DNA of 64,000 bases, taken from positions 1 to 64,000 of the IMG/VR virus record IMGVR_UViG_2765236019_000001, one strand, 5' to 3'. The DNA is from a virus. Taxonomy: Duplodnaviria; Caudoviricetes. How positions within the stretch are numbered: position 1 is the stretch's first letter; each line of letters begins with the position of its first letter. Under the pieces are notes generated by a model. It saw nothing but the letters and a program-made list of their open reading frames with translations. It was not told the origin of the DNA and searched no databases. Of the stretch, positions 1 through 64,000 are shown in pieces. The position numbers and the translations under genes were made by a program.

Positions 1-438
1 TTACGCGTCGGGGGTGGCGCGGCTGGCCAGGCGTTCGTAGCGCTGCCGGGCCGCTTGGGGGGTGCCGAGGCCGAGGCCGAAGGCGATCTCCTGCCAGGTC
101 ATGCCGCGGCCGCGGGCCATTTGGAGGAGCCCGGTCTCCAGTTCGTCCAACTCACCGCGCACCAGCGGGACGAGGCTGAGCGCGGCGGTGATGTCGGCGT
201 GGTCCACCTCCGGCTCACCGTCGTCGAGCTGCGCGGTCCCGCTGAGCAGGAGCGATACGAGGCGGACGGCTTCGTGCGGGCCGAGGAGCGAGGGGTTCAC
301 CTGCCGGTGGCGCTGCTGGTCGGTGGCCGCGTGCCGCTCGGCGATGCGGAAGAGGGACGCGTAGACGCGCTGCGCGCGCGCCTCTTCCGGCTGCGGGGGC
401 GTGAACGGGTCGGTGGGCTGTTCGGGAGTTGACGACAT
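1..438 (-). CDS. Host small HTH DNA-binding protein
   Basis: C-terminal ARGRGMTWQEIAFGLGLGTPQAARQRY is a typical actinobacterial HTH. ATG at 438, high GC3. Confidence 0.75.
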   Translation of the reverse strand: MSSTPEQPTDPFTPPQPEEARAQRVYASLFRIAERHAATDQQRHRQVNPSLLGPHEAVRLVSLLLSGTAQLDDGEPEVDHADITAALSLVPLVRGELDELETGLLQMARGRGMTWQEIAFGLGLGTPQAARQRYERLASRATPDA

Positions 439-567
439 GAGGAGAGGATGCGGGAGTTCCCGGCCCGTTGTCAACGACTTAATTTAAACGACTCGTTCAA
501 GTGGATCGATGGCGCGGAACGTCGGTCGGCGAGGGCCCGTCATGCCGGGACAGGTGCGCCGGCGGCG

Positions 568-1002
568 TCAGGACGGCCGTGTGGTGGTGACCGCGTAGAA
601 GGCCACGGCCGCGGCGGCGCCGACGTTGAGGGAGTCGATGCCGTGGGCCATGGGGATGCGGACCCACTCGTCGGCGGCGCGGAGGGCGCCGGTGGAGAGG
701 CCGCCGCCTTCGGCGCCGAGCATCAGGGCGACGCGGTCGAGGGTGTGCGGGGCGGCGGCATCGAGGTCGGTGGCGCCGTCGGCCGGGGTCAGGGCGAGGA
801 GCCGGAAGCCGGCCTCGCGGACCGTGGAGAGGTCGCGCGGCCAGTTCTCCAGCCGGGCGTACGGGACGGAGAACACCGCGCCCATGGAGACCTTGACGGA
901 GCGACGGTAGAGGGGGTCGGCGCAATCCGGGGAGAGCAGGACCGCGTCCATCCCCAGGGCCGCGGCGCTGCGGAAGATGGCGCCGATGTTTGTCGGTGGC
1001 AC
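568..1002 (-). pseudogene. trmH: 3' fragment of a TrmH/SpoU (SPOUT) RNA methyltransferase, truncated by prophage integration
   Basis: SPOUT motifs TNIGAIFRSAAALG, LGAEGGGL and RIPMAHGIDSLNVGAAAAV are present. The N-terminal half is missing and sequence character changes at ~990. Confidence 0.88.
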
Positions 1003-1015
1003 AAGTTAACTACCT
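965..1015. other. Hybrid attachment site (attL/attR) of the serine integrase, predicted central dinucleotide TT at 989-990
   Basis: CGCCGA-TG-TT-TG-TCGGTG (981-998) is pseudo-symmetric around TT. It lies exactly where trmH homology stops and ~75 bp upstream of the integrase. Confidence 0.7.
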
Positions 1016-1066
1016 AGCCAACACGTGTGTGAAAAAGGATCATCCGACACACACGAGGGGCCCTGA

Positions 1067-2815
1067 ATGGTCGACGTGCAGGAAAAGCCGCGCCGAAAGG
1101 GACGCGGGTACATTCGCGTCTCGAAGAAGCGCCGGGACATGATCAGCCCGGAGATCCAGCGTGACGAGATCAATCACCTCGCTGAACGCGAGAACATCGA
1201 GCAGGTAGCAGAGCCGATTCAGGACCTCGGCCTCTCCGGGCGAGAGTTCGAAGAGCGGCAGATCAACAAACTCGTCGAGGACGTCGAGGCTGCCATCATC
1301 CAGGTCGTCTTGCTTTGGAAGTGGAGCCGCTTCGGCCGCAACACGCTCCAATCCCTGCTGAACATTCAGCGCATCTACGACGCAGGCGGGGATGTCCGCG
1401 CAGCGACGGAAGATTTCGACGGCAAGACGAGCGTCGGACGCCTCCAGATCACCCAGATGCTCGGATGGGCACAGTTCCAGTCCGATCAGATCGGGGAGAA
1501 CTGGCAGTCCGCACACAAGTACCGGCGGAAGAAAGGACTGCCCCACAGCGGCTTCAAGACGTTCGGCTACAAGATCTGTTTCACATGCCCACCACACGAA
1601 CCAGGCGAACGCCGTAACAAGTGCGACAACTGTCGCGACGGCATTCAGAAGCTGGACCCGGACACGCAGGATGCATTGGCCGGAGTGTGGCGGCGCTTCA
1701 CGTTCCAGAACGAGCCGATGAAGCGCATCTGTGACGACCTGTGGGAACGCGGGTTCCGAACCGAGAGCGGAGAACGGATCACGCCGACGCAGATGTACAA
1801 ATGGCTGGACAGCGGCTTCAGTCTCGGTTGGGTGCGCTGGCGATCGAAGGAAAAGATCCTCCAGGACAAAAAGGTCGTCCGAGAAGGTAGGAAGAACTAC
1901 TACCGAAGCTCTCGTCCGGAGTACTTCGACGTCTGGGTAACCGGAGCGCACGAGGCTGTCATCGAGGATCCCAACGAGCGGGAGCTGCTCTGGCTGACGT
2001 ATCTGTCCAAGCGTTTCGGTTCGCCTCAGCTCCCCAAATCGCACCACGACCCGAAGTACAGCATCTCCGGTCTCGCTCGCTGCACAGGACTACGACTCTT
2101 CGAGATCACCCGAACGCGTGGCCAGTGGAAGACCGCAATCTGCGGGAGGAATGAGGGCGCCTTCTCGCGAGGCAAGGAAAGGATGGAGCAATACCCGCCG
2201 CTACCCAACGGAGATCGCAATCCTCACACCGTCTACTTCCGCTGCACCCATGGCGCCCTCTACAAGGATTGCACAGGCAGCGGTTCAATCGGCGTCGCGC
2301 GTGCCGAGAAGGAACTGCTCGATTGGTTGGTCAAGCAATCCCAAGGCGAAGCATCTGTCGACGAGAAGATCGCCGCAGCGAAGGACCAGTTCGCCTTGAA
2401 GGGATCAGCCGACGAACAAGCAGAGGTATCTAAGAAGCTCAAGGAGCTGGACGAAGAGTCCTCTCGCTTGGTGCGCGGCTACACGAAGGGAATCATCGAC
2501 GAGGACAACTACGTTAAGGAGAAGCAACGCATCGAGTCCGAGATCTCAGCAGCGCGGGAGCGCCTGAAACTTTTCTCCGCGAAGGTCGTCGCCTTGCGTC
2601 CGGCACAGGCTCGGTTCCTTGGACTGGTCGAGGAATGGGAGCACATGACGTACTCGCGAAAGCGGCAGGCTCTGTCCACTGTGATTTCGCACTTCTGGGT
2701 GTACCGCGAAAAGGCGAGAAGCAAGCCACGAATCCGCGTGGTTCCTCTCTGGGCGGAGGAGCACGAACGGCTCGCCCCTCCGCCGCCAGGCCATCCTGCT
2801 GACGAAGTCGACTAG
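1067..2815 (+). CDS. int: Large serine recombinase (phage integrase)
   Basis: YIRVS catalytic Ser motif, SG and SRFGRN motifs, recombinase domain, Zn ribbon (SGLARC...CG...YFRC...C) and coiled coil. Confidence 0.95.
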   Translation: MVDVQEKPRRKGRGYIRVSKKRRDMISPEIQRDEINHLAERENIEQVAEPIQDLGLSGREFEERQINKLVEDVEAAIIQVVLLWKWSRFGRNTLQSLLNIQRIYDAGGDVRAATEDFDGKTSVGRLQITQMLGWAQFQSDQIGENWQSAHKYRRKKGLPHSGFKTFGYKICFTCPPHEPGERRNKCDNCRDGIQKLDPDTQDALAGVWRRFTFQNEPMKRICDDLWERGFRTESGERITPTQMYKWLDSGFSLGWVRWRSKEKILQDKKVVREGRKNYYRSSRPEYFDVWVTGAHEAVIEDPNERELLWLTYLSKRFGSPQLPKSHHDPKYSISGLARCTGLRLFEITRTRGQWKTAICGRNEGAFSRGKERMEQYPPLPNGDRNPHTVYFRCTHGALYKDCTGSGSIGVARAEKELLDWLVKQSQGEASVDEKIAAAKDQFALKGSADEQAEVSKKLKELDEESSRLVRGYTKGIIDEDNYVKEKQRIESEISAARERLKLFSAKVVALRPAQARFLGLVEEWEHMTYSRKRQALSTVISHFWVYREKARSKPRIRVVPLWAEEHERLAPPPPGHPADEVD

Positions 2816-2997
2816 GCCGCGTCCCTGAGCGGTGGGAGTTGAGACTCATGATGGTCTTGCTCCCACCGGCTCTGTCGTTCTAGGACTGCTTGGGCGATCA
2901 CAGCCCAAAAGCTGTCCCAGCACTGTTCTTCTCCGAGTGAGACCCTTTCGGATTCAGAAGGCACAGACACTACTTCTGCTACACCCTGGTCTTCCAT
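2812..2997 (-). CDS. Small acidic protein convergent with the integrase (candidate directionality factor)
   Basis: Strong SD GAGGAGGT just before the ATG, stop overlapping the integrase stop. Function inferred from position only. Confidence 0.6.
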   Translation of the reverse strand: MEDQGVAEVVSVPSESERVSLGEEQCWDSFWAVIAQAVLERQSRWEQDHHESQLPPLRDAA

Positions 2998-3128
2998 TCG
3001 ACCTCCTCGGCCCCGAGTTTCGGGAGCTGAGGCGAGCCTATGGAATGGGCAGAAAAACAGTTAGGTCCTTCAAGAGCGGCGGCTGAGCTAAGAGACAAGC
3101 GAGAACGAAAGAATCAGCAGAAACAGCT

Positions 3129-3156
3129 AAGGGGCCCCGGCCGGGGCCCCTTTTTT
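3129..3156 (+). terminator. Intrinsic terminator
   Basis: Perfect 24-bp palindrome AAGGGGCCCCGGCCGGGGCCCCTT running into a T tract. Confidence 0.8.
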
Positions 3157-3179
3157 CATACCCGAAAACAGGAGGAAGC

Positions 3180-3293
3180 ATGTCTCACGTATGGGTGGTA
3201 TTCGCCTTCGTCGGCGCGGCGCTGGCCGGGCTCGCGGCGGTGTGGCTCGCCGACATATCGGAGGGTGAAGGGAAGCACCGGAAGCGCCGATAG
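3180..3293 (+). CDS. 37-aa single-pass membrane peptide
   Basis: SD AGGAGG then ATG. Translation MSHVWVVFAFVGAALAGLAAVWLADISEGEGKHRKRR, below the ORF-track cutoff. Confidence 0.65.
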   Translation: MSHVWVVFAFVGAALAGLAAVWLADISEGEGKHRKRR

Positions 3294-3491
3294 CCGTGGG
3301 AGAGCCCAGAGTCAAGGGCTGGGCTCTCCACTGTTCCTCATACCAGGACGGTGCCGTTTCTCTCGCATTCGACGCAGGCGTCAATTTCTGGCCAGCGTCC
3401 CCGGCATCGAGGACAGGTCTTCTCTTCCACATCTGCCTCGTGACCGCCGTTCCAGTGCTGGCCGGTGGTCGAGTAGTTAGTAGTCATTCTT

Positions 3492-4784
3492 TCAGTCCTC
3501 GATTACGTCGGCATCGACGATGTTCTGCTCAGCAGCTTCGGAAGGCGTCGCGGGGAGGGCGTGGTGTGGTGTTTCCTGGGCTCCGAAGAGGCGGCTGATG
3601 AGTCCGGTTTCAGCGGCGCCCTTCTGGGTGGCCTTGATGGAGATGCTTACCGATGCCTCGTCGGCCTTACGTTTGCTGGCTGCGAGCTTGCTCCACCTGT
3701 CGATTTCCTCGGAGAGGACAGGGTCCAGTTCGTTTTCGCCGTAGGACTCTTCGGCACGGGCTCTCTTGTACACCCGGCCGAGTTGAAGTTCGAGGACTGT
3801 TGCCTCGGCGTCGGCGAGCTGCTCCTTGGTGCGGATTGTGGGGTTGTCTGGTCGGTGCCAGGGGGCGACGGTAGTTACTCCCTGGTGCCGCTCCTGGAGG
3901 GACTGGGTATCAACTGTGTTGGAGGCAAAATCCACGTTCGGTTCGGTAGTGTTTGGAGTCGTGGGAGTTACTCCCCTGATGCTGGCGTTGAGCTTTTCCA
4001 TATAACGGGACCAGGCGTAGATGGATAGGCGTAGGACTTCGGTGGGGTCGTCCTGGTCGATAAGGTCGATGTCGTATCCAGCGTCGACGAACTCCTGGCG
4101 GTGCCGCTTGCGGGCACGGTCCTTCATCTTCTTGGGGTAGCGGCGCAGTTCTCCTCCGGAGAACCAGATGGTGTCCCCGAATTGGCTGGGTGAGAGCCAG
4201 CTCGTGCTGGTGACGGCGTGGAAGGGCGCGGTCTGGAGGAGGTCGGGCTTAGTGATGCCTAGGCCGAAGAGGCGTACGCCCGTTGAGCGGACGATGCGGG
4301 CCAGGCGGTGTGCGAGGTTGTTGTCGATGGCGTCCTTGGGGATGGCGACGTTGGGCCAGTTCTCGCAGATTTCGTCCAGGTCTTGGCCGGGGTGCCAGAC
4401 GAATACCGCCTTGGCCCTGTGTTCCTCCAACCAGGGCAGGCGCTTCATGCGATGGTCGGCGTCGAGGCGGGCGGCGTCGAATTCCACGAAGAAGTCGATG
4501 CGGCTGAGGTTCGGTTGGATGAACTCGTCGTAGTAGTGGTCGGCGATGTCGGCGAGTTCATCGGCTGTCGGGGCGCTGGCGGGGTTGTGGTTGAGGCTGT
4601 AGGTGCCGGAGTCGATGAGGATTTGGACGGCCGGGTCGTTGTAGTAGGCGTTGATATCGAAGGGCTTGGTGAACTTGTTGCGCTTGCGCAGTGCCCAGTA
4701 GCTGAGCGAGTGCTTGAGGTGGCCTTCGGCTATGAGGAGTCGCCGGTACACAGGAAATTCTGTGCCCGCTTGGTAGAGGTCCAT
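3492..4784 (-). CDS. TGT/DpdA-like (guanine transglycosylase fold) protein with a C-terminal helical extension
   Basis: Motifs ILIDSGTYS, VFVWH, RLFGLG and VTSTSW in TGT/DpdA order. Likely start MDLYQAG with SD AGGA. Confidence 0.7.
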   Translation of the reverse strand: MDLYQAGTEFPVYRRLLIAEGHLKHSLSYWALRKRNKFTKPFDINAYYNDPAVQILIDSGTYSLNHNPASAPTADELADIADHYYDEFIQPNLSRIDFFVEFDAARLDADHRMKRLPWLEEHRAKAVFVWHPGQDLDEICENWPNVAIPKDAIDNNLAHRLARIVRSTGVRLFGLGITKPDLLQTAPFHAVTSTSWLSPSQFGDTIWFSGGELRRYPKKMKDRARKRHRQEFVDAGYDIDLIDQDDPTEVLRLSIYAWSRYMEKLNASIRGVTPTTPNTTEPNVDFASNTVDTQSLQERHQGVTTVAPWHRPDNPTIRTKEQLADAEATVLELQLGRVYKRARAEESYGENELDPVLSEEIDRWSKLAASKRKADEASVSISIKATQKGAAETGLISRLFGAQETPHHALPATPSEAAEQNIVDADVIED

Positions 4785-4792
4785 CGGATGTC

Positions 4793-5284
4793 CTAGAGGG
4801 GCTCGGCGCTGCGACGCGGATCGGTGGCGTATGCCTGGGCCTGGGTTTCGGTCTCCGCGACGAGTTCCGCCCAAGGGCGCAGGCCCTGTTGGTAGTCGGG
4901 GCGCCATTCCGGCTTGGCGAAATGCGGCAGGGTGAGCGTTGTTACGGGGTATCCGCGGGCGAGCAGCTCGACGCTGACAGCAGGGTCGGGCTCGATGACC
5001 AGGTCCAGCTTTATGCCGGTGCCGGTGAGGTGTCCTAGGCACTCCAGGCGTACGTCGGCTGGCGTTGCTGCGTTGGATGTTCGTCGCGGGCCGACGAGTC
5101 GCATGTGCGCTGTGAGGCCGGTGAAGGTGAGCCACTTGTGTGTGGTGGACGGGTTGCGGTCGTCGGCGAGGAGGTACAGCGCGTGGTCGGTGGCGAGGGC
5201 CTGGTAGAGGGCGTTGCCGAGGGGGATGGCGCCGTCGGTGTCGGTGTTGCGCAGGACGCCGTCGATGGTGATGGCGATGTTCAC
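4793..5284 (-). CDS. HAD-superfamily-like protein with a degenerate motif I
   Basis: N-terminal IAITIDGVLR resembles hhhDxDGxL, with a motif IV-like LVIEPD. GTG overlaps the upstream TGA. Confidence 0.6.
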   Translation of the reverse strand: MNIAITIDGVLRNTDTDGAIPLGNALYQALATDHALYLLADDRNPSTTHKWLTFTGLTAHMRLVGPRRTSNAATPADVRLECLGHLTGTGIKLDLVIEPDPAVSVELLARGYPVTTLTLPHFAKPEWRPDYQQGLRPWAELVAETETQAQAYATDPRRSAEPL

Positions 5285-6261
5285 TTCTGGCTCCAGAGGG
5301 CGGCCTTGATCAGGGCGGTCTGGGCGTCGTCGATGGCCTGGCCATAGAGGTCGGTTTCGGTGGACTGCTGTGCTGTGGAGCCGATTTCCTTGAGTTGGCG
5401 CAGTGTGTGAACGGTGCCGTTCTCCTTGGCGGCCTGCCAGCGGAAATTGTTGAAATCGCTATACCCGCTGCCCTGGGGGCTGAAGGCGGCGCGGCGGCCG
5501 AGGTGGATGGCATCGAAGAGGCTGGTCGCCTTGGCGATGACATTGCGCAGTTCGGTGGCGTGGTTCATCCAGGCCGGGGAGCCTTTCGCGAGGGTGCTGA
5601 GGCTGGTGGCGTGGAAGCGGTAGGAGTCCAGGAGTTGCTTGGCCTGGTGTTCGTCCTCGGTAGCTGCCTCGTAGTAGCTCGTGGGGTATAGGGAGCGGAC
5701 GTCGCTCGGCAGGTGGGGTGGGGTGACGGTCCACTCGTCGTGGGTGAGGGAGTAGGCCGCGTAGGGGTGGATCGAGGTGATGTCCTTCACGCCTCGCGCC
5801 GGGTTCCAGTAAAAGGTGACCTCGTACGTCCGACTCCCGATTTGGCTGTGGGCCGTCTTGGGCCATAGTCCGTTGCGCAGGCTCTCGTTGACGTACCTGG
5901 CGGTCTCTTCAGCTGTGAGTCCGGCGTAGCCGTCGTTGTGGTAGGTGAACTGGGCGTAGTTGACGCCGATCAGTACGTCGAGATCGCCGTTTCCTCGGTC
6001 GGCTGCCCACTGGTAGGTGATTCCGGAACCGGCCAGCCAGACCTCCGCCCACTGGTCGAATCCCGGGGTGGCGAGGAAGAACTCACGCAGCGTGCCGAGG
6101 ATCCAGTCGCGGATGGACGGCTTGAGGTGGGTGCCGTCGAAAAGGTTGGGGTCGAGTTCTGCGGAAGGCTCGGAGAAGTAGCCGCTTCCGCCGTGTACGG
6201 GGTCGGGTATGTCTGTGAGGGACTCGGCGAGTCGATCGTAAAAGACGTTGGGGCCACTCAT
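5281..6261 (-). CDS. Nucleotidyltransferase, DNA polymerase beta superfamily
   Basis: VWLAGS...GDLDVLIGV matches the hG[GS]...DxD signature, with a candidate third acid in YEVTFY. Confidence 0.85.
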   Translation of the reverse strand: MSGPNVFYDRLAESLTDIPDPVHGGSGYFSEPSAELDPNLFDGTHLKPSIRDWILGTLREFFLATPGFDQWAEVWLAGSGITYQWAADRGNGDLDVLIGVNYAQFTYHNDGYAGLTAEETARYVNESLRNGLWPKTAHSQIGSRTYEVTFYWNPARGVKDITSIHPYAAYSLTHDEWTVTPPHLPSDVRSLYPTSYYEAATEDEHQAKQLLDSYRFHATSLSTLAKGSPAWMNHATELRNVIAKATSLFDAIHLGRRAAFSPQGSGYSDFNNFRWQAAKENGTVHTLRQLKEIGSTAQQSTETDLYGQAIDDAQTALIKAALWSQK

Positions 6262-6268
6262 AGATGCG

Positions 6269-6298
6269 ACGCTATGAGTGGCCCCAGACTAAGTGTTA
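6269..6298 (-). promoter_or_regulatory. TAACAC-N18-TAGCGT promoter, probably leaderless, overlapping a 15-bp hairpin
   Basis: The -10 TAGCGT ends 7 nt before the ATG at 6261. Inverted repeat at 6249-6263 / 6272-6286. Confidence 0.65.
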
Positions 6299-6316
6299 GT
6301 GCTCGTTCTGCCTCTG

Positions 6317-6832
6317 CTAGTTCCTGGAGAGAGGTTCTCCGACGTCTACGGTAAGGCTTTCGTCGAACCCGCTTTCCAGCCAGCTCAGTAGGAGGCGCGA
6401 GCCGAGTACGAAGCCGCCGCTTACGAATTCGTTGGCTTCGTTGACCTGGGCGACGACGTCCCATTTGAAGGGGATGCCGAGGTAGGCGTCGCCGGGTTTT
6501 TCCCAGGTGGCCTCGTACAGGGCGCCGTTGGCATCTGTGCACCAGGCGTGCTCGGTGGGGAAGAAGGCGCTGGCGAATCCCTCGACGTAGGTGAGGTTGT
6601 CGTGGGCCCAGGTGGCTTCCATGGAGTTGTGGAAGCAGCGCTTGGCGGGTCCTGTGTTGTCGACGGGGAGGGCGCGGTCTGGACGGAAGACCCGGCCGTG
6701 CTTGATGAGGACCTCGCCGATGTGGTGATGCGCCCAGTTCGGGTAGCGCTTGGCGCTGTTGCCCTTGGCGGTGCTGGTGAGCATGTCGAGCCACTGCACG
6801 ATGCGGCTGATGCCCTGGTCGATGACAGCCAC
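6317..6832 (-). CDS. Hypothetical protein with a papain/transglutaminase-like Cys-His motif
   Basis: CFHNS...YVEGFA...HAWC...EATW...YLGIPF. SD AGGGG. Confidence 0.6.
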   Translation of the reverse strand: MAVIDQGISRIVQWLDMLTSTAKGNSAKRYPNWAHHHIGEVLIKHGRVFRPDRALPVDNTGPAKRCFHNSMEATWAHDNLTYVEGFASAFFPTEHAWCTDANGALYEATWEKPGDAYLGIPFKWDVVAQVNEANEFVSGGFVLGSRLLLSWLESGFDESLTVDVGEPLSRN

Positions 6833-6878
6833 TGCCGTCCCCCTTTGTTCGCGCTTTCTGGTGTGACGAGCCTACGAC

Positions 6879-7217
6879 GTGTTCTCGCAGCTGATCCTTC
6901 CGGGCACCAAGGACGTTGTCGACTTCGAGGCCAGGGACTCCGGCGCCCCCGTCGGCGAGCTGCTCGGCGCGGGAGAATGGCTTGCCGGGGAGTGGGTAGG
7001 CAGCGACGGCATCACCGACGCCGAGGCCGTGGGGACCTGGTACCTGGAGCTGGACGACCTGATCATCAACGAGGTCGACGAGGCCCTGGAGGCCCAGGCC
7101 GACGCCGACGAGAAGGGCTCCAACGGCGCCGAGCGCCGTCACCCTTGCATCCACGAGATTCCCGTCCTGCGCCTGCCGAAGCTCGATGCGGCTCGGAAGG
7201 AGTGCCAGGAGGCGTGA
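6879..7217 (+). CDS. Acidic hypothetical protein
   Basis: High-GC3 codons, coupled to the next ORF by GTGA. 25 D/E versus 9 K/R in 112 aa. Confidence 0.55.
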   Translation: MFSQLILPGTKDVVDFEARDSGAPVGELLGAGEWLAGEWVGSDGITDAEAVGTWYLELDDLIINEVDEALEAQADADEKGSNGAERRHPCIHEIPVLRLPKLDAARKECQEA

Positions 7218-7372
7218 ACATCAACCAGCCATCCCTCACCGTCCCGCCGGAAGAGCTGGAACGCTTCGAGGAACTCGTCCGCTACCTGGCCGCCCACGAC
7301 GGCAGGACGCCGACCGACGACATGCCGCTGGCCTGGTGGCTCGTCGAGGCCCTGGAACAGCCCCGGCTCTAG
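7214..7372 (+). CDS. 52-aa hypothetical protein
   Basis: SD AGGAGG and a GTGA overlap. MNINQPSLTVPPEELERFEELVRYL... Confidence 0.6.
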   Translation: MNINQPSLTVPPEELERFEELVRYLAAHDGRTPTDDMPLAWWLVEALEQPRL

Positions 7373-7429
7373 ATGCTCGGGTTACGGCCCAGATACGCCA
7401 GCATCCCTTACGGGAAACTCTGGCGCACC

Positions 7430-7525
7430 GCGCTAATCGCAGGGGGCATTTCCTTACACCCCTGCGATTAGCGCAATACTCAATGAATTAACTGCAAGGC
7501 GCTTCGATGCGCCTTGCAGTTAATT
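7430..7525. terminator. Two tandem perfect hairpins between convergent genes
   Basis: 16-bp inverted repeat at 7430-7445/7459-7474 and 17-bp inverted repeat at 7486-7502/7509-7525, the second followed by Ts. Confidence 0.7.
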
Positions 7526-7534
7526 TTTCGCTAG

Positions 7535-7831
7535 TCAGTTATTCGACTTCTTCTTGTCACGCTGGTGACGAAGGCGCGTATTTTCGGCGCGGGAGACCAC
7601 ACGGAGATTCGAGGGCCGGTTGTCGGTGTAGTTGCCGTTGATGTGGTCGACGGTTTCGTCCGAGCGCAGCGTACGGCCGAGCTTCTTTTCGGCAGCGAGG
7701 CGGTGGGCGTAGGTGACCTTGCCGGTCTTGGGGTCGCGGACGCTGCCGTAGCCCTTCTTCGTCTTGCCGCCGGTCCACTTGCCGCCCTTGGCTGCGGTTT
7801 CGCCTGCGCTGGGCTTCTTGGCCGTAGACAT
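7535..7831 (-). CDS. HNH endonuclease (short)
   Basis: YAHRL...VDHINGNYTDNRPSNLRVVSRAEN. TGATG overlap with the upstream gene. Confidence 0.85.
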   Translation of the reverse strand: MSTAKKPSAGETAAKGGKWTGGKTKKGYGSVRDPKTGKVTYAHRLAAEKKLGRTLRSDETVDHINGNYTDNRPSNLRVVSRAENTRLRHQRDKKKSNN

Positions 7832-8082
7832 CAGTGCTCCTCGATGTGCTTGGGCCAGTGCCATGTGCCGCCAAGCTGGGCTTCTTCGTCCTGGGGGCAG
7901 CCGCTGTTGAAGTAGAGGCCGTTGGGGTTGAGGACGGCGAGGCTGATGCGGACGGGGCCTTCGGTGTCCTGGTGCTGGCTGGTTTCGGTGACGATGGCGG
8001 CGCGGCAGTGGGGCGGGTGCTGGCCGTCGGGGGTGCCGTGGGAGCGGTAGTGGACGATCCGTCCGAGTGTGGGCTGCTGCAT
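7831..8082 (-). CDS. Conserved small phage protein
   Basis: PTLGRIVHY...RAAIVT...GTWHWP pattern common in phages. SD AAGGA. Confidence 0.7.
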   Translation of the reverse strand: MQQPTLGRIVHYRSHGTPDGQHPPHCRAAIVTETSQHQDTEGPVRISLAVLNPNGLYFNSGCPQDEEAQLGGTWHWPKHIEEH

Positions 8083-8084
8083 GA

Positions 8085-8594
8085 CTATTCCTTGGGAGTG
8101 GTTTTGGCGCAGAGGTCGGCGCGTACCCGGTTCATCACGGGGCAGAAGTCGCAGAGGTAGCGGTCCTTGGCGCTGCGGTACTTGGGGAGTCCGGCCGCCT
8201 TGCGGTCGGCGTTGGTGCCGGGGGTGAGCATGACCCTCTTGCTGCGGAAGTCTCCGCAATCGAGGGTCCGGTTGTGCTTCTTCCAGCAGACCATGGCGTC
8301 TTCCTGGAAGGTGTTCTTGGTGGTGTAGAAGTCAACACCAAGTCCTTCGGAGGCTTCGCCGCCAATATGCTTGGTGATTTTCTTGACGACCTCGTCCTTG
8401 TAGTGCGGGTTCTGCCAGTGCTTTTTAGAGATGGACATAAGCTGGCCGACGTGGCGATTACCGTCCGGGTACACGTGCCGTGCCGTGAGGTTTTCCAGGA
8501 GGAAATCCTCACGAGAGTTCCCCTGGTAATCGGGGAGTTCTTCAATCGTCTTGCACTCCATGCACAGCAGGAGTCGTACCTTTTCTTCAGCCAC
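8085..8594 (-). CDS. Cys-rich hypothetical phage protein
   Basis: CxxC near both ends (CMEC, CDFC), downstream of a TAACGC-N18-TACGGT promoter. Confidence 0.75.
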   Translation of the reverse strand: MAEEKVRLLLCMECKTIEELPDYQGNSREDFLLENLTARHVYPDGNRHVGQLMSISKKHWQNPHYKDEVVKKITKHIGGEASEGLGVDFYTTKNTFQEDAMVCWKKHNRTLDCGDFRSKRVMLTPGTNADRKAAGLPKYRSAKDRYLCDFCPVMNRVRADLCAKTTPKE

Positions 8595-8630
8595 GGGGAG
8601 CCCTCTGGTCGGCGTCAGATTACGCCTGCC

Positions 8631-8660
8631 ACCGTACGTCCGCGTTCCCCGTCGGCGTTA
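8631..8660 (-). promoter_or_regulatory. TAACGC-N18-TACGGT promoter
   Basis: Same motif and spacing as the other sites. Confidence 0.6.
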
Positions 8661-8747
8661 ATCCCTTTCACTCCTTAATTAAGCGTCATTTCAATGGCGA
8701 TAAGGTCCGGGTCGACATCCCAACTCTTCGCCCTTACCGTCCTCTTC

Positions 8748-9209
8748 ATGCCACAAGAATTCACGCCGCAGTCCGCCGCGGAAATCATTGAGGAAATCAT
8801 CGAGGCAGCCTACGAGATCGCTGATGGCTGGTACCAAGAGGCGCCGATCGACTGGGATGACCTTCTCTATCGGTTGGATGGCACTGAACTCGCAGACGGA
8901 CGCGTGCTGTACATGCCGGAGGACATGCTGCATCCCGCGATCAAAGCTCTTCAGCGGGCGGTGCGTGCGTGCAGGAGGAGGCGCGCGGGTAGGCCGAGAG
9001 CTTCGTCACCGCAATCCGGCGGCGTAAGAACACTGGGGCCAAGCGCCAGGGCCCTGCCCGCGCAGGACGTTCTCTGCAATGCGGATCTGCTCGGCCCGGG
9101 TCTGTTGGTGCGGCATGCCGGAGCCGCCGTAGGCGCGCCAGGTGGCCAGGGAGAACTGAAGACCGCCGTAGTAGCCGTTGCCGGTGTTGATGTGCCAGTT
9201 GCCGCTTGA
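8748..9209 (+). CDS. Acidic hypothetical protein, probably leaderless, whose 3' part reads antisense into the rpf gene
   Basis: TACCGT ends 7 nt before the ATG. The first ~75 codons look protein-like, the rest looks like a shadow of the opposite strand. Confidence 0.45.
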   Translation: MPQEFTPQSAAEIIEEIIEAAYEIADGWYQEAPIDWDDLLYRLDGTELADGRVLYMPEDMLHPAIKALQRAVRACRRRRAGRPRASSPQSGGVRTLGPSARALPAQDVLCNADLLGPGLLVRHAGAAVGAPGGQGELKTAVVAVAGVDVPVAA

Positions 9210-9530
9210 CTCGCACTGGGCGAGCTTGTCCCACCGGATGATCGAGGTGGTCGGCGTCGGGGGGCGCTGGTGGACGCTGGGGGCGTTGAGGCGGAGCTGC
9301 TGGCCGGGGACGATGACGTCGGGGTCGCGGCCAATCGATTCCCGGTTAGCGTTGTAGAGGGCCTGCCACTTCGTTGATGAGCCCAGCTGTTGCTGCGCGA
9401 TCTGGCTGAGGGTGTCGCCGGGCCGGACGGTGTAGGTCTTGGTCGAAGCCGCGGTCGCAGTGCCGGTTGACAGTGCGATTGCTGTGGCGGTGATGGCGGG
9501 GACAATCGCTAGGGCGAGCTTGCGAGTCAT
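9006..9530 (-). CDS. Secreted LysM + resuscitation-promoting factor (Rpf) transglycosylase
   Basis: Signal peptide (ATA-A), LysM YTVRPGDTLSQIA, and Rpf signature WDKLAQCESSGNWHINTGNGYYGGLQF...QGPGAWPQC. Confidence 0.93.
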   Translation of the reverse strand: MTRKLALAIVPAITATAIALSTGTATAASTKTYTVRPGDTLSQIAQQQLGSSTKWQALYNANRESIGRDPDVIVPGQQLRLNAPSVHQRPPTPTTSIIRWDKLAQCESSGNWHINTGNGYYGGLQFSLATWRAYGGSGMPHQQTRAEQIRIAENVLRGQGPGAWPQCSYAAGLR

Positions 9531-9598
9531 TTCGGTACCCAACGTTGGGGATAGGGGCCGTCTCGGCTCTCCCGCGAGTTTCCGCCCGAGACCTTTCG

Positions 9599-9628
9599 AG
9601 AGTATGGAGGCGCCCCGACTAGGAGTTA
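9599..9628 (-). promoter_or_regulatory. TAACTC-N18-TACTCT promoter of rpf, inside a hairpin after the holin
   Basis: Motif match. Inverted repeat GCCCCGACTA/TAGTCGGGGC at 9612-9636. Confidence 0.6.
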
Positions 9629-9644
9629 GTCGGGGCCCCTGTTT

Positions 9645-9866
9645 TCAGTTCTCGTTGCGCGCGTCTACGAGGACGTGCTGCTTTGCGGTCACCTTCGTTC
9701 GGGATTCGAGTCCGACGATGAGGACGAGGAGGGTGTTGAGTCCTCCGATCACTGCCTCGTTGGCCTCGACGCCTGCAAGGGCCGGGACGAAATGCACGAG
9801 AGCGGTGAGCAGTCCTACTACGACGGTGCGGGTGAGGATGGGGTTGTTCTTGATGTATTCGATCAT
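9645..9866 (-). CDS. Holin (two transmembrane segments)
   Basis: Hydrophobic 73 aa, SD GGAGGAGG, ATGA overlap with the endolysin stop. Confidence 0.75.
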   Translation of the reverse strand: MIEYIKNNPILTRTVVVGLLTALVHFVPALAGVEANEAVIGGLNTLLVLIVGLESRTKVTAKQHVLVDARNEN

Positions 9867-11155
9867 CGCATGAGCCTCCTCCAGGTGACGGGGCCGACGT
9901 TTCCGTCTGCGTCGGTGCCGCGCCATCCTTGGTTTTCTTGGAATGCCTTGACCCCGGCTCGGGTTGTCTTTCCGTAATAGCTTGAGGGCCCGTAGGTGAG
10001 GTAATGGCCGTATCCGTGCCGGATGAGGGCCTGGTCGACCTGGAGGACTTGGGGGCCCTTCGTGCCGTAGCGGACGGCGGAGCGTCCCGGGTAGGTGCTG
10101 GCGCTGGTGGTGCCGATCAGCGCGCGCAGGGTGGCGGGGCCGGGGATGCCGTCGGCAGAGGCTCCTCGGTATCCGAGTGACCGCTGATAGGCGGCGTAGG
10201 CGCGGGTGTCTGCTGTGGTCCAGCGGGGGCCGGGGCCCACGGCGTAGTAGCTGCCCAGACCACGGCGTACGAGGGCCTGCCCGAGCGTGGTGATGTGGGT
10301 GCCGTAGGCGCCTGGTCCGTAGGCGAGTCCGTTGATGGTGACCTGGTAGGTGCCGAGCCCGGTGTTGTCGTGGGTGGGCGGCGGCTTGGGGTTGTCCGGC
10401 TGGCTGGGCCGCGCCCCTTGGGGCAGGTGCAGTTCCTGGCCGGGCAGGATGTGGCTGGGGTTCTTCACCTGCGGGTTGGCGCCGATGAGGCTGGCGAGGG
10501 AGACGCCTGCCGCGACCGCGATGGCCGCCATTGTCTGACCGGCTCGGACGATCCATGTGCGGTTGGTCGGCTTGCCGTGGCCTCCTCCCCCAGCTGCGTC
10601 GAAGAGCGCTGCTGTGTTGATCGCGCCCGGATCCCAGTGGTCGTTGCCTGGGACGTGGCAGTGCCCGTAATGGCCGCCGCGGTTGAGCCAGGTTGATCGG
10701 TTGCGGTTGTGGGCGGCAGCTGCCGTTGCGGCGGGAGGGCCCATGGGCCAGGTGTCGGGGACGTCCCAGGAACGGATGGCGGCCATCAGGGCGCGCCAAT
10801 TGGGCCCTGGGCGCCAGTAGTTGGTGAAGGGATTGCTGGCGCGGGCCAGTACCTCGATCTGAATGCAGACGGATCCGGTGCGGTTGGTGCGGCTGGAGTC
10901 GTCGTTCTTCAGAGCGCGGGCGCTTTCATCCAGCGGCCCGTACTGTCCGATGCGGTCGGTGGTGGGGTCGTACAGGATGTGGGGTTCGGCGTTGATGTTG
11001 GAGAGGTAGGCGGCGACGTCGTCGAACGCTGCGCTGCCTGCGCCGGATTCTGTGGTGTGCCAGACGACGCGGGGCGGGAGGCTGGGGGTGTCCATGGCAC
11101 CACCGATTCGGCCGCTGCCAATCCGCTCGGCGCCGGGTATCCATCGTGTGCCCAT
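9863..11155 (-). CDS. Endolysin: N-acetylmuramoyl-L-alanine amidase + LysM + two peptidoglycan-binding domains
   Basis: VVWHTTE, IQIE and GHCHVPGNDHWDPG amidase motifs, LysM WIVRAGQTM, ADGIPGPAT and ADGNVGPVTW. SD AAGGAG. Confidence 0.92.
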   Translation of the reverse strand: MGTRWIPGAERIGSGRIGGAMDTPSLPPRVVWHTTESGAGSAAFDDVAAYLSNINAEPHILYDPTTDRIGQYGPLDESARALKNDDSSRTNRTGSVCIQIEVLARASNPFTNYWRPGPNWRALMAAIRSWDVPDTWPMGPPAATAAAAHNRNRSTWLNRGGHYGHCHVPGNDHWDPGAINTAALFDAAGGGGHGKPTNRTWIVRAGQTMAAIAVAAGVSLASLIGANPQVKNPSHILPGQELHLPQGARPSQPDNPKPPPTHDNTGLGTYQVTINGLAYGPGAYGTHITTLGQALVRRGLGSYYAVGPGPRWTTADTRAYAAYQRSLGYRGASADGIPGPATLRALIGTTSASTYPGRSAVRYGTKGPQVLQVDQALIRHGYGHYLTYGPSSYYGKTTRAGVKAFQENQGWRGTDADGNVGPVTWRRLMR

Positions 11156-11171
11156 GGGGCTCCTTGGGGTC

Positions 11172-11399
11172 TTACGCGTACTGGTGGGATCTCTGCGGGT
11201 AGCGGCAGGTGCGGGCGGCTGCGGCATCCTCGTCCAGGCCGAGGGATCCGAACGTGCGCGGTTCGAGAGTGTCGGATCGGGACTCGTTGGTGAGGCGCTC
11301 GACGTAGCCGCCTCGGTTGGGGGCGGCCTTGCGGATCGTGCCGTCGCAGGCGCCGTAGCCAAGTTCGGTGGTGAGGGGGGCTCGGGGGATGTATGCCAT
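11172..11399 (-). CDS. Small hypothetical late protein
   Basis: Translationally coupled member of a small-gene run. Confidence 0.6.
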   Translation of the reverse strand: MAYIPRAPLTTELGYGACDGTIRKAAPNRGGYVERLTNESRSDTLEPRTFGSLGLDEDAAAARTCRYPQRSHQYA

Positions 11400-11593
11400 C
11401 AGCTCTCGATCTTCCTGCGGGGCACGGGGGCGGTCAGGCGCTTGGTGGATCCCAGGAGTGAGCGGTCGTTGAAAACGTTCGCCAGGCGTGACTGGGCCAG
11501 GAGGCGCTCGTCGATGGTGACCTTGACGTTGTCGCCCCGGCCGCTTCGTCTGCGGTCGAACATGCTCATGGGCTGGCGTGGCTTATCCGGCAT
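11399..11593 (-). CDS. Small basic hypothetical protein
   Basis: SD AAGGGAG, coupled. Confidence 0.6.
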   Translation of the reverse strand: MPDKPRQPMSMFDRRRSGRGDNVKVTIDERLLAQSRLANVFNDRSLLGSTKRLTAPVPRRKIES

Positions 11594-11801
11594 GGCTGTG
11601 CTCCCTTTGCGGTGGCGGATACACGGAGTCGACGTTGAGGGCGTCGGCCAGTGTGGGTGCGAACCAGCGCTTGCCGTGGGTGCCGTACACAGGCTTCGGT
11701 GGGTTCCAGGTGCCCTGTGCGACGGGTCGGGTCAGCGCGGCGAGGGTGTCGTCGACCTGCTGCTCACGGCTGGTCGACCAGGGGCGGGGGGCGTATTCCA
11801 C
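11583..11801 (-). CDS. Small hypothetical protein
   Basis: SD GGAGGT before the GTG. Confidence 0.6.
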   Translation of the reverse strand: MEYAPRPWSTSREQQVDDTLAALTRPVAQGTWNPPKPVYGTHGKRWFAPTLADALNVDSVYPPPQREHSHAG

Positions 11802-11804
11802 GGG

Positions 11805-12272
11805 CTACCTCCAGGCCGGGAGCAGGGATCGCAGGTCGGTGCGGGGTTGGTCTTCGGTGCCGGGTGTCTTGGTGGGGTTGCGCAGGGGTGTGCCTTCGGG
11901 GTTGCCGGTGGCGGTCCATCGGCGTCCGCGGAGTTGGTGTTCGATCCCGGTCATGGGGTGGAAGTCGGCGGGCCACTGGTAGTCGGCGGCGCTGAGTCGG
12001 GTGCCTTTGTGGATGCCCCTGGTGGTGGGCCGGTTGTTGTTGCGTTGTGCGGTCCGTGCGCCGGAGTTGGCCAGCCGGTCGGCGCGGCGTGAGGTGACGG
12101 TGCCGAGATAGCCGTCGGGGTATTCGGCCTGTCCCAGGCGGGGTGCGGAGAGGTTCCTTCGTGCCTGGGAGATGGTCTGGGCGCCGGTGAGGTGGGTGCT
12201 GCCTCCACCGCCCACAACTGCGCTGCCTGCGCCGGGGAGTTGGTAGGGGGCGGAGTAGTACAGGTCGCTCAC
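11805..12272 (-). CDS. Conserved hypothetical phage protein
   Basis: AEYPDGYLGTVTSRRADRL motif, ends LLPAWR. GTGA overlap. Confidence 0.7.
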   Translation of the reverse strand: MSDLYYSAPYQLPGAGSAVVGGGGSTHLTGAQTISQARRNLSAPRLGQAEYPDGYLGTVTSRRADRLANSGARTAQRNNNRPTTRGIHKGTRLSAADYQWPADFHPMTGIEHQLRGRRWTATGNPEGTPLRNPTKTPGTEDQPRTDLRSLLPAWR

Positions 12273-12598
12273 GTCGCGCGCACCTGGCTGTTGCGGACGG
12301 GGTTGGACCCGGCGTAGCGGGTGACGGTGTCCATGCCGGTCTGCTGGCTCTGGCGGCTCTTGACGACCTGGTCCGGGGTGATGCCGCGGGTGCGTGCCTC
12401 GTTCTGGATTTCGTTGATGCGTGCCAGGACGCCGGAGCGGTACTGGGTGTCGGCTCCTGCGAGGCCGCCGATGATGTTGGCTGCCATGGAGGTGCGTTCC
12501 ATGGGCTGGGTGCCGGTGGCCATGTTGGACAGCTCGCGGCCGACCTTGCCGAACTGGGCGCCGTTAAGGACGCCGGAGCTGAAGTCTCCGAGGGCCAT
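12269..12598 (-). CDS. Hypothetical protein
   Basis: SD AGGAG, tight packing. Confidence 0.65.
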   Translation of the reverse strand: MALGDFSSGVLNGAQFGKVGRELSNMATGTQPMERTSMAANIIGGLAGADTQYRSGVLARINEIQNEARTRGITPDQVVKSRQSQQTGMDTVTRYAGSNPVRNSQVRAT

Positions 12599-12606
12599 GG
12601 CGGCTC

Positions 12607-12798
12607 CTAGCGTGTGTAGACGGGGTTGGATTCCGTCGGCGGGTTCGGGGGGTCGGTTTGGCTGTGGGCGAGGGCTGTTCCGAACTGGGCGGCGCTGAGG
12701 AGGCGGGCTGCGGCGCCCGTTGATTCGGTGGCGGTGGCCCGGCCCAGGGTGGGCAGGGCGGTGCGGGCGGCGGCCAGGAGGAGGGGGAGCACGGTCAC
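12607..12798 (-). CDS. Small hypothetical protein
   Basis: GTGA overlap with the upstream gene. Confidence 0.5.
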   Translation of the reverse strand: MTVLPLLLAAARTALPTLGRATATESTGAAARLLSAAQFGTALAHSQTDPPNPPTESNPVYTR

Positions 12799-13091
12799 CT
12801 CCCGCTGGTGTCGAAGCAGAACTTGGTGGGAATGTGGGTGACTGCGCGGCCGGTTGCGCCTGCGACGGGGACGTTGGAGACGTGCCGGTCGGCCTTGATG
12901 GGGCCCGGTCCGGTGCGGTCGAGTTTGCGGCTGCGGATGCCGGTGGCGGGCTCGGGGTAGGGGCTGCCGCCTTTGGCGTTGCCGTTCTTCTTCACGGGCG
13001 TACCGCCCTGGGGCTGGACGTAGGTGCTCGCCAGGGCCATGGACTTACCCATGGTGGGGAACTGCCCGGATGAAATGATGTGCTCGCTCAC
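12795..13091 (-). CDS. Basic hypothetical protein
   Basis: SD AGGAGG before GTG 13091. First gene after the TACCAC-N18-TACTCT promoter. Confidence 0.65.
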   Translation of the reverse strand: MSEHIISSGQFPTMGKSMALASTYVQPQGGTPVKKNGNAKGGSPYPEPATGIRSRKLDRTGPGPIKADRHVSNVPVAGATGRAVTHIPTKFCFDTSGR

Positions 13092-13137
13092 GATGGCCTC
13101 CTGCGCCCTCAAGCAGCCGCTTTCCTATTCGCTTTCG

Positions 13138-13167
13138 AGAGTAGGTAGGAGGGTTCTTTTTGTGGTA
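13138..13167 (-). promoter_or_regulatory. TACCAC-N18-TACTCT promoter (variant of the motif)
   Basis: Shares the exact 12-mer TACTCTCGAAAG with the rpf promoter. Confidence 0.55.
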
Positions 13168-13171
13168 ACGG

Positions 13172-13200
13172 GAAGGCCCCCGCTGTCAGCGGGGGCCTTC
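13172..13200 (-). terminator. Terminator hairpin after the replication/recombination operon
   Basis: GAAGGCCCCCGCTG/CAGCGGGGGCCTTC directly after the ruvC stop. Confidence 0.7.
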
Positions 13201-13201
13201 T

Positions 13202-13774
13202 TCACGCCACCTGCTGCAATGGCGAAGCTCCTGTGGGTTTGAGGTGCTGCACTGCTGCTATCTCTTGCGGGGTTCCTCTGCCGGTGTAGACGGCGGAGGC
13301 AACGCGTGCCAGGGCGTAGGCGTCGGCGAGGTTGTCGTCGCGGAAAATGGCGCCGTATCTGTGGGAGACGGTGGCGATCATTTCCTGCTTCGTGGCATTT
13401 CCCTTTCCCGTGACGAACTTCTTGAGGGTGGTTGGGGGAACGACAAGAGGTCGCCGCCAGGGCTGCACGCCAGCAATCTCGGAGATGGCCAGCTTGACGG
13501 TCGCACCGAGTTCTCCGAGGGCCTCGCGCTGGTATTTCGATCCGTGAGAGTAGCCCTCCAGGGCGACTGCGGAGACTCCTCCGAAAGCGCAGCAGACGCC
13601 GGACAGCATCATTTGCACATCACGGAATATTCTGGCGAGCCGGTCGGACTGGGAGGCAAAATTCTTCGCTTCCCATCTGCTGGTCTTGGTCTGGTAAATC
13701 TCGCTGGGATGGCAGTAGATGGCCAGGGCGAAACCAGAGTAAGACTGATCGATCCCGATGAACGGATACGTCAC
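13202..13774 (-). CDS. ruvC: RuvC-like Holliday junction resolvase
   Basis: IGIDQS, VALEGY, LKKFVTGKGNATK and DDNLADAYALA. TAGTG overlap start. Confidence 0.88.
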   Translation of the reverse strand: MTYPFIGIDQSYSGFALAIYCHPSEIYQTKTSRWEAKNFASQSDRLARIFRDVQMMLSGVCCAFGGVSAVALEGYSHGSKYQREALGELGATVKLAISEIAGVQPWRRPLVVPPTTLKKFVTGKGNATKQEMIATVSHRYGAIFRDDNLADAYALARVASAVYTGRGTPQEIAAVQHLKPTGASPLQQVA

Positions 13775-13998
13775 TAAACCTTCTCCCACTGGATGGCCGC
13801 ACGCTCCAGGTGATGGTCGTAGGACACTTCTTCTGGACCCTCGTAGGGCCGGTCGCGGTAGAGCATGGAAAGCACCCACTGCGCCGAGGCAAGGCTCGCG
13901 TACGGCCCATACCGGAGACGGCGCTGTGTTCCGCACTTGTAGGTGATGCGGCGCACGACGCAGTAGACCTCCGAGGAATCTGTGCGAATGCGTCTCAT
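13774..13998 (-). CDS. Hypothetical protein
   Basis: ATGA-coupled start, stop overlapping the ruvC start. Confidence 0.55.
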   Translation of the reverse strand: MRRIRTDSSEVYCVVRRITYKCGTQRRLRYGPYASLASAQWVLSMLYRDRPYEGPEEVSYDHHLERAAIQWEKV

Positions 13999-14438
13999 GC
14001 GGCCAGGTCCCCGTTCAGAACGGCACCGGGGATGTAGGGCGACCTGCGTGTGGTATGGGCACTGCACTTCAGGCAGACCAGAACGATGTGGGCCCTGGGG
14101 GTGCCTGGCGCGGCCACGGTGGTGGGCTGCCAGTTGTGGCGTGCCAGGTCTATGCAGGTGTTAGGGAGTCGGCGCAGGGCTGCTGACGGGGACCTGAGCA
14201 GGACGTAGCAGTCGGAGGTGAAGCGGGTCCGGAGAATGCGGGATGTGCGGCCTCTTTGGTCCAAGTGTGTGGAGCCGGAGTCGACGCGCCGCTGCGTTCG
14301 GTCGCTATTGGTGAGGACGACGACCTCCACGCGGTTCGGGTGGACCTCTTCGACGCGTACGGTTCGGCCGCGACGACGGCTGTCGGCGTCGGCCCAGACC
14401 TGGCCGGGTGCCACCAGGGATCGGCCCAGCTTGCTCAT
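13995..14438 (-). CDS. Hypothetical protein (SH3-like N-terminus, C-terminal CxxC)
   Basis: VAPGQVWADADSRRRGRTVRVEEV. Coupled. Confidence 0.6.
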   Translation of the reverse strand: MSKLGRSLVAPGQVWADADSRRRGRTVRVEEVHPNRVEVVVLTNSDRTQRRVDSGSTHLDQRGRTSRILRTRFTSDCYVLLRSPSAALRRLPNTCIDLARHNWQPTTVAAPGTPRAHIVLVCLKCSAHTTRRSPYIPGAVLNGDLAA

Positions 14439-14588
14439 CTAAACGCCCTTCCAGTGCAGTTCGGTGTCCATGTCGGGCTCCAGGCGGCAGGCTGTGCACA
14501 GGGCCTCACCGTCGATGTACTGGCGTTCTTCGTCGGCGTCGATCTCGTAGCCGCAGGCGCAGACAGTGGCGCTGAGGTGAGTGATCAC
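14439..14588 (-). CDS. 49-aa zinc-finger protein
   Basis: MITHLSATVCACGYEIDADEERQYIDGEALCTACRLE..., GTGA overlap, fills the gap exactly. Confidence 0.6.
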   Translation of the reverse strand: MITHLSATVCACGYEIDADEERQYIDGEALCTACRLEPDMDTELHWKGV

Positions 14589-14932
14589 TGCTTCTCCCAC
14601 TGCTCCAGGAGGCGGTCGTAGGCCGACTTGGAGCAGATGGCGTCAGCGCGCGCGGCGTCTCGCTCTGCTTGGGCCGCCTTCAGCTCCGCGCGCAGCCGGT
14701 CCATCTCCGCTGTGGCGTCTTCGAGCTGCCGCTTCCACATGGCAACGTCGGTGACCTGTACGGCCGCCCGCAGGCGCTTCAGGTCGCCTTCGTCCAGGAC
14801 GAGGGACAGCGCGAGGCTGGTGTCCTTGCACGCCAGGGCACGGTTTTGTACGACGCTCCCGGAGGCCGTGGTGGCGTCGACCATGAGGTGGTGCCGAGTG
14901 CCGAGGGTGCTGAGGCGGAATCGTGTGGGCAT
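14585..14932 (-). CDS. Coiled-coil hypothetical protein
   Basis: SD GGGAG, heptad-rich C-terminus. Confidence 0.6.
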   Translation of the reverse strand: MPTRFRLSTLGTRHHLMVDATTASGSVVQNRALACKDTSLALSLVLDEGDLKRLRAAVQVTDVAMWKRQLEDATAEMDRLRAELKAAQAERDAARADAICSKSAYDRLLEQWEKQ

Positions 14933-14949
14933 TGTCTTGCTCCCGGTGG

Positions 14950-15114
14950 TCAGTTGGAGATGGGCCGGTAGTTCTTGGTGAGGTTTTCGGGACGGATGGA
15001 TACGGCGGTCCGGCGGCCGGTGCCCAGGTTGTAGACGAAAGCGGATCGGAGCGCTGAGTTCGTCTTCGAGCTGCGGAGGACGGCGAGCTTCTGGAGGTCC
15101 TTGTGGAGATACAT
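14950..15114 (-). CDS. 54-aa hypothetical protein
   Basis: MYLHKDLQKLAVLRSSK... fills the intergenic gap. Confidence 0.45.
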   Translation of the reverse strand: MYLHKDLQKLAVLRSSKTNSALRSAFVYNLGTGRRTAVSIRPENLTKNYRPISN

Positions 15115-15141
15115 CTGTCCGTTGTTCACCGGCGTTTCCTT

Positions 15142-15642
15142 TCACGAGGACCAGCGCTGTGCGCGAGTCTCCCGGTCGTTGCGTCCGACGCGTCGGGTGA
15201 GTTCGCGAGAGACGACCGCGGCTTTGGCGTTGAGTCCGTTGTAGATGGATTCGAGGAGCTTGCGGGTGGCATAGGCGGTGTTGTAGGCGTCCATGAACTG
15301 GTGGACTTGCGGGTCTGCTGCTGCTGCGGCCTTCTGTGCGGTCACGGACTTCTCGCTTTTTGCTTTGACTGCCGCCAGGGCTCGGTAGCGTTCGAGGTTG
15401 GTCTCAGCTTGCTTCTCGTCGACTGCGGCTTGGGCGAGCCGAGTTCCGGCGAACTCGCTCCAGTTGGTCAGTTCCACGAAGGTCTGCATCAGGGCGTCGT
15501 CGGGAAGTTCCGTCAGGTCCGGCGGTAGCTCGGGGGCGTCCTCGCCGGGGCGCTGAGGGAGCTTCAGGCCCTTCACTCGAAGGCGCCGCACTGTCCGCTG
15601 TGCCAGAGTTGGCTCCGCGCTGTCGTCCGGGAACGCCTTCAT
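15142..15642 (-). CDS. Helical conserved phage protein (possible recombination accessory)
   Basis: SD GAGGAG before ATG 15642, ends VVSRELTRR. Confidence 0.7.
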   Translation of the reverse strand: MKAFPDDSAEPTLAQRTVRRLRVKGLKLPQRPGEDAPELPPDLTELPDDALMQTFVELTNWSEFAGTRLAQAAVDEKQAETNLERYRALAAVKAKSEKSVTAQKAAAAADPQVHQFMDAYNTAYATRKLLESIYNGLNAKAAVVSRELTRRVGRNDRETRAQRWSS

Positions 15643-16519
15643 CGCTCTCCTCGTACGCGTTGCATTCTTTGCAGCCGCCCTTGGGACAGGCAGGCGGATC
15701 GTTTCTTCCGAGCCGCTCATTGATTTCCTGGCACGTCGCTATGCGGTCTGCGATGACGTCGTAGTTCGCCTTGACGGTGAAGCTTTTGACGTCCTGCGTC
15801 AGCTTCGACTCGTAGATGAACTCGGCGCCGTCCACGTCGAGTCCCATGAATGTGTTGGCGAGCCAGATGTATATCTGCACCTGCCGGATGTGGGAGGGGA
15901 AGGGGGTGCGAGTGTCTCTCCACAGTCCCTTGGCGTTTACGTAGGGTCGGCCGTCTGCGTCTTTGTGGGTGTGCCGTGTCAGGAGCTGGGGGTGCTCGTA
16001 GCGGTAGGTGCCCTCTCCGACCGTCTTGATTTCCAGGATCTTGCGGATGGGGACGAGCAGGCCGTCGGCGTGTCCTGCGATGCGGTGGCTGGCGATGGCG
16101 CGAAGAGGGACTTCGGCGTACTCAAGTGCGGTTGAGCTGCACCGGTCGCACGCAGCAGGACTCTTGGCCCACCAGGTCTGCACGCAGTTGAGGCATCTGA
16201 AATTCCCTTCCAGCCAGCCGATTTCCCAGGCGCGGTCCTGCCACGTGCGGTGGGTTGCGTGCCCGTTGTCGAAGATGTTCAGGGTCTGGAACCCGAACTT
16301 CTGCTTGTGGTGGATGCCGGTCTCGATGCGCAGGTAGGTGGCTCGGGGGCACCAGTCAGCCTTGGCGACCTCCGAGGGGTGGATGATGTCCTGGCGGCGG
16401 CTGTTGTCCTTTGCGTGCTTGTCGAGGAGATGTGCCTTCGCCTTGGTCAGGAAGGTCTGAGGAGTGGTCTTGGTGAAGAGGTCGGCGAGGGAGGGATTGC
16501 GCCTTTGGTGGGCCTTCAT
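15404..16519 (-). CDS. Cas4/RecB-like PD-(D/E)XK exonuclease
   Basis: HPSE..WCPR, G..TH, GHADG, LEIKT, QVQIY and C-terminal C..GCKEC, with an extra CxxC/CxxC insert. Confidence 0.85.
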   Translation of the reverse strand: MKAHQRRNPSLADLFTKTTPQTFLTKAKAHLLDKHAKDNSRRQDIIHPSEVAKADWCPRATYLRIETGIHHKQKFGFQTLNIFDNGHATHRTWQDRAWEIGWLEGNFRCLNCVQTWWAKSPAACDRCSSTALEYAEVPLRAIASHRIAGHADGLLVPIRKILEIKTVGEGTYRYEHPQLLTRHTHKDADGRPYVNAKGLWRDTRTPFPSHIRQVQIYIWLANTFMGLDVDGAEFIYESKLTQDVKSFTVKANYDVIADRIATCQEINERLGRNDPPACPKGGCKECNAYEESDEGVPGRQRGANSGTADSAAPSSEGPEAPSAPRRGRPRATAGPDGTSRRRPDADLRGTDQLERVRRNSARPSRSRREAS

Positions 16520-17004
16520 GCTGCTGCCTTTGTGGTTTGAGGATCGCCCACGTGGCGCCATGTTTCGTGGCGGACGACGCAGCCTACGGCTGTCCGGCCT
16601 ATTCCGTGTGCGCGGGCTAGTTCGGATTGGGTGTAGTGGCCGCTGTCGTATTGCTGGCGTATCTGTCGGACGGTTTCCTCAGTGAGCTTGGCGTAGGGGT
16701 GTGATTCGCCGACGTGACGCGGTGGGGGCACTCCGCGTCCTTTGTGCCACATATCGATGACGTTGTCGGCCTGCGTCCCTTCCGAGAGATGATCAGGGCG
16801 GACGCAGATGGTGTTGTCGCATGCGTGGAGGATGATTCCTTCGGGCATCTTTCCGGAGGCCAGATAGTAGGCGTATCGGTGTGCGTAGTAGCGCTTCCCC
16901 TGGGCCCAGAAGGTGCCGTATCCGTTGCCTCGGTTGCCCCCGGTCCATATCCAGCAGCCATCAGTCTTGTGTACTCGGGACCAGAACTCTTCTCCGGGGA
17001 TCAC
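16516..17004 (-). CDS. HNH homing endonuclease with a C-terminal HTH
   Basis: CWIWTG, AHRYAY, LHACDNTICVRPDHL, AKLTEETVRQIR. Confidence 0.88.
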   Translation of the reverse strand: MIPGEEFWSRVHKTDGCWIWTGGNRGNGYGTFWAQGKRYYAHRYAYYLASGKMPEGIILHACDNTICVRPDHLSEGTQADNVIDMWHKGRGVPPPRHVGESHPYAKLTEETVRQIRQQYDSGHYTQSELARAHGIGRTAVGCVVRHETWRHVGDPQTTKAAA

Positions 17005-17357
17005 TTTGCTCTTGCCTTTTCGTCGAAGAGGCTGAGCGGCGGGGCGTTTTCGACCGTCCACTTGTCGGGGAGCCTTCTGTAGTGCCTGCGCATCCAGCCG
17101 AGTTGCTGCTGGTTGAGCCCTCCCCAGCAGCCGAAGCGCTCGCAGTTGGCGAGGGCCTGGTACAGGCAGCTGTCCCGCATGGGGCAGACGACGCCGTCAT
17201 TGGTTCCGTTGCAGATGTCGGCGGCGTGGTCCATGTCGTCGAACCAGGGATCAGTGACATTCGTGTGCGGCGTCGGGAATTTTCGGCACTTGGCCTCCTT
17301 GCAGGAGTCGTCGCCAGCGCTCCAGTCGGGTGCGGCCTTGCGTGAATACAGGGCCAC
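17001..17357 (-). CDS. whiB: WhiB-family Fe-S transcription factor
   Basis: C...C...CPMRDSC...FGCWGG signature. Confidence 0.85.
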   Translation of the reverse strand: MALYSRKAAPDWSAGDDSCKEAKCRKFPTPHTNVTDPWFDDMDHAADICNGTNDGVVCPMRDSCLYQALANCERFGCWGGLNQQQLGWMRRHYRRLPDKWTVENAPPLSLFDEKARAK

Positions 17358-17662
17358 TAGGCGTCCAGGAGGGTGTCGAAAGTCTCCTGGCTGATGACCA
17401 TCCAGTTACGGCCGCCGAGTTCTACGGCGAAGACCATTTCCCGGCCGGATATAAGGGCGTTCCTCTCAGCCTTGAGGAGATCGTCCAGGCGGAGCGAGTA
17501 GGACTTCTTCTCCGTGGTCTTGGCTTCGAACGAAAACCGCGCGGACCGCACGTCATTCTTGTGGAGCCAGCCGTTTCCCGATCCCGGATTGACCACGCCC
17601 TGATACTTGGCGGCGAGAGCCTTTTCCTGCGCCTGGGACTTCTTCAGGCCGCCCCTGGTCAC
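17357..17662 (-). CDS. Hjc-like PD-(D/E)XK resolvase/nuclease
   Basis: E...PGSG...KNDVR...FEAKTT. Confidence 0.7.
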   Translation of the reverse strand: MTRGGLKKSQAQEKALAAKYQGVVNPGSGNGWLHKNDVRSARFSFEAKTTEKKSYSLRLDDLLKAERNALISGREMVFAVELGGRNWMVISQETFDTLLDA

Positions 17663-18726
17663 GCCGCCTCCAGCTCACGCTGGCGCGGATCCGCGGCCTG
17701 GAGTACTGCGGCCGTCAGGGCATCCTGGAGGTCGGCGTCCTCCCGGATGGCGCTGAGCATCTCCTCCTTGCCCTTCCACCGCAGTTCCTCGCCATAGGAG
17801 AAGTAGGCGCCGCGCCTTGCGACAACGTCGTAATAAACGGACCACGTGATGAGGTCCTTGACGGTGTCGAACTCCCCGGCCCGGAATCCGAGTGCAGCCG
17901 CGTCCTCGAAGTAGTAGTCGGACTGCGAGACCTTCTGTCCGGCTATCTGCTTGTTCTTGATGGTCTTGAACTTGCATACCTGGCCGACGCGGGCCTTGCC
18001 CTTGCCGGGACGGGCTTCGTCGATCCACTCGGCGCGAGCAACTTCCAGGCGGCAGTAGTACGCGAAATTCTTAGCGAGACCGCCTGGGGTGGTCTTGGGG
18101 ACCTGACCGTGCATAGCGCGGGCGCCTATCTTCTCCCGCCACTGATTGATGATCAGGCCCGTCACCGGCCGCTGAGTGCCGGATATCGCCTTGCCGGTCT
18201 CCTTGCCGATCTTCCTGAAGAACTTCCCGACGAGCCGGGCGCCGAGCGTCATAGACGCCTCGTCCATGTCCTTTTCCGCTTCGCCGTCCGGCACGAGGGC
18301 CGGGTAGCTATCGAGGACGATGAGGTCGACGGCACGGGCCCGCGCCGCGTCGATCATGACCTGGAACGCCTCTTCCATCCGGTTCGTGGCGTGAACGATG
18401 ACGTTGGCAGTGTTGACACCGAGCATCTTGGCCTGGTCGGAGTCGTAGGCTTCGGCGGCGATCCACAAGGTCACGAAGTCTTCAGAGCGGCGCTGGTTGT
18501 ATGCGACGGTCTGATGGCAGACGGTGGTTTTCCCGGAGCCCTCCATCCCGATGACCTCGCTCCACTGATTGCGGGGGAACCCGCCACCCAGAATGAGGTC
18601 CAGGCTCAGAATTCCAGTGGGCAGCTGCCCCGAGTCCATCAGGGAACTGGCCAGCACGAGTGAGCCCTCCCCGTACTGCCGGTTGATCCGTGCCATGAGC
18701 GCGACCGCTTCATCGGTCAGAGCCAT
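17659..18726 (-). CDS. recA: RecA-like recombinase
   Basis: PTGILSLDLILGGG, Walker A GMEGSGKTT, LIVLDS, INQWREKIG, TPGG. Confidence 0.95.
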   Translation of the reverse strand: MALTDEAVALMARINRQYGEGSLVLASSLMDSGQLPTGILSLDLILGGGFPRNQWSEVIGMEGSGKTTVCHQTVAYNQRRSEDFVTLWIAAEAYDSDQAKMLGVNTANVIVHATNRMEEAFQVMIDAARARAVDLIVLDSYPALVPDGEAEKDMDEASMTLGARLVGKFFRKIGKETGKAISGTQRPVTGLIINQWREKIGARAMHGQVPKTTPGGLAKNFAYYCRLEVARAEWIDEARPGKGKARVGQVCKFKTIKNKQIAGQKVSQSDYYFEDAAALGFRAGEFDTVKDLITWSVYYDVVARRGAYFSYGEELRWKGKEEMLSAIREDADLQDALTAAVLQAADPRQRELEAA

Positions 18727-18868
18727 CCGCGCAACCTCCCCACATTTGTTGACAGATACGAAGCAAACGTCTGTCACGGCAATGCCGAGAGGCTATGCGG
18801 GAGTCACCAGCAATGTCCTTGCGGAGAGTTACTCCCCTGGATCACGAAAAAGTAAAGAACGTCAACGC

Positions 18869-18907
18869 GGAAAGCCCCCAGGGCATGTGAAGCCCGGGGG
18901 ACTTTCC
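18869..18907 (-). terminator. Imperfect hairpin, probable terminator
   Basis: GGAAAGCCCCCAGGGC...GCCCGGGGGACTTTCC. Confidence 0.45.
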
Positions 18908-18918
18908 AACAGGAGTTG

Positions 18919-19095
18919 CTACGCTGTAAGTTCCACACCGACCCGGCGCAGCTCATCGATGATCTCGGTGAGCACCTGAACCCTCCCAGCGTCTTCCCCT
19001 GTCGCATAGGTCGACGACCAGTACTCGACGCGCTCTTCGAGTCCGGACGCGACTTCCTCAAGGACTGCCGCAATGGCCAGATGAATGTCCCTCAC
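18919..19095 (-). CDS. Small hypothetical protein
   Basis: SD GGAGGTGG upstream of the GTG. Confidence 0.5.
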   Translation of the reverse strand: MRDIHLAIAAVLEEVASGLEERVEYWSSTYATGEDAGRVQVLTEIIDELRRVGVELTA

Positions 19096-19109
19096 AGCTC
19101 CGCCACCTC

Positions 19110-21041
19110 CTATCTCACATCGCACCCGTTTGCCGAACAGGCGTACTCCTGGCTACCCGTGGTGTGATCAGACCCCTCGTAGAAGACGAGGTCCGACCAC
19201 ACCAGGCGGGGCATTTGGTCGGTGAGGTGACGGTACGTCGCGTAGTCGCATTCCTGGTAGGGCGCCTGTGCGTAGGTGTGGTCGGAGTACGGGAGGAAAG
19301 CGACACCCGACAGCTCATGCAGGTGCTTCCACACCCAGTCGCGGACCTCCTCCCATTCACTGCCTCGGACAGAGATGGTGACTGACGGCTTGTGCTCGCA
19401 GTAGTGACGCTGGTAATCGAGCCAGAGATCCAGATGTTGAATCGCGGAGATATTATCGCGTGTCCTCGAACCAGCTGCCGCCTGCTGCGGAAAGGAAAAA
19501 ACAAGGTTCTGGTCGTTCAGAACGTCCATCTCATGCGGTACGCCCGCGTCGATCAGGAAATCGGAGATCGGGTCCTTGACGTCGCTGCGCACGGTGCGAA
19601 CCCAGTAGCGGCTGTGCGGCGGATGCAGGCCCGAAGGCACATCCGCCATCTGGGACGTAGTACCTTCGGGCTTGATGGCGGTGATGGCGTCGGCAGCGGG
19701 GATGCCGAGCATTTCGGCTTCCAGCTCGTTCGCTACGCGGGCCTCATCGCGCAAAAGCTCCAGAACTTGGTTCTTCAGCTCCCGGCCGCGCCCGTCCGTC
19801 AGAAGCCGGTTGCCGAATATGCCGGTCATGGAGACGCCGAGCAGTCGCTCTTCCTCGGCATTGCGTGACCACTCCTCACGCAGGAAGGGGAAGCCGGTCA
19901 GGGTCGCCTGCCAGGTGCCGAGAATGGCAGCCAAAGTGATCTTGCGCTTCAGCTCGGCGAGGCGGTCCTGCGGACGCACCACGACGGTGGATAGATTGCA
20001 GAAGCTGCGGGGCCGGAGGATGATCTCCGAACACGGGTTGGTCCCGTATTCGATGCTGGGCTCCCGGCGGCCCCAGCGGGCCGCGATCCGGCGAGCGGCG
20101 TCCCGGTGGAAGATGCCGCGCTCCCCGCTCCCGGAGTCCTTGAGCATCCGCCACTCGGCGTCGAACTGCTCGCGGGTGACGCCGTCGTGGTAGACCGCGG
20201 AGTTGTTGGCCAGCTTCCGATAGGGATGGCTTTCCCACCACTCCCCCGACTTGGCCAGCGCCATCTCCTGGTCGTCGAGATCGGACAGGCTGATCAGCGC
20301 CGACCGGCGCACACCGCCAACCACGACCACCGACGCAATCTTGCACACCAGATCATGAGCCTCGATCGGCCGCAGCTTCCGGCCCTGGGCAACACGCAGC
20401 AACTCCACAGTGAACTCGAACAAATCCCGCAGCGGCTCAGGCCCGCTGGCCCGGCCTCCGAACGTCTTCAGGCGGGACCCTGCGGGCCGGATGCGGTCGT
20501 AATTGACGGTCGGTATACGTCCCTGGAGCCAGACCAGATCCAGTAGCTGGGCGTACGCCTCCGCCCAGCCCTGCTTGCTGTCCCCTACCCGCAGCACTGT
20601 GCTCAGGTCGAGTCGGGGGTGAGCGACGGGCGGCAACTTGTCGACGTAGCGCCGTTCCACGCTAAAACCGACCCCAGTGCCATTGAGCAGGATGAAGAGG
20701 ACTTCCGAGAGGGATCGAATGTCATCGATCGGCGTGTAGGCGCAGTTGTACCCGGCGACGTTGGACAGATCGAGGGCTTCCCCTGCCGTCATCAGTGCGC
20801 GCATGGAGGGCAGCACCTCGTGGTTGAGTACGGCGTCGCGTAGCTGGTGGGCCAGCTCCTTCTCTGGGGTGTAGCCGTGCTTCTCCTTGAGGTGTCCCGT
20901 CATGAACTGGAAGAAGCGGTCAACCGTCTCAGTCCACGTCTCTCGGCGGCCGAGGTCATCGCGCCAGCGGGCGTAGCGGCTCTTTGCGATGTACGCCTGG
21001 TACGGGTCGGCGAGGTCGCCGTTGGTGTCGATGAGGGTCAT
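19110..21041 (-). CDS. nrdJ: Class II (adenosylcobalamin-dependent) ribonucleotide reductase
   Basis: RRETWTETVDR, GYNC, VVVGGVRRSA, GTNPCSEI, KPEGT, EHKPSVT and C-terminal CSANGC. Confidence 0.95.
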   Translation of the reverse strand: MTLIDTNGDLADPYQAYIAKSRYARWRDDLGRRETWTETVDRFFQFMTGHLKEKHGYTPEKELAHQLRDAVLNHEVLPSMRALMTAGEALDLSNVAGYNCAYTPIDDIRSLSEVLFILLNGTGVGFSVERRYVDKLPPVAHPRLDLSTVLRVGDSKQGWAEAYAQLLDLVWLQGRIPTVNYDRIRPAGSRLKTFGGRASGPEPLRDLFEFTVELLRVAQGRKLRPIEAHDLVCKIASVVVVGGVRRSALISLSDLDDQEMALAKSGEWWESHPYRKLANNSAVYHDGVTREQFDAEWRMLKDSGSGERGIFHRDAARRIAARWGRREPSIEYGTNPCSEIILRPRSFCNLSTVVVRPQDRLAELKRKITLAAILGTWQATLTGFPFLREEWSRNAEEERLLGVSMTGIFGNRLLTDGRGRELKNQVLELLRDEARVANELEAEMLGIPAADAITAIKPEGTTSQMADVPSGLHPPHSRYWVRTVRSDVKDPISDFLIDAGVPHEMDVLNDQNLVFSFPQQAAAGSRTRDNISAIQHLDLWLDYQRHYCEHKPSVTISVRGSEWEEVRDWVWKHLHELSGVAFLPYSDHTYAQAPYQECDYATYRHLTDQMPRLVWSDLVFYEGSDHTTGSQEYACSANGCDVR

Positions 21042-21056
21042 GCGATGCCTTCGTTC

Positions 21057-21365
21057 CTATCCGACGCGGCCGATGATGGTGTTGAGTGAGGCGCTGCCTG
21101 AGATCTGCCCTCGGGCCGGGCGGGGCGGGCCGTCTGAGGAGGAGGCGATCATTCCCGATGTCGACTGGAGCCGGGGGTATCCGCAGTCGTAGCAGCGGTA
21201 GTTCTGCGTATTCGGCGCCGCCATGTAGTTCCCTGAGCGGCAGTTGGGGCACCGGGACATGTCGGAGGCTGACTGCGCCTTGAGAGGAGTCTGCTGTGCC
21301 TGCGCAGGAGTGGTCGTCGGCGGGGCGAGGGATCCGCTGACTGCTCGTGCCCAAAAACTACTCAC
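21057..21365 (-). CDS. Zn-ribbon hypothetical protein
   Basis: CPNCRSGNY...RCYDCGYP. Confidence 0.7.
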   Translation of the reverse strand: MSSFWARAVSGSLAPPTTTPAQAQQTPLKAQSASDMSRCPNCRSGNYMAAPNTQNYRCYDCGYPRLQSTSGMIASSSDGPPRPARGQISGSASLNTIIGRVG

Positions 21366-21759
21366 CACAGCACTCCCCGATTTTCGTGTATCGAATGATC
21401 TTCTTGTCGAAGAGATTTGCAAGAATGGCGCTTGACGTTGCAAAGCAGAGGTCTGCCTGGTCGCGCAGAAACGCGTCCTTCTCTTCGTCACTCAATGAAT
21501 GAAGGTCAGGGTGGTCAAGGATAACCTTGAACAGGCCCTGAGTGAGAAGATGCGCATATACACCGAGTAGTTCGCTCAGCGGTTCCACGGCGGCCGTGCG
21601 TCGTCGAGAGGCAGCGACTTCCATCGCCATTACTTCGGGGCTCCTTCCCGGCTGCCCCAGGCTCCTGAGACTGGCAAGCACCGCCGTGTCGACTTCCTTG
21701 CAGGCATCCATCAAAAGCTCTGACTGGATCGCCTCGAAGGAGATTTTGTTCATTCGCAT
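21358..21759 (-). CDS. Hypothetical protein
   Basis: Abuts the polymerase stop, fills the operon. Confidence 0.65.
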   Translation of the reverse strand: MRMNKISFEAIQSELLMDACKEVDTAVLASLRSLGQPGRSPEVMAMEVAASRRRTAAVEPLSELLGVYAHLLTQGLFKVILDHPDLHSLSDEEKDAFLRDQADLCFATSSAILANLFDKKIIRYTKIGECCGE

Positions 21760-23751
21760 TTACTTCGCCTCCGACCATCTGTCGCAGACCTTGACGTCTG
21801 CTGTGATAGGCACCTTGAGCATTTCTTGGATTCCGGGCCCTGTCATCGCCTTCTCAAGCAATACTGCCCCCTCTTCGACCTTGTCTTCTCGACAGTGCAC
21901 AACTAGTTCGTCGTGGACTGTGAGTGAAAGTCGGAGCCATTCACTGTTTTGCTTGCACAGGTAACCCATCCGCACGATGGCCATTTTGTTGATATCGGCC
22001 GCTGAACCCTGGATGAGGCTGTTCAGACACTGCCTCTCAGCCTTTTCCCGGATCCAGTCAACTGGACTGGCAAGGTCAGGGAGGCGGCGCTTGCGGCCGA
22101 TGAGTGTGCGGATGTGCGGTATCTCGCGAGTGAGGGCGTCCTGGATCAGCCAGCGGCGGAACTTGCCGACTTCTGGCATTTTTCGTTCCTGGAGTTCGAG
22201 GAACGCTTGGGCCTCGGCTACGGTGGCGCGCATCGACTTTGCGACCGTCGGGGCTTGGGCACCGAACAGGGTGGCAAAGGCGAGGGTCTTGGAGTCGTTG
22301 CGCTGGTCTTTCGTGACTCTCTCTGGGGGGACACCGAAAACAGCGCTCGCCGTTGCAGTGTGTGCGTCTATGCCTGCGTGGAATCCGTCGAACCATGCTC
22401 CGTAGCCGAGGAAATGGGCCATGACGCGCAGTTCGATCTGGCCGTAGTCTGCAATGAGCAGTTTCCAGCCTACTTCACGGAGGTGATCCTCCATGGCGAC
22501 TGTCGCTCTTTCTCGCGGAGCGACGAATAGGCCGCGAACCGCCTTGCCCAGCTCTGTGTTGGGTGCTGGTACGTTCTGAAGGTTGGGCTCTGCTGAGGAG
22601 AATCTTCCGGATACGGTGCCGTACTGCTTGAAGGTGGGATAGATGCGCCCCTCGAAAATGATGGACGGTTTCCCAGCTGATTCGTCTCCGAGGTACCCGT
22701 GCACGTATGTGCCGAGGAGCTTGTTGACTTCCTGGTATTCGAGCAGTGCAGCGCAGACCGGATTGTCGTCGTGCTTCTTGAGTTCCTCGGCGTCGGCGCT
22801 ATAGTCGTAGAGGGTGGGCGTGGCTCCCTCTCGCTTCTTCTTCTTTCCTCCCTTGGTCAGCTTGCTCGGTTTGAGGCCCTGGCCGCCGTCCCGCTTCTTT
22901 CCGAAGAGTATGTCTGCTTTTTGCTGGGTGGAATTGATGTTGAAGACGCGGCCCGCTGCCTTGTAGACCTGCTCCGTGATCTGCTCGATCCGCTCTGTGA
23001 GGTCGGTGTCGAGTTCGTGGAGGGCCTCTGTGTCGATTGGGGCGCCGGTGAGCGCCATGTCCAGGAGGATCTCTAGGACTTGCAGCTCCAGACTCATTGC
23101 CCGCGACAGGCCCTCTGCCTGGAGAAGGGGCACCATTCGCTGCCACAACAACCACGTGTACTTAGCGTCCAGGAGTGCGTAGCTGGCGACCTTGCTGAAC
23201 GGGTGTATCTCAACCTTGCGGCCGACGTTCTCGGTGTCGTATTTGTGTCCGTAGGTCGCCTCGGTACGGGGCTTGAGGCCGTTGAGTCGGTTTTCGTCGA
23301 GCAGCCATGAGGCGACGAGAGTGCAGCCGTAGCGGGGGACGGGTAGTTGGCCGTCGTAGTATTTGGCTATGCTTACGAGGTCGAAGGCTGCCTGGTGGGC
23401 GATTTTGCGGTATCTGTCACCGAAGAAAAGAGGCTGGAGAGCTTCGAATACTTGGCTCGGCCTCAGCTGGGTGGGGGGCTCGTCCCAGACGGCTGGTATG
23501 GCCTCGAATTTCCCTGTGGCGGGGTTCTTTTTCCTGGTGGCCTTGGAGATGAGCGTGTCGCCGTTGGGGTGGCCCATAGGTATGACGATCGCGGTGCCGT
23601 ACGTGGCCATGGAGAGCCAGGTGACCTGATTCTGGCTGGGGACGCTTCGGTGAGGGCCGACGGTCTCGACGTCAAAGGTGAATGCGTCATGCTGTCCGAA
23701 GTAGTCGACGGCGTCGGCGAGATCTTCCTTGTTCAGGATGATGTGGGGCAT
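21760..23751 (-). CDS. polA: Family A DNA polymerase with 3'-5' exonuclease
   Basis: FDVET, GRFSSAEPNLQN, motif A ADYGQIELR, motif B K..AF..LFG, motif C TVHDEL. Confidence 0.95.
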   Translation of the reverse strand: MPHIILNKEDLADAVDYFGQHDAFTFDVETVGPHRSVPSQNQVTWLSMATYGTAIVIPMGHPNGDTLISKATRKKNPATGKFEAIPAVWDEPPTQLRPSQVFEALQPLFFGDRYRKIAHQAAFDLVSIAKYYDGQLPVPRYGCTLVASWLLDENRLNGLKPRTEATYGHKYDTENVGRKVEIHPFSKVASYALLDAKYTWLLWQRMVPLLQAEGLSRAMSLELQVLEILLDMALTGAPIDTEALHELDTDLTERIEQITEQVYKAAGRVFNINSTQQKADILFGKKRDGGQGLKPSKLTKGGKKKKREGATPTLYDYSADAEELKKHDDNPVCAALLEYQEVNKLLGTYVHGYLGDESAGKPSIIFEGRIYPTFKQYGTVSGRFSSAEPNLQNVPAPNTELGKAVRGLFVAPRERATVAMEDHLREVGWKLLIADYGQIELRVMAHFLGYGAWFDGFHAGIDAHTATASAVFGVPPERVTKDQRNDSKTLAFATLFGAQAPTVAKSMRATVAEAQAFLELQERKMPEVGKFRRWLIQDALTREIPHIRTLIGRKRRLPDLASPVDWIREKAERQCLNSLIQGSAADINKMAIVRMGYLCKQNSEWLRLSLTVHDELVVHCREDKVEEGAVLLEKAMTGPGIQEMLKVPITADVKVCDRWSEAK

Positions 23752-23770
23752 GTGGGTGCTTCCGGGTGTG

Positions 23771-23821
23771 AAAAGCCCGCCTCCCTATCCCGTCGGAACT
23801 GGAGCACGGGGAGGCGGGCTT
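23771..23821 (-). terminator. Terminator between the SSB and polymerase genes
   Basis: 13-bp inverted repeat AAGCCCGCCTCCC/GGGAGGCGGGCTT followed by Ts on the minus strand. Confidence 0.6.
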
Positions 23822-23848
23822 GAGCGGACGCGCTTGCAGAGAGTTCGA

Positions 23849-24655
23849 CTATTCGTCGTCCTCTTCCGTATCGTCCTCCAAGAGGCGGTGCACCACTCGC
23901 TTCAGCTCCTGGGGGCTGCTGAAGCGCTCCCACGGGTCGGTGTAGATGACCTCTTTGAGGGTTGTGAGGGTCTTGCTGTCGATCTCATCGACGTCCCAGT
24001 CCTCGTCGAGGTCTCGCGCCTTGACCGTCTCCAGGTGGTACTCGGTGCTAGTGCCCTTGCCTGTCTTAGAGATGGCGAAATACAGGTTGTCCTTGTCCAG
24101 CGGCCCCCTCTTGGGGTCGTCATTGATGGCCTTGAGCTTCCGGCCAATCTTTACGCCGACTTCCCAGACTCTGTGTTCCCACTCGTTGGTCGATTCGTTG
24201 AACAAAGCCACGTTGAACAGGGCCAGTTTGCGGGCGTAGTGGTCGAGGTCATCGCACAGCGGGCAGCTGTCCCCACCGCAGCGGAAGCTGCGCTTGCCTG
24301 TCTTGATCTCCTGAACGTAGTGCAGGCCGAAGGAGTCGAAGGGCGCGTCCTGGAGGATCTTGATGAGCTGCTGACTGTTGGTGACCCGCAGCTTGAGGGC
24401 GTTCTTGGCTTCGAAGTCGGTGTTGTTGCTGCTGCTGGCCGCGGCCTCGAACTCGTCCCACCCCGCAACAGCGCTGCGGCGGGCCGAATTGGTCCGGTGG
24501 CTGTGCTCCTCATCGGCCGCAGTCTCACTACGGCGGCGCTTGCGAGGCGCCTCGACGTTGTTATACGTCTCGTGGGGCGTGTCGTCGGCCGCGTGGCGGC
24601 GGCGCTTGGGCCGGGTGTCAATGTCATCAACGTCGAATGCGGCAGTGCGGGGCAC
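23849..24655 (-). CDS. Single-stranded DNA-binding protein (T4 gp32-like)
   Basis: H...C..DSCPLC zinc motif, KTGKGTSTEY and an acidic tail. Confidence 0.75.
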   Translation of the reverse strand: MPRTAAFDVDDIDTRPKRRRHAADDTPHETYNNVEAPRKRRRSETAADEEHSHRTNSARRSAVAGWDEFEAAASSSNNTDFEAKNALKLRVTNSQQLIKILQDAPFDSFGLHYVQEIKTGKRSFRCGGDSCPLCDDLDHYARKLALFNVALFNESTNEWEHRVWEVGVKIGRKLKAINDDPKRGPLDKDNLYFAISKTGKGTSTEYHLETVKARDLDEDWDVDEIDSKTLTTLKEVIYTDPWERFSSPQELKRVVHRLLEDDTEEDDE

Positions 24656-24656
24656 G

Positions 24657-24890
24657 TCAGCTCCTCTTGGTGTGCAAGTTGGTCAGCGCGGGGTGGACAT
24701 GTGCAACGGAGTTCTCTTCGGTGGTGAACTTCTTTGCAAACAGCCGTTCGCGGGAAAGCATCGCGTCGAGTGCGTCCTCAACGTCGGTGATGCTTTCCTC
24801 AACAGGGTCGAACTGGACGGAGGCAGTCACTTCGATGTGTTCGTAGGAGCCGAGATTGAAACGCTCGGTAACTTGCTTGGTGTAAATCAC
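24657..24890 (-). CDS. Small hypothetical protein
   Basis: FNLGSYEHIEV motif common in phage replication regions. Confidence 0.65.
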   Translation of the reverse strand: MIYTKQVTERFNLGSYEHIEVTASVQFDPVEESITDVEDALDAMLSRERLFAKKFTTEENSVAHVHPALTNLHTKRS

Positions 24891-25381
24891 GCGGCGTCAA
24901 CCCCTTCGGATGCCGAGAGGTCCTCGAATAGCTGGGCCACGCGCTCGGAGAACTTGGTAGCAGAGATCTGAATACCTTCGCCTTCGTGGTGGAGGATGCC
25001 CTCCTCCTCGGCGATGCGGATCATGCCCTCGATCTGGGCCCTGGTGTACAGCCTTCGGTTGCCGCGCTCAGTCTTTCCCCGAACCACGAAGGTAGGGGCG
25101 GGAATGATCCCCGTCCGTTCCCACTTGCGGATGGTAACCGGCTGACGGTTCAGCGCCATTGACAGATGACCGATGGAGTAGAACTCGTGGAGCACTCCGC
25201 CCACCCGGTAGACGCGCGGCTTGGAGTCCCAGAGAACTTCTGGCTTACTGGTCGGCTCGACCAGTCGCATCGTCTGCGGATCGATGCTGCGAATGCGTCT
25301 GGATGAGCCCGGGTAGTAACCAGGAGCCTGTCGGCTCTGGCCGCCTGCGATGACGGCGAATTCACGCTCCCAGCGGCTCAC
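24887..25381 (-). CDS. MerR-like HTH DNA-binding protein
   Basis: YSIGHLSMALNRQPVTIRKWERTGIIP...RRLYT. Confidence 0.75.
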   Translation of the reverse strand: MSRWEREFAVIAGGQSRQAPGYYPGSSRRIRSIDPQTMRLVEPTSKPEVLWDSKPRVYRVGGVLHEFYSIGHLSMALNRQPVTIRKWERTGIIPAPTFVVRGKTERGNRRLYTRAQIEGMIRIAEEEGILHHEGEGIQISATKFSERVAQLFEDLSASEGVDAA

Positions 25382-25845
25382 TTGCCCCCCACTCGCACAA
25401 AGGACCACACAGTCTTCTCCGGGAAGACCTGATCTACTTCTTCCTCGGTCAGGAGGCCCTCCTGAAAGAGGACGTAGACCTCCTGCGCGTCAAAGACAGG
25501 CCGAGGGGGGAAGAGACGGTCGTAGACGCTCTTCTCCTTCCCTATGCGGGAGGCCGCGTCCTCGTCCACCTCTCGGGTAACGCTCCGCTGATATTTGAGC
25601 CCAGTAAACGACTTCCCGCCCACCTCATAGGAACGGCCGAGGTCGAGGGCGTAGCTTCCCTTCTCGTCACGGACACCGAACTCCCGAAGGTCTTCGATCA
25701 TCTCCTGCTTCAGGGAGTCGAGGAGCATCTGCTGAGCTGCTACGCGATCCCTGATCATGGCCCAACGGGCCGCTTTCCGCTGGAAATCGGACTCCGGAGT
25801 GTTGGCGCTGACGTAGCTCGCCAGAGGGGCGTCGCTGAACTCCAT
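25378..25845 (-). CDS. Hypothetical phage protein (coiled-coil N-terminus)
   Basis: SD GGGAG, first gene of the operon. Confidence 0.7.
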   Translation of the reverse strand: MEFSDAPLASYVSANTPESDFQRKAARWAMIRDRVAAQQMLLDSLKQEMIEDLREFGVRDEKGSYALDLGRSYEVGGKSFTGLKYQRSVTREVDEDAASRIGKEKSVYDRLFPPRPVFDAQEVYVLFQEGLLTEEEVDQVFPEKTVWSFVRVGGK

Positions 25846-25937
25846 GGGATTCTCCCGCTGGTCGTTAGATGGCAGCGGCAGGGCATGTCCAGGCGTGCCA
25901 TTGGCGGCCGTTGGCCTCCCCCTGCGGCTCTACAAGA

Positions 25938-25982
25938 ACAGTACAACAGATGCACAGTTTCTCAACACCTTCACATCTGTTG
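25938..25982 (-). promoter_or_regulatory. Housekeeping-sigma-like promoter TTGAGA-N16-TACTGT with an overlapping inverted repeat
   Basis: -35 at 25965-25960, -10 at 25943-25938. CAACAGATG (25944-25952) / CATCTGTTG (25974-25982). Confidence 0.5.
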
Positions 25983-26132
25983 AACACTTGTTGGTAGCTG
26001 CTCGGGGCGCGGTGCCCAAAGTGGCCGGGCGAGGACGTGCCAGTAGCAGGCGGAAACCGACTGTGCAGTCTTACGGGGGGAACAAGGCTTGCTGGCTAGT
26101 TCCCCGCGAGGAGAGGGTGCCGCGGACGTCAA

Positions 26133-27749
26133 TCAGGCGGTGCGGCGCAGGACATCCAGAGACCGGACGAGGTTGGCGCGCAGGGACTCCACGTCAGCGA
26201 GCACCCGGCCGTCGTCGTCGGCGCCTCGGCCGTCCAGGATCGCCCTGGCAGTGCGGCGCTTGATCGCCAGGCGCTCCATGCGGCGTTCCTCGATCGTGTC
26301 CTGCGCCACGACGTTGACGACCTCTACCTCCTCGAAGAGGCTGCTGGCCCGGACATGGCGGGTGTTGCGCTGGTCCATGGCACCGCTGCTGTCGCGCTGG
26401 TCGTAGTTGAGCAGCAGACGTGCTTCGGGGAGGTCGAGGCCGTAGCCACCGGCATCGCTGGCGAGGAAGAGGCGGACATCAGGCTCGGAGGCGAATACGG
26501 CCTTCGCCTCTGCTTTCTCTTTCGCCGTCAGGTCTCCGGTGAAGTAGACGGCCGTCCACTGCTTCAGCTCGGCGGCCACCGCGGGCAACACGCCCTTGTT
26601 GAAGCTGAAGAGGATGACCTTGAGTGTGGGGTCGGCCGTCAGACGCTTCCGCAGGTAGCGCACCACCGCGTCGAGCTTGGGCGAGCGGGTGACGTCGTCG
26701 AGGATGCCCCGGTCGACGAGGCGTGCGGCGTACGTGCTGCCGCCGTCTCCAGCGGCGTGGGCGCCTGCCGAATCCCGCAGCAGCTCAGGGTGGTTGATGA
26801 GCATCTGAAGGGCGGAGAGCCGGGCCATGACGCGTCCCTGCACGGTGGTGCCGCTCTCCGCCCGACCGGCGTACACGGCGGCGAGGTCGAGGGTGCCGAA
26901 CCCACCGAGCTTGTCGAGTTCCTTCAGCAGATCCTGGGCGATCTGCTCGTAGGCGGACAGGGTGCGTGGCCCGAGGCGGACCGGGAGGACGGTCTCCTTC
27001 ACCTTCGGCATATACGGGGCCACGTCGGCGTCGCGGTAGGTACGACGGATCATGGCGTCGCTGATCTTGCTGTGCAGCAGCGGGAGGTTGCGGTACGCGA
27101 CCGGGATGCCGGAGCGGGAGCGGTGGATGAACGCCTGGTCGAAGAGGTCCCAGCGGCCGAGCACGCTCGCGTCGATCCACTCGAAGATCGAGAAAAGTTC
27201 CTCGGGCTGGCCGTTGTCGATGACGGTGCCGGACAGGCCGAGCCGATAGCTGGCCGTCAGCCTCTTCAGCTTCTTCGACCGCTGTGCCCGGAAGCTTTTG
27301 ATGAAGCTTGCCTCGTCCAGGACCACTGCGTCCGGCCGGATTTTCCGGACGCGCTTCCAGTCGTGGATGACGGCTTCATAGCTGACGATGACGTACTCGG
27401 GCCGCTGTGCCAGGATCTGCTCGTACTGCCGCTCCTTCTGCGCCTTGGAGCCGTCGACCACGACGCAGGCGGAGTCGTCTGGGACCACGACGGAAGCCCG
27501 ACCCACCCGCCGCCGCTTGGTCGGCACGTCAGTGAAACGGGCGAGCGATTCGGCCCACTGCCATTTCAAGGAGGCGGGGACCACGATCATGCACGTGTCG
27601 ACGTCGTCCTTGGCGAGCCACTCCTCCATGACGGCTATGGACAGCACTGTCTTGCCGAGGCCCATGGTGTAGGCGCACAGCATCGCTCCTCTCTCGACTA
27701 TGCGAGAGAAATCGTCCTCCTGATATGGGTGCAGTTTTCCGGTGAACAC
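26133..27749 (-). CDS. SNF2-family helicase
   Basis: MGLGKT, VLDEAS, LSGT, SPKL and SDAGGYGLDL. Confidence 0.93.
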   Translation of the reverse strand: MFTGKLHPYQEDDFSRIVERGAMLCAYTMGLGKTVLSIAVMEEWLAKDDVDTCMIVVPASLKWQWAESLARFTDVPTKRRRVGRASVVVPDDSACVVVDGSKAQKERQYEQILAQRPEYVIVSYEAVIHDWKRVRKIRPDAVVLDEASFIKSFRAQRSKKLKRLTASYRLGLSGTVIDNGQPEELFSIFEWIDASVLGRWDLFDQAFIHRSRSGIPVAYRNLPLLHSKISDAMIRRTYRDADVAPYMPKVKETVLPVRLGPRTLSAYEQIAQDLLKELDKLGGFGTLDLAAVYAGRAESGTTVQGRVMARLSALQMLINHPELLRDSAGAHAAGDGGSTYAARLVDRGILDDVTRSPKLDAVVRYLRKRLTADPTLKVILFSFNKGVLPAVAAELKQWTAVYFTGDLTAKEKAEAKAVFASEPDVRLFLASDAGGYGLDLPEARLLLNYDQRDSSGAMDQRNTRHVRASSLFEEVEVVNVVAQDTIEERRMERLAIKRRTARAILDGRGADDDGRVLADVESLRANLVRSLDVLRRTA

Positions 27750-27755
27750 CTGCTA

Positions 27756-27785
27756 AGGCTCGTCCTTAGCTCCGGACTTGTGTTA
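27756..27785 (-). promoter_or_regulatory. TAACAC-N18-GAGCCT promoter, probably leaderless
   Basis: 6 nt between the -10 and the GTG. Hairpin GCTAAGG/CCTTAGC overlaps the -10. Confidence 0.5.
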
Positions 27786-27789
27786 GTCG

Positions 27790-28770
27790 TTATGCCGCGC
27801 ATTGCTTGAGGCGCCGACGGAGCGGCGTGTACGCAGCGTCGTAGCAGTCCCAGATCTCTTCGTCGGTCATCTCACCGGGATCTTTTGCTCCCGTGTCCAG
27901 ATAGTTCCAGTATTTGAGCACGCTTCCTTTGCAGCGGTAGGAGTAGTAGAGCTGAGTGCGGGCAGACCGCCCGGCCGAATCGTTATCCTGGGCGAGGATG
28001 ATGGTGTCTGCCATGCCGAGCGCCAGGTCCATCTGCGCGCGCGACGCGTGAGCGCCGTAGGTCGCCTTGCCCCCGTCGATTCCCGCGGAGTAGAGACGCA
28101 CCGCGTCCAGAGGAGACTCCAGCAGCACGAGGGGGCCGTCGAAGTCGATGTGGGCGCCGAAGAGCGAGGTGCCCTTCGCTACGCCGTCGGGGTAGTTGCG
28201 GAAGTGGCGCTTGGACTTCTCCTGCCAGCCGAGCAGTTCGCCGTCCACGCTGCGGATCGGGAGTATCCAGCAGCGGCGGGGGCGGGTCAGGTCCCATCGG
28301 ACCCCGAATTTCTCGCACGCGTCGAGCGTCAGGCCACGTTTGCGTCTGGCGGCTTCCGGCGGCGTGGTGAAGAGAACCATCTGCGCCTCGGACACCGGCT
28401 CCCCTGGTTCGACTTCGCTATGGCGGTCGTCTCCCTTGAGCAGCCGAAGAGCCCGGCCGATGGTGCCCTTCGAGGCGATCCATGCATTCGCGTGCGCCGA
28501 GTCGGTGCCCTGCATGTAGGCAACGAAACGAGCGAAAGATCCGGCCCAGTCGCAGGAGAAGCAGATGAACTGGCCAGAGTGGCTGTGGATGTAACAGGAG
28601 GGCCTGCGGTCGTGCTTGCCGGTGCGCTCCAGGTGGGCGGGGCAACGGAGTTTGTAGTTGTCGCCGTCGTCCCCCAAGACCTCGACGCCGAGGTCAGCTA
28701 GGGCAGAGAGTACGTCACCAGGGATGAGGTCGTCATGCCGCCTGGCGATCGAACCACTCGTCCGCCCCAT
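27790..28770 (-). CDS. DNA primase (CHC2 zinc finger + TOPRIM)
   Basis: CPAH...CFSC, LLESPLD, QDNDSAG and KDPGEM. SD GGAGGT. Confidence 0.9.
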   Translation of the reverse strand: MGRTSGSIARRHDDLIPGDVLSALADLGVEVLGDDGDNYKLRCPAHLERTGKHDRRPSCYIHSHSGQFICFSCDWAGSFARFVAYMQGTDSAHANAWIASKGTIGRALRLLKGDDRHSEVEPGEPVSEAQMVLFTTPPEAARRKRGLTLDACEKFGVRWDLTRPRRCWILPIRSVDGELLGWQEKSKRHFRNYPDGVAKGTSLFGAHIDFDGPLVLLESPLDAVRLYSAGIDGGKATYGAHASRAQMDLALGMADTIILAQDNDSAGRSARTQLYYSYRCKGSVLKYWNYLDTGAKDPGEMTDEEIWDCYDAAYTPLRRRLKQCAA

Positions 28771-30010
28771 CGTCACCTCCCTGCCCGTACCCGAAATCGA
28801 CCTTGGCCTCCTGGAAAGTTGACGTCTCGTAATCCCACACGAGAAGGAATTCATCGTTGGGACAATTTCTGGAGGCCATGATCTTGAGCTTGGACTCCTT
28901 TGGGACGTCGGTGGCTTCCACACCGATCAGCACGTCACAGTCCTGCTCGAAGGCGCTGGTGTAACCGACGCTGCCTGCGGACAGACCGCCAGCGCCCAGC
29001 TTCGAGCGGAGGGACTGTGTGGTGACGATGACGGGGATCCCGCAAGCTCGCGCGAGTTGCTTGCTCCCACGACTGATGTTGGTGAGCGCCGAGTTCGTCA
29101 TCTTCTCCCCCGTGATTTCATCGCGGAGAAAATAGATACCGTCGATGAGAACCACATCGGGCTTGACATCGTCGATCTTTGCCTGGATGGAGCCAAGGGT
29201 TGTGGTGGCCTTGACGTCCTCAGAGATGACGAAAGGTGTGGCGGCCTCTTCCATCTTGCGGATGGCTTTCTCCAGCCGCTTGAATTCGAGCTTGTCCAGG
29301 TCGCCGGACCGGAGCTTGGTCAAGGAAACCTTCGCCGCAATGGCGTCAACACGCTCGCTCAGCTCGGAGGCGATCATCTCGAAGGAGAAGACGAGCACCG
29401 TGTAGCCCAACGCGTTGATGTGCTGGGCCACCGTGATGGCGAGCTGCGTTTTGCCGGACTTCGCAAGACCGGTGAAAACGATGAGCTGACCAGGCTGAAG
29501 TCCCCCAGTGGCCTTGTCCAGCAAGTCGAAACCGGTGGGCAGCCCGCGGAGTTCGCCGTCGAGTTCCGCGTACTGCTGGTAGCGCTCCAGGCGCTCGTCG
29601 CCGGTCTGGGCCAAGTCGTAGTCGACGCCGGACGGCACGTCGTCCGCGATTGTCTGGAGCATCTCCCGGACCAGGCGCAGCGCTTCCTCGGTGTTGCCCT
29701 CCTCCCATGTCTCCGCGGCGAGGGTGAGGCCCTTCTCTGTGAGGGCGCGTCTCTTCGTCTCGCGGATGGAGTCGATCAGATACGCCAGTGGCTCTTCAAC
29801 TTCAAGAAGCTTGAAGGTGGGGAAGTCCTTGCGCAGCACATCGGCCGTCGGGGCACAGCCGTATTCCTGTTGGTAGGCGAGCAGAGAAGCATAGACGCTT
29901 CGGCGATCGGGGTCGTGGAAGTGTCGGGGCTTGATACCTGCGGCGATGGCGCTGCGCAGGTCGCCGCAGGTAATGATTTTGGATATGAGCTTGTGCTCGA
30001 CGTGCGCCAA
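28733..30010 (-). CDS. dnaB: DnaB-like replicative helicase
   Basis: PTGFDLLDKATGGLQPG, GLAKSGKT, FSFEM, IDG and FEQDCD. TTG start inferred. Confidence 0.92.
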   Translation of the reverse strand: MAHVEHKLISKIITCGDLRSAIAAGIKPRHFHDPDRRSVYASLLAYQQEYGCAPTADVLRKDFPTFKLLEVEEPLAYLIDSIRETKRRALTEKGLTLAAETWEEGNTEEALRLVREMLQTIADDVPSGVDYDLAQTGDERLERYQQYAELDGELRGLPTGFDLLDKATGGLQPGQLIVFTGLAKSGKTQLAITVAQHINALGYTVLVFSFEMIASELSERVDAIAAKVSLTKLRSGDLDKLEFKRLEKAIRKMEEAATPFVISEDVKATTTLGSIQAKIDDVKPDVVLIDGIYFLRDEITGEKMTNSALTNISRGSKQLARACGIPVIVTTQSLRSKLGAGGLSAGSVGYTSAFEQDCDVLIGVEATDVPKESKLKIMASRNCPNDEFLLVWDYETSTFQEAKVDFGYGQGGDDGADEWFDRQAA

Positions 30011-30044
30011 GGCTGTCCGTCCGATGTGGTGGTCCGCTGTGAGT

Positions 30045-30710
30045 TCAGGTGCTTGCGGCGCGGTAGTCCGGGCCGCTGACGTAGACGATGTCGAACGCCT
30101 CCATGGCGAAGGAGGCGGTCGACTCGTCGTACACGGCGGCCCATTCGCCACCGCGCAGATTCGTGGTGATGATGGTCGGCAGCATGGCGTCGTGCCGGTG
30201 GCGCAGCAGAGTAGTGACCTGCTGCGCGGCATAGCCGGATGCGGTGCGGTGCTCCTTGCCGACGTCGTCGAGGACGAGCAGTGGCACGGTGTAGAGGCGC
30301 GTTTCGAGTTCGGCGAACCGCTCAGTCTCCGCGATGGCGGCCTCGCCGCCGAGGCCCTTGTCCACCTTGTTGTGCAGGGTGAAACTCTTGGTCTTGGACT
30401 GGACGTAGTCGGAGAAGCGGATGAAGTGTCCATCGACTTGGTACTTGCGGCAGATGGAGACCAGTGCCGCGCATGCCTGTGTTGTTTTGCCTCGGCCGGG
30501 CTCGCCCGAGAGCATCACGCCTCTGCCGAGTCGGGACCGGTCGCTGGGGAATTGGTGGAGCGGGGTGTCCTGGGGGATGTGGCGGTTGGGCCAGTCGAGG
30601 TGGAGGTCGATCAGTTCCTGGAACGGTTCGTCGAGGTCGCCGAGCCTGATTCCCCACGTACGGCCGGGCAGGCCCATCTGCCGCCAGTAGTAGGAGGAGT
30701 TGACGGTCAT
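30045..30710 (-). CDS. DnaC/IstB-like AAA+ helicase loader
   Basis: GEPGRGKT, LVLDDVGKE and TIITTN. Confidence 0.88.
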   Translation of the reverse strand: MTVNSSYYWRQMGLPGRTWGIRLGDLDEPFQELIDLHLDWPNRHIPQDTPLHQFPSDRSRLGRGVMLSGEPGRGKTTQACAALVSICRKYQVDGHFIRFSDYVQSKTKSFTLHNKVDKGLGGEAAIAETERFAELETRLYTVPLLVLDDVGKEHRTASGYAAQQVTTLLRHRHDAMLPTIITTNLRGGEWAAVYDESTASFAMEAFDIVYVSGPDYRAAST

Positions 30711-31255
30711 CACCGCCTCACCGCCGCGGCCCACGGGTCGGGCGTTGTCGGGTGGTAGCCGCCCCAGTTCTCGGTGATTTCCCGTGGGATGTCCAGCTGC
30801 TCAGCGGTTGCCCACGGGTCCGCCCTCGGCGGGGGCGCGGCTTGGGCCAGGAGGTCGTTGATGACAGCCCGGTAGAGGGTCCACGGCCTCTTCGCGGTGT
30901 GGTAGCGGGGGTTCGCAAAGAACTGGTCGATGCTGGCTTTGAGGGCGGCCGGGCCATGCCCGGCGTCGAATGCCTCGCGGAAGGTCTTGCCGAGCCCGCC
31001 TCGGTTGGTGTGGCCGATGAGGTGGTCGGCCCAGCGCGCCCGGGAGATGCACCGCGTCCAGTGGTTGACGAGGTCGTTGACCCCCCAGTCCTCCACCGGG
31101 CGTGCCAGGCCCTTCGTCGACTGGGTGTCTGCTGGCTCCGAAGGATTCCACAGGGTGTCCTGTACGGCCTGCATTGGGTTCAGGTCGTCATCGTCACGCT
31201 GTATTTTGCGGGGCGGTTTCTTCTCCAGTCGACGTGGCTGCCAGGAGCTGGTCAA
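30710..31255 (-). CDS. Hypothetical protein (possible replication initiator)
   Basis: SD GGGAGG before the TTG, directly upstream of the DnaC-like loader. Confidence 0.55.
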   Translation of the reverse strand: MTSSWQPRRLEKKPPRKIQRDDDDLNPMQAVQDTLWNPSEPADTQSTKGLARPVEDWGVNDLVNHWTRCISRARWADHLIGHTNRGGLGKTFREAFDAGHGPAALKASIDQFFANPRYHTAKRPWTLYRAVINDLLAQAAPPPRADPWATAEQLDIPREITENWGGYHPTTPDPWAAAVRR

Positions 31256-31295
31256 CGGTGCCTCCCTCTCTGCTGTGCGGTTTTGCGCGCTCCGC

Positions 31296-31325
31296 ACACT
31301 ACGCAAGGGATGAGAAACTCCTCAA
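31296..31325 (-). promoter_or_regulatory. Housekeeping-sigma-like promoter TTGAGG-N18-TAGTGT
   Basis: Matches the HrdB-type pattern, upstream of the replication initiation operon. Confidence 0.55.
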
Positions 31326-31625
31326 CAGGTGACCATCTTTTTGAGGGTAGTTGGTATACGTTCCCTCGCGAGCCGCTAGGCGAGTCGATAGGGGCGTAGC
31401 CCCTTGAGGGCTTCGCCCATCCTTCGCAAGCTCAGGAGCGATAGAAGAGGGAGGGTTCGGCTCCCGCGCAGTGGGTGATGGCCAAAGAAACACTGGGCCC
31501 ATTGATTTCATTCCGTCGCGAAAAGTGACGCGCATCACACCAACTGCGGTGTTGTTTGTTGGTACGCAGCACGACGCTTGGCGCAATCACGTTTTCGAGA
31601 AGGGGGACCTTATTCTGGCCCGGTA

Positions 31626-31671
31626 AGCAAAAGAACCTCGGCTACCTCTCCCCGGCCGAGGTTCTTTTGCT
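31626..31671. terminator. Bidirectional intrinsic terminator
   Basis: Perfect 17-bp inverted repeat AGCAAAAGAACCTCGGC/GCCGAGGTTCTTTTGCT. Confidence 0.8.
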
Positions 31672-31677
31672 ATGCGT

Positions 31678-32706
31678 CTAACCCCTGTTGGGCTGATACT
31701 TGACCCACTTTCCCTTCGCGTGATCCATCACAATGTCGTGGATCTCCACGCCCTTACGCGGGCGCCCCTTAAGGGGGAGGTACTCCTCCAGCTCCTCGTT
31801 GTACCAGCCACGGCGTACCTCAACATCCGGTTCCGCGCCCGGTGCCTCCGCAGGGGAAGCCTTCGGGTCCGCTGCTGCATCGGCGTCAGGCTCCGCACTG
31901 CGCAGGGCCACCTTTATCTCGTAAAGTGCGTCGCGCTCCGCAGTGAGGTCTGCGGAGAGTGTGCTGTCCACGGTGATGAGGACGCTCTCGACGACCTCGG
32001 TGAGACGGCGCAGCAGCGGTATCAACTCCCCGGTAGCTGGGTCGCCTGCGGCGTGCGGCGCTTGTGAGCGGTGTGCCTCTGCGATGTCCGCGTCAATGTC
32101 CGGCGCGGCTTCCCCCGCAGACTTGCGCGTCGTAGGCATCAGGTCCTTGCCCTCTTCGGCAGGGGCGTCGTCTTCCTGGCTGGCGATCATGCGCTCGGCG
32201 GCGGCCTGTACCGGGTAGGGCATGAGAGCACATCCGAGGTCCAGCGTTTCGATTCCCGCCGTCGAGGCCGCGGTGATGAGTTCGTCGCACCCTGCGTTTG
32301 TGCCTTCGCCTCCGTTGGTGTCGGTCAGGATGAGCAGCGTCCGGTCGCCCTCCTGCTCACGGAGGTATGCGAGCATCTCCGCGTAAATCTCTTCGATGCC
32401 CTGGGATGCCTGCGCCTGTTCCGCATTTTCTACGATGAGCTTCACTCCCCGGTCATCGGTGTGGTTCTCCGCGTAGATAGTGGTGTAGTCGATGTTCGCG
32501 CGGCCTGTCCAGTTGTATACGTGCTGGAGCGTCCTCGAAATAAGGTCAGGGTGAGCCGGGAAAACGAAATGCGTATCCCGTGCGCGCTGGGTGGGTACGA
32601 ACTTCTCGCCGCTTTCTTCGTAGCCAAGCCAGTCGGTCAGTAGGTCGTAGACGGCCGCCTTGCTGATGGCTCCGGTTCCGGCGATGGCCACAGTGCGCTG
32701 AGTCAT
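31678..32706 (-). CDS. Acidic hypothetical protein with a Rossmann/SLOG-like N-terminus
   Basis: TVAIAGTG start, SD AGGAG, its own transcription unit. Fold is a guess. Confidence 0.7.
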   Translation of the reverse strand: MTQRTVAIAGTGAISKAAVYDLLTDWLGYEESGEKFVPTQRARDTHFVFPAHPDLISRTLQHVYNWTGRANIDYTTIYAENHTDDRGVKLIVENAEQAQASQGIEEIYAEMLAYLREQEGDRTLLILTDTNGGEGTNAGCDELITAASTAGIETLDLGCALMPYPVQAAAERMIASQEDDAPAEEGKDLMPTTRKSAGEAAPDIDADIAEAHRSQAPHAAGDPATGELIPLLRRLTEVVESVLITVDSTLSADLTAERDALYEIKVALRSAEPDADAAADPKASPAEAPGAEPDVEVRRGWYNEELEEYLPLKGRPRKGVEIHDIVMDHAKGKWVKYQPNRG

Positions 32707-32795
32707 GCTGCTCCTGAGTCAGAGGGAAAGCTCCACCCTGGATTTTATGCCTTCCTCCGCGATATCTTCTCAATTTTTAAGGGACGATCTGATGC

Positions 32796-34490
32796 TTATG
32801 CCTGTGGTGCACTGGCGTAGCGCAGGTCGTACGGTGTGCCGTGCTCGATGTGATCGCCGAGGACCTCGGCCAGTCGACGCTGGAGTGTGCGGCGCTCGCG
32901 GTAGTAATGCGACCGGGCGTGCTCGGTGACATCCCAGTCCTCCCACAGGTAATCCGGGTTCTGGCCGCTGCCGTCGAAGTACGGGCGCAGCACGTCGCCC
33001 TCCTCCAGGAGCACGTCATCGAGGTAGAAGGAGCAGACGGCGCCACTGTGGTACGTCTCAGGGTCAGGGCCCACCCACGCGGACACCCAGCGGTGCACGC
33101 CAGGCGGTGGGGTGAATATGTGGGAGATCCTGACCCAGTCGCCCTCCGTTCTTCCACGTGTCTGGCGCGCTTCCGCCGTGGATTCGCCCGGGTAGATCTC
33201 GCGCACCAGCCCCTTGCCAGGCACGTGAGTTGTGATTTCCACCCAGAGGCGGACAGGCACCGTGCTCTGCGGCTGTTCGGCGACGTACGCGGACAGGGTG
33301 TGTGGACGCCCCATGGTGATGATCTCCAGGGGGGTGGCGGCTGCTTGGGAGCTGGCGCTGGTGCCCAGTCCGATACGTGTGCCGGGCGCGGGCGGGTCGG
33401 TCGGGGACGCCGTCGCGGCGAAGCTCGCTGCGCCCGGCCGTGCTCGGCCGGTGGAGGACTGGATGGTGACTGTGCCTGGCTGGGTGCCTGGGAGGTAGGT
33501 GAGCCAGCCTGCGGCGTCGTTGGTGAGGGAGGGGTTGCGGGCGAGGTTGACGCGGTTGGCCCGCAGGTTGATCGTCAGGTGGCGGGCGGCCTGGTATGGC
33601 TCGGCGGGGCGGTTTGTTCGCAGGGTCTGGTAGCGAAGGCCGAACGCGTCGCAGTGGAAGGGCTGCGTGGTTTGCAGGCGGATGGTGACTGCGGCGTAGC
33701 GGGCGTTCGCCGGGGGTGTGGCAGTTCCTTGGTACGACGACCAGGCCCAGGCGCCGTTGGTGGTGAAGGTGGTGACGGTGCTGGTGCTGAGCAATGCCTG
33801 ATCGGCGCCGTAGAAGTGGACCAGCAGCTCGCCTGGGGTGGGTGACTCCGTGGCGACGGAGCCGTTGGCGATCAGGGAGCTGTTGGTGGTCTCCAGGCGT
33901 GCCAGGGCTGCCGCGGTGGGTTGCGGCCCGGCCCAGGGTGCCTCAGTCGTCGGCTCGCACCTGAGACTGCGTGCGCCGACCAGGGCGCGGTCGGTTGACA
34001 GGGCTGTGCGGCACGTCGGGCCGCTGTAGCAGCAGGAGGTGAGCTGGTAGGCGGCGTCGCGGGGCAGGATGTTGACGGCGTTCTGCCGGGTGACCATCGC
34101 CGATCCCACCTGTATCTGTGCTCCTTGGGCGAGGGCGGGCAGTCTCAGGCGCACCTCGGCGTAGCGTGCGGCCGGGTAGGCGCTGTTTGCGGCGGGCACG
34201 GTGGTGGTGAGGGAGGCTCGCCGCCAGCCGTTGTTGGTGTCGGTGACTGCTGCGTTGATGACTTGGAGCGCTGCGGGGTCCATGCGGGCCGTGCGGACGG
34301 TCTCGGCGGTGGTGTTGTACTGGGCGATGCCGAGGTCGCTGTACGAGGCGCCAGGCCCTCCGGAGGCGACGAGAGCCGATCCGCTGATGGGTGCGATCAA
34401 CGTGCCCTCTAAATCGTTTGTGCGGGAGGCGAGTCGGGCGGTGGCATGGGGCTGGAGCAGGGCCTGGTCGGTGATGGGCATGGTCGTCAT
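32796..34490 (-). CDS. Tail/baseplate protein with carbohydrate-binding-like domains
   Basis: ANRVNLARNPS and LDDVLLEEG...PYFDG motifs, last gene of the tail operon. Confidence 0.8.
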   Translation of the reverse strand: MTTMPITDQALLQPHATARLASRTNDLEGTLIAPISGSALVASGGPGASYSDLGIAQYNTTAETVRTARMDPAALQVINAAVTDTNNGWRRASLTTTVPAANSAYPAARYAEVRLRLPALAQGAQIQVGSAMVTRQNAVNILPRDAAYQLTSCCYSGPTCRTALSTDRALVGARSLRCEPTTEAPWAGPQPTAAALARLETTNSSLIANGSVATESPTPGELLVHFYGADQALLSTSTVTTFTTNGAWAWSSYQGTATPPANARYAAVTIRLQTTQPFHCDAFGLRYQTLRTNRPAEPYQAARHLTINLRANRVNLARNPSLTNDAAGWLTYLPGTQPGTVTIQSSTGRARPGAASFAATASPTDPPAPGTRIGLGTSASSQAAATPLEIITMGRPHTLSAYVAEQPQSTVPVRLWVEITTHVPGKGLVREIYPGESTAEARQTRGRTEGDWVRISHIFTPPPGVHRWVSAWVGPDPETYHSGAVCSFYLDDVLLEEGDVLRPYFDGSGQNPDYLWEDWDVTEHARSHYYRERRTLQRRLAEVLGDHIEHGTPYDLRYASAPQA

Positions 34491-34493
34491 CAG

Positions 34494-37220
34494 CTACCTC
34501 TTGATCTCGGCGAGGCCCACGTAGCTGCCCGTCGTCTGGGGGGCGGAGGGGTAGGTGTAGCGCGCCAGGTCAGTGGTGTTGAAGTCGTCGTTGTTGGCCT
34601 TTTTGACGACGATCAGGCGGTCGCCGTCGTAGGTGAGGATCAGGCGGTCGCCGTCTGCGAGCGGTGGGTAGGTGGCCAGCTGGTCGGCCTGGTAGCCGCC
34701 ATCGGTCTTGCGGATGCGGTAGAGGCCGTCGCGCGCTGCGATGGTGAAGTCGCCGCCGTTGCTGGTGGCGTGCACGGCCAGGCCGTGCAGGGCGCTGGGG
34801 TCGGTGGGCCGGGACAGGACGGTGACTGCGAGGCTGACGGGTCCGGTGGGCTGGGGGGTGAGGGCGGTGGTCAGGTAGGTGCCATCTGGTGCAGGAGCGG
34901 GGGTGGTACTCAAAATGCCTGCCGCGACTGACCACGTACCTCCGCGTGTTGTCCACTTCTGGGCGGAGGTGCCGACAGAGGTTCCTGCCAGGTCGTTGAG
35001 GTCGACATCGAACGGGTCTCGAAGGGCCGCGGTTGTTGCTGCGGTGGCGGTGAGCTGGGGAAGGGGGCGTCCGGTGGAGTCGTACCACCCGATTTCGCAG
35101 GCCAGGTTGCTGATTGTGGTGCCGCCCGCATAGCGGGCGTGTACGGCAGCGGTAATCAGCTCCGTAGCTGCTCCTGCGAATGCCCAACTTCCCTGGTCGC
35201 TCCCCGAGTTCGCGGGCTGCTCGCCTTGGTTTGCGGTGATGGCCTCGTAGCGGGCGCGCCCGTGCGCGACGATCTCTCCAGGCTGGTAGAGGCGGTCCGG
35301 CGTCCAGGCAGAGACGCGAGGAAGAGGCACTCCGGCGGAGGCCACGAGCGCCGGGTCGGGGACGCCTTGGTCGGTGGCCAGCGACGGCCGCCAGTAGTCC
35401 TTGGCCTGGCCCGGCGCCTGCCCGGAGGAGGCGGTGGCCACCGCCTCCCAGGTGCGTCCCTGGTAGGTGACCAGGTGGCCGACGCGGTAGACGGTGGCCG
35501 CGTCCCAGGGGCGAGCCTGCGCGGGGGCGATCGAGGCGAGGGTGTAGGAGGCGGCTCGTGGCGCGGTGGCGGCGAGTGCGGTCGTGGCGTACTGGCTGTG
35601 TGGCCCATCAGGTGGGGTGATGCCGCTTTGGCTGCCCAGCGTTCCAGGCACGGTCCGGGCCGCTGTGTCGTCTGCTCGCAGCCACCAGGTGGAGGGGTCG
35701 AGTGTGGCCGGGGTCGTCTCCAGTCCCCAGTCACGTGGTGGCGCGCTGACCTCCTCCCAGAAGATGCCGCTGTCTGGGTGTCCGGCAGGAGGCACCGGCG
35801 ACAGACGCTGGTCGGTCGGTGTCAGGCTCAGGGTGTTGATGCCCAGTTGCCAGCCGCTGGAGGCGACGTTGGCGCCGCTGACGGCGATGCGGATGGCGTG
35901 GTCTCCGGCGGCGAGCTGGCGGCGGCCCAGTGTGGCGGTGGCGGTGGACTGGGTGCGTGCGTAGCCGTCGATCGTGCGCAGCGTTTCGCCGTCGATGGCG
36001 ATGGTCCAGATGCCGTAGCTCGGAGCGGTGGTGTACACCAGGGCGATGTCGTAGGTGGCGGCGGTGTCGACGGTCAGCTTGAGGGTGAACGCGTCGCCGT
36101 TCTTGAGGTTCCTGCCCAGGACTCGCGTGCCGAGCTTGTCTGTCTCAGCCACGACTGTGCCTTGTGTCTGGGTAGTTGTGGGCGGCAGCAGGCTGGTGGC
36201 GGGGATGCGTCGGGCGGAGGAGCGGGCGCGGAAGGTGCGGCCTCCGTAGGTGACGTACTCCCCCGCTGCGTAGCGCACGCCCGCAGACCAGGAGGGCAGC
36301 GCCGGATGCCACATGCCTGACTGGTCCTGGTCTGCCATGAGGTTGGGGCTGGTGTGGATATCGCAGTCCCAACCCGTCAGGTCGTGGATGAGCTGCCGCA
36401 GGCCCGCGTCGGTGCCCTTCGCCCGCGCGGCACGGCTGGCGTTCTCGACTCGGGCACGACGGAGCTGGGGCCGGGCAGACAGCGGTTGCTCCAGGCCGAG
36501 CATGTCGGCAGCACGCTCGGTGTAGGTGCTGGAGGTGGTGTGCTGGTCGTGGAGCCTGGTTGCGAGGTCGATACGGCCTTTGGCGGTGTCCAGCGGCTGG
36601 CCGAGCACGGTGAGGAACGCGGTGAGGTCCTCGTTGGTGCCGCTGTTCTCCGTGGTGATCTCCTGGGGCGCGGTGCGGTACGCGGGCGGCAGGAGGGAGT
36701 ACATCCGCTGCGCGTAGCGGTGGTCGGCGACGGAGAGTCCTGCTGCGGCACCGGCTCGGACCCATTCCAGTGTGTTGGTGGTGGCCCGCCAGTCCTGTGA
36801 TGCGCTGGAGGGTGCGCTGCCGCTGGTGGGGCGCTGGCAGAGGTAGGTGGTGCCGTTGTAGGTGACGCAGTCGCCGACGCGGTAGGAGGCGGCGGCCGAC
36901 CAGGCTGGGTAGGGCACGGAGACGTACAGCGCGTAGTAGTACAGGCGGTCGGGCAGCAGATCGGTGTCCAGGTAGGTGGTCACCAGGCCCTCGTGTCCGG
37001 TTTCGTAGAGCACCGTTCCGTCGTCTGCGTCGCCGGGCACGCCGAAAGTGTTGCGGACCAGCCGGAGCCGGGTCCAGGAGTCCTCCCGTGACGGGGACCA
37101 GGTGACCTGGATTTGACAGGGGGCGACGGATTCTGCGGTGGCAGGCTCGACGCTGTACTCGACACGGACATCGGTGCCGTATTTGGACTGGGCGTAGAAA
37201 TCGAGCCCGTACTGTGCCAT
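34494..37220 (-). CDS. Baseplate wedge (P2 gpI-like) carrying four CBM5/12-like modules and a jelly-roll CBM
   Basis: AKGTDAGLRQLIHDLTGWD plus repeated W...Y..G..V.Y.G..Y/W modules. Confidence 0.8.
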   Translation of the reverse strand: MAQYGLDFYAQSKYGTDVRVEYSVEPATAESVAPCQIQVTWSPSREDSWTRLRLVRNTFGVPGDADDGTVLYETGHEGLVTTYLDTDLLPDRLYYYALYVSVPYPAWSAAASYRVGDCVTYNGTTYLCQRPTSGSAPSSASQDWRATTNTLEWVRAGAAAGLSVADHRYAQRMYSLLPPAYRTAPQEITTENSGTNEDLTAFLTVLGQPLDTAKGRIDLATRLHDQHTTSSTYTERAADMLGLEQPLSARPQLRRARVENASRAARAKGTDAGLRQLIHDLTGWDCDIHTSPNLMADQDQSGMWHPALPSWSAGVRYAAGEYVTYGGRTFRARSSARRIPATSLLPPTTTQTQGTVVAETDKLGTRVLGRNLKNGDAFTLKLTVDTAATYDIALVYTTAPSYGIWTIAIDGETLRTIDGYARTQSTATATLGRRQLAAGDHAIRIAVSGANVASSGWQLGINTLSLTPTDQRLSPVPPAGHPDSGIFWEEVSAPPRDWGLETTPATLDPSTWWLRADDTAARTVPGTLGSQSGITPPDGPHSQYATTALAATAPRAASYTLASIAPAQARPWDAATVYRVGHLVTYQGRTWEAVATASSGQAPGQAKDYWRPSLATDQGVPDPALVASAGVPLPRVSAWTPDRLYQPGEIVAHGRARYEAITANQGEQPANSGSDQGSWAFAGAATELITAAVHARYAGGTTISNLACEIGWYDSTGRPLPQLTATAATTAALRDPFDVDLNDLAGTSVGTSAQKWTTRGGTWSVAAGILSTTPAPAPDGTYLTTALTPQPTGPVSLAVTVLSRPTDPSALHGLAVHATSNGGDFTIAARDGLYRIRKTDGGYQADQLATYPPLADGDRLILTYDGDRLIVVKKANNDDFNTTDLARYTYPSAPQTTGSYVGLAEIKR

Positions 37221-37231
37221 GGAAGCTCCGG

Positions 37232-38056
37232 TCAGGGGGTCAAGGGATCGGCGTCCCAGTCCGGCCGGGTCACCATGTCCTGCGGCAGCGCCCGGATATA
37301 GGTGAACCCGGCCCAGGTGAACACGGTCTGCGGGCCGATCGGGTCGAACAGATTGGCCGCCGGGATGCGCAGGTTGCCCATGTGCCGGATCTCCACCGAC
37401 AGCTTCTCGCCCTGATACCAGGGCCCGGAGTACACGGGGTTGTTGCGGTGGTATCCGTAGATGCCAAGCGGTGCCGAATCGCCGTCGGTGGCAACGTCCC
37501 TGGAAACGCCCTCGATGTTGACGCGGGTGTACATGGCATGGTCGGTTGATTTTGTCTGGGGCCGCTTGGCGGGCACCCACATCATCGTGCGCACCGAGAT
37601 GATCCACCATCCGGTCTTGGGGCACGTCAGCGTGTACGTCGGCTGCTTAGCCATCCCCAGCGGATCGATGACCGCCCGGTCGAAGAGGATGGGGTGCCAG
37701 TCCTCGACCGGATGATTGGGATTCCCCTGGTTCACCGTCTGCGGGATGCTGGTGCCCGAGCTGCGCAGAGAGCAAACCGGCAGGTTCCAGCCGGTCTTCG
37801 CGGCGTCGAGCAGTCCGTCCTGGTAGTAGCGCAGCCGCTCCTGTTCGCGTTGGATGATGTCCAGGCGGGAGTCGACGGTGGTGTAGGAGACGGTGTTGCC
37901 GTTGGCGTCCAGGTATTCGGTGGGCATGACTCCGAGCGTGGAGCTGATGCCTGCTATCTCGTCCTGGATTTCGTTGACGTGCTCCGCCATGACGTAGTCG
38001 CGCTGATTGGCGTGCTGGGGCCACCTGCGGATGGCCTTCGGGTAGTGAGAGGGCAT
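37232..38056 (-). CDS. Tail fibre-like protein
   Basis: AEHVNEIQDEI..I..TLG N-terminal anchor and a C1q-like C-terminus. Confidence 0.7.
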   Translation of the reverse strand: MPSHYPKAIRRWPQHANQRDYVMAEHVNEIQDEIAGISSTLGVMPTEYLDANGNTVSYTTVDSRLDIIQREQERLRYYQDGLLDAAKTGWNLPVCSLRSSGTSIPQTVNQGNPNHPVEDWHPILFDRAVIDPLGMAKQPTYTLTCPKTGWWIISVRTMMWVPAKRPQTKSTDHAMYTRVNIEGVSRDVATDGDSAPLGIYGYHRNNPVYSGPWYQGEKLSVEIRHMGNLRIPAANLFDPIGPQTVFTWAGFTYIRALPQDMVTRPDWDADPLTP

Positions 38057-39570
38057 CAGAATCCTCCGTCGGTGACGAGGTACAGGTCGCCCGGCACGGG
38101 GATTTCCCAGTCGCGGCACAGGATGTCCTGGGCGCCGGTCTGCACGCCGTCGGCCCTGGCGAAGAGCGGGACCTTCACGTATTCGACGCCGGGCAGGGAG
38201 TCGAGCATTCGGTAGACACGGGAGATGGGAATCGTCTGCCCGAAGGCGCTGCGTGCGTCGGAGAGCAGCTCTTGCAGCGCGCGCCTGCCTGCCCGCGCGA
38301 CGTCGGCGGCACGGTGGTTGGGGTACAGGCCCAGGATGATCGGGCTGGCTTCGCTGCCCATGTTGACGCGGACGAGGTCGCCTGGGGCGACCGTGACGCG
38401 TACTCCGGCGACGGCTCGCTGCTGGAGGTAGCGCTCCACGCGGTCCAGCAGCTCCAGGGCCGGGGTGGCGTTGGCGGCGCCGACGACGCGGACGGTGACG
38501 GAGGTGGTCTGGGTCGCCAATGCCTTGGCCTTGGCGATGCCGGGCACGGCCAGGGCGAGGTCGGCGTAGTCGCGTAGCGAGACCGCGCGGTCCTGCGTGC
38601 GATGGGCTCTGGGTGCGTTGGTGCGGATCGATTCCAGCGATTCGGCATCCCGGCCGCCGGTCATGGCGCTGCTGGTGGCGATGTAGACGCCAGGCAGCGC
38701 ATCTGCGATGTCGATGAGTTGGTTGGCGGAGATGTTGCCGACAGTGCCGCCTCCGGTGCGGTACGCGGCGTGCAGGGCCTGCCCTGCGGCGGGGACGGCA
38801 CCGGCCAGGCCGTCGCCCAGGACGATGATGGTCTGGCCATCGGCGGCGGTGTGTACCTCAAACACCAGGTCAGTGGGGCCGCATTCCAGGAGGCTGTCGA
38901 CGCGGCGCCAGGGCACGGCGTCCTGGGCGGTGGAGACGTACAGGCGGATGCTGTCGTGCAGGGCGGGGCCCTCGGCAAGCACCAGGCGCTGCTCCGGCCG
39001 CCCGGTGGAGGTGCCCAGGGCCTCGGTGAGGATCTCCTGCTGCTGCGGTGTGTCCCGGGCGATCAGCAGCGGTGTGATCCCTGCGGTTTGGCCCTCAGTC
39101 ACCGGGATGCTGGCTGAGCCTCCGGCTGCGGCCAGGGTGACGGCGGTGGTCGTCTCGTAGATCAGCGGACGGTCCAGGGCGTCGATGAACGCGGTTGTGA
39201 TCTTGGTGCCCGCAGGGACGGTCACGGCAGTGGCCTGACTCGCCTCGGTTGCCAGGACCACGGTGCCTGCGGCGGCCGTTGCCACATCGGGGGTGTAGCC
39301 GAGCATCCGCGCCAGGTCCATGATGGACTCCCGGCGCGTTGCCGTCGGCAAGAACGCCTCGCGGCTGGCCGCATCGAGGTAGTAAGAGAGGATGTCACCG
39401 AGATAGGCGATTTCCTCGATCAGCGTGACGCCGAAATCAGCGGTCGCGCGGCCGGTCCATTGGGGAAATACCTGCGTGGCGTGATCGAGCATTGCTGCGC
39501 GCAGGCTCGCGAAATCCCGGGCGGTGTAGTCGATGACGGCAGGGACAGCTGCGCTGGTCTGTTCCGCCAC
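38056..39570 (-). CDS. Baseplate J/gp47 (T4 gp6-like) protein
   Basis: IDYTARDFASLR, GGRDAESLESIR and RAVSLRDY. Confidence 0.92.
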   Translation of the reverse strand: MAEQTSAAVPAVIDYTARDFASLRAAMLDHATQVFPQWTGRATADFGVTLIEEIAYLGDILSYYLDAASREAFLPTATRRESIMDLARMLGYTPDVATAAAGTVVLATEASQATAVTVPAGTKITTAFIDALDRPLIYETTTAVTLAAAGGSASIPVTEGQTAGITPLLIARDTPQQQEILTEALGTSTGRPEQRLVLAEGPALHDSIRLYVSTAQDAVPWRRVDSLLECGPTDLVFEVHTAADGQTIIVLGDGLAGAVPAAGQALHAAYRTGGGTVGNISANQLIDIADALPGVYIATSSAMTGGRDAESLESIRTNAPRAHRTQDRAVSLRDYADLALAVPGIAKAKALATQTTSVTVRVVGAANATPALELLDRVERYLQQRAVAGVRVTVAPGDLVRVNMGSEASPIILGLYPNHRAADVARAGRRALQELLSDARSAFGQTIPISRVYRMLDSLPGVEYVKVPLFARADGVQTGAQDILCRDWEIPVPGDLYLVTDGGF

Positions 39571-39607
39571 GAAGACTCCTGTCAATGATCGTCATTTCGA
39601 CATGCCC

Positions 39608-39637
39608 ATTTTGTGCCAGGGCCTGGGTGTTGTATTA
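39608..39637 (-). promoter_or_regulatory. TAATAC-N18-CAAAAT promoter (variant)
   Basis: Same spacing as the motif, in the gap before baseplate J. Confidence 0.45.
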
Positions 39638-40036
39638 GTAGGTGTCGACCCGGCCACCCGGTCGGACAACGATTTCCTGGGGATAGGTGACAGTTTCTGG
39701 GCTTGCATTGGTGGTGCCGATATCCACCAGCACGTCCACGATTCCCTCCGCGTCGTCGTTGACGACAGGCCGAGCTGCGGAGACAACGGCTCCCGGCTCC
39801 CAACGAGCGACCGCGTCCTGTACCGCATGCCGGAGCGCCTCTTGTGTGACCGGGTCGTTCGGCGCGAACAGGAAGGGCCGCAGGTCCGTGCCGAATTCGG
39901 GCTGCATGACGCGCTCAGATGGCGCGGTAGCCACCACGGCACGCACCCGCTGCGCTGTCTGCCGGTCGGGGTTGGTGACGCTGGCGATTCGGCCGGAGGC
40001 GTCCACGGCGAAGGGGATGGCGAGCTGTTCAGACAT
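39635..40036 (-). CDS. GPW/gp25-like baseplate wedge
   Basis: ERVMQPEFG...LF and RWEP. Confidence 0.9.
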   Translation of the reverse strand: MSEQLAIPFAVDASGRIASVTNPDRQTAQRVRAVVATAPSERVMQPEFGTDLRPFLFAPNDPVTQEALRHAVQDAVARWEPGAVVSAARPVVNDDAEGIVDVLVDIGTTNASPETVTYPQEIVVRPGGRVDTY

Positions 40037-42152
40037 TGTCGTATCTCCCGTTGAGCGTGGGTCCCTTGTACTCGATGGACATACGGATATTCGTTGCCGT
40101 CCCGGTCTGCCCAGCACGTAGCGCCAGCGTGATGCGTGATCCGGATTTCAGTGAGGCAAGCACTGTTCCGGTGGCCCCTTGCGCCACCGATGAGACCGAT
40201 TCCTGAGACCAGATCCGGAATTCCGTGCCGCCAGCGTTCACCCACATTCGGTTCTGGGTGAGCGACTGGCCCCAGCGGCAGCTCACACTGATCTGGTACA
40301 GTCCGTCTCGGGTGGTATAGATTCCCATGGTGTCCTGCGAGGCGAACATTCCTGTGTCCGTCTGGGCCAGCACAGATTCCCAGGCGATGTCGGATGATGT
40401 CGGCGATAGGGCGAAACTATCTGTCTGGGTAACGATGTAAGGCCGCTTTTCTGCGACGGTCATCCACCGCCCGTTAATGCGCACCTGCGCGATTTCAGCG
40501 TCATTGAGGATGTAGAGATCGCCGTCGGCCGGATTGAGGACGTCACGTACCGCAGTAGAGGCCACGGCACGGATCCGTGCGGTGTGCTCGGGGAGGGTGC
40601 CGGGCCGTGCGGCGTTGCCCGGACGGACTGGTTCGACGGCCAACTGGCCCCCCGCGATGACGGCGAGCTGCTCGCCGTTGGGGTATGTCGAGTTGGCGTT
40701 GCACCAGTAGCGGGGGGTGATGGTGACGGTGGAGCCCGGAGTCAGCCCCTGGAGGAGATGGCGTTTCGTCGCAGCCAGTCCCCATGTTTTGCCGGAGATG
40801 GTCACGGCCTGCTGGAGTCCGTCACCGCTCCATTCGTAGTCCCCGCTGACGGACCAGCCCAGGCGCATCTCGGCCGTGTCGGAGACCTGGTTCCACAGGG
40901 TGGCACCGATGCTGACCAGGAGGCTGCCGGTGGCGGGCACGGTGGTGGTGATGGGGGCCCAGTCTGTGGGGGCGTAATCGGTCCAGGTGCTGGTGGCGGC
41001 GTACCGGGGGGCGGGATACGTCAGCAGTGTCTGCTGGACACGGGTGTCCTCCCCCTCGACCACCGGCTCGACGGCAAGCTGTCCAGACTGCGCCACGAAG
41101 GTCGTCACGGTGGTGCTGCTGTCTGTGCCATACACCGGGGTGATGCGCACAACCTCGCCTGGCACAAGGCCAGTTATAAGCGTGCGCCGGGTGGCGGCGG
41201 AGACCGCGGAGGCGTTCACGCTGGTGATTTGTTTGTACAGGTGGGACCAGGTGTCTTTCCACCCGGTGCTGCCGCTGAGCACCCAGGAGTACCACAGGTC
41301 ATCGCCGACGGTGGCTGACGCCGGGGCGATCTTCCCGGAGATGGACACCCACATTTTCCCGGACGCTGGGACCACCGCGCGGATGCCCGCGAGATCGTCA
41401 ACGGGGAACGGCGTGTAGGACGAGGCCAGGTATTTAGGCTGCCGGGACTGGTCGGTGGTCACCGGCATCACCGTCGCCGCAGGAACAGGCTCGACGACCA
41501 TCTGGCCACCGGAGATGATGCGGGGCACGTACGCGGCGTCAATGTTCGCATGGGAATAGGCGGGCCGAATCTGCACACGGTGTCCCGGCGGCAGTCCCTG
41601 CACCAGATGCCGACGCGTAGCCGCGATAGTCCCCGCCTCATCAACGCCCGGCACTCCGCCCTGACGATGCAGGCTCACTCGACCGGTGTCGACGTACAGG
41701 TAGGCGCGGGTGTCCAGGTCGTAGACGCCCCAGGAGATCGCACACTGCGCACCCGGCCGACCCCCCGGATTCAACCGGGCTGACAGGGAGACGAAAAAGG
41801 CACCCGACTCCGGCACGACGGTATTGATGAACGGCCACTGAGCCTCGTCCCAGAGGTAGAAACTGGTGCCGTTCAAGGGCCGGGGGGCAAGGCGCTGGGC
41901 GGATACCAGTGGCTCAATCGGCTCGTAGTCGCGCTCCACTACGTCCGGGTCGGCTACGTAGACCGGGCGGGCCTCATCGCCTCCCTGATACGTGACCCAC
42001 ACCAGCTCGCCCACGGCCGGGACGCGCCCGCGCACCGCAGGCTCCGCCCACAGGGTCAGGGCCTCTCCGGAGACCTGGGGCACCTGAAGGCGGACGCGTC
42101 CTCGCAACTGCGGGTCGGTCGTGCTGGCCACGACCGCCTGGTACGTGCTCAT
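40029..42152 (-). CDS. Baseplate spike (gpV/gp5 OB fold) fused to three internal repeats and a C1q-like domain
   Basis: DPQLRGRVRLQVP...WA...P.VGELVWV.YQGGD..P, and three repeats ending GQxxVEPV. Confidence 0.82.
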   Translation of the reverse strand: MSTYQAVVASTTDPQLRGRVRLQVPQVSGEALTLWAEPAVRGRVPAVGELVWVTYQGGDEARPVYVADPDVVERDYEPIEPLVSAQRLAPRPLNGTSFYLWDEAQWPFINTVVPESGAFFVSLSARLNPGGRPGAQCAISWGVYDLDTRAYLYVDTGRVSLHRQGGVPGVDEAGTIAATRRHLVQGLPPGHRVQIRPAYSHANIDAAYVPRIISGGQMVVEPVPAATVMPVTTDQSRQPKYLASSYTPFPVDDLAGIRAVVPASGKMWVSISGKIAPASATVGDDLWYSWVLSGSTGWKDTWSHLYKQITSVNASAVSAATRRTLITGLVPGEVVRITPVYGTDSSTTVTTFVAQSGQLAVEPVVEGEDTRVQQTLLTYPAPRYAATSTWTDYAPTDWAPITTTVPATGSLLVSIGATLWNQVSDTAEMRLGWSVSGDYEWSGDGLQQAVTISGKTWGLAATKRHLLQGLTPGSTVTITPRYWCNANSTYPNGEQLAVIAGGQLAVEPVRPGNAARPGTLPEHTARIRAVASTAVRDVLNPADGDLYILNDAEIAQVRINGRWMTVAEKRPYIVTQTDSFALSPTSSDIAWESVLAQTDTGMFASQDTMGIYTTRDGLYQISVSCRWGQSLTQNRMWVNAGGTEFRIWSQESVSSVAQGATGTVLASLKSGSRITLALRAGQTGTATNIRMSIEYKGPTLNGRYDNV

Positions 42153-43324
42153 GCTGCGCCTCCGATGTACTGGGCGCACCAGCGCTGCTCGGACAGGACG
42201 GTGCTGGCGGGTTGAGGCAGGGGCAGCCGGTGCGCATCCAGGCCGTCGGGCCGGTTGCGGCCCAGCACGAGATCGGTGACGTAGGTGCGCTGAGAGGGTT
42301 GGGTGGGATGGAGGGTCAGGCGATGACTGACCTGGCGGATCATCCACGTACCCACCGTGTGCGGACCAAGGCCCGCTCCTTGGAGCCAGATCTCGGTGCC
42401 GACCTTGAGCCGGGCGTCCCCCCGTACGCTGGCGTTTGCCGATACCCACAGTGCGGAGGCGGCGGAAGCGGCGCTCACGCGTTCCTCGGCCTCGGCGCGG
42501 GAGTCGGCGGGGAGCGCCGTGGCGTATGTCCGGTGCGCCGCTGTGGCGGAGCGGGCGTCGACGCTGCGGGACAGGTGCCGGGTATGGCGGTTGTAGGCAT
42601 ACCCCTCGATCCGAGTGCGGCGGCCACCGCCGGGCTCCAGCTCGCCGTGGAGGGCGTCGAAGGCATAGATGGTGTCGTGCAGGCCCGGCAGCTTGGTCAG
42701 GTGGGCTGAGGGGATTGCCTGGCCCCGGCGCAGGGTGGCCAGCGGGGAGGTGAGGTAGACGGTAGTGGCATCGGCGACCAGCCGCAGGCCGTACTCCTGG
42801 GCCAGGTCGCGCAGGAACGCGAAGTCGCTCTGGGCTGACTGCATCTTGGTCAGGCGTGTCGGCGTTCGCTCGGTGACGCAGGCCAGCTGGTAGTGGCGGC
42901 ATACGCTGCGGGCGAGAGCGGAGGCGCTCGACATCTGCCAGGCGAGACTGCGCTGGGACTGCATGGTGGTGGTCGGGCCAGTGAGCGTGTAGGTGACGGT
43001 GACCTCGCTGTTGCGCTGGAGGCGGGCGTCGTCCTGGCCGGTGGTGATGCGGTAGGAGTGGACGTACCCATAGAGGTCTGCCTGTTGGTGTGGCCCGGAG
43101 CCGTAGCGCAAGTGCATCGGCGTACCCTCTGGCTGCACGATGCCGGAGGAGAGGGCCCAGCTGCGGATGCTGTCCGTGCGGGGCACGCTGATGCGTATGG
43201 AAATCTCCGCCACCTCGTGCGTGGCCTCGGCCTGGTGCACGGAGATGTGGGTGATGTAGTGGCGGCTGGTGGGTACGTTTGGATAGATGATGCGTGCGTG
43301 GGGCGCAAATTCCTTAATCGGCAT
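42149..43324 (-). CDS. Baseplate hub (gpD/gp27/VgrG-like)
   Basis: QSDFAFLRDLAQEYG, GDARLKVG and W.IRQVSH. Confidence 0.82.
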   Translation of the reverse strand: MPIKEFAPHARIIYPNVPTSRHYITHISVHQAEATHEVAEISIRISVPRTDSIRSWALSSGIVQPEGTPMHLRYGSGPHQQADLYGYVHSYRITTGQDDARLQRNSEVTVTYTLTGPTTTMQSQRSLAWQMSSASALARSVCRHYQLACVTERTPTRLTKMQSAQSDFAFLRDLAQEYGLRLVADATTVYLTSPLATLRRGQAIPSAHLTKLPGLHDTIYAFDALHGELEPGGGRRTRIEGYAYNRHTRHLSRSVDARSATAAHRTYATALPADSRAEAEERVSAASAASALWVSANASVRGDARLKVGTEIWLQGAGLGPHTVGTWMIRQVSHRLTLHPTQPSQRTYVTDLVLGRNRPDGLDAHRLPLPQPASTVLSEQRWCAQYIGGAA

Positions 43325-43592
43325 GAGGAATCCTGATAGCAGTTCCGGGCGCTATTTCTGTCCAGTCCAGGATTTCCGGGTTGACCTCAGCGATGCGCCA
43401 CCATTGCGTGGGGTCGCGATAGAACTCGGTAGCCACGGTGTCCACGCGATCACCGTCCTGCCACCGGTAGGAAATTGCACGCACGCGCAGTGTTTTCGGT
43501 GGGGCTGGGCCGAGGACCTGGCGCGTGGCTCCCGCAGCATCAGTGACGATCTCGACTGGGTGGTCTGCATAGCGGGAGCCACTGTTGATCAT
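43314..43592 (-). CDS. Tail protein X / LysM-like baseplate protein
   Basis: SRY...GDRVDTVA..FY.DP.QWWRIAEVNP. Confidence 0.85.
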   Translation of the reverse strand: MINSGSRYADHPVEIVTDAAGATRQVLGPAPPKTLRVRAISYRWQDGDRVDTVATEFYRDPTQWWRIAEVNPEILDWTEIAPGTAIRIPHAD

Positions 43593-43599
43593 GTTTCTC

Positions 43600-44313
43600 C
43601 TATTTCGGCTGAGGGAGCCCTGTCATCGTAATGCTGAGCGACAGGCGTTGAGTAGTCATGTCCTGTGTCCAGTGCACCCATTGGATCTCGATATTGCTGA
43701 TGTACCCGTAGTAAAAGAGGGCCCGGTCCTGGCCTCCGAAAAACGCGGTGCACGGCCGCATCTGCATCGGACCGGTCACCGTCTCAGGGACGTCTGACGT
43801 ATCCGGTGAGGGCGCACTGTCCGGATCACTGCTCGACCCGGCCGAACCGCCCGTTCTGGAAACTGAGTTGATCCCGACCAGGTTGTACAGCGCATTCACG
43901 TCGTACATCACGCCATACCTGGACTGTGGGGTGTCCCGCCTGGCGAGGACGTCATACGTCCGGTCGTAGAAGAGGCTGAAAGAGCAGGAGGAGTTGATTG
44001 GCAGCAGCGCGGTCCCGGTATCCGACTCAGCGCGCTGCCAATCCGCCGGAGTAAGGTTGGCCTGGTCCAGTCCATGGCTCATCGACACCGTGGACGGGTT
44101 GTAGTGGAATTTGAGGTAGTACGGCTTTTCCTTCTTGGGAAGCCCACGGGTGTCGCTGACAATGTAGCCCTGCGGAAAGGTTAGGTAGTCGTCCTGGCCG
44201 CTGCCAACTCCCCCGCCCCACCAGCCGATTCCTCCCGCCGGGAGCTGGCGAGGGTCTACCGCCCCGTTGCTGTGCTGACGAGCATCCAGCTCTTTGTGAA
44301 TACGAGAGAACAC
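43600..44313 (-). CDS. Tail tube initiator-like protein
   Basis: FHYNPSTV motif, located after the tape measure gene. Confidence 0.7.
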   Translation of the reverse strand: MFSRIHKELDARQHSNGAVDPRQLPAGGIGWWGGGVGSGQDDYLTFPQGYIVSDTRGLPKKEKPYYLKFHYNPSTVSMSHGLDQANLTPADWQRAESDTGTALLPINSSCSFSLFYDRTYDVLARRDTPQSRYGVMYDVNALYNLVGINSVSRTGGSAGSSSDPDSAPSPDTSDVPETVTGPMQMRPCTAFFGGQDRALFYYGYISNIEIQWVHWTQDMTTQRLSLSITMTGLPQPK

Positions 44314-47300
44314 TAGACGCCCATCCCGATCTCCCTGATGCGCTTGTCGGCGGCAATCGCATCGACGATTTGTCTTCCCGCCTGCATGGCCGTACTGCTG
44401 CTCATCGCACCCTGCACGGTGATGCTGATCGACCCGGGCCCGAACTGCACTGTCACTCCCCCACCTGAGTTGGATGCCCGCTTCGGGCCTTCAAGCGCCG
44501 CGGCCGTGGTGGACCGCACGGGAATGGACTGCTGCATCAGCGCGTTGCGGATTGTCTGTGCGGTGCCTTTCGGCAGGATCATCTCGCCCTTGTGCACCTG
44601 GGCGATCTCGTCCTCCGGCAGATCCCACGCGCCCACGGCGTACCCCTTGGGCGGCCGGTCCGGGTCGGCCTGCTGGACCTTGCCGATGCTGCCGTAGCGC
44701 GCCTTGATCCAACCGATGGCGGCAGCAGTCGACGCTGCGGGGTCCGTACGGTCATTCGGCAATGACTTGGCGCGGTACGCCGCGAACGTCGACCCGATGA
44801 CCTGGAACAGCCCCACCGAGGGGTCGCCATGCTGGGCATTGGCATCCCAGTCGTTGCGGGCATCCTTCCGGTAGCCCGACTCCCGGTAGGCGATGGTTGT
44901 CAAACCCCGTGCCCAGGCCGCCCCGGAGACCCCCTTGGCGGCCATGCCACGCTGAATCGCAGCCCTGACCCAGCCCGGCGGCGGTGGGACCTTCGTGTAC
45001 CGCCCGTTGATGGCCCCCCAGGAGTACCCTCCGGAATCCGCAGCGGCACCGGCATCTTCACTTCCGGACCCGCCTTTCTTGGACGCCCCGGAGCCGGATG
45101 GGCCGCGACCACCGGAAAACAGGGACGCGGCCAGCGCCTCGATTTCGCTGACGCTTCCATAGGCGTTCGTGATAGCCCCGGTCGTGCTGGCTCCGGTGGC
45201 CGCCGGATTGTCGTTCCCCGCGCCTGCTTCAGCAGACGTCGATCCCGGCTCGTCGGAGGCAAAGGTGTCCCCGGCACCGGAGACGACCCGGCGGACCGCT
45301 ATGTACCGCCCGAAACGGTCCTCGGAGTCAACGCGGATTTTCTGCCCCGTGCGCGGCGCATGCACGATTTTCCCGTTGCCGAGATACATCACCACATGTC
45401 CCGAATTCGGGAACATCAGGTCGCCAGGCTTGCGGTCCTCAAACGCGACGCCCTTACCCGCCTTCAGCTGCTCGTACGTTGTACGCCCCAGCCGGACACC
45501 GACCTTACTGAAGGCATACTGCATCAGCGAACTACAGTCGAATCCAACCGTTTTCGCACCCTGAGCAAATCCCCGAGACGGTCCCTCCGGCCCCCCGCCG
45601 CCCCACGAATAATCGACACCGATCTGGGACAGCGCCGCCTTGATTGCGGGATTTGCGCTGCCCTGATGCAGATTCGCCCGGGTCTTCGCGCCGCCCCCGG
45701 AGCCCCCCGATGCTCCCCCGCCAGTGGAACCACCACCAGATGCACCGCCGCCGATGAGACCGCCGATGCCACCAATAACGCCACCGGCCACCGCCCCTAC
45801 TCCGGTACCGAGCCCGGGTATGACGCTTCCGGCCGCGGCACCAGTAAGAACGCCTAGCCCGGCGCCCTTCAGAGCCCCCGTCAGGCGCCCGCCACTGCCC
45901 GCGTCCACACCCTGGTATCCGCCCACGGTCTGCTTGACGCCAGGCAGCTCCAGAATGGCGTTCAACGCCTCTTTGAAATCAATGACGGCATCGGTGGCCG
46001 ACTGCATAGCCGGACCGAACGCGTCCATCATCTGCGAGTCGTGACGCCGCTCCTCCCCCTCCTTCCGCTTCTTCTGATTGAGGAGATTGTCGACGTCCAG
46101 GCCGCCCTTTTGCAGCTTCCGGCGAGCGTCCTCCGCTTTGTCTCCCGTACCGCCCGCATCGCGCAGCAGCTGCTCGTAATCGGCCACCGACCCGCCAGTC
46201 TGCTCCCGCCAACGCGCTTGGGACTGAATCTGGGTGAGACGATTCTCCACCCACTCCTGCCCCAACCCGAGTTGCCGTGCCTGCGCCTCCAGCGTGGTGC
46301 GCAGCGACCCGCCCTGCTCGGACGCCGCCAGGACGTTCTTCAACCGGTAGCCGCGCTGGAACACCCTGTCCAAGATGTTCTGATTGAGCTGGCCCTGCGA
46401 TAGCCGCTTGCCTCCCGCTCCGATGGTCGGGCCGAGCCCCATCACCTGGTAGAGCATGGACGCCTGCGGCGTGTACATCGCCGTCATCATCCGCGCGGAA
46501 TCCGCCACACCCATCGTCGGGTCCAGCAGCGCATACCCCGACGCCTGCTGATGCAGCAGACGCCGCTCCACCTCGCTGCGCCCCATGCCAAGACGCCGGT
46601 CGACCTCGAACAAGCCGCTGTTGAGGTCTTCTGTTGACAGCGCGGTCGACGACTGCATCGCCGCATTGCGGAGTCGGTTCTTCTCCGACCAGTAGCCGGA
46701 CTTCGGGTCGCCCCACGTGCTGTACGCGAACGCGGCGTAGCGATCCATCTCGTACGCCTGGTCCGTCATGTGGTCGACGCGCGACCGTATCTTCCCCGCG
46801 CCCCAGGACACCGCGCGCCCGGCGAGTTGCCCCAGTCCAAATGCCAGGCGCGGTGTGTCGATGGCCCTTCCAGCGCCGTCGGGCTGTCCGGCGCCCGCGG
46901 TCGGCGGATACGTCGGGCGAGGCGGAATGGCGCCTGCGCCACCGAGCCGGGCCGTCACCCGGGCACGCGCACTGGCGTCCGCCCGCTCCCGGTCCTGCCG
47001 CGCCCGTTCCTGGGCCTGGCGCATCGCCTGCTGCTGAGCCTCAGCGGCGGCGGCCCGCCGGGCGTTGGACTCCAGGCGGTCACGGTGCGCCTGGTCCCGC
47101 TGGCGACGACGTTCCTCCTCCTGCTGACGGCGCAGGTCAGCCGCCCGGAGAGTCGCCTCATTCTGCTGGGCCCGGCGAGCCTCCATACGCTGCCGCATGA
47201 TGGCTGCCGCCTGCTGGGTCGCTGTGGCCCCAGAGCCGGGCAGAGAGCTGGTCTGTGCAGTTCCGGCCGGGCTCGGCTGATTCGCGGAGGGAAATCCCCC

Positions 47301-47474
47301 CCAGCCCATGCCGGACCCCACTCCGGTCGGCGTCATCCCGCTGAGCGCGCGATTCAGGCGGCCGATGTTGGTTCCCAGTGTTTTGATCTGGCGCTCCAGA
47401 TCATCGACCTCGTGCTCCAGCCGGTTCACGCCGAGCAAGCGCCCAGCGATATTGGGCTCTCTACTGGACGCCAT
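44313..47474 (-). CDS. Tape measure protein with NlpC/P60 peptidase and SLT transglycosylase domains
   Basis: YSWGG...FDCSSL...GHV.MY...HAP, and RESG...GLFQ...TF. Confidence 0.88.
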   Translation of the reverse strand: MASSREPNIAGRLLGVNRLEHEVDDLERQIKTLGTNIGRLNRALSGMTPTGVGSGMGWGGFPSANQPSPAGTAQTSSLPGSGATATQQAAAIMRQRMEARRAQQNEATLRAADLRRQQEEERRRQRDQAHRDRLESNARRAAAAEAQQQAMRQAQERARQDRERADASARARVTARLGGAGAIPPRPTYPPTAGAGQPDGAGRAIDTPRLAFGLGQLAGRAVSWGAGKIRSRVDHMTDQAYEMDRYAAFAYSTWGDPKSGYWSEKNRLRNAAMQSSTALSTEDLNSGLFEVDRRLGMGRSEVERRLLHQQASGYALLDPTMGVADSARMMTAMYTPQASMLYQVMGLGPTIGAGGKRLSQGQLNQNILDRVFQRGYRLKNVLAASEQGGSLRTTLEAQARQLGLGQEWVENRLTQIQSQARWREQTGGSVADYEQLLRDAGGTGDKAEDARRKLQKGGLDVDNLLNQKKRKEGEERRHDSQMMDAFGPAMQSATDAVIDFKEALNAILELPGVKQTVGGYQGVDAGSGGRLTGALKGAGLGVLTGAAAGSVIPGLGTGVGAVAGGVIGGIGGLIGGGASGGGSTGGGASGGSGGGAKTRANLHQGSANPAIKAALSQIGVDYSWGGGGPEGPSRGFAQGAKTVGFDCSSLMQYAFSKVGVRLGRTTYEQLKAGKGVAFEDRKPGDLMFPNSGHVVMYLGNGKIVHAPRTGQKIRVDSEDRFGRYIAVRRVVSGAGDTFASDEPGSTSAEAGAGNDNPAATGASTTGAITNAYGSVSEIEALAASLFSGGRGPSGSGASKKGGSGSEDAGAAADSGGYSWGAINGRYTKVPPPPGWVRAAIQRGMAAKGVSGAAWARGLTTIAYRESGYRKDARNDWDANAQHGDPSVGLFQVIGSTFAAYRAKSLPNDRTDPAASTAAAIGWIKARYGSIGKVQQADPDRPPKGYAVGAWDLPEDEIAQVHKGEMILPKGTAQTIRNALMQQSIPVRSTTAAALEGPKRASNSGGGVTVQFGPGSISITVQGAMSSSTAMQAGRQIVDAIAADKRIREIGMGV

Positions 47475-47637
47475 GCAGTGCCTCCTTCCGCTCCTTGTGC
47501 CACAGCGCGAGGTCTCGCCAGTAATGACGCTCGCGGACCGTCAGAGCCTTGATCTCGCTCGGTGGCCAGCGATAGGCGAAAACCAGCGATTCGATGTCGA
47601 GAAGTGTGGCCTCGATGTCACAGGTCCAGAAACGCAT
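47461..47637 (-). CDS. Tail assembly chaperone C-terminal segment
   Basis: YRWPPSEIKALTVRERHYW motif, overlapping the upstream stop in the +1 frame. Confidence 0.7.
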   Translation of the reverse strand: MRFWTCDIEATLLDIESLVFAYRWPPSEIKALTVRERHYWRDLALWHKERKEALHGVQ

Positions 47638-48463
47638 CCGCCACCGAAATCGGCAGCGGAATCTCCTCTCCGCAACTTTCATGGGTGACGGACACGTCGG
47701 TGAGCTGCGGGCCGGGAGCGTGGTCGGCCAGATACATCAACAGGGTGCGCCGGTCGGCGATACCCAGGCTCTGGGCGAAGGCCGCGCCGTCCTCCACGGG
47801 TGTCTCCCCCACAGCGGTCACACACCGCTCCAGCAAACGGGAGTTGACCCGTGCCGGGGTTGCGTCCCTCTCCGTCAGGACGAACCTCTGATCTGCTCCC
47901 GTGGGAAAACGCACCCGGGCGATCCTGCCATCGCGCAACGTCACCGTGGGCTCGCCCCCGGGCAAGGCACGCTGCTCGACCGTGGACAGATCGATGGTCA
48001 CGTCGATGAGCGAGGTGCAGCTCGGGCACTTCACTCCCTGGATCTCCAGCGGGCTACCGAACGTTGCGACGCGGATCGCCAGAAGCAGGCTGTCGCGGTC
48101 ACCGACGAGCATGTCCTGGAGCTGCTCGTCGGTAGGAATCTTCGACCCCAGAGCGGCGACACCACGGCGCAGGATGGTGTCGAAGAACTCCAGTGAGTTG
48201 CGGTCCACAGCCGCAAGAGCTTCTTCGTCGGCCCCGGTCAGCTCGCGTACGCGTGCCTCGCGCACCAGCTGGCCGTCAATAGTGATCCCGACAGGGAGCA
48301 GGGCCTGCGTGGGATTGGGGCGCGGCGGGCTCGGGGCGGGCCCGCTGCTCTCGGCCAGGACCTGCTGGATCGCACGGTTGGCGGCAGCGGCGTCGGTTAC
48401 GGGGTTGATTGCGGGGGCAGCGGACTGGTCGAAGGTCCAGTCGTAAGTGAGGGGCTCGGTCAC
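47618..48463 (-). CDS. Tail assembly chaperone / T4 gp26-like baseplate protein
   Basis: VRELTGADEE, GDRDSLLLAIRVATFG, CPSC and RFPTG. Confidence 0.8.
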   Translation of the reverse strand: MTEPLTYDWTFDQSAAPAINPVTDAAAANRAIQQVLAESSGPAPSPPRPNPTQALLPVGITIDGQLVREARVRELTGADEEALAAVDRNSLEFFDTILRRGVAALGSKIPTDEQLQDMLVGDRDSLLLAIRVATFGSPLEIQGVKCPSCTSLIDVTIDLSTVEQRALPGGEPTVTLRDGRIARVRFPTGADQRFVLTERDATPARVNSRLLERCVTAVGETPVEDGAAFAQSLGIADRRTLLMYLADHAPGPQLTDVSVTHESCGEEIPLPISVADAFLDL

Positions 48464-48477
48464 TGGATTCCTAATTC

Positions 48478-49056
48478 CTAGAGGGTGGCACTCGACTTGG
48501 CATTCGGGGCGACCTTGAAATCGAACCCCTCGTGCGCGAGTGTCATCTGATGCACGGCGTACATATTCTGGCCCGCATCGAGGTCACCGAACGCCACGCT
48601 CGTCGGCCACGCGTTGTACACCCGCCACACGGCCTGAACTTTTGCGGGCGACTTGGTCACCGGGTGCTCTATCAGCATGATGTCAACAGTGGCACGGAAA
48701 TCGGTGCTGGTGTCGTAGGTCTTCCCCACGCCTTGCATGACGTTGAACAGCTGGCCCATCCAGTCCAGGAGCTGCTGATCTCCCGGGCACAACCCCTTGG
48801 AGAGCGTGATGGGGCTGAAATCGCTCTGCCCGGGGAGCTTCTGGGTGGACACGTTCATTCCACCGGTGCGGTAAGCGATCACGTCAGTGGTCGAGCTGAG
48901 ACCGGACACCGCCATGAAGCCAAGCTTCGGGTAGGCCCCCTGTAGCCCCTGCGGTCCCGATATCTGGACGTGGAATTTGAAGGACCGCAACGGGTCCGTG
49001 GATATGGAGGCGAGGCTGGACCTCTGCTCCACTGTCGCCCGGGTCTTACCCGCCAT
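48478..49056 (-). CDS. Tail tube protein (T4 gp19-like)
   Basis: DPLRSFKF, YRTGG, KLPG, ITLSKG, NAWP and LAHEG. Confidence 0.93.
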   Translation of the reverse strand: MAGKTRATVEQRSSLASISTDPLRSFKFHVQISGPQGLQGAYPKLGFMAVSGLSSTTDVIAYRTGGMNVSTQKLPGQSDFSPITLSKGLCPGDQQLLDWMGQLFNVMQGVGKTYDTSTDFRATVDIMLIEHPVTKSPAKVQAVWRVYNAWPTSVAFGDLDAGQNMYAVHQMTLAHEGFDFKVAPNAKSSATL

Positions 49057-49067
49057 AGCCCACTCCT

Positions 49068-50633
49068 TTACTGAAACGCCTCGGACGAGGTACTTCCGCC
49101 CTCGAACTGACCGATGTGGATCGCGATGAATTCCGCTGGGCGCAGCAGCGCCAGTCCGATGTCAATGTGGACCTCGCCGTTGGCGACTGTCTGCTCGGTG
49201 TTATTTGTCTCGTTGCACACGACTCTGAAGGCAGTTTCAGGGCTGCCGCCCTTGAGCTGGCCTGCCTGGGTCATTTCGGTCAGCCGCTGCGTGATGATTG
49301 TGGTCAGCGACGCCCAGAGATCCGGAGTGTTGGGCTGAAAAACAGCGTAACCAGTCGACTCAACGAGCAGTTTCCTCACATGGATAAGGAAACGCCTCAC
49401 AGCTATGTACCGGTCTGGATACCCCGCCTTTATCGTGCGCCCGCCCATTGGGCAATAGCCCGCGCTCGGTACGTAGCGAATGATGTTGATGCCCGCCACA
49501 TTCAGCTCATCGAGCTGTGCATCGGTGAAACGGAACTGGGCGCTGAAGACCCCGCGGAGCACGGCCTCCTCGCCCGCAGGAGTTCGGTGCGGCCCATGGG
49601 CGATGTCGAACCGCGCGAACTGGCCCATCAGCGCGCCCCCGGGGGGAAGCAGGCGCGTCGCACCCACAGCTGCTACTGCGGGATCTGCTGTCTGAATCCA
49701 CGGTCCGTAGACAGCCGCATAGGAGGAGGCGCGCAGCGGTGCCGGAGTAGTTCCGCCATTGACCAGTGGGCTCAGTTCTCGCATCTTGGCCAGCGCCACC
49801 TCGGTCGGCGTGCCGTCAGGGACCTGCGGGGTGTCGACGATGAGGAAGGCGTACGCGTAGCGCTCGCACCAGTCGATGACCGGGTTGAGGACGGCGGCGT
49901 CGGATACCCCGGGGAGATTGATGTTGAGAGCCGCGTTGGTGGATTCGAGTGACTGCGCGGCAGCCGAAAGGTCCGGTGCGGCAGAGCCGTTCGAGCCGCC
50001 CGCGAGCGGCTTGTCGACTGTGACGGCGGGCGTGTTGTCGGTCGTCCACGCAAGGGGCCCGAGGTAGGCCAGAGAGATGAATCTGGATCCGCTGTCGGGT
50101 GCGTTGACGAGCGCGATAGCGTTTCGGGTGTCGGTGGGGTCCAGACTGACGTCGGTGTAGCGCTCAACGAGGCCGCCAGCGGTATCTCCAGCCGTCTTCA
50201 CCGTCAGGGTGAAACGGCCAGGAGCCGTACCCGCATCGGTCACGCTGACCGTCAGTCCGTTGGCGAAAGCGCCCGGCGCGGTCGCGGTCACGCGCAGCAC
50301 GTCCTTGGGGCTGGAGTTCTCACCCCCGGACTGGCGGTCCTTCAGCACCAGTGACGCCGTTTTCGCATCTGCTGAGACTGCCCTCACGACATAGCAGGCT
50401 CTTCCCCCGTTGACGAAAAACTGGTGCACGGCGAACGGAAGCATGGAGTCGGCGCTGAACCCGCCGTACAGTGACACGAATTCCGCCCAGCTCCGAATCA
50501 GCGTCGGCTTGGACGGTCCGAAATCATGGGCTCCCACAAAAGCTGCAATGAATTCCCCCGCCGGGGGTTCATTCACCACGATTGGATTCAGTGTCTCATC
50601 GACGAAGATTCCTGGACGCTTGTACGTGGCCAT
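49068..50633 (-). CDS. Contractile tail sheath protein
   Basis: YKRPGIFVDE, FFVNGG, YIAVRR and PAEFI. Confidence 0.95.
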   Translation of the reverse strand: MATYKRPGIFVDETLNPIVVNEPPAGEFIAAFVGAHDFGPSKPTLIRSWAEFVSLYGGFSADSMLPFAVHQFFVNGGRACYVVRAVSADAKTASLVLKDRQSGGENSSPKDVLRVTATAPGAFANGLTVSVTDAGTAPGRFTLTVKTAGDTAGGLVERYTDVSLDPTDTRNAIALVNAPDSGSRFISLAYLGPLAWTTDNTPAVTVDKPLAGGSNGSAAPDLSAAAQSLESTNAALNINLPGVSDAAVLNPVIDWCERYAYAFLIVDTPQVPDGTPTEVALAKMRELSPLVNGGTTPAPLRASSYAAVYGPWIQTADPAVAAVGATRLLPPGGALMGQFARFDIAHGPHRTPAGEEAVLRGVFSAQFRFTDAQLDELNVAGINIIRYVPSAGYCPMGGRTIKAGYPDRYIAVRRFLIHVRKLLVESTGYAVFQPNTPDLWASLTTIITQRLTEMTQAGQLKGGSPETAFRVVCNETNNTEQTVANGEVHIDIGLALLRPAEFIAIHIGQFEGGSTSSEAFQ

Positions 50634-50647
50634 GCGGCTCCTTAGCA

Positions 50648-51247
50648 CTACGGGACCTGCGCGTCGTGCAGATCGGTGATGACGGTCTTGACCGGCGTGG
50701 GAGTGGACACGGCCCCGAGGACCTCACTAGTGACGCTAACGAGGTAAGCGGCAGTAAGGAGGCGCTTTTGATGCTCGTCCCAGCCTATGTGAAATTCTGG
50801 CCCCTCTAGTTCGAGGCTACGTACAGTGCCGTCCTCGGGGACTTCCAGATAACCGAAGCGCACAGGAAGAAGGTCCACGGAGCTGAGTCGAGCGACCAGG
50901 TCCGTAAGATGCGCCTGCTTCCGGCACAGCACATTGACCTGGTATTCGATCCGGTATGGAATGGGATTGTCCGTGTAGTACGGAGAAGCCGCCCCATCAG
51001 CCATGCCGGGCCAAGGCGCGTAGCCCTCTGGCGCATAGCCGAGCTGCACAACACCCCGGGCTTCTCGACGCGGGTCGCGCACAGCGCGCGTGCGCTCCAG
51101 GACAATGAGAGGGAAAGTTTGATCGGCCAGCTCGCTTTCCGGATAGGAGAACCGCACCCCGACAGGGGTCTCCATGGAACCGTCTTTCACACTGAGCCCC
51201 TGGAGCTTTCGCCGCAATGCGGCATCCTCGTTCAGCAGCCACGGCAT
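50648..51247 (-). CDS. Tail terminator/neck protein
   Basis: Lies before the sheath gene. ED.AL...LQG and FPLI. Confidence 0.7.
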   Translation of the reverse strand: MPWLLNEDAALRRKLQGLSVKDGSMETPVGVRFSYPESELADQTFPLIVLERTRAVRDPRREARGVVQLGYAPEGYAPWPGMADGAASPYYTDNPIPYRIEYQVNVLCRKQAHLTDLVARLSSVDLLPVRFGYLEVPEDGTVRSLELEGPEFHIGWDEHQKRLLTAAYLVSVTSEVLGAVSTPTPVKTVITDLHDAQVP

Positions 51248-51279
51248 CGATTTGACCTCTCAGAAACTCCGACAGGTCC

Positions 51280-51309
51280 AGATTCACATCAGATGTGCAT
51301 GCGGTGTTA
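51280..51309 (-). promoter_or_regulatory. TAACAC-N18-GAATCT promoter of the tail operon
   Basis: Motif match in a 63-bp gap. Confidence 0.55.
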
Positions 51310-51310
51310 G

Positions 51311-51850
51311 CTAGTCATTCTGGCGGACATGCCGCGAACCGAAACGCCGGTAATCGTCGAAAATGGAATCTGCCGTGATTTCATCAGGCATGATTTCGGT
51401 GAGCTTCAGCGAAACCACGAAATCGTGTCGCCTCAATCGGCCCAGAGCCTGGAGGTCGTCGATCCGGTGTAGACACCCGTCATAACCGATCCAGTCACTC
51501 AGATACCTGCGGGTGTCGATGTCTGGCTGACTGATGCCGACTCGGGCGAGCTGCCGCGCGGCGGCCGTCACGTACAGCGGAGCCACCTGGTACAGGCCCT
51601 GCGCGGTGCGCTCGACGGCGCCCTGGTCGCGAGAGACGTCCATCACTGGCACCGTGATCGGTGGATGGTAGGCCCGGCCTCCGGGAGCTGCGCCCTCGTC
51701 GTAGACGTCGTGAGCGTGGGACTGCGCTGGCGCGGCCCGGAACCACGAGACGCAGTCGCCCTTGCGGTGCTGCCAGGCACGCAGCCCGGCGTCGATCCGG
51801 GCCGCGTGGTATGCGGTGCTGAAGCGCCCGCTCTTCCAGTCGGCCCTCAT
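51311..51850 (-). CDS. Head closure/neck protein
   Basis: DVYDEG motif, ATGA overlap, position in the neck region. Confidence 0.65.
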   Translation of the reverse strand: MRADWKSGRFSTAYHAARIDAGLRAWQHRKGDCVSWFRAAPAQSHAHDVYDEGAAPGGRAYHPPITVPVMDVSRDQGAVERTAQGLYQVAPLYVTAAARQLARVGISQPDIDTRRYLSDWIGYDGCLHRIDDLQALGRLRRHDFVVSLKLTEIMPDEITADSIFDDYRRFGSRHVRQND

Positions 51851-52665
51851 CCGGTGAGCCCGCTGATGATGGGCGATGCGATGCCGGAGGGGTCTTCGTT
51901 GCGGCGGTCGATGGGCGGGAGCTGGCGCGTTGGGTAGGCAGAGTCGTCGTACTCGCGCGGCGTGAAGATGGGCACGAGACGGTTGTTGTACGGAGAGACG
52001 CGGCGCAGTGTCGCCATTTCGATGCGGTAGAGGCCCACGTTGAGCTGCTGACACAGGTCCCGGTATCGCGTCTCCAGATTCTCAATCTGCGCCATAACCT
52101 GGGTGTAGATCTGCCCGCGGGCGACGTGCGTGCCCTCTGCCGTGTGGATGTCGGGCTCCATGGAGGCGTCCGTCGCCACCGCCCACAGCACATTGACGGC
52201 CGCCAAGACGGCCAGCGGCAGCTCCTCGATCTCCGGCAGCGTCGCCAGGGTCACCGGTTCGTCCTCGTACCGGTAGAACCCCTCCGCCGACCGATACCGG
52301 ACCGTGACGACCCGGTCGGAGCAGTGCTGGAGGACCGCGTCCTGGAGGTGGATGACCAGCTCCTGGTCGTCGACCATGCCGCCGGATCGTCCCTCCACGA
52401 TCACCACGGCGCCCAGCGGCAGCGGTCCCAGACCCTCCCGGAAAATGACCCGCCCTTCCCGGGAGAGCAGGGTGTAGTCCGTACCAGCGGCCAGCTCACG
52501 GCTCTGACCGCCCTGGACAAGCAGAGCCTTGGTGATGGTGACGCGTGTCTGGGAGAGGTCGTATTCAGACAGCTCGCCCGTGCCGGTCAGCACATCGCGG
52601 AACTCGCTGCCGAAATCGCCGAGCAGCGAGCGGACCCGCGCAAGCATCTGTGCCTGATCAGCCAT
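51847..52665 (-). CDS. Head-tail adaptor
   Basis: RVRSLLGD, LPEIEE and LRRVS...RLVP...EYDD. Confidence 0.7.
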   Translation of the reverse strand: MADQAQMLARVRSLLGDFGSEFRDVLTGTGELSEYDLSQTRVTITKALLVQGGQSRELAAGTDYTLLSREGRVIFREGLGPLPLGAVVIVEGRSGGMVDDQELVIHLQDAVLQHCSDRVVTVRYRSAEGFYRYEDEPVTLATLPEIEELPLAVLAAVNVLWAVATDASMEPDIHTAEGTHVARGQIYTQVMAQIENLETRYRDLCQQLNVGLYRIEMATLRRVSPYNNRLVPIFTPREYDDSAYPTRQLPPIDRRNEDPSGIASPIISGLTG

Positions 52666-53267
52666 CAGCCCACCCCGCAGGACAGGGCCCCAGCCCTGAT
52701 GGACACCGACTCCCCCGCATGCACCTCGTGCGGGTCAGTCAGCTCGATGACACTGACGACCCTGCCGGACCCGTCTGACGCCGCCAGCGTGACAGCGACG
52801 TGCGTGACGCTGACCGCCGCACCGCTCGGCAGCAGCGGCCCGAAAACGATCTCTGCGGCGTTCGCCGCCGCGCTGATGCGACCCTGGTCGTCGACCCCTA
52901 TCTCCCCCAGCTCCAGCAACTGCGGGAGATAGCCCTCAGCGTCGATTTCGCTCTGCGCCAGCGTGGCCAGCGTGACCGTCCGCCCTGGATCGCTGGTCAG
53001 CAGATGCACGTGCCGAGCCACCTCCCGAGGCGGGACGGCGCCAACCTCGGCCTTCAGTGCGGCCAGACCCTCCGGTGTGGAGGCCGCCGCGAGCAGGTCC
53101 TCCAGAAAGCCGCGCGGCAGGCACCTCATCAAGGCGCCGCGCTCGGGAGTCACCGCCCAGGCCGTGTGAAGGCAGTCGCTCACCACCGCCGGGAGGTCCG
53201 GTGCGGCCACCATGGCACGCGTCAGCTCCACACTGGTCTGAACCGGGACGTATGTCGGCACCGTCAC
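52665..53267 (-). CDS. Virion structural protein (fibre-like C-terminus)
   Basis: Coupled. SVTHVAV...GESVSIRAGAL. Confidence 0.6.
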   Translation of the reverse strand: MTVPTYVPVQTSVELTRAMVAAPDLPAVVSDCLHTAWAVTPERGALMRCLPRGFLEDLLAAASTPEGLAALKAEVGAVPPREVARHVHLLTSDPGRTVTLATLAQSEIDAEGYLPQLLELGEIGVDDQGRISAAANAAEIVFGPLLPSGAAVSVTHVAVTLAASDGSGRVVSVIELTDPHEVHAGESVSIRAGALSCGVG

Positions 53268-53587
53268 TGCACCTCCTGGGCAATCTCGTCAGGACTGGGA
53301 AGTTCGACCGGCGGCGGATCAGGGTCCGGCTGCGGATCGGGCGGCGGCACGACAGGCGGCGGGGTGTACTCGGAGAAGTGCTTTTTGAAAAACGTCTGCG
53401 AGTACCGGATCAGTCGAGGGGGCGGTGATGTCCTGCCAGCAGGGAACGAGAAAATGACGCTGCCATTGGCGACGGAAATAACATCCACGACGCTGCCCGG
53501 CTCCAGCCGCCCATACCCAATACCAATGCCGTCAGAAGACGTCAGCTGATACGAACGGCCTGCCATAACCGACGTCAGGCCCCCCAC
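53264..53587 (-). CDS. Hypothetical protein with a Pro-rich tail
   Basis: Fills the operon. Start uncertain. Confidence 0.55.
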   Translation of the reverse strand: MGGLTSVMAGRSYQLTSSDGIGIGYGRLEPGSVVDVISVANGSVIFSFPAGRTSPPPRLIRYSQTFFKKHFSEYTPPPVVPPPDPQPDPDPPPVELPSPDEIAQEVQ

Positions 53588-53937
53588 ACGTAGCCCTTTT
53601 CTGCAAGATGGTTGTACACGAACGCAGGCACCTTGTAGGTACGACCGGCTTCAAAGGTGAACGTATTTCGGTAGCCGATCGTCACGTTCTCCAGATCCTC
53701 CACCACACGCATCTCGCGGGTGCTCTCACCGACAACGACCGGCAGCTGTTCAACATTGGCAGCAGGCGGGGCAGTCAGGTCCACGACCTGGGATCGGACC
53801 TCGTCAGCAACCTGCGCCTCGGCCAACTGCGCCTTGGCGGCTTCCTTCTCGGCCAGGTCGCGGTTCGTCTCCAGCGTTCGCTTGACCCGGCCGGTGGCAT
53901 CCCGAGGGCTCGTCACGCGCTTAGCAGTCGTCGCCAT
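53575..53937 (-). CDS. Head-associated protein
   Basis: FEAGRTYKVP...HL.EKGYVW, SD GAGGAG. Confidence 0.75.
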   Translation of the reverse strand: MATTAKRVTSPRDATGRVKRTLETNRDLAEKEAAKAQLAEAQVADEVRSQVVDLTAPPAANVEQLPVVVGESTREMRVVEDLENVTIGYRNTFTFEAGRTYKVPAFVYNHLAEKGYVWGA

Positions 53938-53955
53938 CTCTAGACTCCTCACATA

Positions 53956-54004
53956 GCAAAATCCCTGCGACGGAATCTTCGCAGGGATTTTGCCTGGGGA
54001 GTTA
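53956..54004 (-). promoter_or_regulatory. TAACTC-N18-GAAGAT promoter overlapping a 15-bp terminator-like hairpin
   Basis: Inverted repeat GCAAAATCCCTGCGA at 53956-53970 / 53979-53993. Confidence 0.55.
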
Positions 54005-54111
54005 TACGGGTCGGCCTGTTACTGGGTTCCCCGCCCCGCGAACAGGCGGCTTCGATATCGACTTCGCCACCCAAGCAGTGCTATGTCGCTGACCAGCGGA
54101 GGTGCCCCTGG

Positions 54112-54861
54112 TCAGCCGTTGAGGCGCTGCACCTTGGTGCTCAAAATCGCTTGCATTTCGATGATGCGCCTAGGGTCCGGACGGGGGTGCATCCACTTGT
54201 TCTTGGGGTGCATCTGAGCCCGCAACGGCGCGGCTTTCAGAAAGGCACTGAAAGTATGGTCTTCCCACGGGGGTACCCACGCTCCGGAGCGGCATACGAA
54301 GCAGGCTGAGAAGGCGACCGGAGGCGGCACGCCGTCGTCAATAGACATGGCCACTTCTACTAGCGGCTCTTCGGTCGGGCGGTCCAGTGACTCACGCCAT
54401 GGCGGAAAGTGGACGTGTAGCTCGGCGCCTGCCCACGCATGGGCCAACATCCAATTTTCGCACCGGATCCCGTCGCCGCTAGCCTTCCACTCTTCGAAGC
54501 TCGCGTGATTGAGCTTGCACCCCGCATCATGGTGCGCGTCGTACAGGTGGATCGTGTCCCACGAGCCTTCACCGCCCACGTCGCTTGGCCATAGATGCCC
54601 CGCCCACGCGTTGCTGTCTGCGTAGATCAACGGAGCCCCGTCCGTGAACCAGAACCGCCCCCAGAACCCGCCCCAGCCGCTCGCGGTGGGCAGCGGGACT
54701 CCGGCTTCGCTGAATCGCTTGGCGCGTTCCACCCACACAACTTCGGTGTGATGTTCGTCTTCGGCCACAGGCCATCCGTACAGCTCCGGGTGGGAGCCCA
54801 TGGGAGCGCCAGCGTCCGGGTTGGGGAAGAAGAAGTCCCAGTCAACGACGAGCAGATGCAT
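54112..54861 (-). CDS. Arginase/deacetylase-fold (UPF0489-like) metallohydrolase with permuted motif order
   Basis: VDWDFF at the N-terminus, YDAHHD, CENW and CRSGAWVPPW. SD GAGGAGG. Confidence 0.7.
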   Translation of the reverse strand: MHLLVVDWDFFFPNPDAGAPMGSHPELYGWPVAEDEHHTEVVWVERAKRFSEAGVPLPTASGWGGFWGRFWFTDGAPLIYADSNAWAGHLWPSDVGGEGSWDTIHLYDAHHDAGCKLNHASFEEWKASGDGIRCENWMLAHAWAGAELHVHFPPWRESLDRPTEEPLVEVAMSIDDGVPPPVAFSACFVCRSGAWVPPWEDHTFSAFLKAAPLRAQMHPKNKWMHPRPDPRRIIEMQAILSTKVQRLNG

Positions 54862-55292
54862 TCGGTTACCTCCTCGGGGGGCAGCTTAGCGGCAGACAGC
54901 ACTGCCCCCGACCGCAACTTGCCAGCGGCCGGGGGCAGTTGATCACTCAGGCGTTCTGGAAGTGACCAGGGCTTCCGCTGCCGCCCTGGCCGTCGCCGTC
55001 CTCAACGTCGGTATTATCCGACCCCGTGGCCGCCGTCATCCTCGCCGCCGTGCGCGGCGGCATTCCTCTCCAGTGCTTCCTTGAGGGTCACAGGCGTTTG
55101 CCTTCCCAAGAAATTCGATTCGAGGAGTTTCCCCGGATCGTGGTGCACCTGCTGGCCCGGCCGCCTGATGGCCGGGGGCTTGCCCGCCCCCGTCGAGACT
55201 CTCGCCCCGGGTGGGGGAATGCGATTGTCTGCGACGGGTAGCGGAGTTTAAAGAGGCGTTATTGGCCATTCACGGCGCACCGCCAGAGGTTT

Positions 55293-55448
55293 TCACGTTC
55301 CGTACCAGCGCCCCTCCTTCTGGCCGCGCTCATCGAGGTTCTGCGACACCATCGCCTGTCGCTCCTTGGCGTTTTGAGTGCCAGCCACCTCCGAGTCCCG
55401 GTTGCGCCGCTCTTTAGCGGCCTTGATGGTGTGTTTTGCTTTCGACAC
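55293..55448 (-). CDS. 51-aa basic micro-protein
   Basis: SD GAGAGGA. MSKAKHTIKAAKERRNRDSE...RWYGT. Confidence 0.5.
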   Translation of the reverse strand: MSKAKHTIKAAKERRNRDSEVAGTQNAKERQAMVSQNLDERGQKEGRWYGT

Positions 55449-55543
55449 TGCTTTTCCTCTCTTTCATCGGGCCCGTCCCACTAGTCCACCGTTGTTTGGG
55501 ATGGCGGGCCGGGGTACGGATCCGGCAACGGCGCTAACGACCG

Positions 55544-55699
55544 CTATTTCCCGGACTGCCTGTCGGCAATCTCCTGTGCAGATTGCGCAGCCGCATCACG
55601 TACCGCCGGAGGGAGACTCTCATCTCCGGCTGCCTGACTCAGGCTTTTGATACTGGCGATGTCGTTGAAAAACTCGTCGTCGTCATTCTGCTTGCCCAT
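55544..55699 (-). CDS. 51-aa acidic micro-protein
   Basis: SD GAGGT. MGKQNDDDEFFNDIASIKSL... Confidence 0.5.
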   Translation of the reverse strand: MGKQNDDDEFFNDIASIKSLSQAAGDESLPPAVRDAAAQSAQEIADRQSGK

Positions 55700-55783
55700 G
55701 TCACCTCTTTTGAAATCGTTTCAGGTTTCTTACCGGACGAACGCAGGAGCGTAGCGACCGGCGGCACACATGCGGGAGTAGTC

Positions 55784-56029
55784 TCACGACTGTATGCCGC
55801 GGGTAGCTACCGTCCATGCTTCGGCCAGCATTCCGTACCTCCGCACTCGAAATCGATATTTCTCCGATTCGGCGGCTGTCGCATGCCGACACTGGTCGGG
55901 GTCCGCGTCCCATTCTTCCCCAAGGCCAGTTGATTCATCCACCAGCGTCGGAATACCGTCTCGGAAGTCCGTGACGCGGGCAACGGTTTTTCGGCCTTCA
56001 TCAAACACTATGCTGCCGACCTTCCACAT
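55784..56029 (-). CDS. Small SH3-like protein typical of Streptomyces XRE cassettes
   Basis: VGSIVFD...GEEWDADP...R.AT..E. SD GGAGGT. Confidence 0.65.
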   Translation of the reverse strand: MWKVGSIVFDEGRKTVARVTDFRDGIPTLVDESTGLGEEWDADPDQCRHATAAESEKYRFRVRRYGMLAEAWTVATRGIQS

Positions 56030-56100
56030 CGCGCACCTCCCAGAAGAGAAATGAGTGTGTCAGGAGAAGGAGTGCTCACCCTTGGGCCGAGTGTTTCGGA

Positions 56101-56439
56101 TCAGGGACTTATCCCCTCAACGCTTTGGCGCTGTTTCGATCGAGCAGCCGCACTCCGCTCCAACGCCTCCGCATAGCCCCTCTGCATTTCTTCGCTTCGT
56201 CGCCCTCTTCGTAATTGAACGCCCGCCGCCAGCAACATTCTGTGCACGAAGTCACGTGACCGCCCAGTCGCACCCACTAGAATTGGGAAAGAGGCTCCCG
56301 CATCGTAGTGCCGCTTCAAAGCGTCGCGGACCTGCACCTTTTGCTTGGGAGTCAGCCGCTGCCGCGGATCCAATCTCGGTATCTCTGGCAATTCAGCCTC
56401 GCCCGTCAGACTCACGTCCCCTCGCTCCTCCCCTACCAC
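56101..56439 (-). CDS. Small HTH protein (HTH_58-like)
   Basis: HYDAGASF..L...TGRS..FVHRML.AAGV.LR. Confidence 0.7.
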   Translation of the reverse strand: MVGEERGDVSLTGEAELPEIPRLDPRQRLTPKQKVQVRDALKRHYDAGASFPILVGATGRSRDFVHRMLLAAGVQLRRGRRSEEMQRGYAEALERSAAARSKQRQSVEGISP

Positions 56440-56614
56440 GGATCTTTACGCCCCAACCGACGAGCGTGCCCTTCAGCCAGTACTCACTGACCTGGAAATC
56501 ACTGGCGATCTTATTAAGCGGCTCCCCGCCGTCGTACCGATTGACCACTTCAGCCTTACTGCGTCGTACAGTCTGCCGCGCTTCTTCGACCTCTTTTTGA
56601 GTCCGCCGCGCCAT
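56393..56614 (-). CDS. Small HTH protein
   Basis: RYDGGEPLNKIA.DF.VS......L..WGVKIRGRG. Confidence 0.7.
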   Translation of the reverse strand: MARRTQKEVEEARQTVRRSKAEVVNRYDGGEPLNKIASDFQVSEYWLKGTLVGWGVKIRGRGGARGRESDGRG

Positions 56615-56908
56615 CTACCCATCTCCCAACGTCGCATAGCTGCGGTACCGGCGGGTGTGGCACCTCGTACAAGAACTCCGGCCGCCATCGTCGGTCTCCC
56701 AACGGCACGGCTTTTCAGCTGAGTCTGTCGGGCCGTCGTATCTCAGTACGCAGATGTGACCCGCAAGACCGTGCGCGGCAATCAGTCCTCTCCAGTACCG
56801 ACCCACCCCTACGTCACGAGAGAAATCCCTCTCGGCCTGAAGCGCTAGAGCTAACCACCCTTGGCACGTCTCACATTTACCGGAACCCTTACCCCGAGCC
56901 ACTGCCAT
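56615..56908 (-). CDS. Cys/His-rich protein with a DUF6255-like C-terminus
   Basis: CETC...H...H followed by C.W...GG...CTRC.TRRY.SY..L. Confidence 0.5.
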   Translation of the reverse strand: MAVARGKGSGKCETCQGWLALALQAERDFSRDVGVGRYWRGLIAAHGLAGHICVLRYDGPTDSAEKPCRWETDDGGRSSCTRCHTRRYRSYATLGDG

Positions 56909-56915
56909 CCCCCGG

Positions 56916-57305
56916 TCACTTGGCAGACGCCTGATTTTCTTCACACTCGTCTTCATCTATGCAGGCGGGCGTGATATTTACAGCGCCGGTGTAGTCGTCG
57001 TGGTAAATCCAGACCTCAATCTGGTCGTACCGCCGTGGCACATGACAAACCGCACACCGAAAAATCGCTGGGTCGTCACCGAGCGCTGCCTCACACTTAG
57101 CGTCACAGAGTTTTGCAGCATCGTATTTAGAACTCTGACACCAGCTACGAACCGTGCACTGGGCCAGGTCCAGGCAACTCATTGTCAGTGCTTTTCGATA
57201 GTCCGTCATAAACCGGGAAATTCCGAGACGACTGATGGGGACTAGACAGGTACAGAACCAGCAAGAATACAGAACACTCCCCTGGACATCCCAATCGTCA
57301 CCCAT
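56916..57305 (-). CDS. Cys-rich hypothetical protein
   Basis: SD AGGGG, several CxxC pairs. Confidence 0.5.
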   Translation of the reverse strand: MGDDWDVQGSVLYSCWFCTCLVPISRLGISRFMTDYRKALTMSCLDLAQCTVRSWCQSSKYDAAKLCDAKCEAALGDDPAIFRCAVCHVPRRYDQIEVWIYHDDYTGAVNITPACIDEDECEENQASAK

Positions 57306-57416
57306 CACCGTCCCCCTACCTACGAGCCCGACTTCTGATACCCCGACCCCTTGCAAGACCGACAAATAATGGTCACGACTTTCCCTCGCTGAATAGTGAT
57401 GATCCGCTTTTTGCCC

Positions 57417-57827
57417 TCACATTCCTTGCAGAACTCGACCTTCACTCCATGCCCCTCTTTTCTCTTCGTCGTGCTCGTACGGACAGGCAGAGCCTGTACG
57501 AGGACATGCGATCAACGCGATGTGCACGTACTTCTCTCGGTCAGAGACGTATTGGGTCATGACATCTTGTCCCGCCCACATACGGCTCCGCGCAGTCTCT
57601 TCGAATGCGGACGCCTCAATTCCACGAGGATCTGGCCTGTAGACACTGAGCCGCTCCATGTACCACTTAATAGCAGCATGAGGGTCATCAAATCTTCCCG
57701 CGTGCAGCTCATGCGGCTTTTTGAGCCATTCCCCTCGGACCATTGGGGGTACCGCGATCGAGGAGTCGCGGCGTTCTTCGGCGCTAGGCAAAAAATGCCC
57801 GGACCAGATGTATCCGTGGTAGTGCAT
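57417..57827 (-). CDS. Conserved Streptomyces hypothetical protein
   Basis: MHYHGYIW.G...PP....WLKKP...G.DV...CP....CP. SD GGTGGAG. Confidence 0.65.
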   Translation of the reverse strand: MHYHGYIWSGHFLPSAEERRDSSIAVPPMVRGEWLKKPHELHAGRFDDPHAAIKWYMERLSVYRPDPRGIEASAFEETARSRMWAGQDVMTQYVSDREKYVHIALIACPRTGSACPYEHDEEKRGAWSEGRVLQGM

Positions 57828-57835
57828 TACTCCAC

Positions 57836-57934
57836 CTAGAGATATCCGTGCCGAGAGATAATTTCGCTCACCACGAAGCTCACCAACAGCCAGAGGAAAA
57901 TCACGACGAGACACCCGACCCCGATGTACGTCAC
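57836..57934 (-). CDS. 32-aa membrane peptide
   Basis: GTGA overlap. MTYIGVGCLVVIFLWLLVSFVVSEIISRHGYL. Confidence 0.5.
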   Translation of the reverse strand: MTYIGVGCLVVIFLWLLVSFVVSEIISRHGYL

Positions 57935-58491
57935 CGAGGCACAAGGCTCAGTGCTCGATGCACCCTGGCCCTCAGCAGATTGTCCAGGCTCAGGAGAGGT
58001 GTCCATCTGCGCACTGCCGGAATCCCTATCGGCACCTGCGAGGACAGGGTGCGGAACAGGAAATGGACGGTGTAGACGACCTGAGCGGGGAGGCATTTCT
58101 CCGGATTCGCACGCACACGGCTAACATCGATCAACAGGGGGCACCGATCCTTCGGGGCCACCCAGACCTGATCCAGCCCGGTCGACCCCACCAATGAGCT
58201 GTACGTCAGCGAAAGAAGGTCTTCCGCATCGCACTCGGCCATCGCGACGAATTCCTGGTGCATGACCCAGTCCCGTATCCCGACGTCCCAGAAATGAAGG
58301 ACCGCCTGGAACTCGTTGACCACCACTGCCGACACCACGATGATCGGACACTGCTCACAGGCCGCATCCCCACCATCGGCATGCCGATGAGACTCCAACG
58401 CCTCCACCAACACGCTGAGCCGGTCTCCCTCGTGAGGGTGGGCCGCCAGATAGCTCTCGACGGCCGTCGCCAACAGGCACCGCATGCTCAT
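57931..58491 (-). CDS. NUDIX-fold protein with a degenerate Nudix box
   Basis: YLAAHPHE, SAVVVN...VLH, P..IDV...ANPEK..PA and FLFR resemble Streptomyces NUDIX proteins. REuxEE is absent. Confidence 0.6.
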   Translation of the reverse strand: MSMRCLLATAVESYLAAHPHEGDRLSVLVEALESHRHADGGDAACEQCPIIVVSAVVVNEFQAVLHFWDVGIRDWVMHQEFVAMAECDAEDLLSLTYSSLVGSTGLDQVWVAPKDRCPLLIDVSRVRANPEKCLPAQVVYTVHFLFRTLSSQVPIGIPAVRRWTPLLSLDNLLRARVHRALSLVPR

Positions 58492-58844
58492 GGAGCCACC
58501 TCCAGCAGCAGACACGGGATGTCGAGCCGGAGACAAGAGACTTCGCGCACGCGCCCCACCACCCAAAAAGACGGGCCCTTCCCCACTGTGTCGTACGGCG
58601 CCGAGGTATACCCATCGAGCCATTCACCTCGCCTGCCGAGCGAGGCTCGGAGCCCGCGAATCACTGGTCGCCGAGCCTCGCTCGGCAGGCCACTCAGCAG
58701 CTCCTGCACGACCGCGTCGAGCCACAGCAGCGCTTCCTTCGGGGAGTCGAGGACCAGCTCGTGGCGCACAGCGCAGGGCGCAGTAGAGAGGCGGCTGACC
58801 ACCGCGGCCAAGTAACGCGGCGTCACCTCGGTCGGAATACTCAT
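58488..58844 (-). CDS. Conserved hypothetical protein of XRE/HATPase cassettes
   Basis: SPKEALLWL motif, ATGA-coupled on both sides. Confidence 0.6.
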   Translation of the reverse strand: MSIPTEVTPRYLAAVVSRLSTAPCAVRHELVLDSPKEALLWLDAVVQELLSGLPSEARRPVIRGLRASLGRRGEWLDGYTSAPYDTVGKGPSFWVVGRVREVSCLRLDIPCLLLEVAP

Positions 58845-59275
58845 GCGGAGCACCTCGCCAAGGAGCGCCGCCCTTCAGGCAACTCTGCCGGTGCGATGAG
58901 TGTGGCGCAGACGTCCTTGCCGTTCTCCACCGGTATGGCCTCCCACTTGTCGGAGAGCTGCTCGACGATGCGCATCCCCCGACCTCCAAGAGACGCCCAC
59001 CCAGGGTCGGCGAGCACCGGGAGTTCGGAGGACCGATCGCGCACCGTGATGAAAAGGGACTGGCCTTCTACCGCAAGCGTGAGCACCGCGTATCCGTCCG
59101 CATGGTGCAGAACGTTCGTCAGAAGCTCGGTCACCACCGCCTCGGCAGGCTCCGCGAGAGCCTCCAGCTCCCACCGGCGCACGTAGGACGCGACCAGCTT
59201 GCGGACGGACCGGAGCCGCGCCGGGTCGACGTTGAAGGCGAGCTTGAACCGCTCCTGGCGCATGATTTGACACAT
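58841..59275 (-). CDS. HATPase_c (anti-sigma kinase-like) ATP-binding protein
   Basis: VTELLTNVLHH, V.D, GGRGM.IV, W and GK.V. Confidence 0.9.
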   Translation of the reverse strand: MCQIMRQERFKLAFNVDPARLRSVRKLVASYVRRWELEALAEPAEAVVTELLTNVLHHADGYAVLTLAVEGQSLFITVRDRSSELPVLADPGWASLGGRGMRIVEQLSDKWEAIPVENGKDVCATLIAPAELPEGRRSLARCSA

Positions 59276-59365
59276 AGTCAGCGACCTCCCTAGGTCAACC
59301 GCCGCTGGAGCCCGCCCAGGTGGCCAAGACAGGGACCATCAAGTCGCGGCAGTGAGGCCATGGTT

Positions 59366-59391
59366 GCTTGCGAGCAACATTTCTCGCAAGC
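59366..59391. promoter_or_regulatory. Putative operator in the divergent HATPase/XRE promoter region
   Basis: 9-bp inverted repeat GCTTGCGAG-N8-CTCGCAAGC. Confidence 0.45.
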
Positions 59392-59482
59392 TCTCTCACT
59401 AGAAAGAGTGCCGACGAGCAAGATTGGCATATGCCAAGCGCTCCACAGCCGGTACCCTGCGTGGTTACGGGAGGTAGACGGG

Positions 59483-60373
59483 ATGACTGACGCACAACCA
59501 AACGTGCATCGGCGCCGACTCGGCTTGGCGCTCAGGGCCCTACGTAAGCGGGTCACCCTTCCCGACAGGGAGGACGGGGCCCTCACCCTCGCTGATGCAG
59601 CCGAGATGATAGGGCTGGCAGGGCAGTCCGCACTGAGCAAGATCGAGAGCGGCAAGCAGCGAGTGCCACTCAGTACCCTGCCGAGCTACTTCGCGGCATA
59701 CGGAGTCGACGACCCCGCTGTCCAAGAGGAGTTGCGGACGCTCGCTACCCTCGCGTCAAGCGGCAAACGGTCAAATCTGCTCAACCAGTTCAAAGGGCCC
59801 CTGCCCGACCCCTTCGCGGAGTATCTGCACCTGGAGGAGCTGGCACACAAGAGCGAGGTGTATACCCTGATCATCCCCGGCCTCCTCCAGCACACGGAGT
59901 ACGCCGAGGCGATCATTCGGCGCAGTCGTCAGTGGGAGTCCAACCGAGAGATCCGAAACTACGTCAACCTGCGGCTGGAGCGTCAACGTGCTCTGCACAG
60001 GGATGATCCCCTTCAGCTCTGGTGCATCATCGATGAGGCCGCCCTACACCGCAAGGTTGGCGGCCCGGAGGTGATGAAGGCCCAACTCCAGCACCTGGTG
60101 GACCTCTCGGACGAGCACCCGCACGTCACCATCCAGGTGCTGCCATTCGAGGCCGGACCGCATGCTGGTATCGACGGGGCCTTCACTCTCCTACACTTCC
60201 CAGCAGGGCCGCCTGTCGTGGTGGTCGAGCCGATGACGACTCACCTCTACCTGGAGGACGACAGCGACCTCGGACGCTATGAGACCTGCATCAGCCACTT
60301 GAAGGCTGAGGCGCTCGACCCGGACAGCAGCCGCCAGTTCATCATCAAACTGATCAAGGAAAAATACCTATGA
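59483..60373 (+). CDS. XRE-family HTH regulator with a DUF5753 domain (WhiJ/Scr1-like)
   Basis: RRRLGLALRALR, LSKIESG, IPGLLQ..EYA, IDEAALHR.VGG..VM..QL and IQVLPF..G.H. Confidence 0.93.
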   Translation: MTDAQPNVHRRRLGLALRALRKRVTLPDREDGALTLADAAEMIGLAGQSALSKIESGKQRVPLSTLPSYFAAYGVDDPAVQEELRTLATLASSGKRSNLLNQFKGPLPDPFAEYLHLEELAHKSEVYTLIIPGLLQHTEYAEAIIRRSRQWESNREIRNYVNLRLERQRALHRDDPLQLWCIIDEAALHRKVGGPEVMKAQLQHLVDLSDEHPHVTIQVLPFEAGPHAGIDGAFTLLHFPAGPPVVVVEPMTTHLYLEDDSDLGRYETCISHLKAEALDPDSSRQFIIKLIKEKYL

Positions 60374-60597
60374 AGAAGTCGGTCGACCTCACGAACGCTG
60401 TGTGGACGAAGAGCGACTACAGCAACGGCAGTGGCGCTAATTGCGTCGAGGTCGCCTTCGTTGACGGATTCGTAGCCATCCGTGATTCCAACGACGCGGA
60501 CGACCCCACCATCAAGCCGACGATCGTCTCGGAACAGGACTACCGGTTCTTTACTCGCAGCATTCAGGAGGGCCAGGAGGGCCTCCTTCTGCCGTGA
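60370..60597 (+). CDS. DUF397 protein (BldB/Scr2-like)
   Basis: WTKSDYS.GSGANCVEVA...VAIRDS. ATGA overlap. Confidence 0.92.
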   Translation: MKKSVDLTNAVWTKSDYSNGSGANCVEVAFVDGFVAIRDSNDADDPTIKPTIVSEQDYRFFTRSIQEGQEGLLLP

Positions 60598-60606
60598 GGA
60601 ATCTCT

Positions 60607-60651
60607 AGGAACACAAAAACCCCAGGGCTCGCCTGGGGTTTTTGTGTTCCT
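60607..60651. terminator. Bidirectional terminator between the capsid and DUF397 genes
   Basis: Perfect 20-bp inverted repeat AGGAACACAAAAACCCCAGG/CCTGGGGTTTTTGTGTTCCT. Confidence 0.85.
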
Positions 60652-60666
60652 CTCGAAGATGCGGAA

Positions 60667-61650
60667 TCAGTTCGTCTCGATCGTCACTACGGACTGATCC
60701 GTAATCATCCCCATGCCGTAGATGCTGTACCACGCTAGAGCGTGCTCTCGGCCAAAATCGAGCACACCGCCGTCGCGGAGTTCGACCGGCAGCGAGATCG
60801 CATGGCCGAAGGCGTTGTCCCCGATCATTGAGGACTGGTAGACGGTCTTGCCGTCCTTGTTCGTGACCTGGCGGACCTGTGTGGTCTCGATGAAAATGAC
60901 GTCGTCGATTCGGCCGATTTCCCCCAGAGAGAAATTCCCAGGGGACGCGTATTTGGTCGCCTCGATCCAGCTGGGGTCCTCACGCAGCCACCGGCTCTGG
61001 TGCGGGTGCACGAAGCACACGTAGGTATCGCCGAGCCTCGGGATGTTCTTCGAGGCAAGTGTCTCGACGCCATCCTTGACGACGGCCGAGGTGAAAAAGT
61101 GCTCGGTGAGACCGTCTCGACCGACAGCGTTCTGTCCCTTGTCATAGGGTGACATGTTCGTGATCGGCTGCCCCGGCTTGAACTTATCACGGCCGTAAAG
61201 AACGCTCGTCGCGCCCAGAAGGACATCGCGGCACTGGCCGTCCAGGTACATCGCCATATTCCGGCCCAGCAGACGGCTGGCGCTCGCCATGACGTCGTCG
61301 AAAGAAGCGTTCAGCAGCAGCTCCGAGACCGCGACGGCGGCTCCGTGCTCCGCGACCGTAATCGAAAACTGGCTCGCGGAAAGGGCCTGGGTTTCCATGC
61401 GGACACCCTCAACAAGCTGCCGCGCTCCCTCCAGGTTGTTGTACCGCATAAAATTGATCTGAAGCCCCGGCGCGACCCCGAGTTCGGTCTTCTTCACAGC
61501 GAACTGCTCGTAGCGCAAGATCGGCATCGACTGGAACAGGATTTCCTTGCTCCAGATGGTCTGGATAGCCGGGGTCAGCTGAGTGTTGGAGCCAGGGTAG
61601 GCAGTCGGGTTCGCACCGAGCTGGCCAGTACCAGTGATCGCAGATGGCAT
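60667..61650 (-). CDS. Major capsid protein (N4-gp56-like family)
   Basis: WSKEILFQSMP, FVHPHQ, GEIGR..DVIFIETT and DFGREH.LAWY. Confidence 0.92.
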   Translation of the reverse strand: MPSAITGTGQLGANPTAYPGSNTQLTPAIQTIWSKEILFQSMPILRYEQFAVKKTELGVAPGLQINFMRYNNLEGARQLVEGVRMETQALSASQFSITVAEHGAAVAVSELLLNASFDDVMASASRLLGRNMAMYLDGQCRDVLLGATSVLYGRDKFKPGQPITNMSPYDKGQNAVGRDGLTEHFFTSAVVKDGVETLASKNIPRLGDTYVCFVHPHQSRWLREDPSWIEATKYASPGNFSLGEIGRIDDVIFIETTQVRQVTNKDGKTVYQSSMIGDNAFGHAISLPVELRDGGVLDFGREHALAWYSIYGMGMITDQSVVTIETN

Positions 61651-61747
61651 ATCGTGTCCTCCTGGTGTAGACGATAAAGACCGGTCTTACGCTCTAACTG
61701 GCACACCGTGTCTGGATCCGCCAAGGCGTACGCTGCCGTCCAGATTT

Positions 61748-61777
61748 AGTGTGATCGGCCCGCGGAATAATCTGTTA
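61748..61777 (-). promoter_or_regulatory. TAACAG-N18-CACACT promoter of the capsid gene
   Basis: Motif match just downstream of a hairpin (GACACCCATCT/AGGTGGGTGTC) that follows the scaffold gene. Confidence 0.55.
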
Positions 61778-61841
61778 CCCGAATAGGTACAAACACAAGG
61801 ACACCCACCTCTCATGAACAGAAAGATGGGTGTCATATTCT

Positions 61842-62636
61842 TCAGCCGAACATTCCGCGGTCACCGGACGACGATGCAATGCCAGGGATCTGCTTTCGTA
61901 CCTCTGCCCACCGAGACATCGGCATCGTCGATATCTCCTCCACGGAGAGCTGGCGGGTGTCTCCCATGGCACCGCCGGGCCCGATGCCGTAGCCAGTGGG
62001 CTGGGTGCCCCGCATCTGGGCACGGGCCTGGGTCTGGGCGGCCTGGATGCTCTGCACAATGGCGGCCGACTTGGCGGCCATGGCGGCGATCGACTCGTCG
62101 ATCTCCTCCTTGGTGTTTCCCGTCACCAGGTCCTGCAACTCGGGGGCGATATTGTCGGCCGCCTGCGCCAGCGCGGCCGATCGGTAGCTCTGAAGCTCCG
62201 CAAATTCCCGCTCCTTGGCAGCCAGGGCATCCCGCTCAGCAATCTGCTTCTGGAGATCGGCCAGCTTGGCTTCCCACTCCTTTTCCTTTTCAGCAAGAAG
62301 GGTTTTCGCAGTCAGCTCGGACCGTCGCTTTCGCTCGGCCTCTTCCTCGGCGACACGCTGCGCCTCGGCAGCCGCCTCCTCGTCCGCCTTGCGCTTTGCC
62401 TCGCGCTGCTGTAGATCCGTCGCCAGCTTGTCCAGTACTTCCTGCTGCGACTCAAGGCGGTTCGTGAGCGTTTCGCGTTCCTGCTGGCGCGCTCGGGCGA
62501 TGTCGTCCTCGGTGAGCGCCTTTGGCGCCTCGATACCCTGCTCCGGAGGAGGGACCATTACGGTGATGGTCTCCCCGGTCGGCTCGGACGTCTGCGGAGC
62601 GGAAGAGGCCGGGGCGGTCGGTTCGGTGTTCGGCAT
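61842..62636 (-). CDS. Capsid scaffolding protein
   Basis: Long coiled coil, I.PEL.DLV.G.T.EEI..SI, located between portal and capsid. Confidence 0.85.
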   Translation of the reverse strand: MPNTEPTAPASSAPQTSEPTGETITVMVPPPEQGIEAPKALTEDDIARARQQERETLTNRLESQQEVLDKLATDLQQREAKRKADEEAAAEAQRVAEEEAERKRRSELTAKTLLAEKEKEWEAKLADLQKQIAERDALAAKEREFAELQSYRSAALAQAADNIAPELQDLVTGNTKEEIDESIAAMAAKSAAIVQSIQAAQTQARAQMRGTQPTGYGIGPGGAMGDTRQLSVEEISTMPMSRWAEVRKQIPGIASSSGDRGMFG

Positions 62637-62654
62637 GGCTACATCCTCACGTCA

Positions 62655-64000
62655 TCAACTGTCTTGCTCGGATTCGGAGTTCTGCGGACTGCGCTGGTCC
62701 TTTGGGTTGTGCGCCATGGTCACAACGCTGTCGAATATTTTTTTGGCGTCCATCCCGAGTTTCAGAGAGAATCCCGAATCATCAGGGCTTCCCGCTGGCT
62801 TTGCCGGAGCGACCTTGTTGTCAGTGTGCGGCTTCTCCGGCGGGATGCCCGCGGCTTCGAAAATACCAGCGTCAATGGACGCCTTGATAAAGTCCAAGGC
62901 TCCCTGGGCCATGACATCCTGCCTCTGCTCTTCCTCGATTTCCCGCAGCTTCTCGTCGGGAAATTCGACACCGAGTTCGTTGAGGGCGGAACGTTTGCTC
63001 TCCAAGCCGAGAGCCATCTTCAGCTGGATTTCATTGAGTTTGACGATGTTGTCAACAGGCAGCGGACTGGGCCAGACGACGTCGGCCTGGTACGCCTCGG
63101 GGTCGTGGACATCGATGATGGTCGGCTGGCTGGGGTCCTTCTTGATGCCCTCGGTGACGGGGTCGTAGGCGCGGGTTTCCGGCTCGTACGTGTAGAGGGT
63201 GAGGAGGACCAGGTCGTTGATCCGCTTGAAGCCGCTGCCGTATTGCATTTGTTTGAGGCTGGCCCGCTGGACCAAGGGGAAATGTTGGATTGCGAGCGCC
63301 ACGCCTGATGTATTCGACACCGGCTGCGCCTTGCCGAGAGCGGTCTCGGGGACGCCGCTCAGCTCGTGCATGCTGTTCTTCAGGATCCCCAGGTACTCAA
63401 GCGGTCCCTGGAGGTTCACGGCAGATTCAAGGTTGAATACGCTTGCATCCTTGGGTAGGCCGCCCCAGACCTTTTTGGGTCCCTTTTCGAGGTTCGTGGC
63501 CTTGGCGCCGGTGATGATGGTGACCGGGGCTGCGTGGTAGTTGATGATATCCGCGATGGCGTTCGTGATGTTGTTGTATTCGCGGTTGAGGGGGATGATG
63601 TCGTCGAGGTCGCTTTTCCCCCAGGGCGAGCCGGAGACGGCGATGTTGCGAATATGCACGATCGGGATAACGCCGATCGGGTTGGGTCGGTCGTCCACCA
63701 GGTCGTCGTTGATGTACTCCGATATCCGATCGTCCGTCAGGATTTCAGTGTATGTATATGTGGTCCTGGTGCCGTCGGTCGAAGTGCCCCAGAACTTGTA
63801 CTTGATCTTGACGCGGGTCAGCTTGTCTCGGTCATGCGGATGGTATTCCGGAAAAACATGGGCACTGGAGAGGGGAAGGATCCTGACCCTCCCGGGATGC
63901 TGGCGCCCAGCCTTGTCTTCCCAAGCCTCTTCGTAGGCGACTTTCACGAAGGCGTCTCCGGTGACTCCGCCGTTTTCGCCTATCTCGTAGAGAATCGACT
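62655..64000 (-). CDS. Portal protein (SPP1 gp6-like), 5' end outside the window
   Basis: The frame stays open to the window edge (GVTGDAFVKV). NPIGVIPIVHI.N, G.SD and NTSGVAL. Confidence 0.92.
   Translation of the reverse strand, partial: SILYEIGENGGVTGDAFVKVAYEEAWEDKAGRQHPGRVRILPLSSAHVFPEYHPHDRDKLTRVKIKYKFWGTSTDGTRTTYTYTEILTDDRISEYINDDLVDDRPNPIGVIPIVHIRNIAVSGSPWGKSDLDDIIPLNREYNNITNAIADIINYHAAPVTIITGAKATNLEKGPKKVWGGLPKDASVFNLESAVNLQGPLEYLGILKNSMHELSGVPETALGKAQPVSNTSGVALAIQHFPLVQRASLKQMQYGSGFKRINDLVLLTLYTYEPETRAYDPVTEGIKKDPSQPTIIDVHDPEAYQADVVWPSPLPVDNIVKLNEIQLKMALGLESKRSALNELGVEFPDEKLREIEEEQRQDVMAQGALDFIKASIDAGIFEAAGIPPEKPHTDNKVAPAKPAGSPDDSGFSLKLGMDAKKIFDSVVTMAHNPKDQRSPQNSESEQDS

What the first reader, a model, noticed from the sequence alone, without database searches (positions are those of the whole stretch)
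3492..6298. Coupled nucleotidyltransferase + pseudo-HAD + pseudo-TGT/DpdA operon: candidate uncharacterised nucleic-acid modification module
Seen: three tightly coupled genes (GTGA overlap, then an 8-nt gap) behind one promoter-like motif. The nucleotidyltransferase keeps its GS..DxD motif. The HAD-like protein has Thr where the nucleophilic Asp of DxD is expected (TIDGVL). The TGT-like protein keeps DSG but has VTSTSW where DpdA/TGT enzymes carry the nucleophilic Asp (D-S-T/S), and LFG instead of the usual His-Gly. It also has a ~160-aa C-terminal extension. Known: phage DpdA swaps guanine for 7-deazaguanines, usually with folE/queCDE nearby, and none of these is in this window. Inference: one active transferase may work with two repurposed folds that bind substrate or scaffold. 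Possible roles are nucleotidylation of DNA, tRNA or protein, anti-defence, or a packaging-linked function.
Basis: partly seen in the sequence, partly recalled or inferred. Interest (0 to 1): 0.8.

Follow-up and report, generated by a model that had tools for sequence, protein, structure and literature searches.

The report
Phage DpdA-like module lacking catalytic nucleophile
A Streptomyces prophage carries a widely conserved three-gene set built around a relative of the phage enzymes that swap guanine in DNA, but this relative has lost the residue that does the swapping and has no source of the usual replacement base, so it probably does something new to DNA.

Summary
Three coupled minus-strand genes (5281-6261, 4793-5284, 3492-4784) end the late operon of a prophage, next to a serine integrase.

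- **Gene 3** is a true DpdA-family TIM barrel. Bacillus phage BCD7 DpdA, which sits in a FolE-QueC-QueE-QueD cluster, bridges it to the validated CAjan and 9g enzymes.
- It keeps the acid/base Asp (D58), S59, Y62, H131 and E101/D103.
- The nucleophile Asp (CAjan D206) is T192 here. It is Ser/Ala/Thr/Gly or another non-Asp residue in 204 of 206 aligned proteins.
- No preQ0 genes were found in the window or in 66 related loci. The host genome has no TGT match and no convincing QueC.
- **The module is real.** Over 66 related loci, a gene-2 homologue lies upstream in 66, a gene-1 homologue in 60 and a Cys-rich 165-aa protein in 62.
- Homologues of gene 3 carry inteins at three conserved sites.
- **Gene 1** has an intact Pol-beta-type motif set, with modest fold support.
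- **Gene 2** lacks any conserved nucleophile, and its HAD fold was not demonstrated.

My reading is a non-canonical, DNA-directed DpdA derivative with an obligate small partner, not a 7-deazaguanine inserter. Its chemistry is unknown. I class it as a new variant of a known kind.

The parts
5281..6261 (-). P0001, 326 aa: Pol-beta-type nucleotidyltransferase-like protein (G78-S79, D93-x-D95, E147) with a C-terminal helical bundle
4793..5284 (-). P0002, 163 aa: small 'HAD-like' partner with no conserved nucleophile; invariant G9, L11, R12, W51, R79, P99-D100-P101 and W127-R128-P129-D130
   Evidence: Found upstream of the DpdA-like gene in 66 of 66 loci. Fold not shown. Annotators call the homologues 'hydrolase' or 'phosphatase'.
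3492..4784 (-). P0003, 430 aa: DpdA/TGT-family TIM barrel (1-270), a disordered linker (271-313) and a helical C-terminal domain (314-430). The nucleophile Asp is replaced by T192 and the Cys4 cluster is absent.
6249..6286 (-). 15-bp perfect hairpin whose 3' arm contains the P0001 AUG and the next codons; likely translational control
   Evidence: Folding energy -29.8 kcal/mol, z -6.24, 0 of 200 shuffles as stable. A start-occluding hairpin was also predicted in the relatives folded, with a different sequence in the 'METN' group.
3129..3152 (.). Bidirectional terminator-like GC hairpin between the end of the DpdA-like gene and the integrase gene
8085..8594 (-). Cys-rich 169-aa protein (two CxxC pairs) that travels with the module
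   Evidence: Homologue present in 62 of 66 loci. 34% identical to GiJojo gp175 and BRock gp42. No Pfam, PHROG or PADLOC family.
1067..2815 (+). Integrase gene (582 aa), read by eye as a large serine recombinase; it marks the prophage end next to the module
   Evidence: ORF. Homologues lie downstream of the DpdA-like gene in 7 of 66 loci. The 'serine recombinase' label is my reading of the sequence and was not run against a family library.

Best explanation
This is a conserved late-operon module of actinobacterial phages and prophages.

Its core is a DpdA-family DNA-binding TIM-barrel protein. That protein keeps the guanine/7-deazaguanine-type pocket (D58, S59, Y62, E101/D103, H131) but has lost the Asp that forms the covalent ribosyl-enzyme intermediate. 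It is always paired with a small partner protein (P0002), usually with a Pol-beta-type nucleotidyltransferase (P0001), and usually with a Cys-rich protein.

Because neither the phage nor the host can make preQ0, it does not insert 7-deazaguanines.

The mechanism I commit to is as follows. The protein binds duplex DNA through the basic stretch at residues 215-228 and the C-terminal domain, and flips a guanine into the retained pocket. A small residue (Ala/Ser/Thr/Gly) now sits where the nucleophile was. It therefore acts by single displacement: D58 protonates the leaving base, and water or a partner-supplied group attacks C1'. The outcome would be guanine excision or a non-canonical exchange.

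Shown: family membership, loss of the nucleophile, retention of the pocket residues, absence of the preQ0 pathway, and module co-occurrence.

Inferred: DNA as the substrate, any catalysis at all, and the roles of the partners.

Within this statement I give about 0.3 to real single-displacement catalysis and about 0.25 to a purely binding (pseudo-enzyme) role, which is listed as a rival.
For: Homology.
- P0003 matches phrog_887 at E 1.8e-32.
- It aligns to BCD7 gp021 at E 3e-19. BCD7 gp021 lies directly after FolE, QueC, QueE and QueD.
- The BCD7 N-domain in turn hits CAjan, 9g and Iggy DpdA.
- The family HMM hits CAjan at 5e-9 and 9g at 8e-9.

Fold.
- The AF2 N-domain has pLDDT of about 82-96 in most 10-residue blocks.

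Residue mapping with the published CAjan numbers.
- D63 maps to D58, S64 to S59, F67 to Y62 and H132 to H131.
- The nucleophile D206 maps to T192.

Clade-wide loss.
- Position 192 is S 74, A 51, T 33, G 20 in 206 rows, and Asp in only 2 (P0237 and BCD7).
- In the S. Montevideo enzyme, Ala replacement of the nucleophile abolishes guanine exchange (PMC10164549, passages read).

No preQ0 supply.
- PF01702 gives 0 matches in the genome.
- QueC gives only partial matches inside 651- and 793-aa frames on other contigs.
- PTPS and FolE matches are on other contigs.
- BCD7 QueC/D/E/FolE queries hit 0 of 66 loci and nothing in the window, while the positive controls hit.

Module.
- P0002 homologue in 66/66 loci, P0001 homologue in 60/66, Cys-rich protein in 62/66. 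In the 51 viral loci the order and strand were the same throughout; the 15 genome loci listed show the same order.
- The same 6 phage records are hit by all three proteins.
- NCBI locus tags are adjacent in three genomes.

Importance.
- The family has 2860 representative clusters at E<=1e-3.
- Inteins sit at three conserved sites: D204|T205, inside CDxC, and before the fourth Cys.
Against: - No activity, substrate or DNA modification has been measured for any member.
- The 66 loci were retrieved with peptide patterns that contain the non-Asp motif, so they cannot show how often Asp occurs. They also sample one clade of related phages, so the co-occurrence counts are not independent events.
- Only two Asp-type loci with useful flanks were available as contrast (BCD7 and BS162P1). 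Both lack P0001 and P0002 homologues.
- I had no model coordinates, so I cannot exclude that another acidic residue reaches the anomeric carbon. D/E204 is conserved in 201 of 206 rows, but it is also present in BCD7.
- The mapping of the base-recognition Asp is ambiguous: MAFFT pairs CAjan D105 with D108, not with the invariant D103.
- The Gly-Gly loop of DpdA is absent (P149-K150).
- The window's own protein also lacks the Cys4 cluster that 59 of 67 sequences carry. This might mean decay in this particular subgroup.
- The position at the end of the lysis region is unusual for a DNA-modification gene.
- Fold similarity alone is weak evidence. Foldseek scores OMP decarboxylase barrels almost as well as TGT.
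Confidence: 0.5

Rival explanations
1. Pseudo-enzyme reading. The DpdA-like protein and its small partner are both catalytically dead and act as a DNA-binding or scaffolding complex. Possible roles are guanine-flipping site recognition, DNA-end or site protection, or a protein made late and packaged with the DNA. The NTase would be the only enzyme.
For: Both proteins lack their expected nucleophiles across the family. The module lies at the end of the late operon after the lysis genes, in the window and in BRock and GiJojo. A conserved basic stretch and an acidic C-terminal tail suggest binding functions. Non-catalytic TGT paralogues exist, such as the eukaryotic QTRT2 subunit (recalled, not from a call).
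Against: Pocket residues that are only needed to handle a base stay nearly invariant (D58 in 62/66, D103 in 66/66, S193, T194 and W196 in 66/66). Three independent intein sites sit in conserved motifs; that inteins favour such sites in enzymes is general knowledge, not a test made here. No virion proteomics is available.
Confidence: 0.25
2. Cap10-like reading. As in type IV CBASS, the TGT-fold protein binds a tail of the neighbouring nucleotidyltransferase, possibly carrying a nucleobase or nucleotide, and controls or targets that enzyme. The module would then be a signalling, defence or counter-defence device rather than a DNA-modification system.
Against: There is no QueC-like Cap9 in the genome. 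Cap10 keeps its catalytic Asp (D248), whereas this clade does not. P0001 showed no CD-NTase match among the listed structural hits. PADLOC gave no match for any of the proteins. The NTase is missing from 6 of 66 loci while the small partner never is. The module also occurs in BRock, described as virulent, and in other ~110-kb phages. Sequence homology is to DNA-acting phage DpdA.
Confidence: 0.1
3. tRNA-directed reading. The three folds (TGT-like, Pol-beta NTase as in class I CCA-adding enzymes, HAD-type phosphatase as in Pnkp) act on tRNA, for example to repair or remodel tRNAs attacked by host anticodon nucleases.
For: All three fold classes have tRNA-acting members (general knowledge). BRock encodes 29 tRNAs (PMC7453282, abstract and one passage seen).
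Against: The window holds 0 tRNA genes. The nearest sequence relatives are DNA-acting DpdA, not TGT; 0 of 31 family members match Pfam TGT. The HAD-like and TGT-like proteins lack their nucleophiles. No RNA ligase or kinase was noticed in the module.
Confidence: 0.07
4. Canonical DpdA after all. It would insert a 7-deazaguanine scavenged from the host or the environment, with another residue acting as the nucleophile.
For: General acid/base and pocket residues are retained. 'Singleton' DpdA phages without synthesis genes are known (PMC6884629, passages read).
Against: The nucleophile is absent in 204 of 206 rows. The host genome (99.95% complete) has no TGT match and no convincing QueC. No Que genes lie in 66 loci. 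Ala replacement of the nucleophile kills the bacterial enzyme.
Confidence: 0.05

Closest known systems
Phage DpdA (7-deazaguanine DNA transglycosylase), in particular the long BCD7 gp021-type form; validated members are CAjan, 9g and Iggy DpdA
   Same: Homologous TIM-barrel domain. D-S-G acid/base motif, stacking aromatic, pocket His and the S-T-x-W motif are shared. The C-terminal domain is shared with BCD7 gp021, and with a separate ORF in Bacteroides phage BS162P1. The gene is phage-encoded.
   Different: The nucleophile Asp is replaced by T/A/S/G. There are no preQ0 genes in the phage or host. The neighbours are a small HAD-like protein, an NTase and a Cys-rich protein instead of FolE/QueCDE. 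The gene lies at the end of the late/lysis region rather than among DNA-metabolism genes. The window's protein lacks the Cys4 cluster.
Bacterial and archaeal tRNA-guanine transglycosylases (TGT, arcTGT)
   Different: No Pfam TGT match in 0 of 31 members. No nucleophile Asp. No canonical CxCxxC...H zinc site in the window's protein. About 12% identity.
Cap10 of type IV CBASS (TGT-family partner of the CD-NTase CdnD)
   Different: Cap10 keeps its catalytic Asp and works with the QueC-like Cap9 and a deazaguanine. Here there is no QueC, no Asp, no CD-NTase signature and no PADLOC match, and the context is phage rather than defence island.
HAD-superfamily small phosphatases (NT5C / NIF type)
   Same: Size, an N-terminal h-h-h-h-x-x-D-G-V-L strand, and an acidic E-P-D-P strand late in the protein, both read by eye. 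Annotators' labels are 'hydrolase' or 'phosphatase'. There is an ESM Atlas lead to a NIF-type HAD cluster (score 0.90, rank 21, 155 shared features).
   Different: No conserved Asp nucleophile. No Pfam or PDB profile match. hhalign against an NT5C alignment gave probability 0.11%. Membership is not established.

Membership tests
DpdA / TGT superfamily | (beta/alpha)8 TGT-type barrel | tested here: met
DpdA / TGT superfamily | Sequence homology to experimentally validated DpdA | tested here: met
   BLASTP to BCD7 gp021 gives E 3e-19. The BCD7 N-domain hits CAjan, 9g and Iggy by tblastn. The family HMM hits CAjan at 5e-9 and 9g at 8e-9.
DpdA / TGT superfamily | General acid/base Asp (S. Montevideo D95, CAjan D63) followed by Ser | tested here: met
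   D58-S59 is invariant in the 8-sequence alignment. Asp is present in 62 of 66 loci.
DpdA / TGT superfamily | Nucleophile Asp (S. Montevideo D256, CAjan D206, Z. mobilis D280) | tested here: not met
   T192 occupies this position in the window. The column reads T, A, A, A for four clade members and D, D, D, D for BCD7, BS162P1, CAjan and 9g. Asp occurs in 2 of 206 rows and in 0 of 66 loci, though those were retrieved with patterns biased to non-Asp.
DpdA / TGT superfamily | Base-recognition Asp (S. Montevideo D130, CAjan D105) | tested here: inconclusive
   E101 and D103 are invariant or near-invariant, and BCD7 has the same E-x-D. However, MAFFT pairs CAjan D105 with D108.
DpdA / TGT superfamily | Pocket His (CAjan H132) and Gly-Gly loop (CAjan G153-G154) | tested here: inconclusive
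   The His is met: H131 in the window and His in 55 of 66 loci. The Gly-Gly loop is not met (P149-K150), but BCD7, which has a full preQ0 cluster, also lacks it.
DpdA / TGT superfamily | Access to preQ0 or a related 7-deazaguanine (phage or host pathway) | tested here: not met
   own genome, 99.95% complete; 0 of 66 loci and 0 in the window, with positive controls hitting.
Pol-beta-type nucleotidyltransferase | hG[GS] ... D-x-D plus a third carboxylate on a later strand | tested here: met
   G78, S79, D93 and D95 are invariant and E147 is 90% or more conserved in 33 homologues. The strands are placed as expected in the AF2 model.
Pol-beta-type nucleotidyltransferase | NTase core fold or family-model match | tested here: inconclusive
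HAD superfamily | Motif I Asp nucleophile (D-x-D) | tested here: not met
   The first position is T/V/I/L and the second is D/E/N in 17 homologues.
HAD superfamily | Rossmannoid HAD fold or profile similarity | tested here: inconclusive
   No Pfam match (one member hit Hydrolase_6 at E 0.14). No PDB profile match. hhalign against NT5C gave probability 0.11%. There is an ESM Atlas lead only.
Type IV CBASS (CD-NTase + Cap9 + Cap10) | QueC-like Cap9 and a Cap10 with catalytic Asp beside a CD-NTase | tested here: not met
   No convincing QueC in the genome. No Asp at the catalytic position. No PADLOC match for any of the five window proteins tested. The CD-NTase fold of P0001 is inconclusive.

The most novel reading that the evidence does not exclude
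The clade is a natural 'nucleophile-less' transglycosylase. Replacing the covalent-catalysis Asp with a small residue opens the anomeric face of a flipped guanine nucleotide. A group delivered by the partner proteins, such as a nucleotide or another moiety activated by the NTase and held by the dead HAD-like protein, is then attached to or exchanged into phage DNA. That would be a previously unknown DNA hypermodification pathway of actinophages that needs no 7-deazaguanine.
Probability: 0.15. Interest if true: 0.85.

Novelty: new variant of a known kind. Interest (0 to 1): 0.62.

Why it matters
Phage DpdA enzymes are the only known route by which 7-deazaguanines enter phage DNA. Published work treats the three active-site Asp residues as invariant (PMC10164549).

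Here a large clade has discarded the nucleophile. It has hundreds of 50%-identity clusters, occurs in lytic ~110-kb Streptomyces phages and in prophages of at least five actinobacterial genera, and is conserved enough to host inteins at three sites. It has lost all link to preQ0 synthesis and has acquired a fixed set of new partner genes.

This offers a concrete, testable case of what a TGT-fold DNA enzyme becomes when covalent catalysis is lost. It could be a glycosylase, a reader or a new exchange chemistry. It also flags that 'queuine tRNA-ribosyltransferase / DpdA-like' annotations in these genomes should not be read as evidence of deazaguanine-modified DNA.

Cultured phages on laboratory Streptomyces strains (BRock, GiJojo, LuckySocke, Alone3) make the experiments straightforward.

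Tried and rejected
- **Family libraries.** Pfam, NCBIfam and PADLOC gave nothing meaningful for the three proteins. PHROGs matched only P0003.
- **Module neighbours.** Pfam and PHROGs gave nothing for genes X and Y, the Cys-rich protein, the 171-aa protein or the 125-aa protein.
- **PDB sequence searches.** Profile searches with A1, A2 and A3 found nothing credible.
- **HAD test.** hhalign of the P0002 family against three NT5C proteins gave probability 0.11%.
- **BCD7 as query.** Searching viral contigs with BCD7 gp021 returned only BCD7 itself, so I could not build a large Asp-type contrast set.
- **Promoter.** The sigma-70 scan found 0 sites in 2800-7600.
- **tRNA.** No tRNA gene was found in the window.
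- **Sequencing runs.** None was listed and no RNA holder was listed.
- **Earlier-findings tool.** It was closed.
- **Second copy.** I considered that 60667-63998 might hold a second copy of the module because of similar ORF lengths. By eye these ORFs are a major capsid protein, a scaffold protein and a portal, and I rejected the idea.
- **Lysis or cell-wall role.** I considered this because of the position after the endolysin. I set it aside because gene 3 is homologous to DNA-acting DpdA and carries inteins and a basic DNA-binding-like stretch. It is not excluded.
- **Literature.** Eight searches found no paper describing this clade, its loss of the nucleophile or its partners. Supplementary tables of PMC6884629 and PMC10516641, which list DpdA-encoding phages, could not be seen and may include BRock or BCD7.


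Full report
**1. What is in the sequence**

On the minus strand there are three ORFs.
- P0001 is 5281-6261 (326 aa).
- P0002 is 4793-5284 (163 aa, GTG start).
- P0003 is 3492-4784 (430 aa; the longer ORF listed from 5135 overlaps P0002 and is not the gene).

The P0001 stop and the P0002 start share GTGA. The P0003 ATG follows the P0002 TAG after 8 nt.

Downstream of P0003 lies a bidirectional terminator-like hairpin (3129-3152). Beyond it is a 582-aa integrase gene on the plus strand (1067-2815), which I read by eye as a large serine recombinase.

Upstream on the minus strand, in order, are:
- a 171-aa ORF;
- an HNH endonuclease (7535-7864; Pfam HNH_3 at 2.7e-15);
- a Cys-rich 169-aa ORF (8085-8594);
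- an Rpf/LysM-like lysin and an endolysin (9006-11362; the names are by eye, supported by similarity to GiJojo and BRock lysis genes).

Capsid, scaffold and portal ORFs lie at 60.7-64 kb (by eye). The three genes therefore close the late operon of a prophage longer than 63 kb.

The consensus scan found no sigma-70-like promoter in 2800-7600. Its folding energy is -29.8 kcal/mol, z is -6.24, and 0 of 200 shuffles fold as well.

**2. Gene 3 is a DpdA-family protein without the nucleophile**

*Homology*
- Pfam gives nothing, but PHROGs gives phrog_887 ('queuine tRNA-ribosyltransferase') at 1.8e-32.
- tblastn against 50,697 phage records hits 9 records. Six are Streptomyces phage records (BRock twice, GiJojo, LuckySocke, Alone3, pSt2308), two are Bacillus phage BCD7, and one is an unannotated phage.
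- BCD7 gp021 (757 aa) lies directly after GTP cyclohydrolase, QueC, QueE and QueD genes, so it belongs to a real 7-deazaguanine cluster.
- BCD7 gp021 aligns to P0003 at E 3e-19 over residues 3-258, and weakly over the C-terminal domain.
- Its N-domain in turn hits 143 phage records, including CAjan, 9g and Iggy DpdA.
- An HMM of the P0003 family hits CAjan DpdA at 5e-9 and 9g DpdA at 8e-9 in a small search set.

*Fold*
- The AF2 model (mean pLDDT 75.9; most 10-residue blocks of 1-270 score 82-96; 271-313 and 378-430 are below 50) is a TIM barrel.
- Foldseek's first PDB hit is Z. mobilis TGT (1q66, E 2.7e-5), although OMP decarboxylase barrels follow closely.

*Residue mapping*

Published residue roles come from passages I read in PMC7544227 (CAjan: D63, S64, F67, D105, H132, G153, G154, F189, nucleophile D206) and in PMC10164549. 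For the S. Montevideo enzyme the latter names D95 as acid/base, D130 for base recognition and D256 as nucleophile. It states that all three Asp residues are invariant in TGT and DpdA, and that Ala replacement abolishes guanine exchange.

In an 8-sequence MAFFT alignment the CAjan numbering reproduces exactly, and maps as follows:

| CAjan | P0003 |
|---|---|
| D63 | D58 |
| S64 | S59 |
| F67 | Y62 |
| H132 | H131 |
| F189 | L175 |
| G153-G154 | P149-K150 |
| D206 (nucleophile) | T192 |

- The nucleophile column reads T, A, A, A for the window, GiJojo, P0018 and P0057. It reads D, D, D, D for BCD7, BS162P1, CAjan and 9g.
- The ungapped BLASTP alignment with BCD7 gives the same pairing.
- CAjan D105 was paired with D108. 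The family-invariant acidic pair is E101/D103, which matches E-x-D in BCD7, so this one position is ambiguous.

*Across the family*

I aligned 205 family proteins plus BCD7 to the family HMM. The 205 are 58 from the word-indexed search and 147 of the 150 best rows of the exhaustive search, the other three rows being proteins already held.
- Position 192 is S 74, A 51, T 33, G 20, with a few H/I/V/M. It is Asp only in P0237 and BCD7.
- D58 is present in 147 rows, D103 in 167, W196 in 204, D/E204 in 201 and T205 in 182.

The one correction is that the pocket His of the literature is retained (H131).

*C-terminal extension*
- The roughly 160-aa extension is not peculiar to this protein. BCD7 gp021 has it.
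- Bacteroides phage BS162P1 encodes it as a separate ORF right after its Asp-type barrel (E 6e-23 to the family HMM).
- Most family members have a CxxC...C...C cluster between the barrel and the C-terminal domain (59 of 67 sequences). The window's protein and its closest relatives lack it.

**3. No 7-deazaguanine supply**

In the window's own genome (7.52 Mb, 99.95% complete):
- Pfam TGT has 0 matches.
- QueC has only two marginal partial matches, inside 793- and 651-aa frames on other contigs.
- PTPS/QueD matches only contig C223, and FolE matches only C2 and C221.
- None is on the window's contig C124.

With BCD7 QueD, QueE, QueC and FolE as phmmer queries, nothing matched in the full window or in the flanks of 66 related loci. 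BCD7 itself and the FolE fragments next to the 9g and CAjan DpdA genes did match. Single-sequence sensitivity is limited.

**4. The module is conserved**

*Cultured phages and genomes*
- GiJojo and BRock have, after their endolysin, a 329-aa protein (42% identical to P0001, E 1e-83). Next comes a 167-aa 'hydrolase' (28% identical to P0002, E 2e-20), then one extra gene, then the DpdA-like gene (37% identical, E 2e-66).
- In the phage collection P0001 and P0002 each hit exactly the six Streptomyces records that P0003 hits.
- NCBI locus tags of the three homologues are consecutive in three Streptomyces genomes.

*Related loci*

I then fetched 51 loci from viral contigs and 15 from genomes: ten Streptomyces, two Nonomuraea, and one each of Actinomadura, Herbidospora and Terracoccus. 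I searched their six-frame ORFs with HMMs of the three families and with single proteins. Counts over the 66 loci:

| Gene | Loci with a homologue |
|---|---|
| P0002-like | 66 |
| P0001-like | 60 |
| Cys-rich 165-aa protein | 62 |
| ~125-aa protein | 41 |
| Gene X, between the NTase and P0002 homologues | 22 |
| Gene Y (BRock gp37 type) | 5 |
| Integrase homologue downstream | 7 |

- The P0001-like gene is absent within the flank in L016, L023, L024, L047, L054 and L081.
- In the 51 viral loci the order was always NTase, then P0002-like, then DpdA-like, on one strand. The 15 genome loci listed show the same order.
- Caveat 1: both scans used peptide patterns containing the non-Asp motif. These loci therefore say nothing about how common Asp is.
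- Caveat 2: many loci are close relatives of each other.
- Caveat 3: the last four rows of the table come from single-sequence searches and are lower bounds.
- As a contrast, the two Asp-type loci with real flanks (BCD7 +/-10 kb, BS162P1 +/-6 kb) have no P0001 or P0002 homologue at E<=0.01.

*Family size and inteins*
- The exhaustive profile search found 2860 representative clusters at E<=1e-3 and 378 at E<=1e-30, mostly 470-510 aa.
- Of 8 unusually long members scanned, five carry LAGLIDADG or intein-splicing domains, two carry an N-terminal HNH domain and one has nothing.
- The inteins sit at three different sites. One is between D204 and T205 of the conserved F-G-D-T motif, one is before the second Cys of CDxC, and one is before the fourth Cys.

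**5. The partners**

*P0001*
- It belongs to a large family: 1210 hits at E<=1e-3 among 4018 candidates.
- G78, S79, D93 and D95 are invariant, E147 is nearly so, and a further invariant Gly/Ser-rich N-terminal motif lies at residues 24-41.
- The AF2 model is confident (pLDDT 90.2, pTM 0.81).
- Foldseek finds no PDB match at E<=1e-3.
- ESM Atlas neighbours are viral clusters, some with PF01909. Its structural neighbours include 699- and 956-aa viral proteins that also carry cytidylyltransferase-like and PAP2 domains.
- BFVD gives 11 viral hits at E<=1e-3, almost all unnamed.
- Pfam matches 0 of 33 members.
- I accept a Pol-beta-type NTase with an intact motif set as likely, but not proven.

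*P0002*
- It has only 17 detectable homologues by the word-indexed search, but the HMM finds it in all 66 loci.
- Its invariant residues (G9, L11, R12, W51, R79, P99-D100-P101, W127-R128-P129-D130, W138) do not include a motif I nucleophile.
- The HAD label rests on motif resemblance, annotators' names and one ESM Atlas lead.

**6. Interpretation**

What is shown:
- Gene 3 is a bona fide member of the DpdA lineage by descent and fold.
- It keeps the acid/base and pocket residues.
- It and its whole clade lack the covalent-catalysis Asp.
- No preQ0 source is at hand.
- It is fixed in a module with a small partner and, usually, an NTase and a Cys-rich protein.

By the published mechanism this protein cannot perform the double-displacement exchange. 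The strict conservation of pocket residues, of S193-T194-x-W196 and of G203-D204-T205, together with three intein sites in conserved motifs, argues that the site is still used. The replacement residues are all small.

I therefore favour a DNA-directed protein that still flips a guanine but works without a covalent intermediate. Either it catalyses a single displacement, giving excision or a non-canonical exchange, or it acts as a binder. Overall confidence in this DNA-directed, non-deazaguanine reading is 0.5.

The Cap10 precedent shows that a TGT fold beside an NTase can instead hold a protein tail. I keep that as a 0.1 rival because Cap9 is absent, the catalytic Asp is absent, no defence-system model matches, and the NTase is dispensable in 6 of 66 loci.

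**7. Novelty**

Eight literature searches found no description of this clade.

PMC6884629 (passages read) notes 'singleton' DpdA groups whose function may have diverged. It names Mycobacterium and gamma-proteobacterial phages, not this clade. I could not see its supplementary tables.

I class the finding as a new variant of a known kind.

Noticed in passing
window 6249-6300 (-); L009, L068-L073, L075, L010 at the NTase start: A hairpin occluding the start codon precedes the NTase gene. In the close relatives (L009, L068, L070-L072) the stem is nearly the same, while the more divergent L069 folds only a weak, interrupted stem (-17.3 kcal/mol). In the more distant 'METN' group a different upstream arm pairs with a different start region, which is covariation between groups. 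A conserved C-T-A-A-C-A motif lies about 25 nt upstream in the close group. Together these suggest translational control.
   Followed up: partly
proteins P0182, P0205, P0208, P0255, P0317 (homologues of P0003): Inteins with LAGLIDADG domains sit at three different conserved sites of the DpdA-like family. P0266 and P0277 carry an N-terminal HNH domain.
   Followed up: partly
L063:5860-7642 (Bacteroides phage BS162P1): An Asp-type relative has the barrel and the C-terminal domain as two adjacent ORFs, so the two domains are separable. No Que genes are annotated within 6 kb.
   Followed up: no
window 568-1066: A truncated ORF that looks by eye like the C-terminal part of a SpoU/TrmH-type RNA methyltransferase ends just before the integrase gene. 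The prophage may have integrated into that gene. This was not tested against a family library, and no att site was sought.
   Followed up: no
window 55000-60400: A lower-GC stretch (0.571 at 56-58 kb) holds plus-strand and minus-strand ORFs that look regulatory by eye (a helix-turn-helix-like 337-aa ORF at 59360-60373 and a 144-aa ORF at 58841-59275). It interrupts the structural genes between the capsid ORF and the remaining late genes, and may be an inserted island.
   Followed up: no
window 8085-8594 (-) and homologues in 62 of 66 loci: A Cys-rich protein of about 165 aa, with an N-terminal CxxC and a C-terminal CxxC, has no family assignment but is almost as tightly linked to the module as the NTase.
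   Followed up: partly
P0001 structural neighbours (ESM Atlas, BFVD): A P0001-like domain occurs fused to cytidylyltransferase-like and PAP2 phosphatase domains in 699- and 956-aa viral proteins, and in an 812-aa protein named 'Amidoligase enzyme'. These fusions might hint at the NTase's substrate class.
   Followed up: no
window 9006-9542 (-): The lysin with an Rpf-like transglycosylase domain is 65% identical over its core to GiJojo gp174 and 63% to BRock gp43. A temperate prophage and lytic ~110-kb phages therefore share a block running from the lysis genes to the DpdA-like gene.
   Followed up: partly
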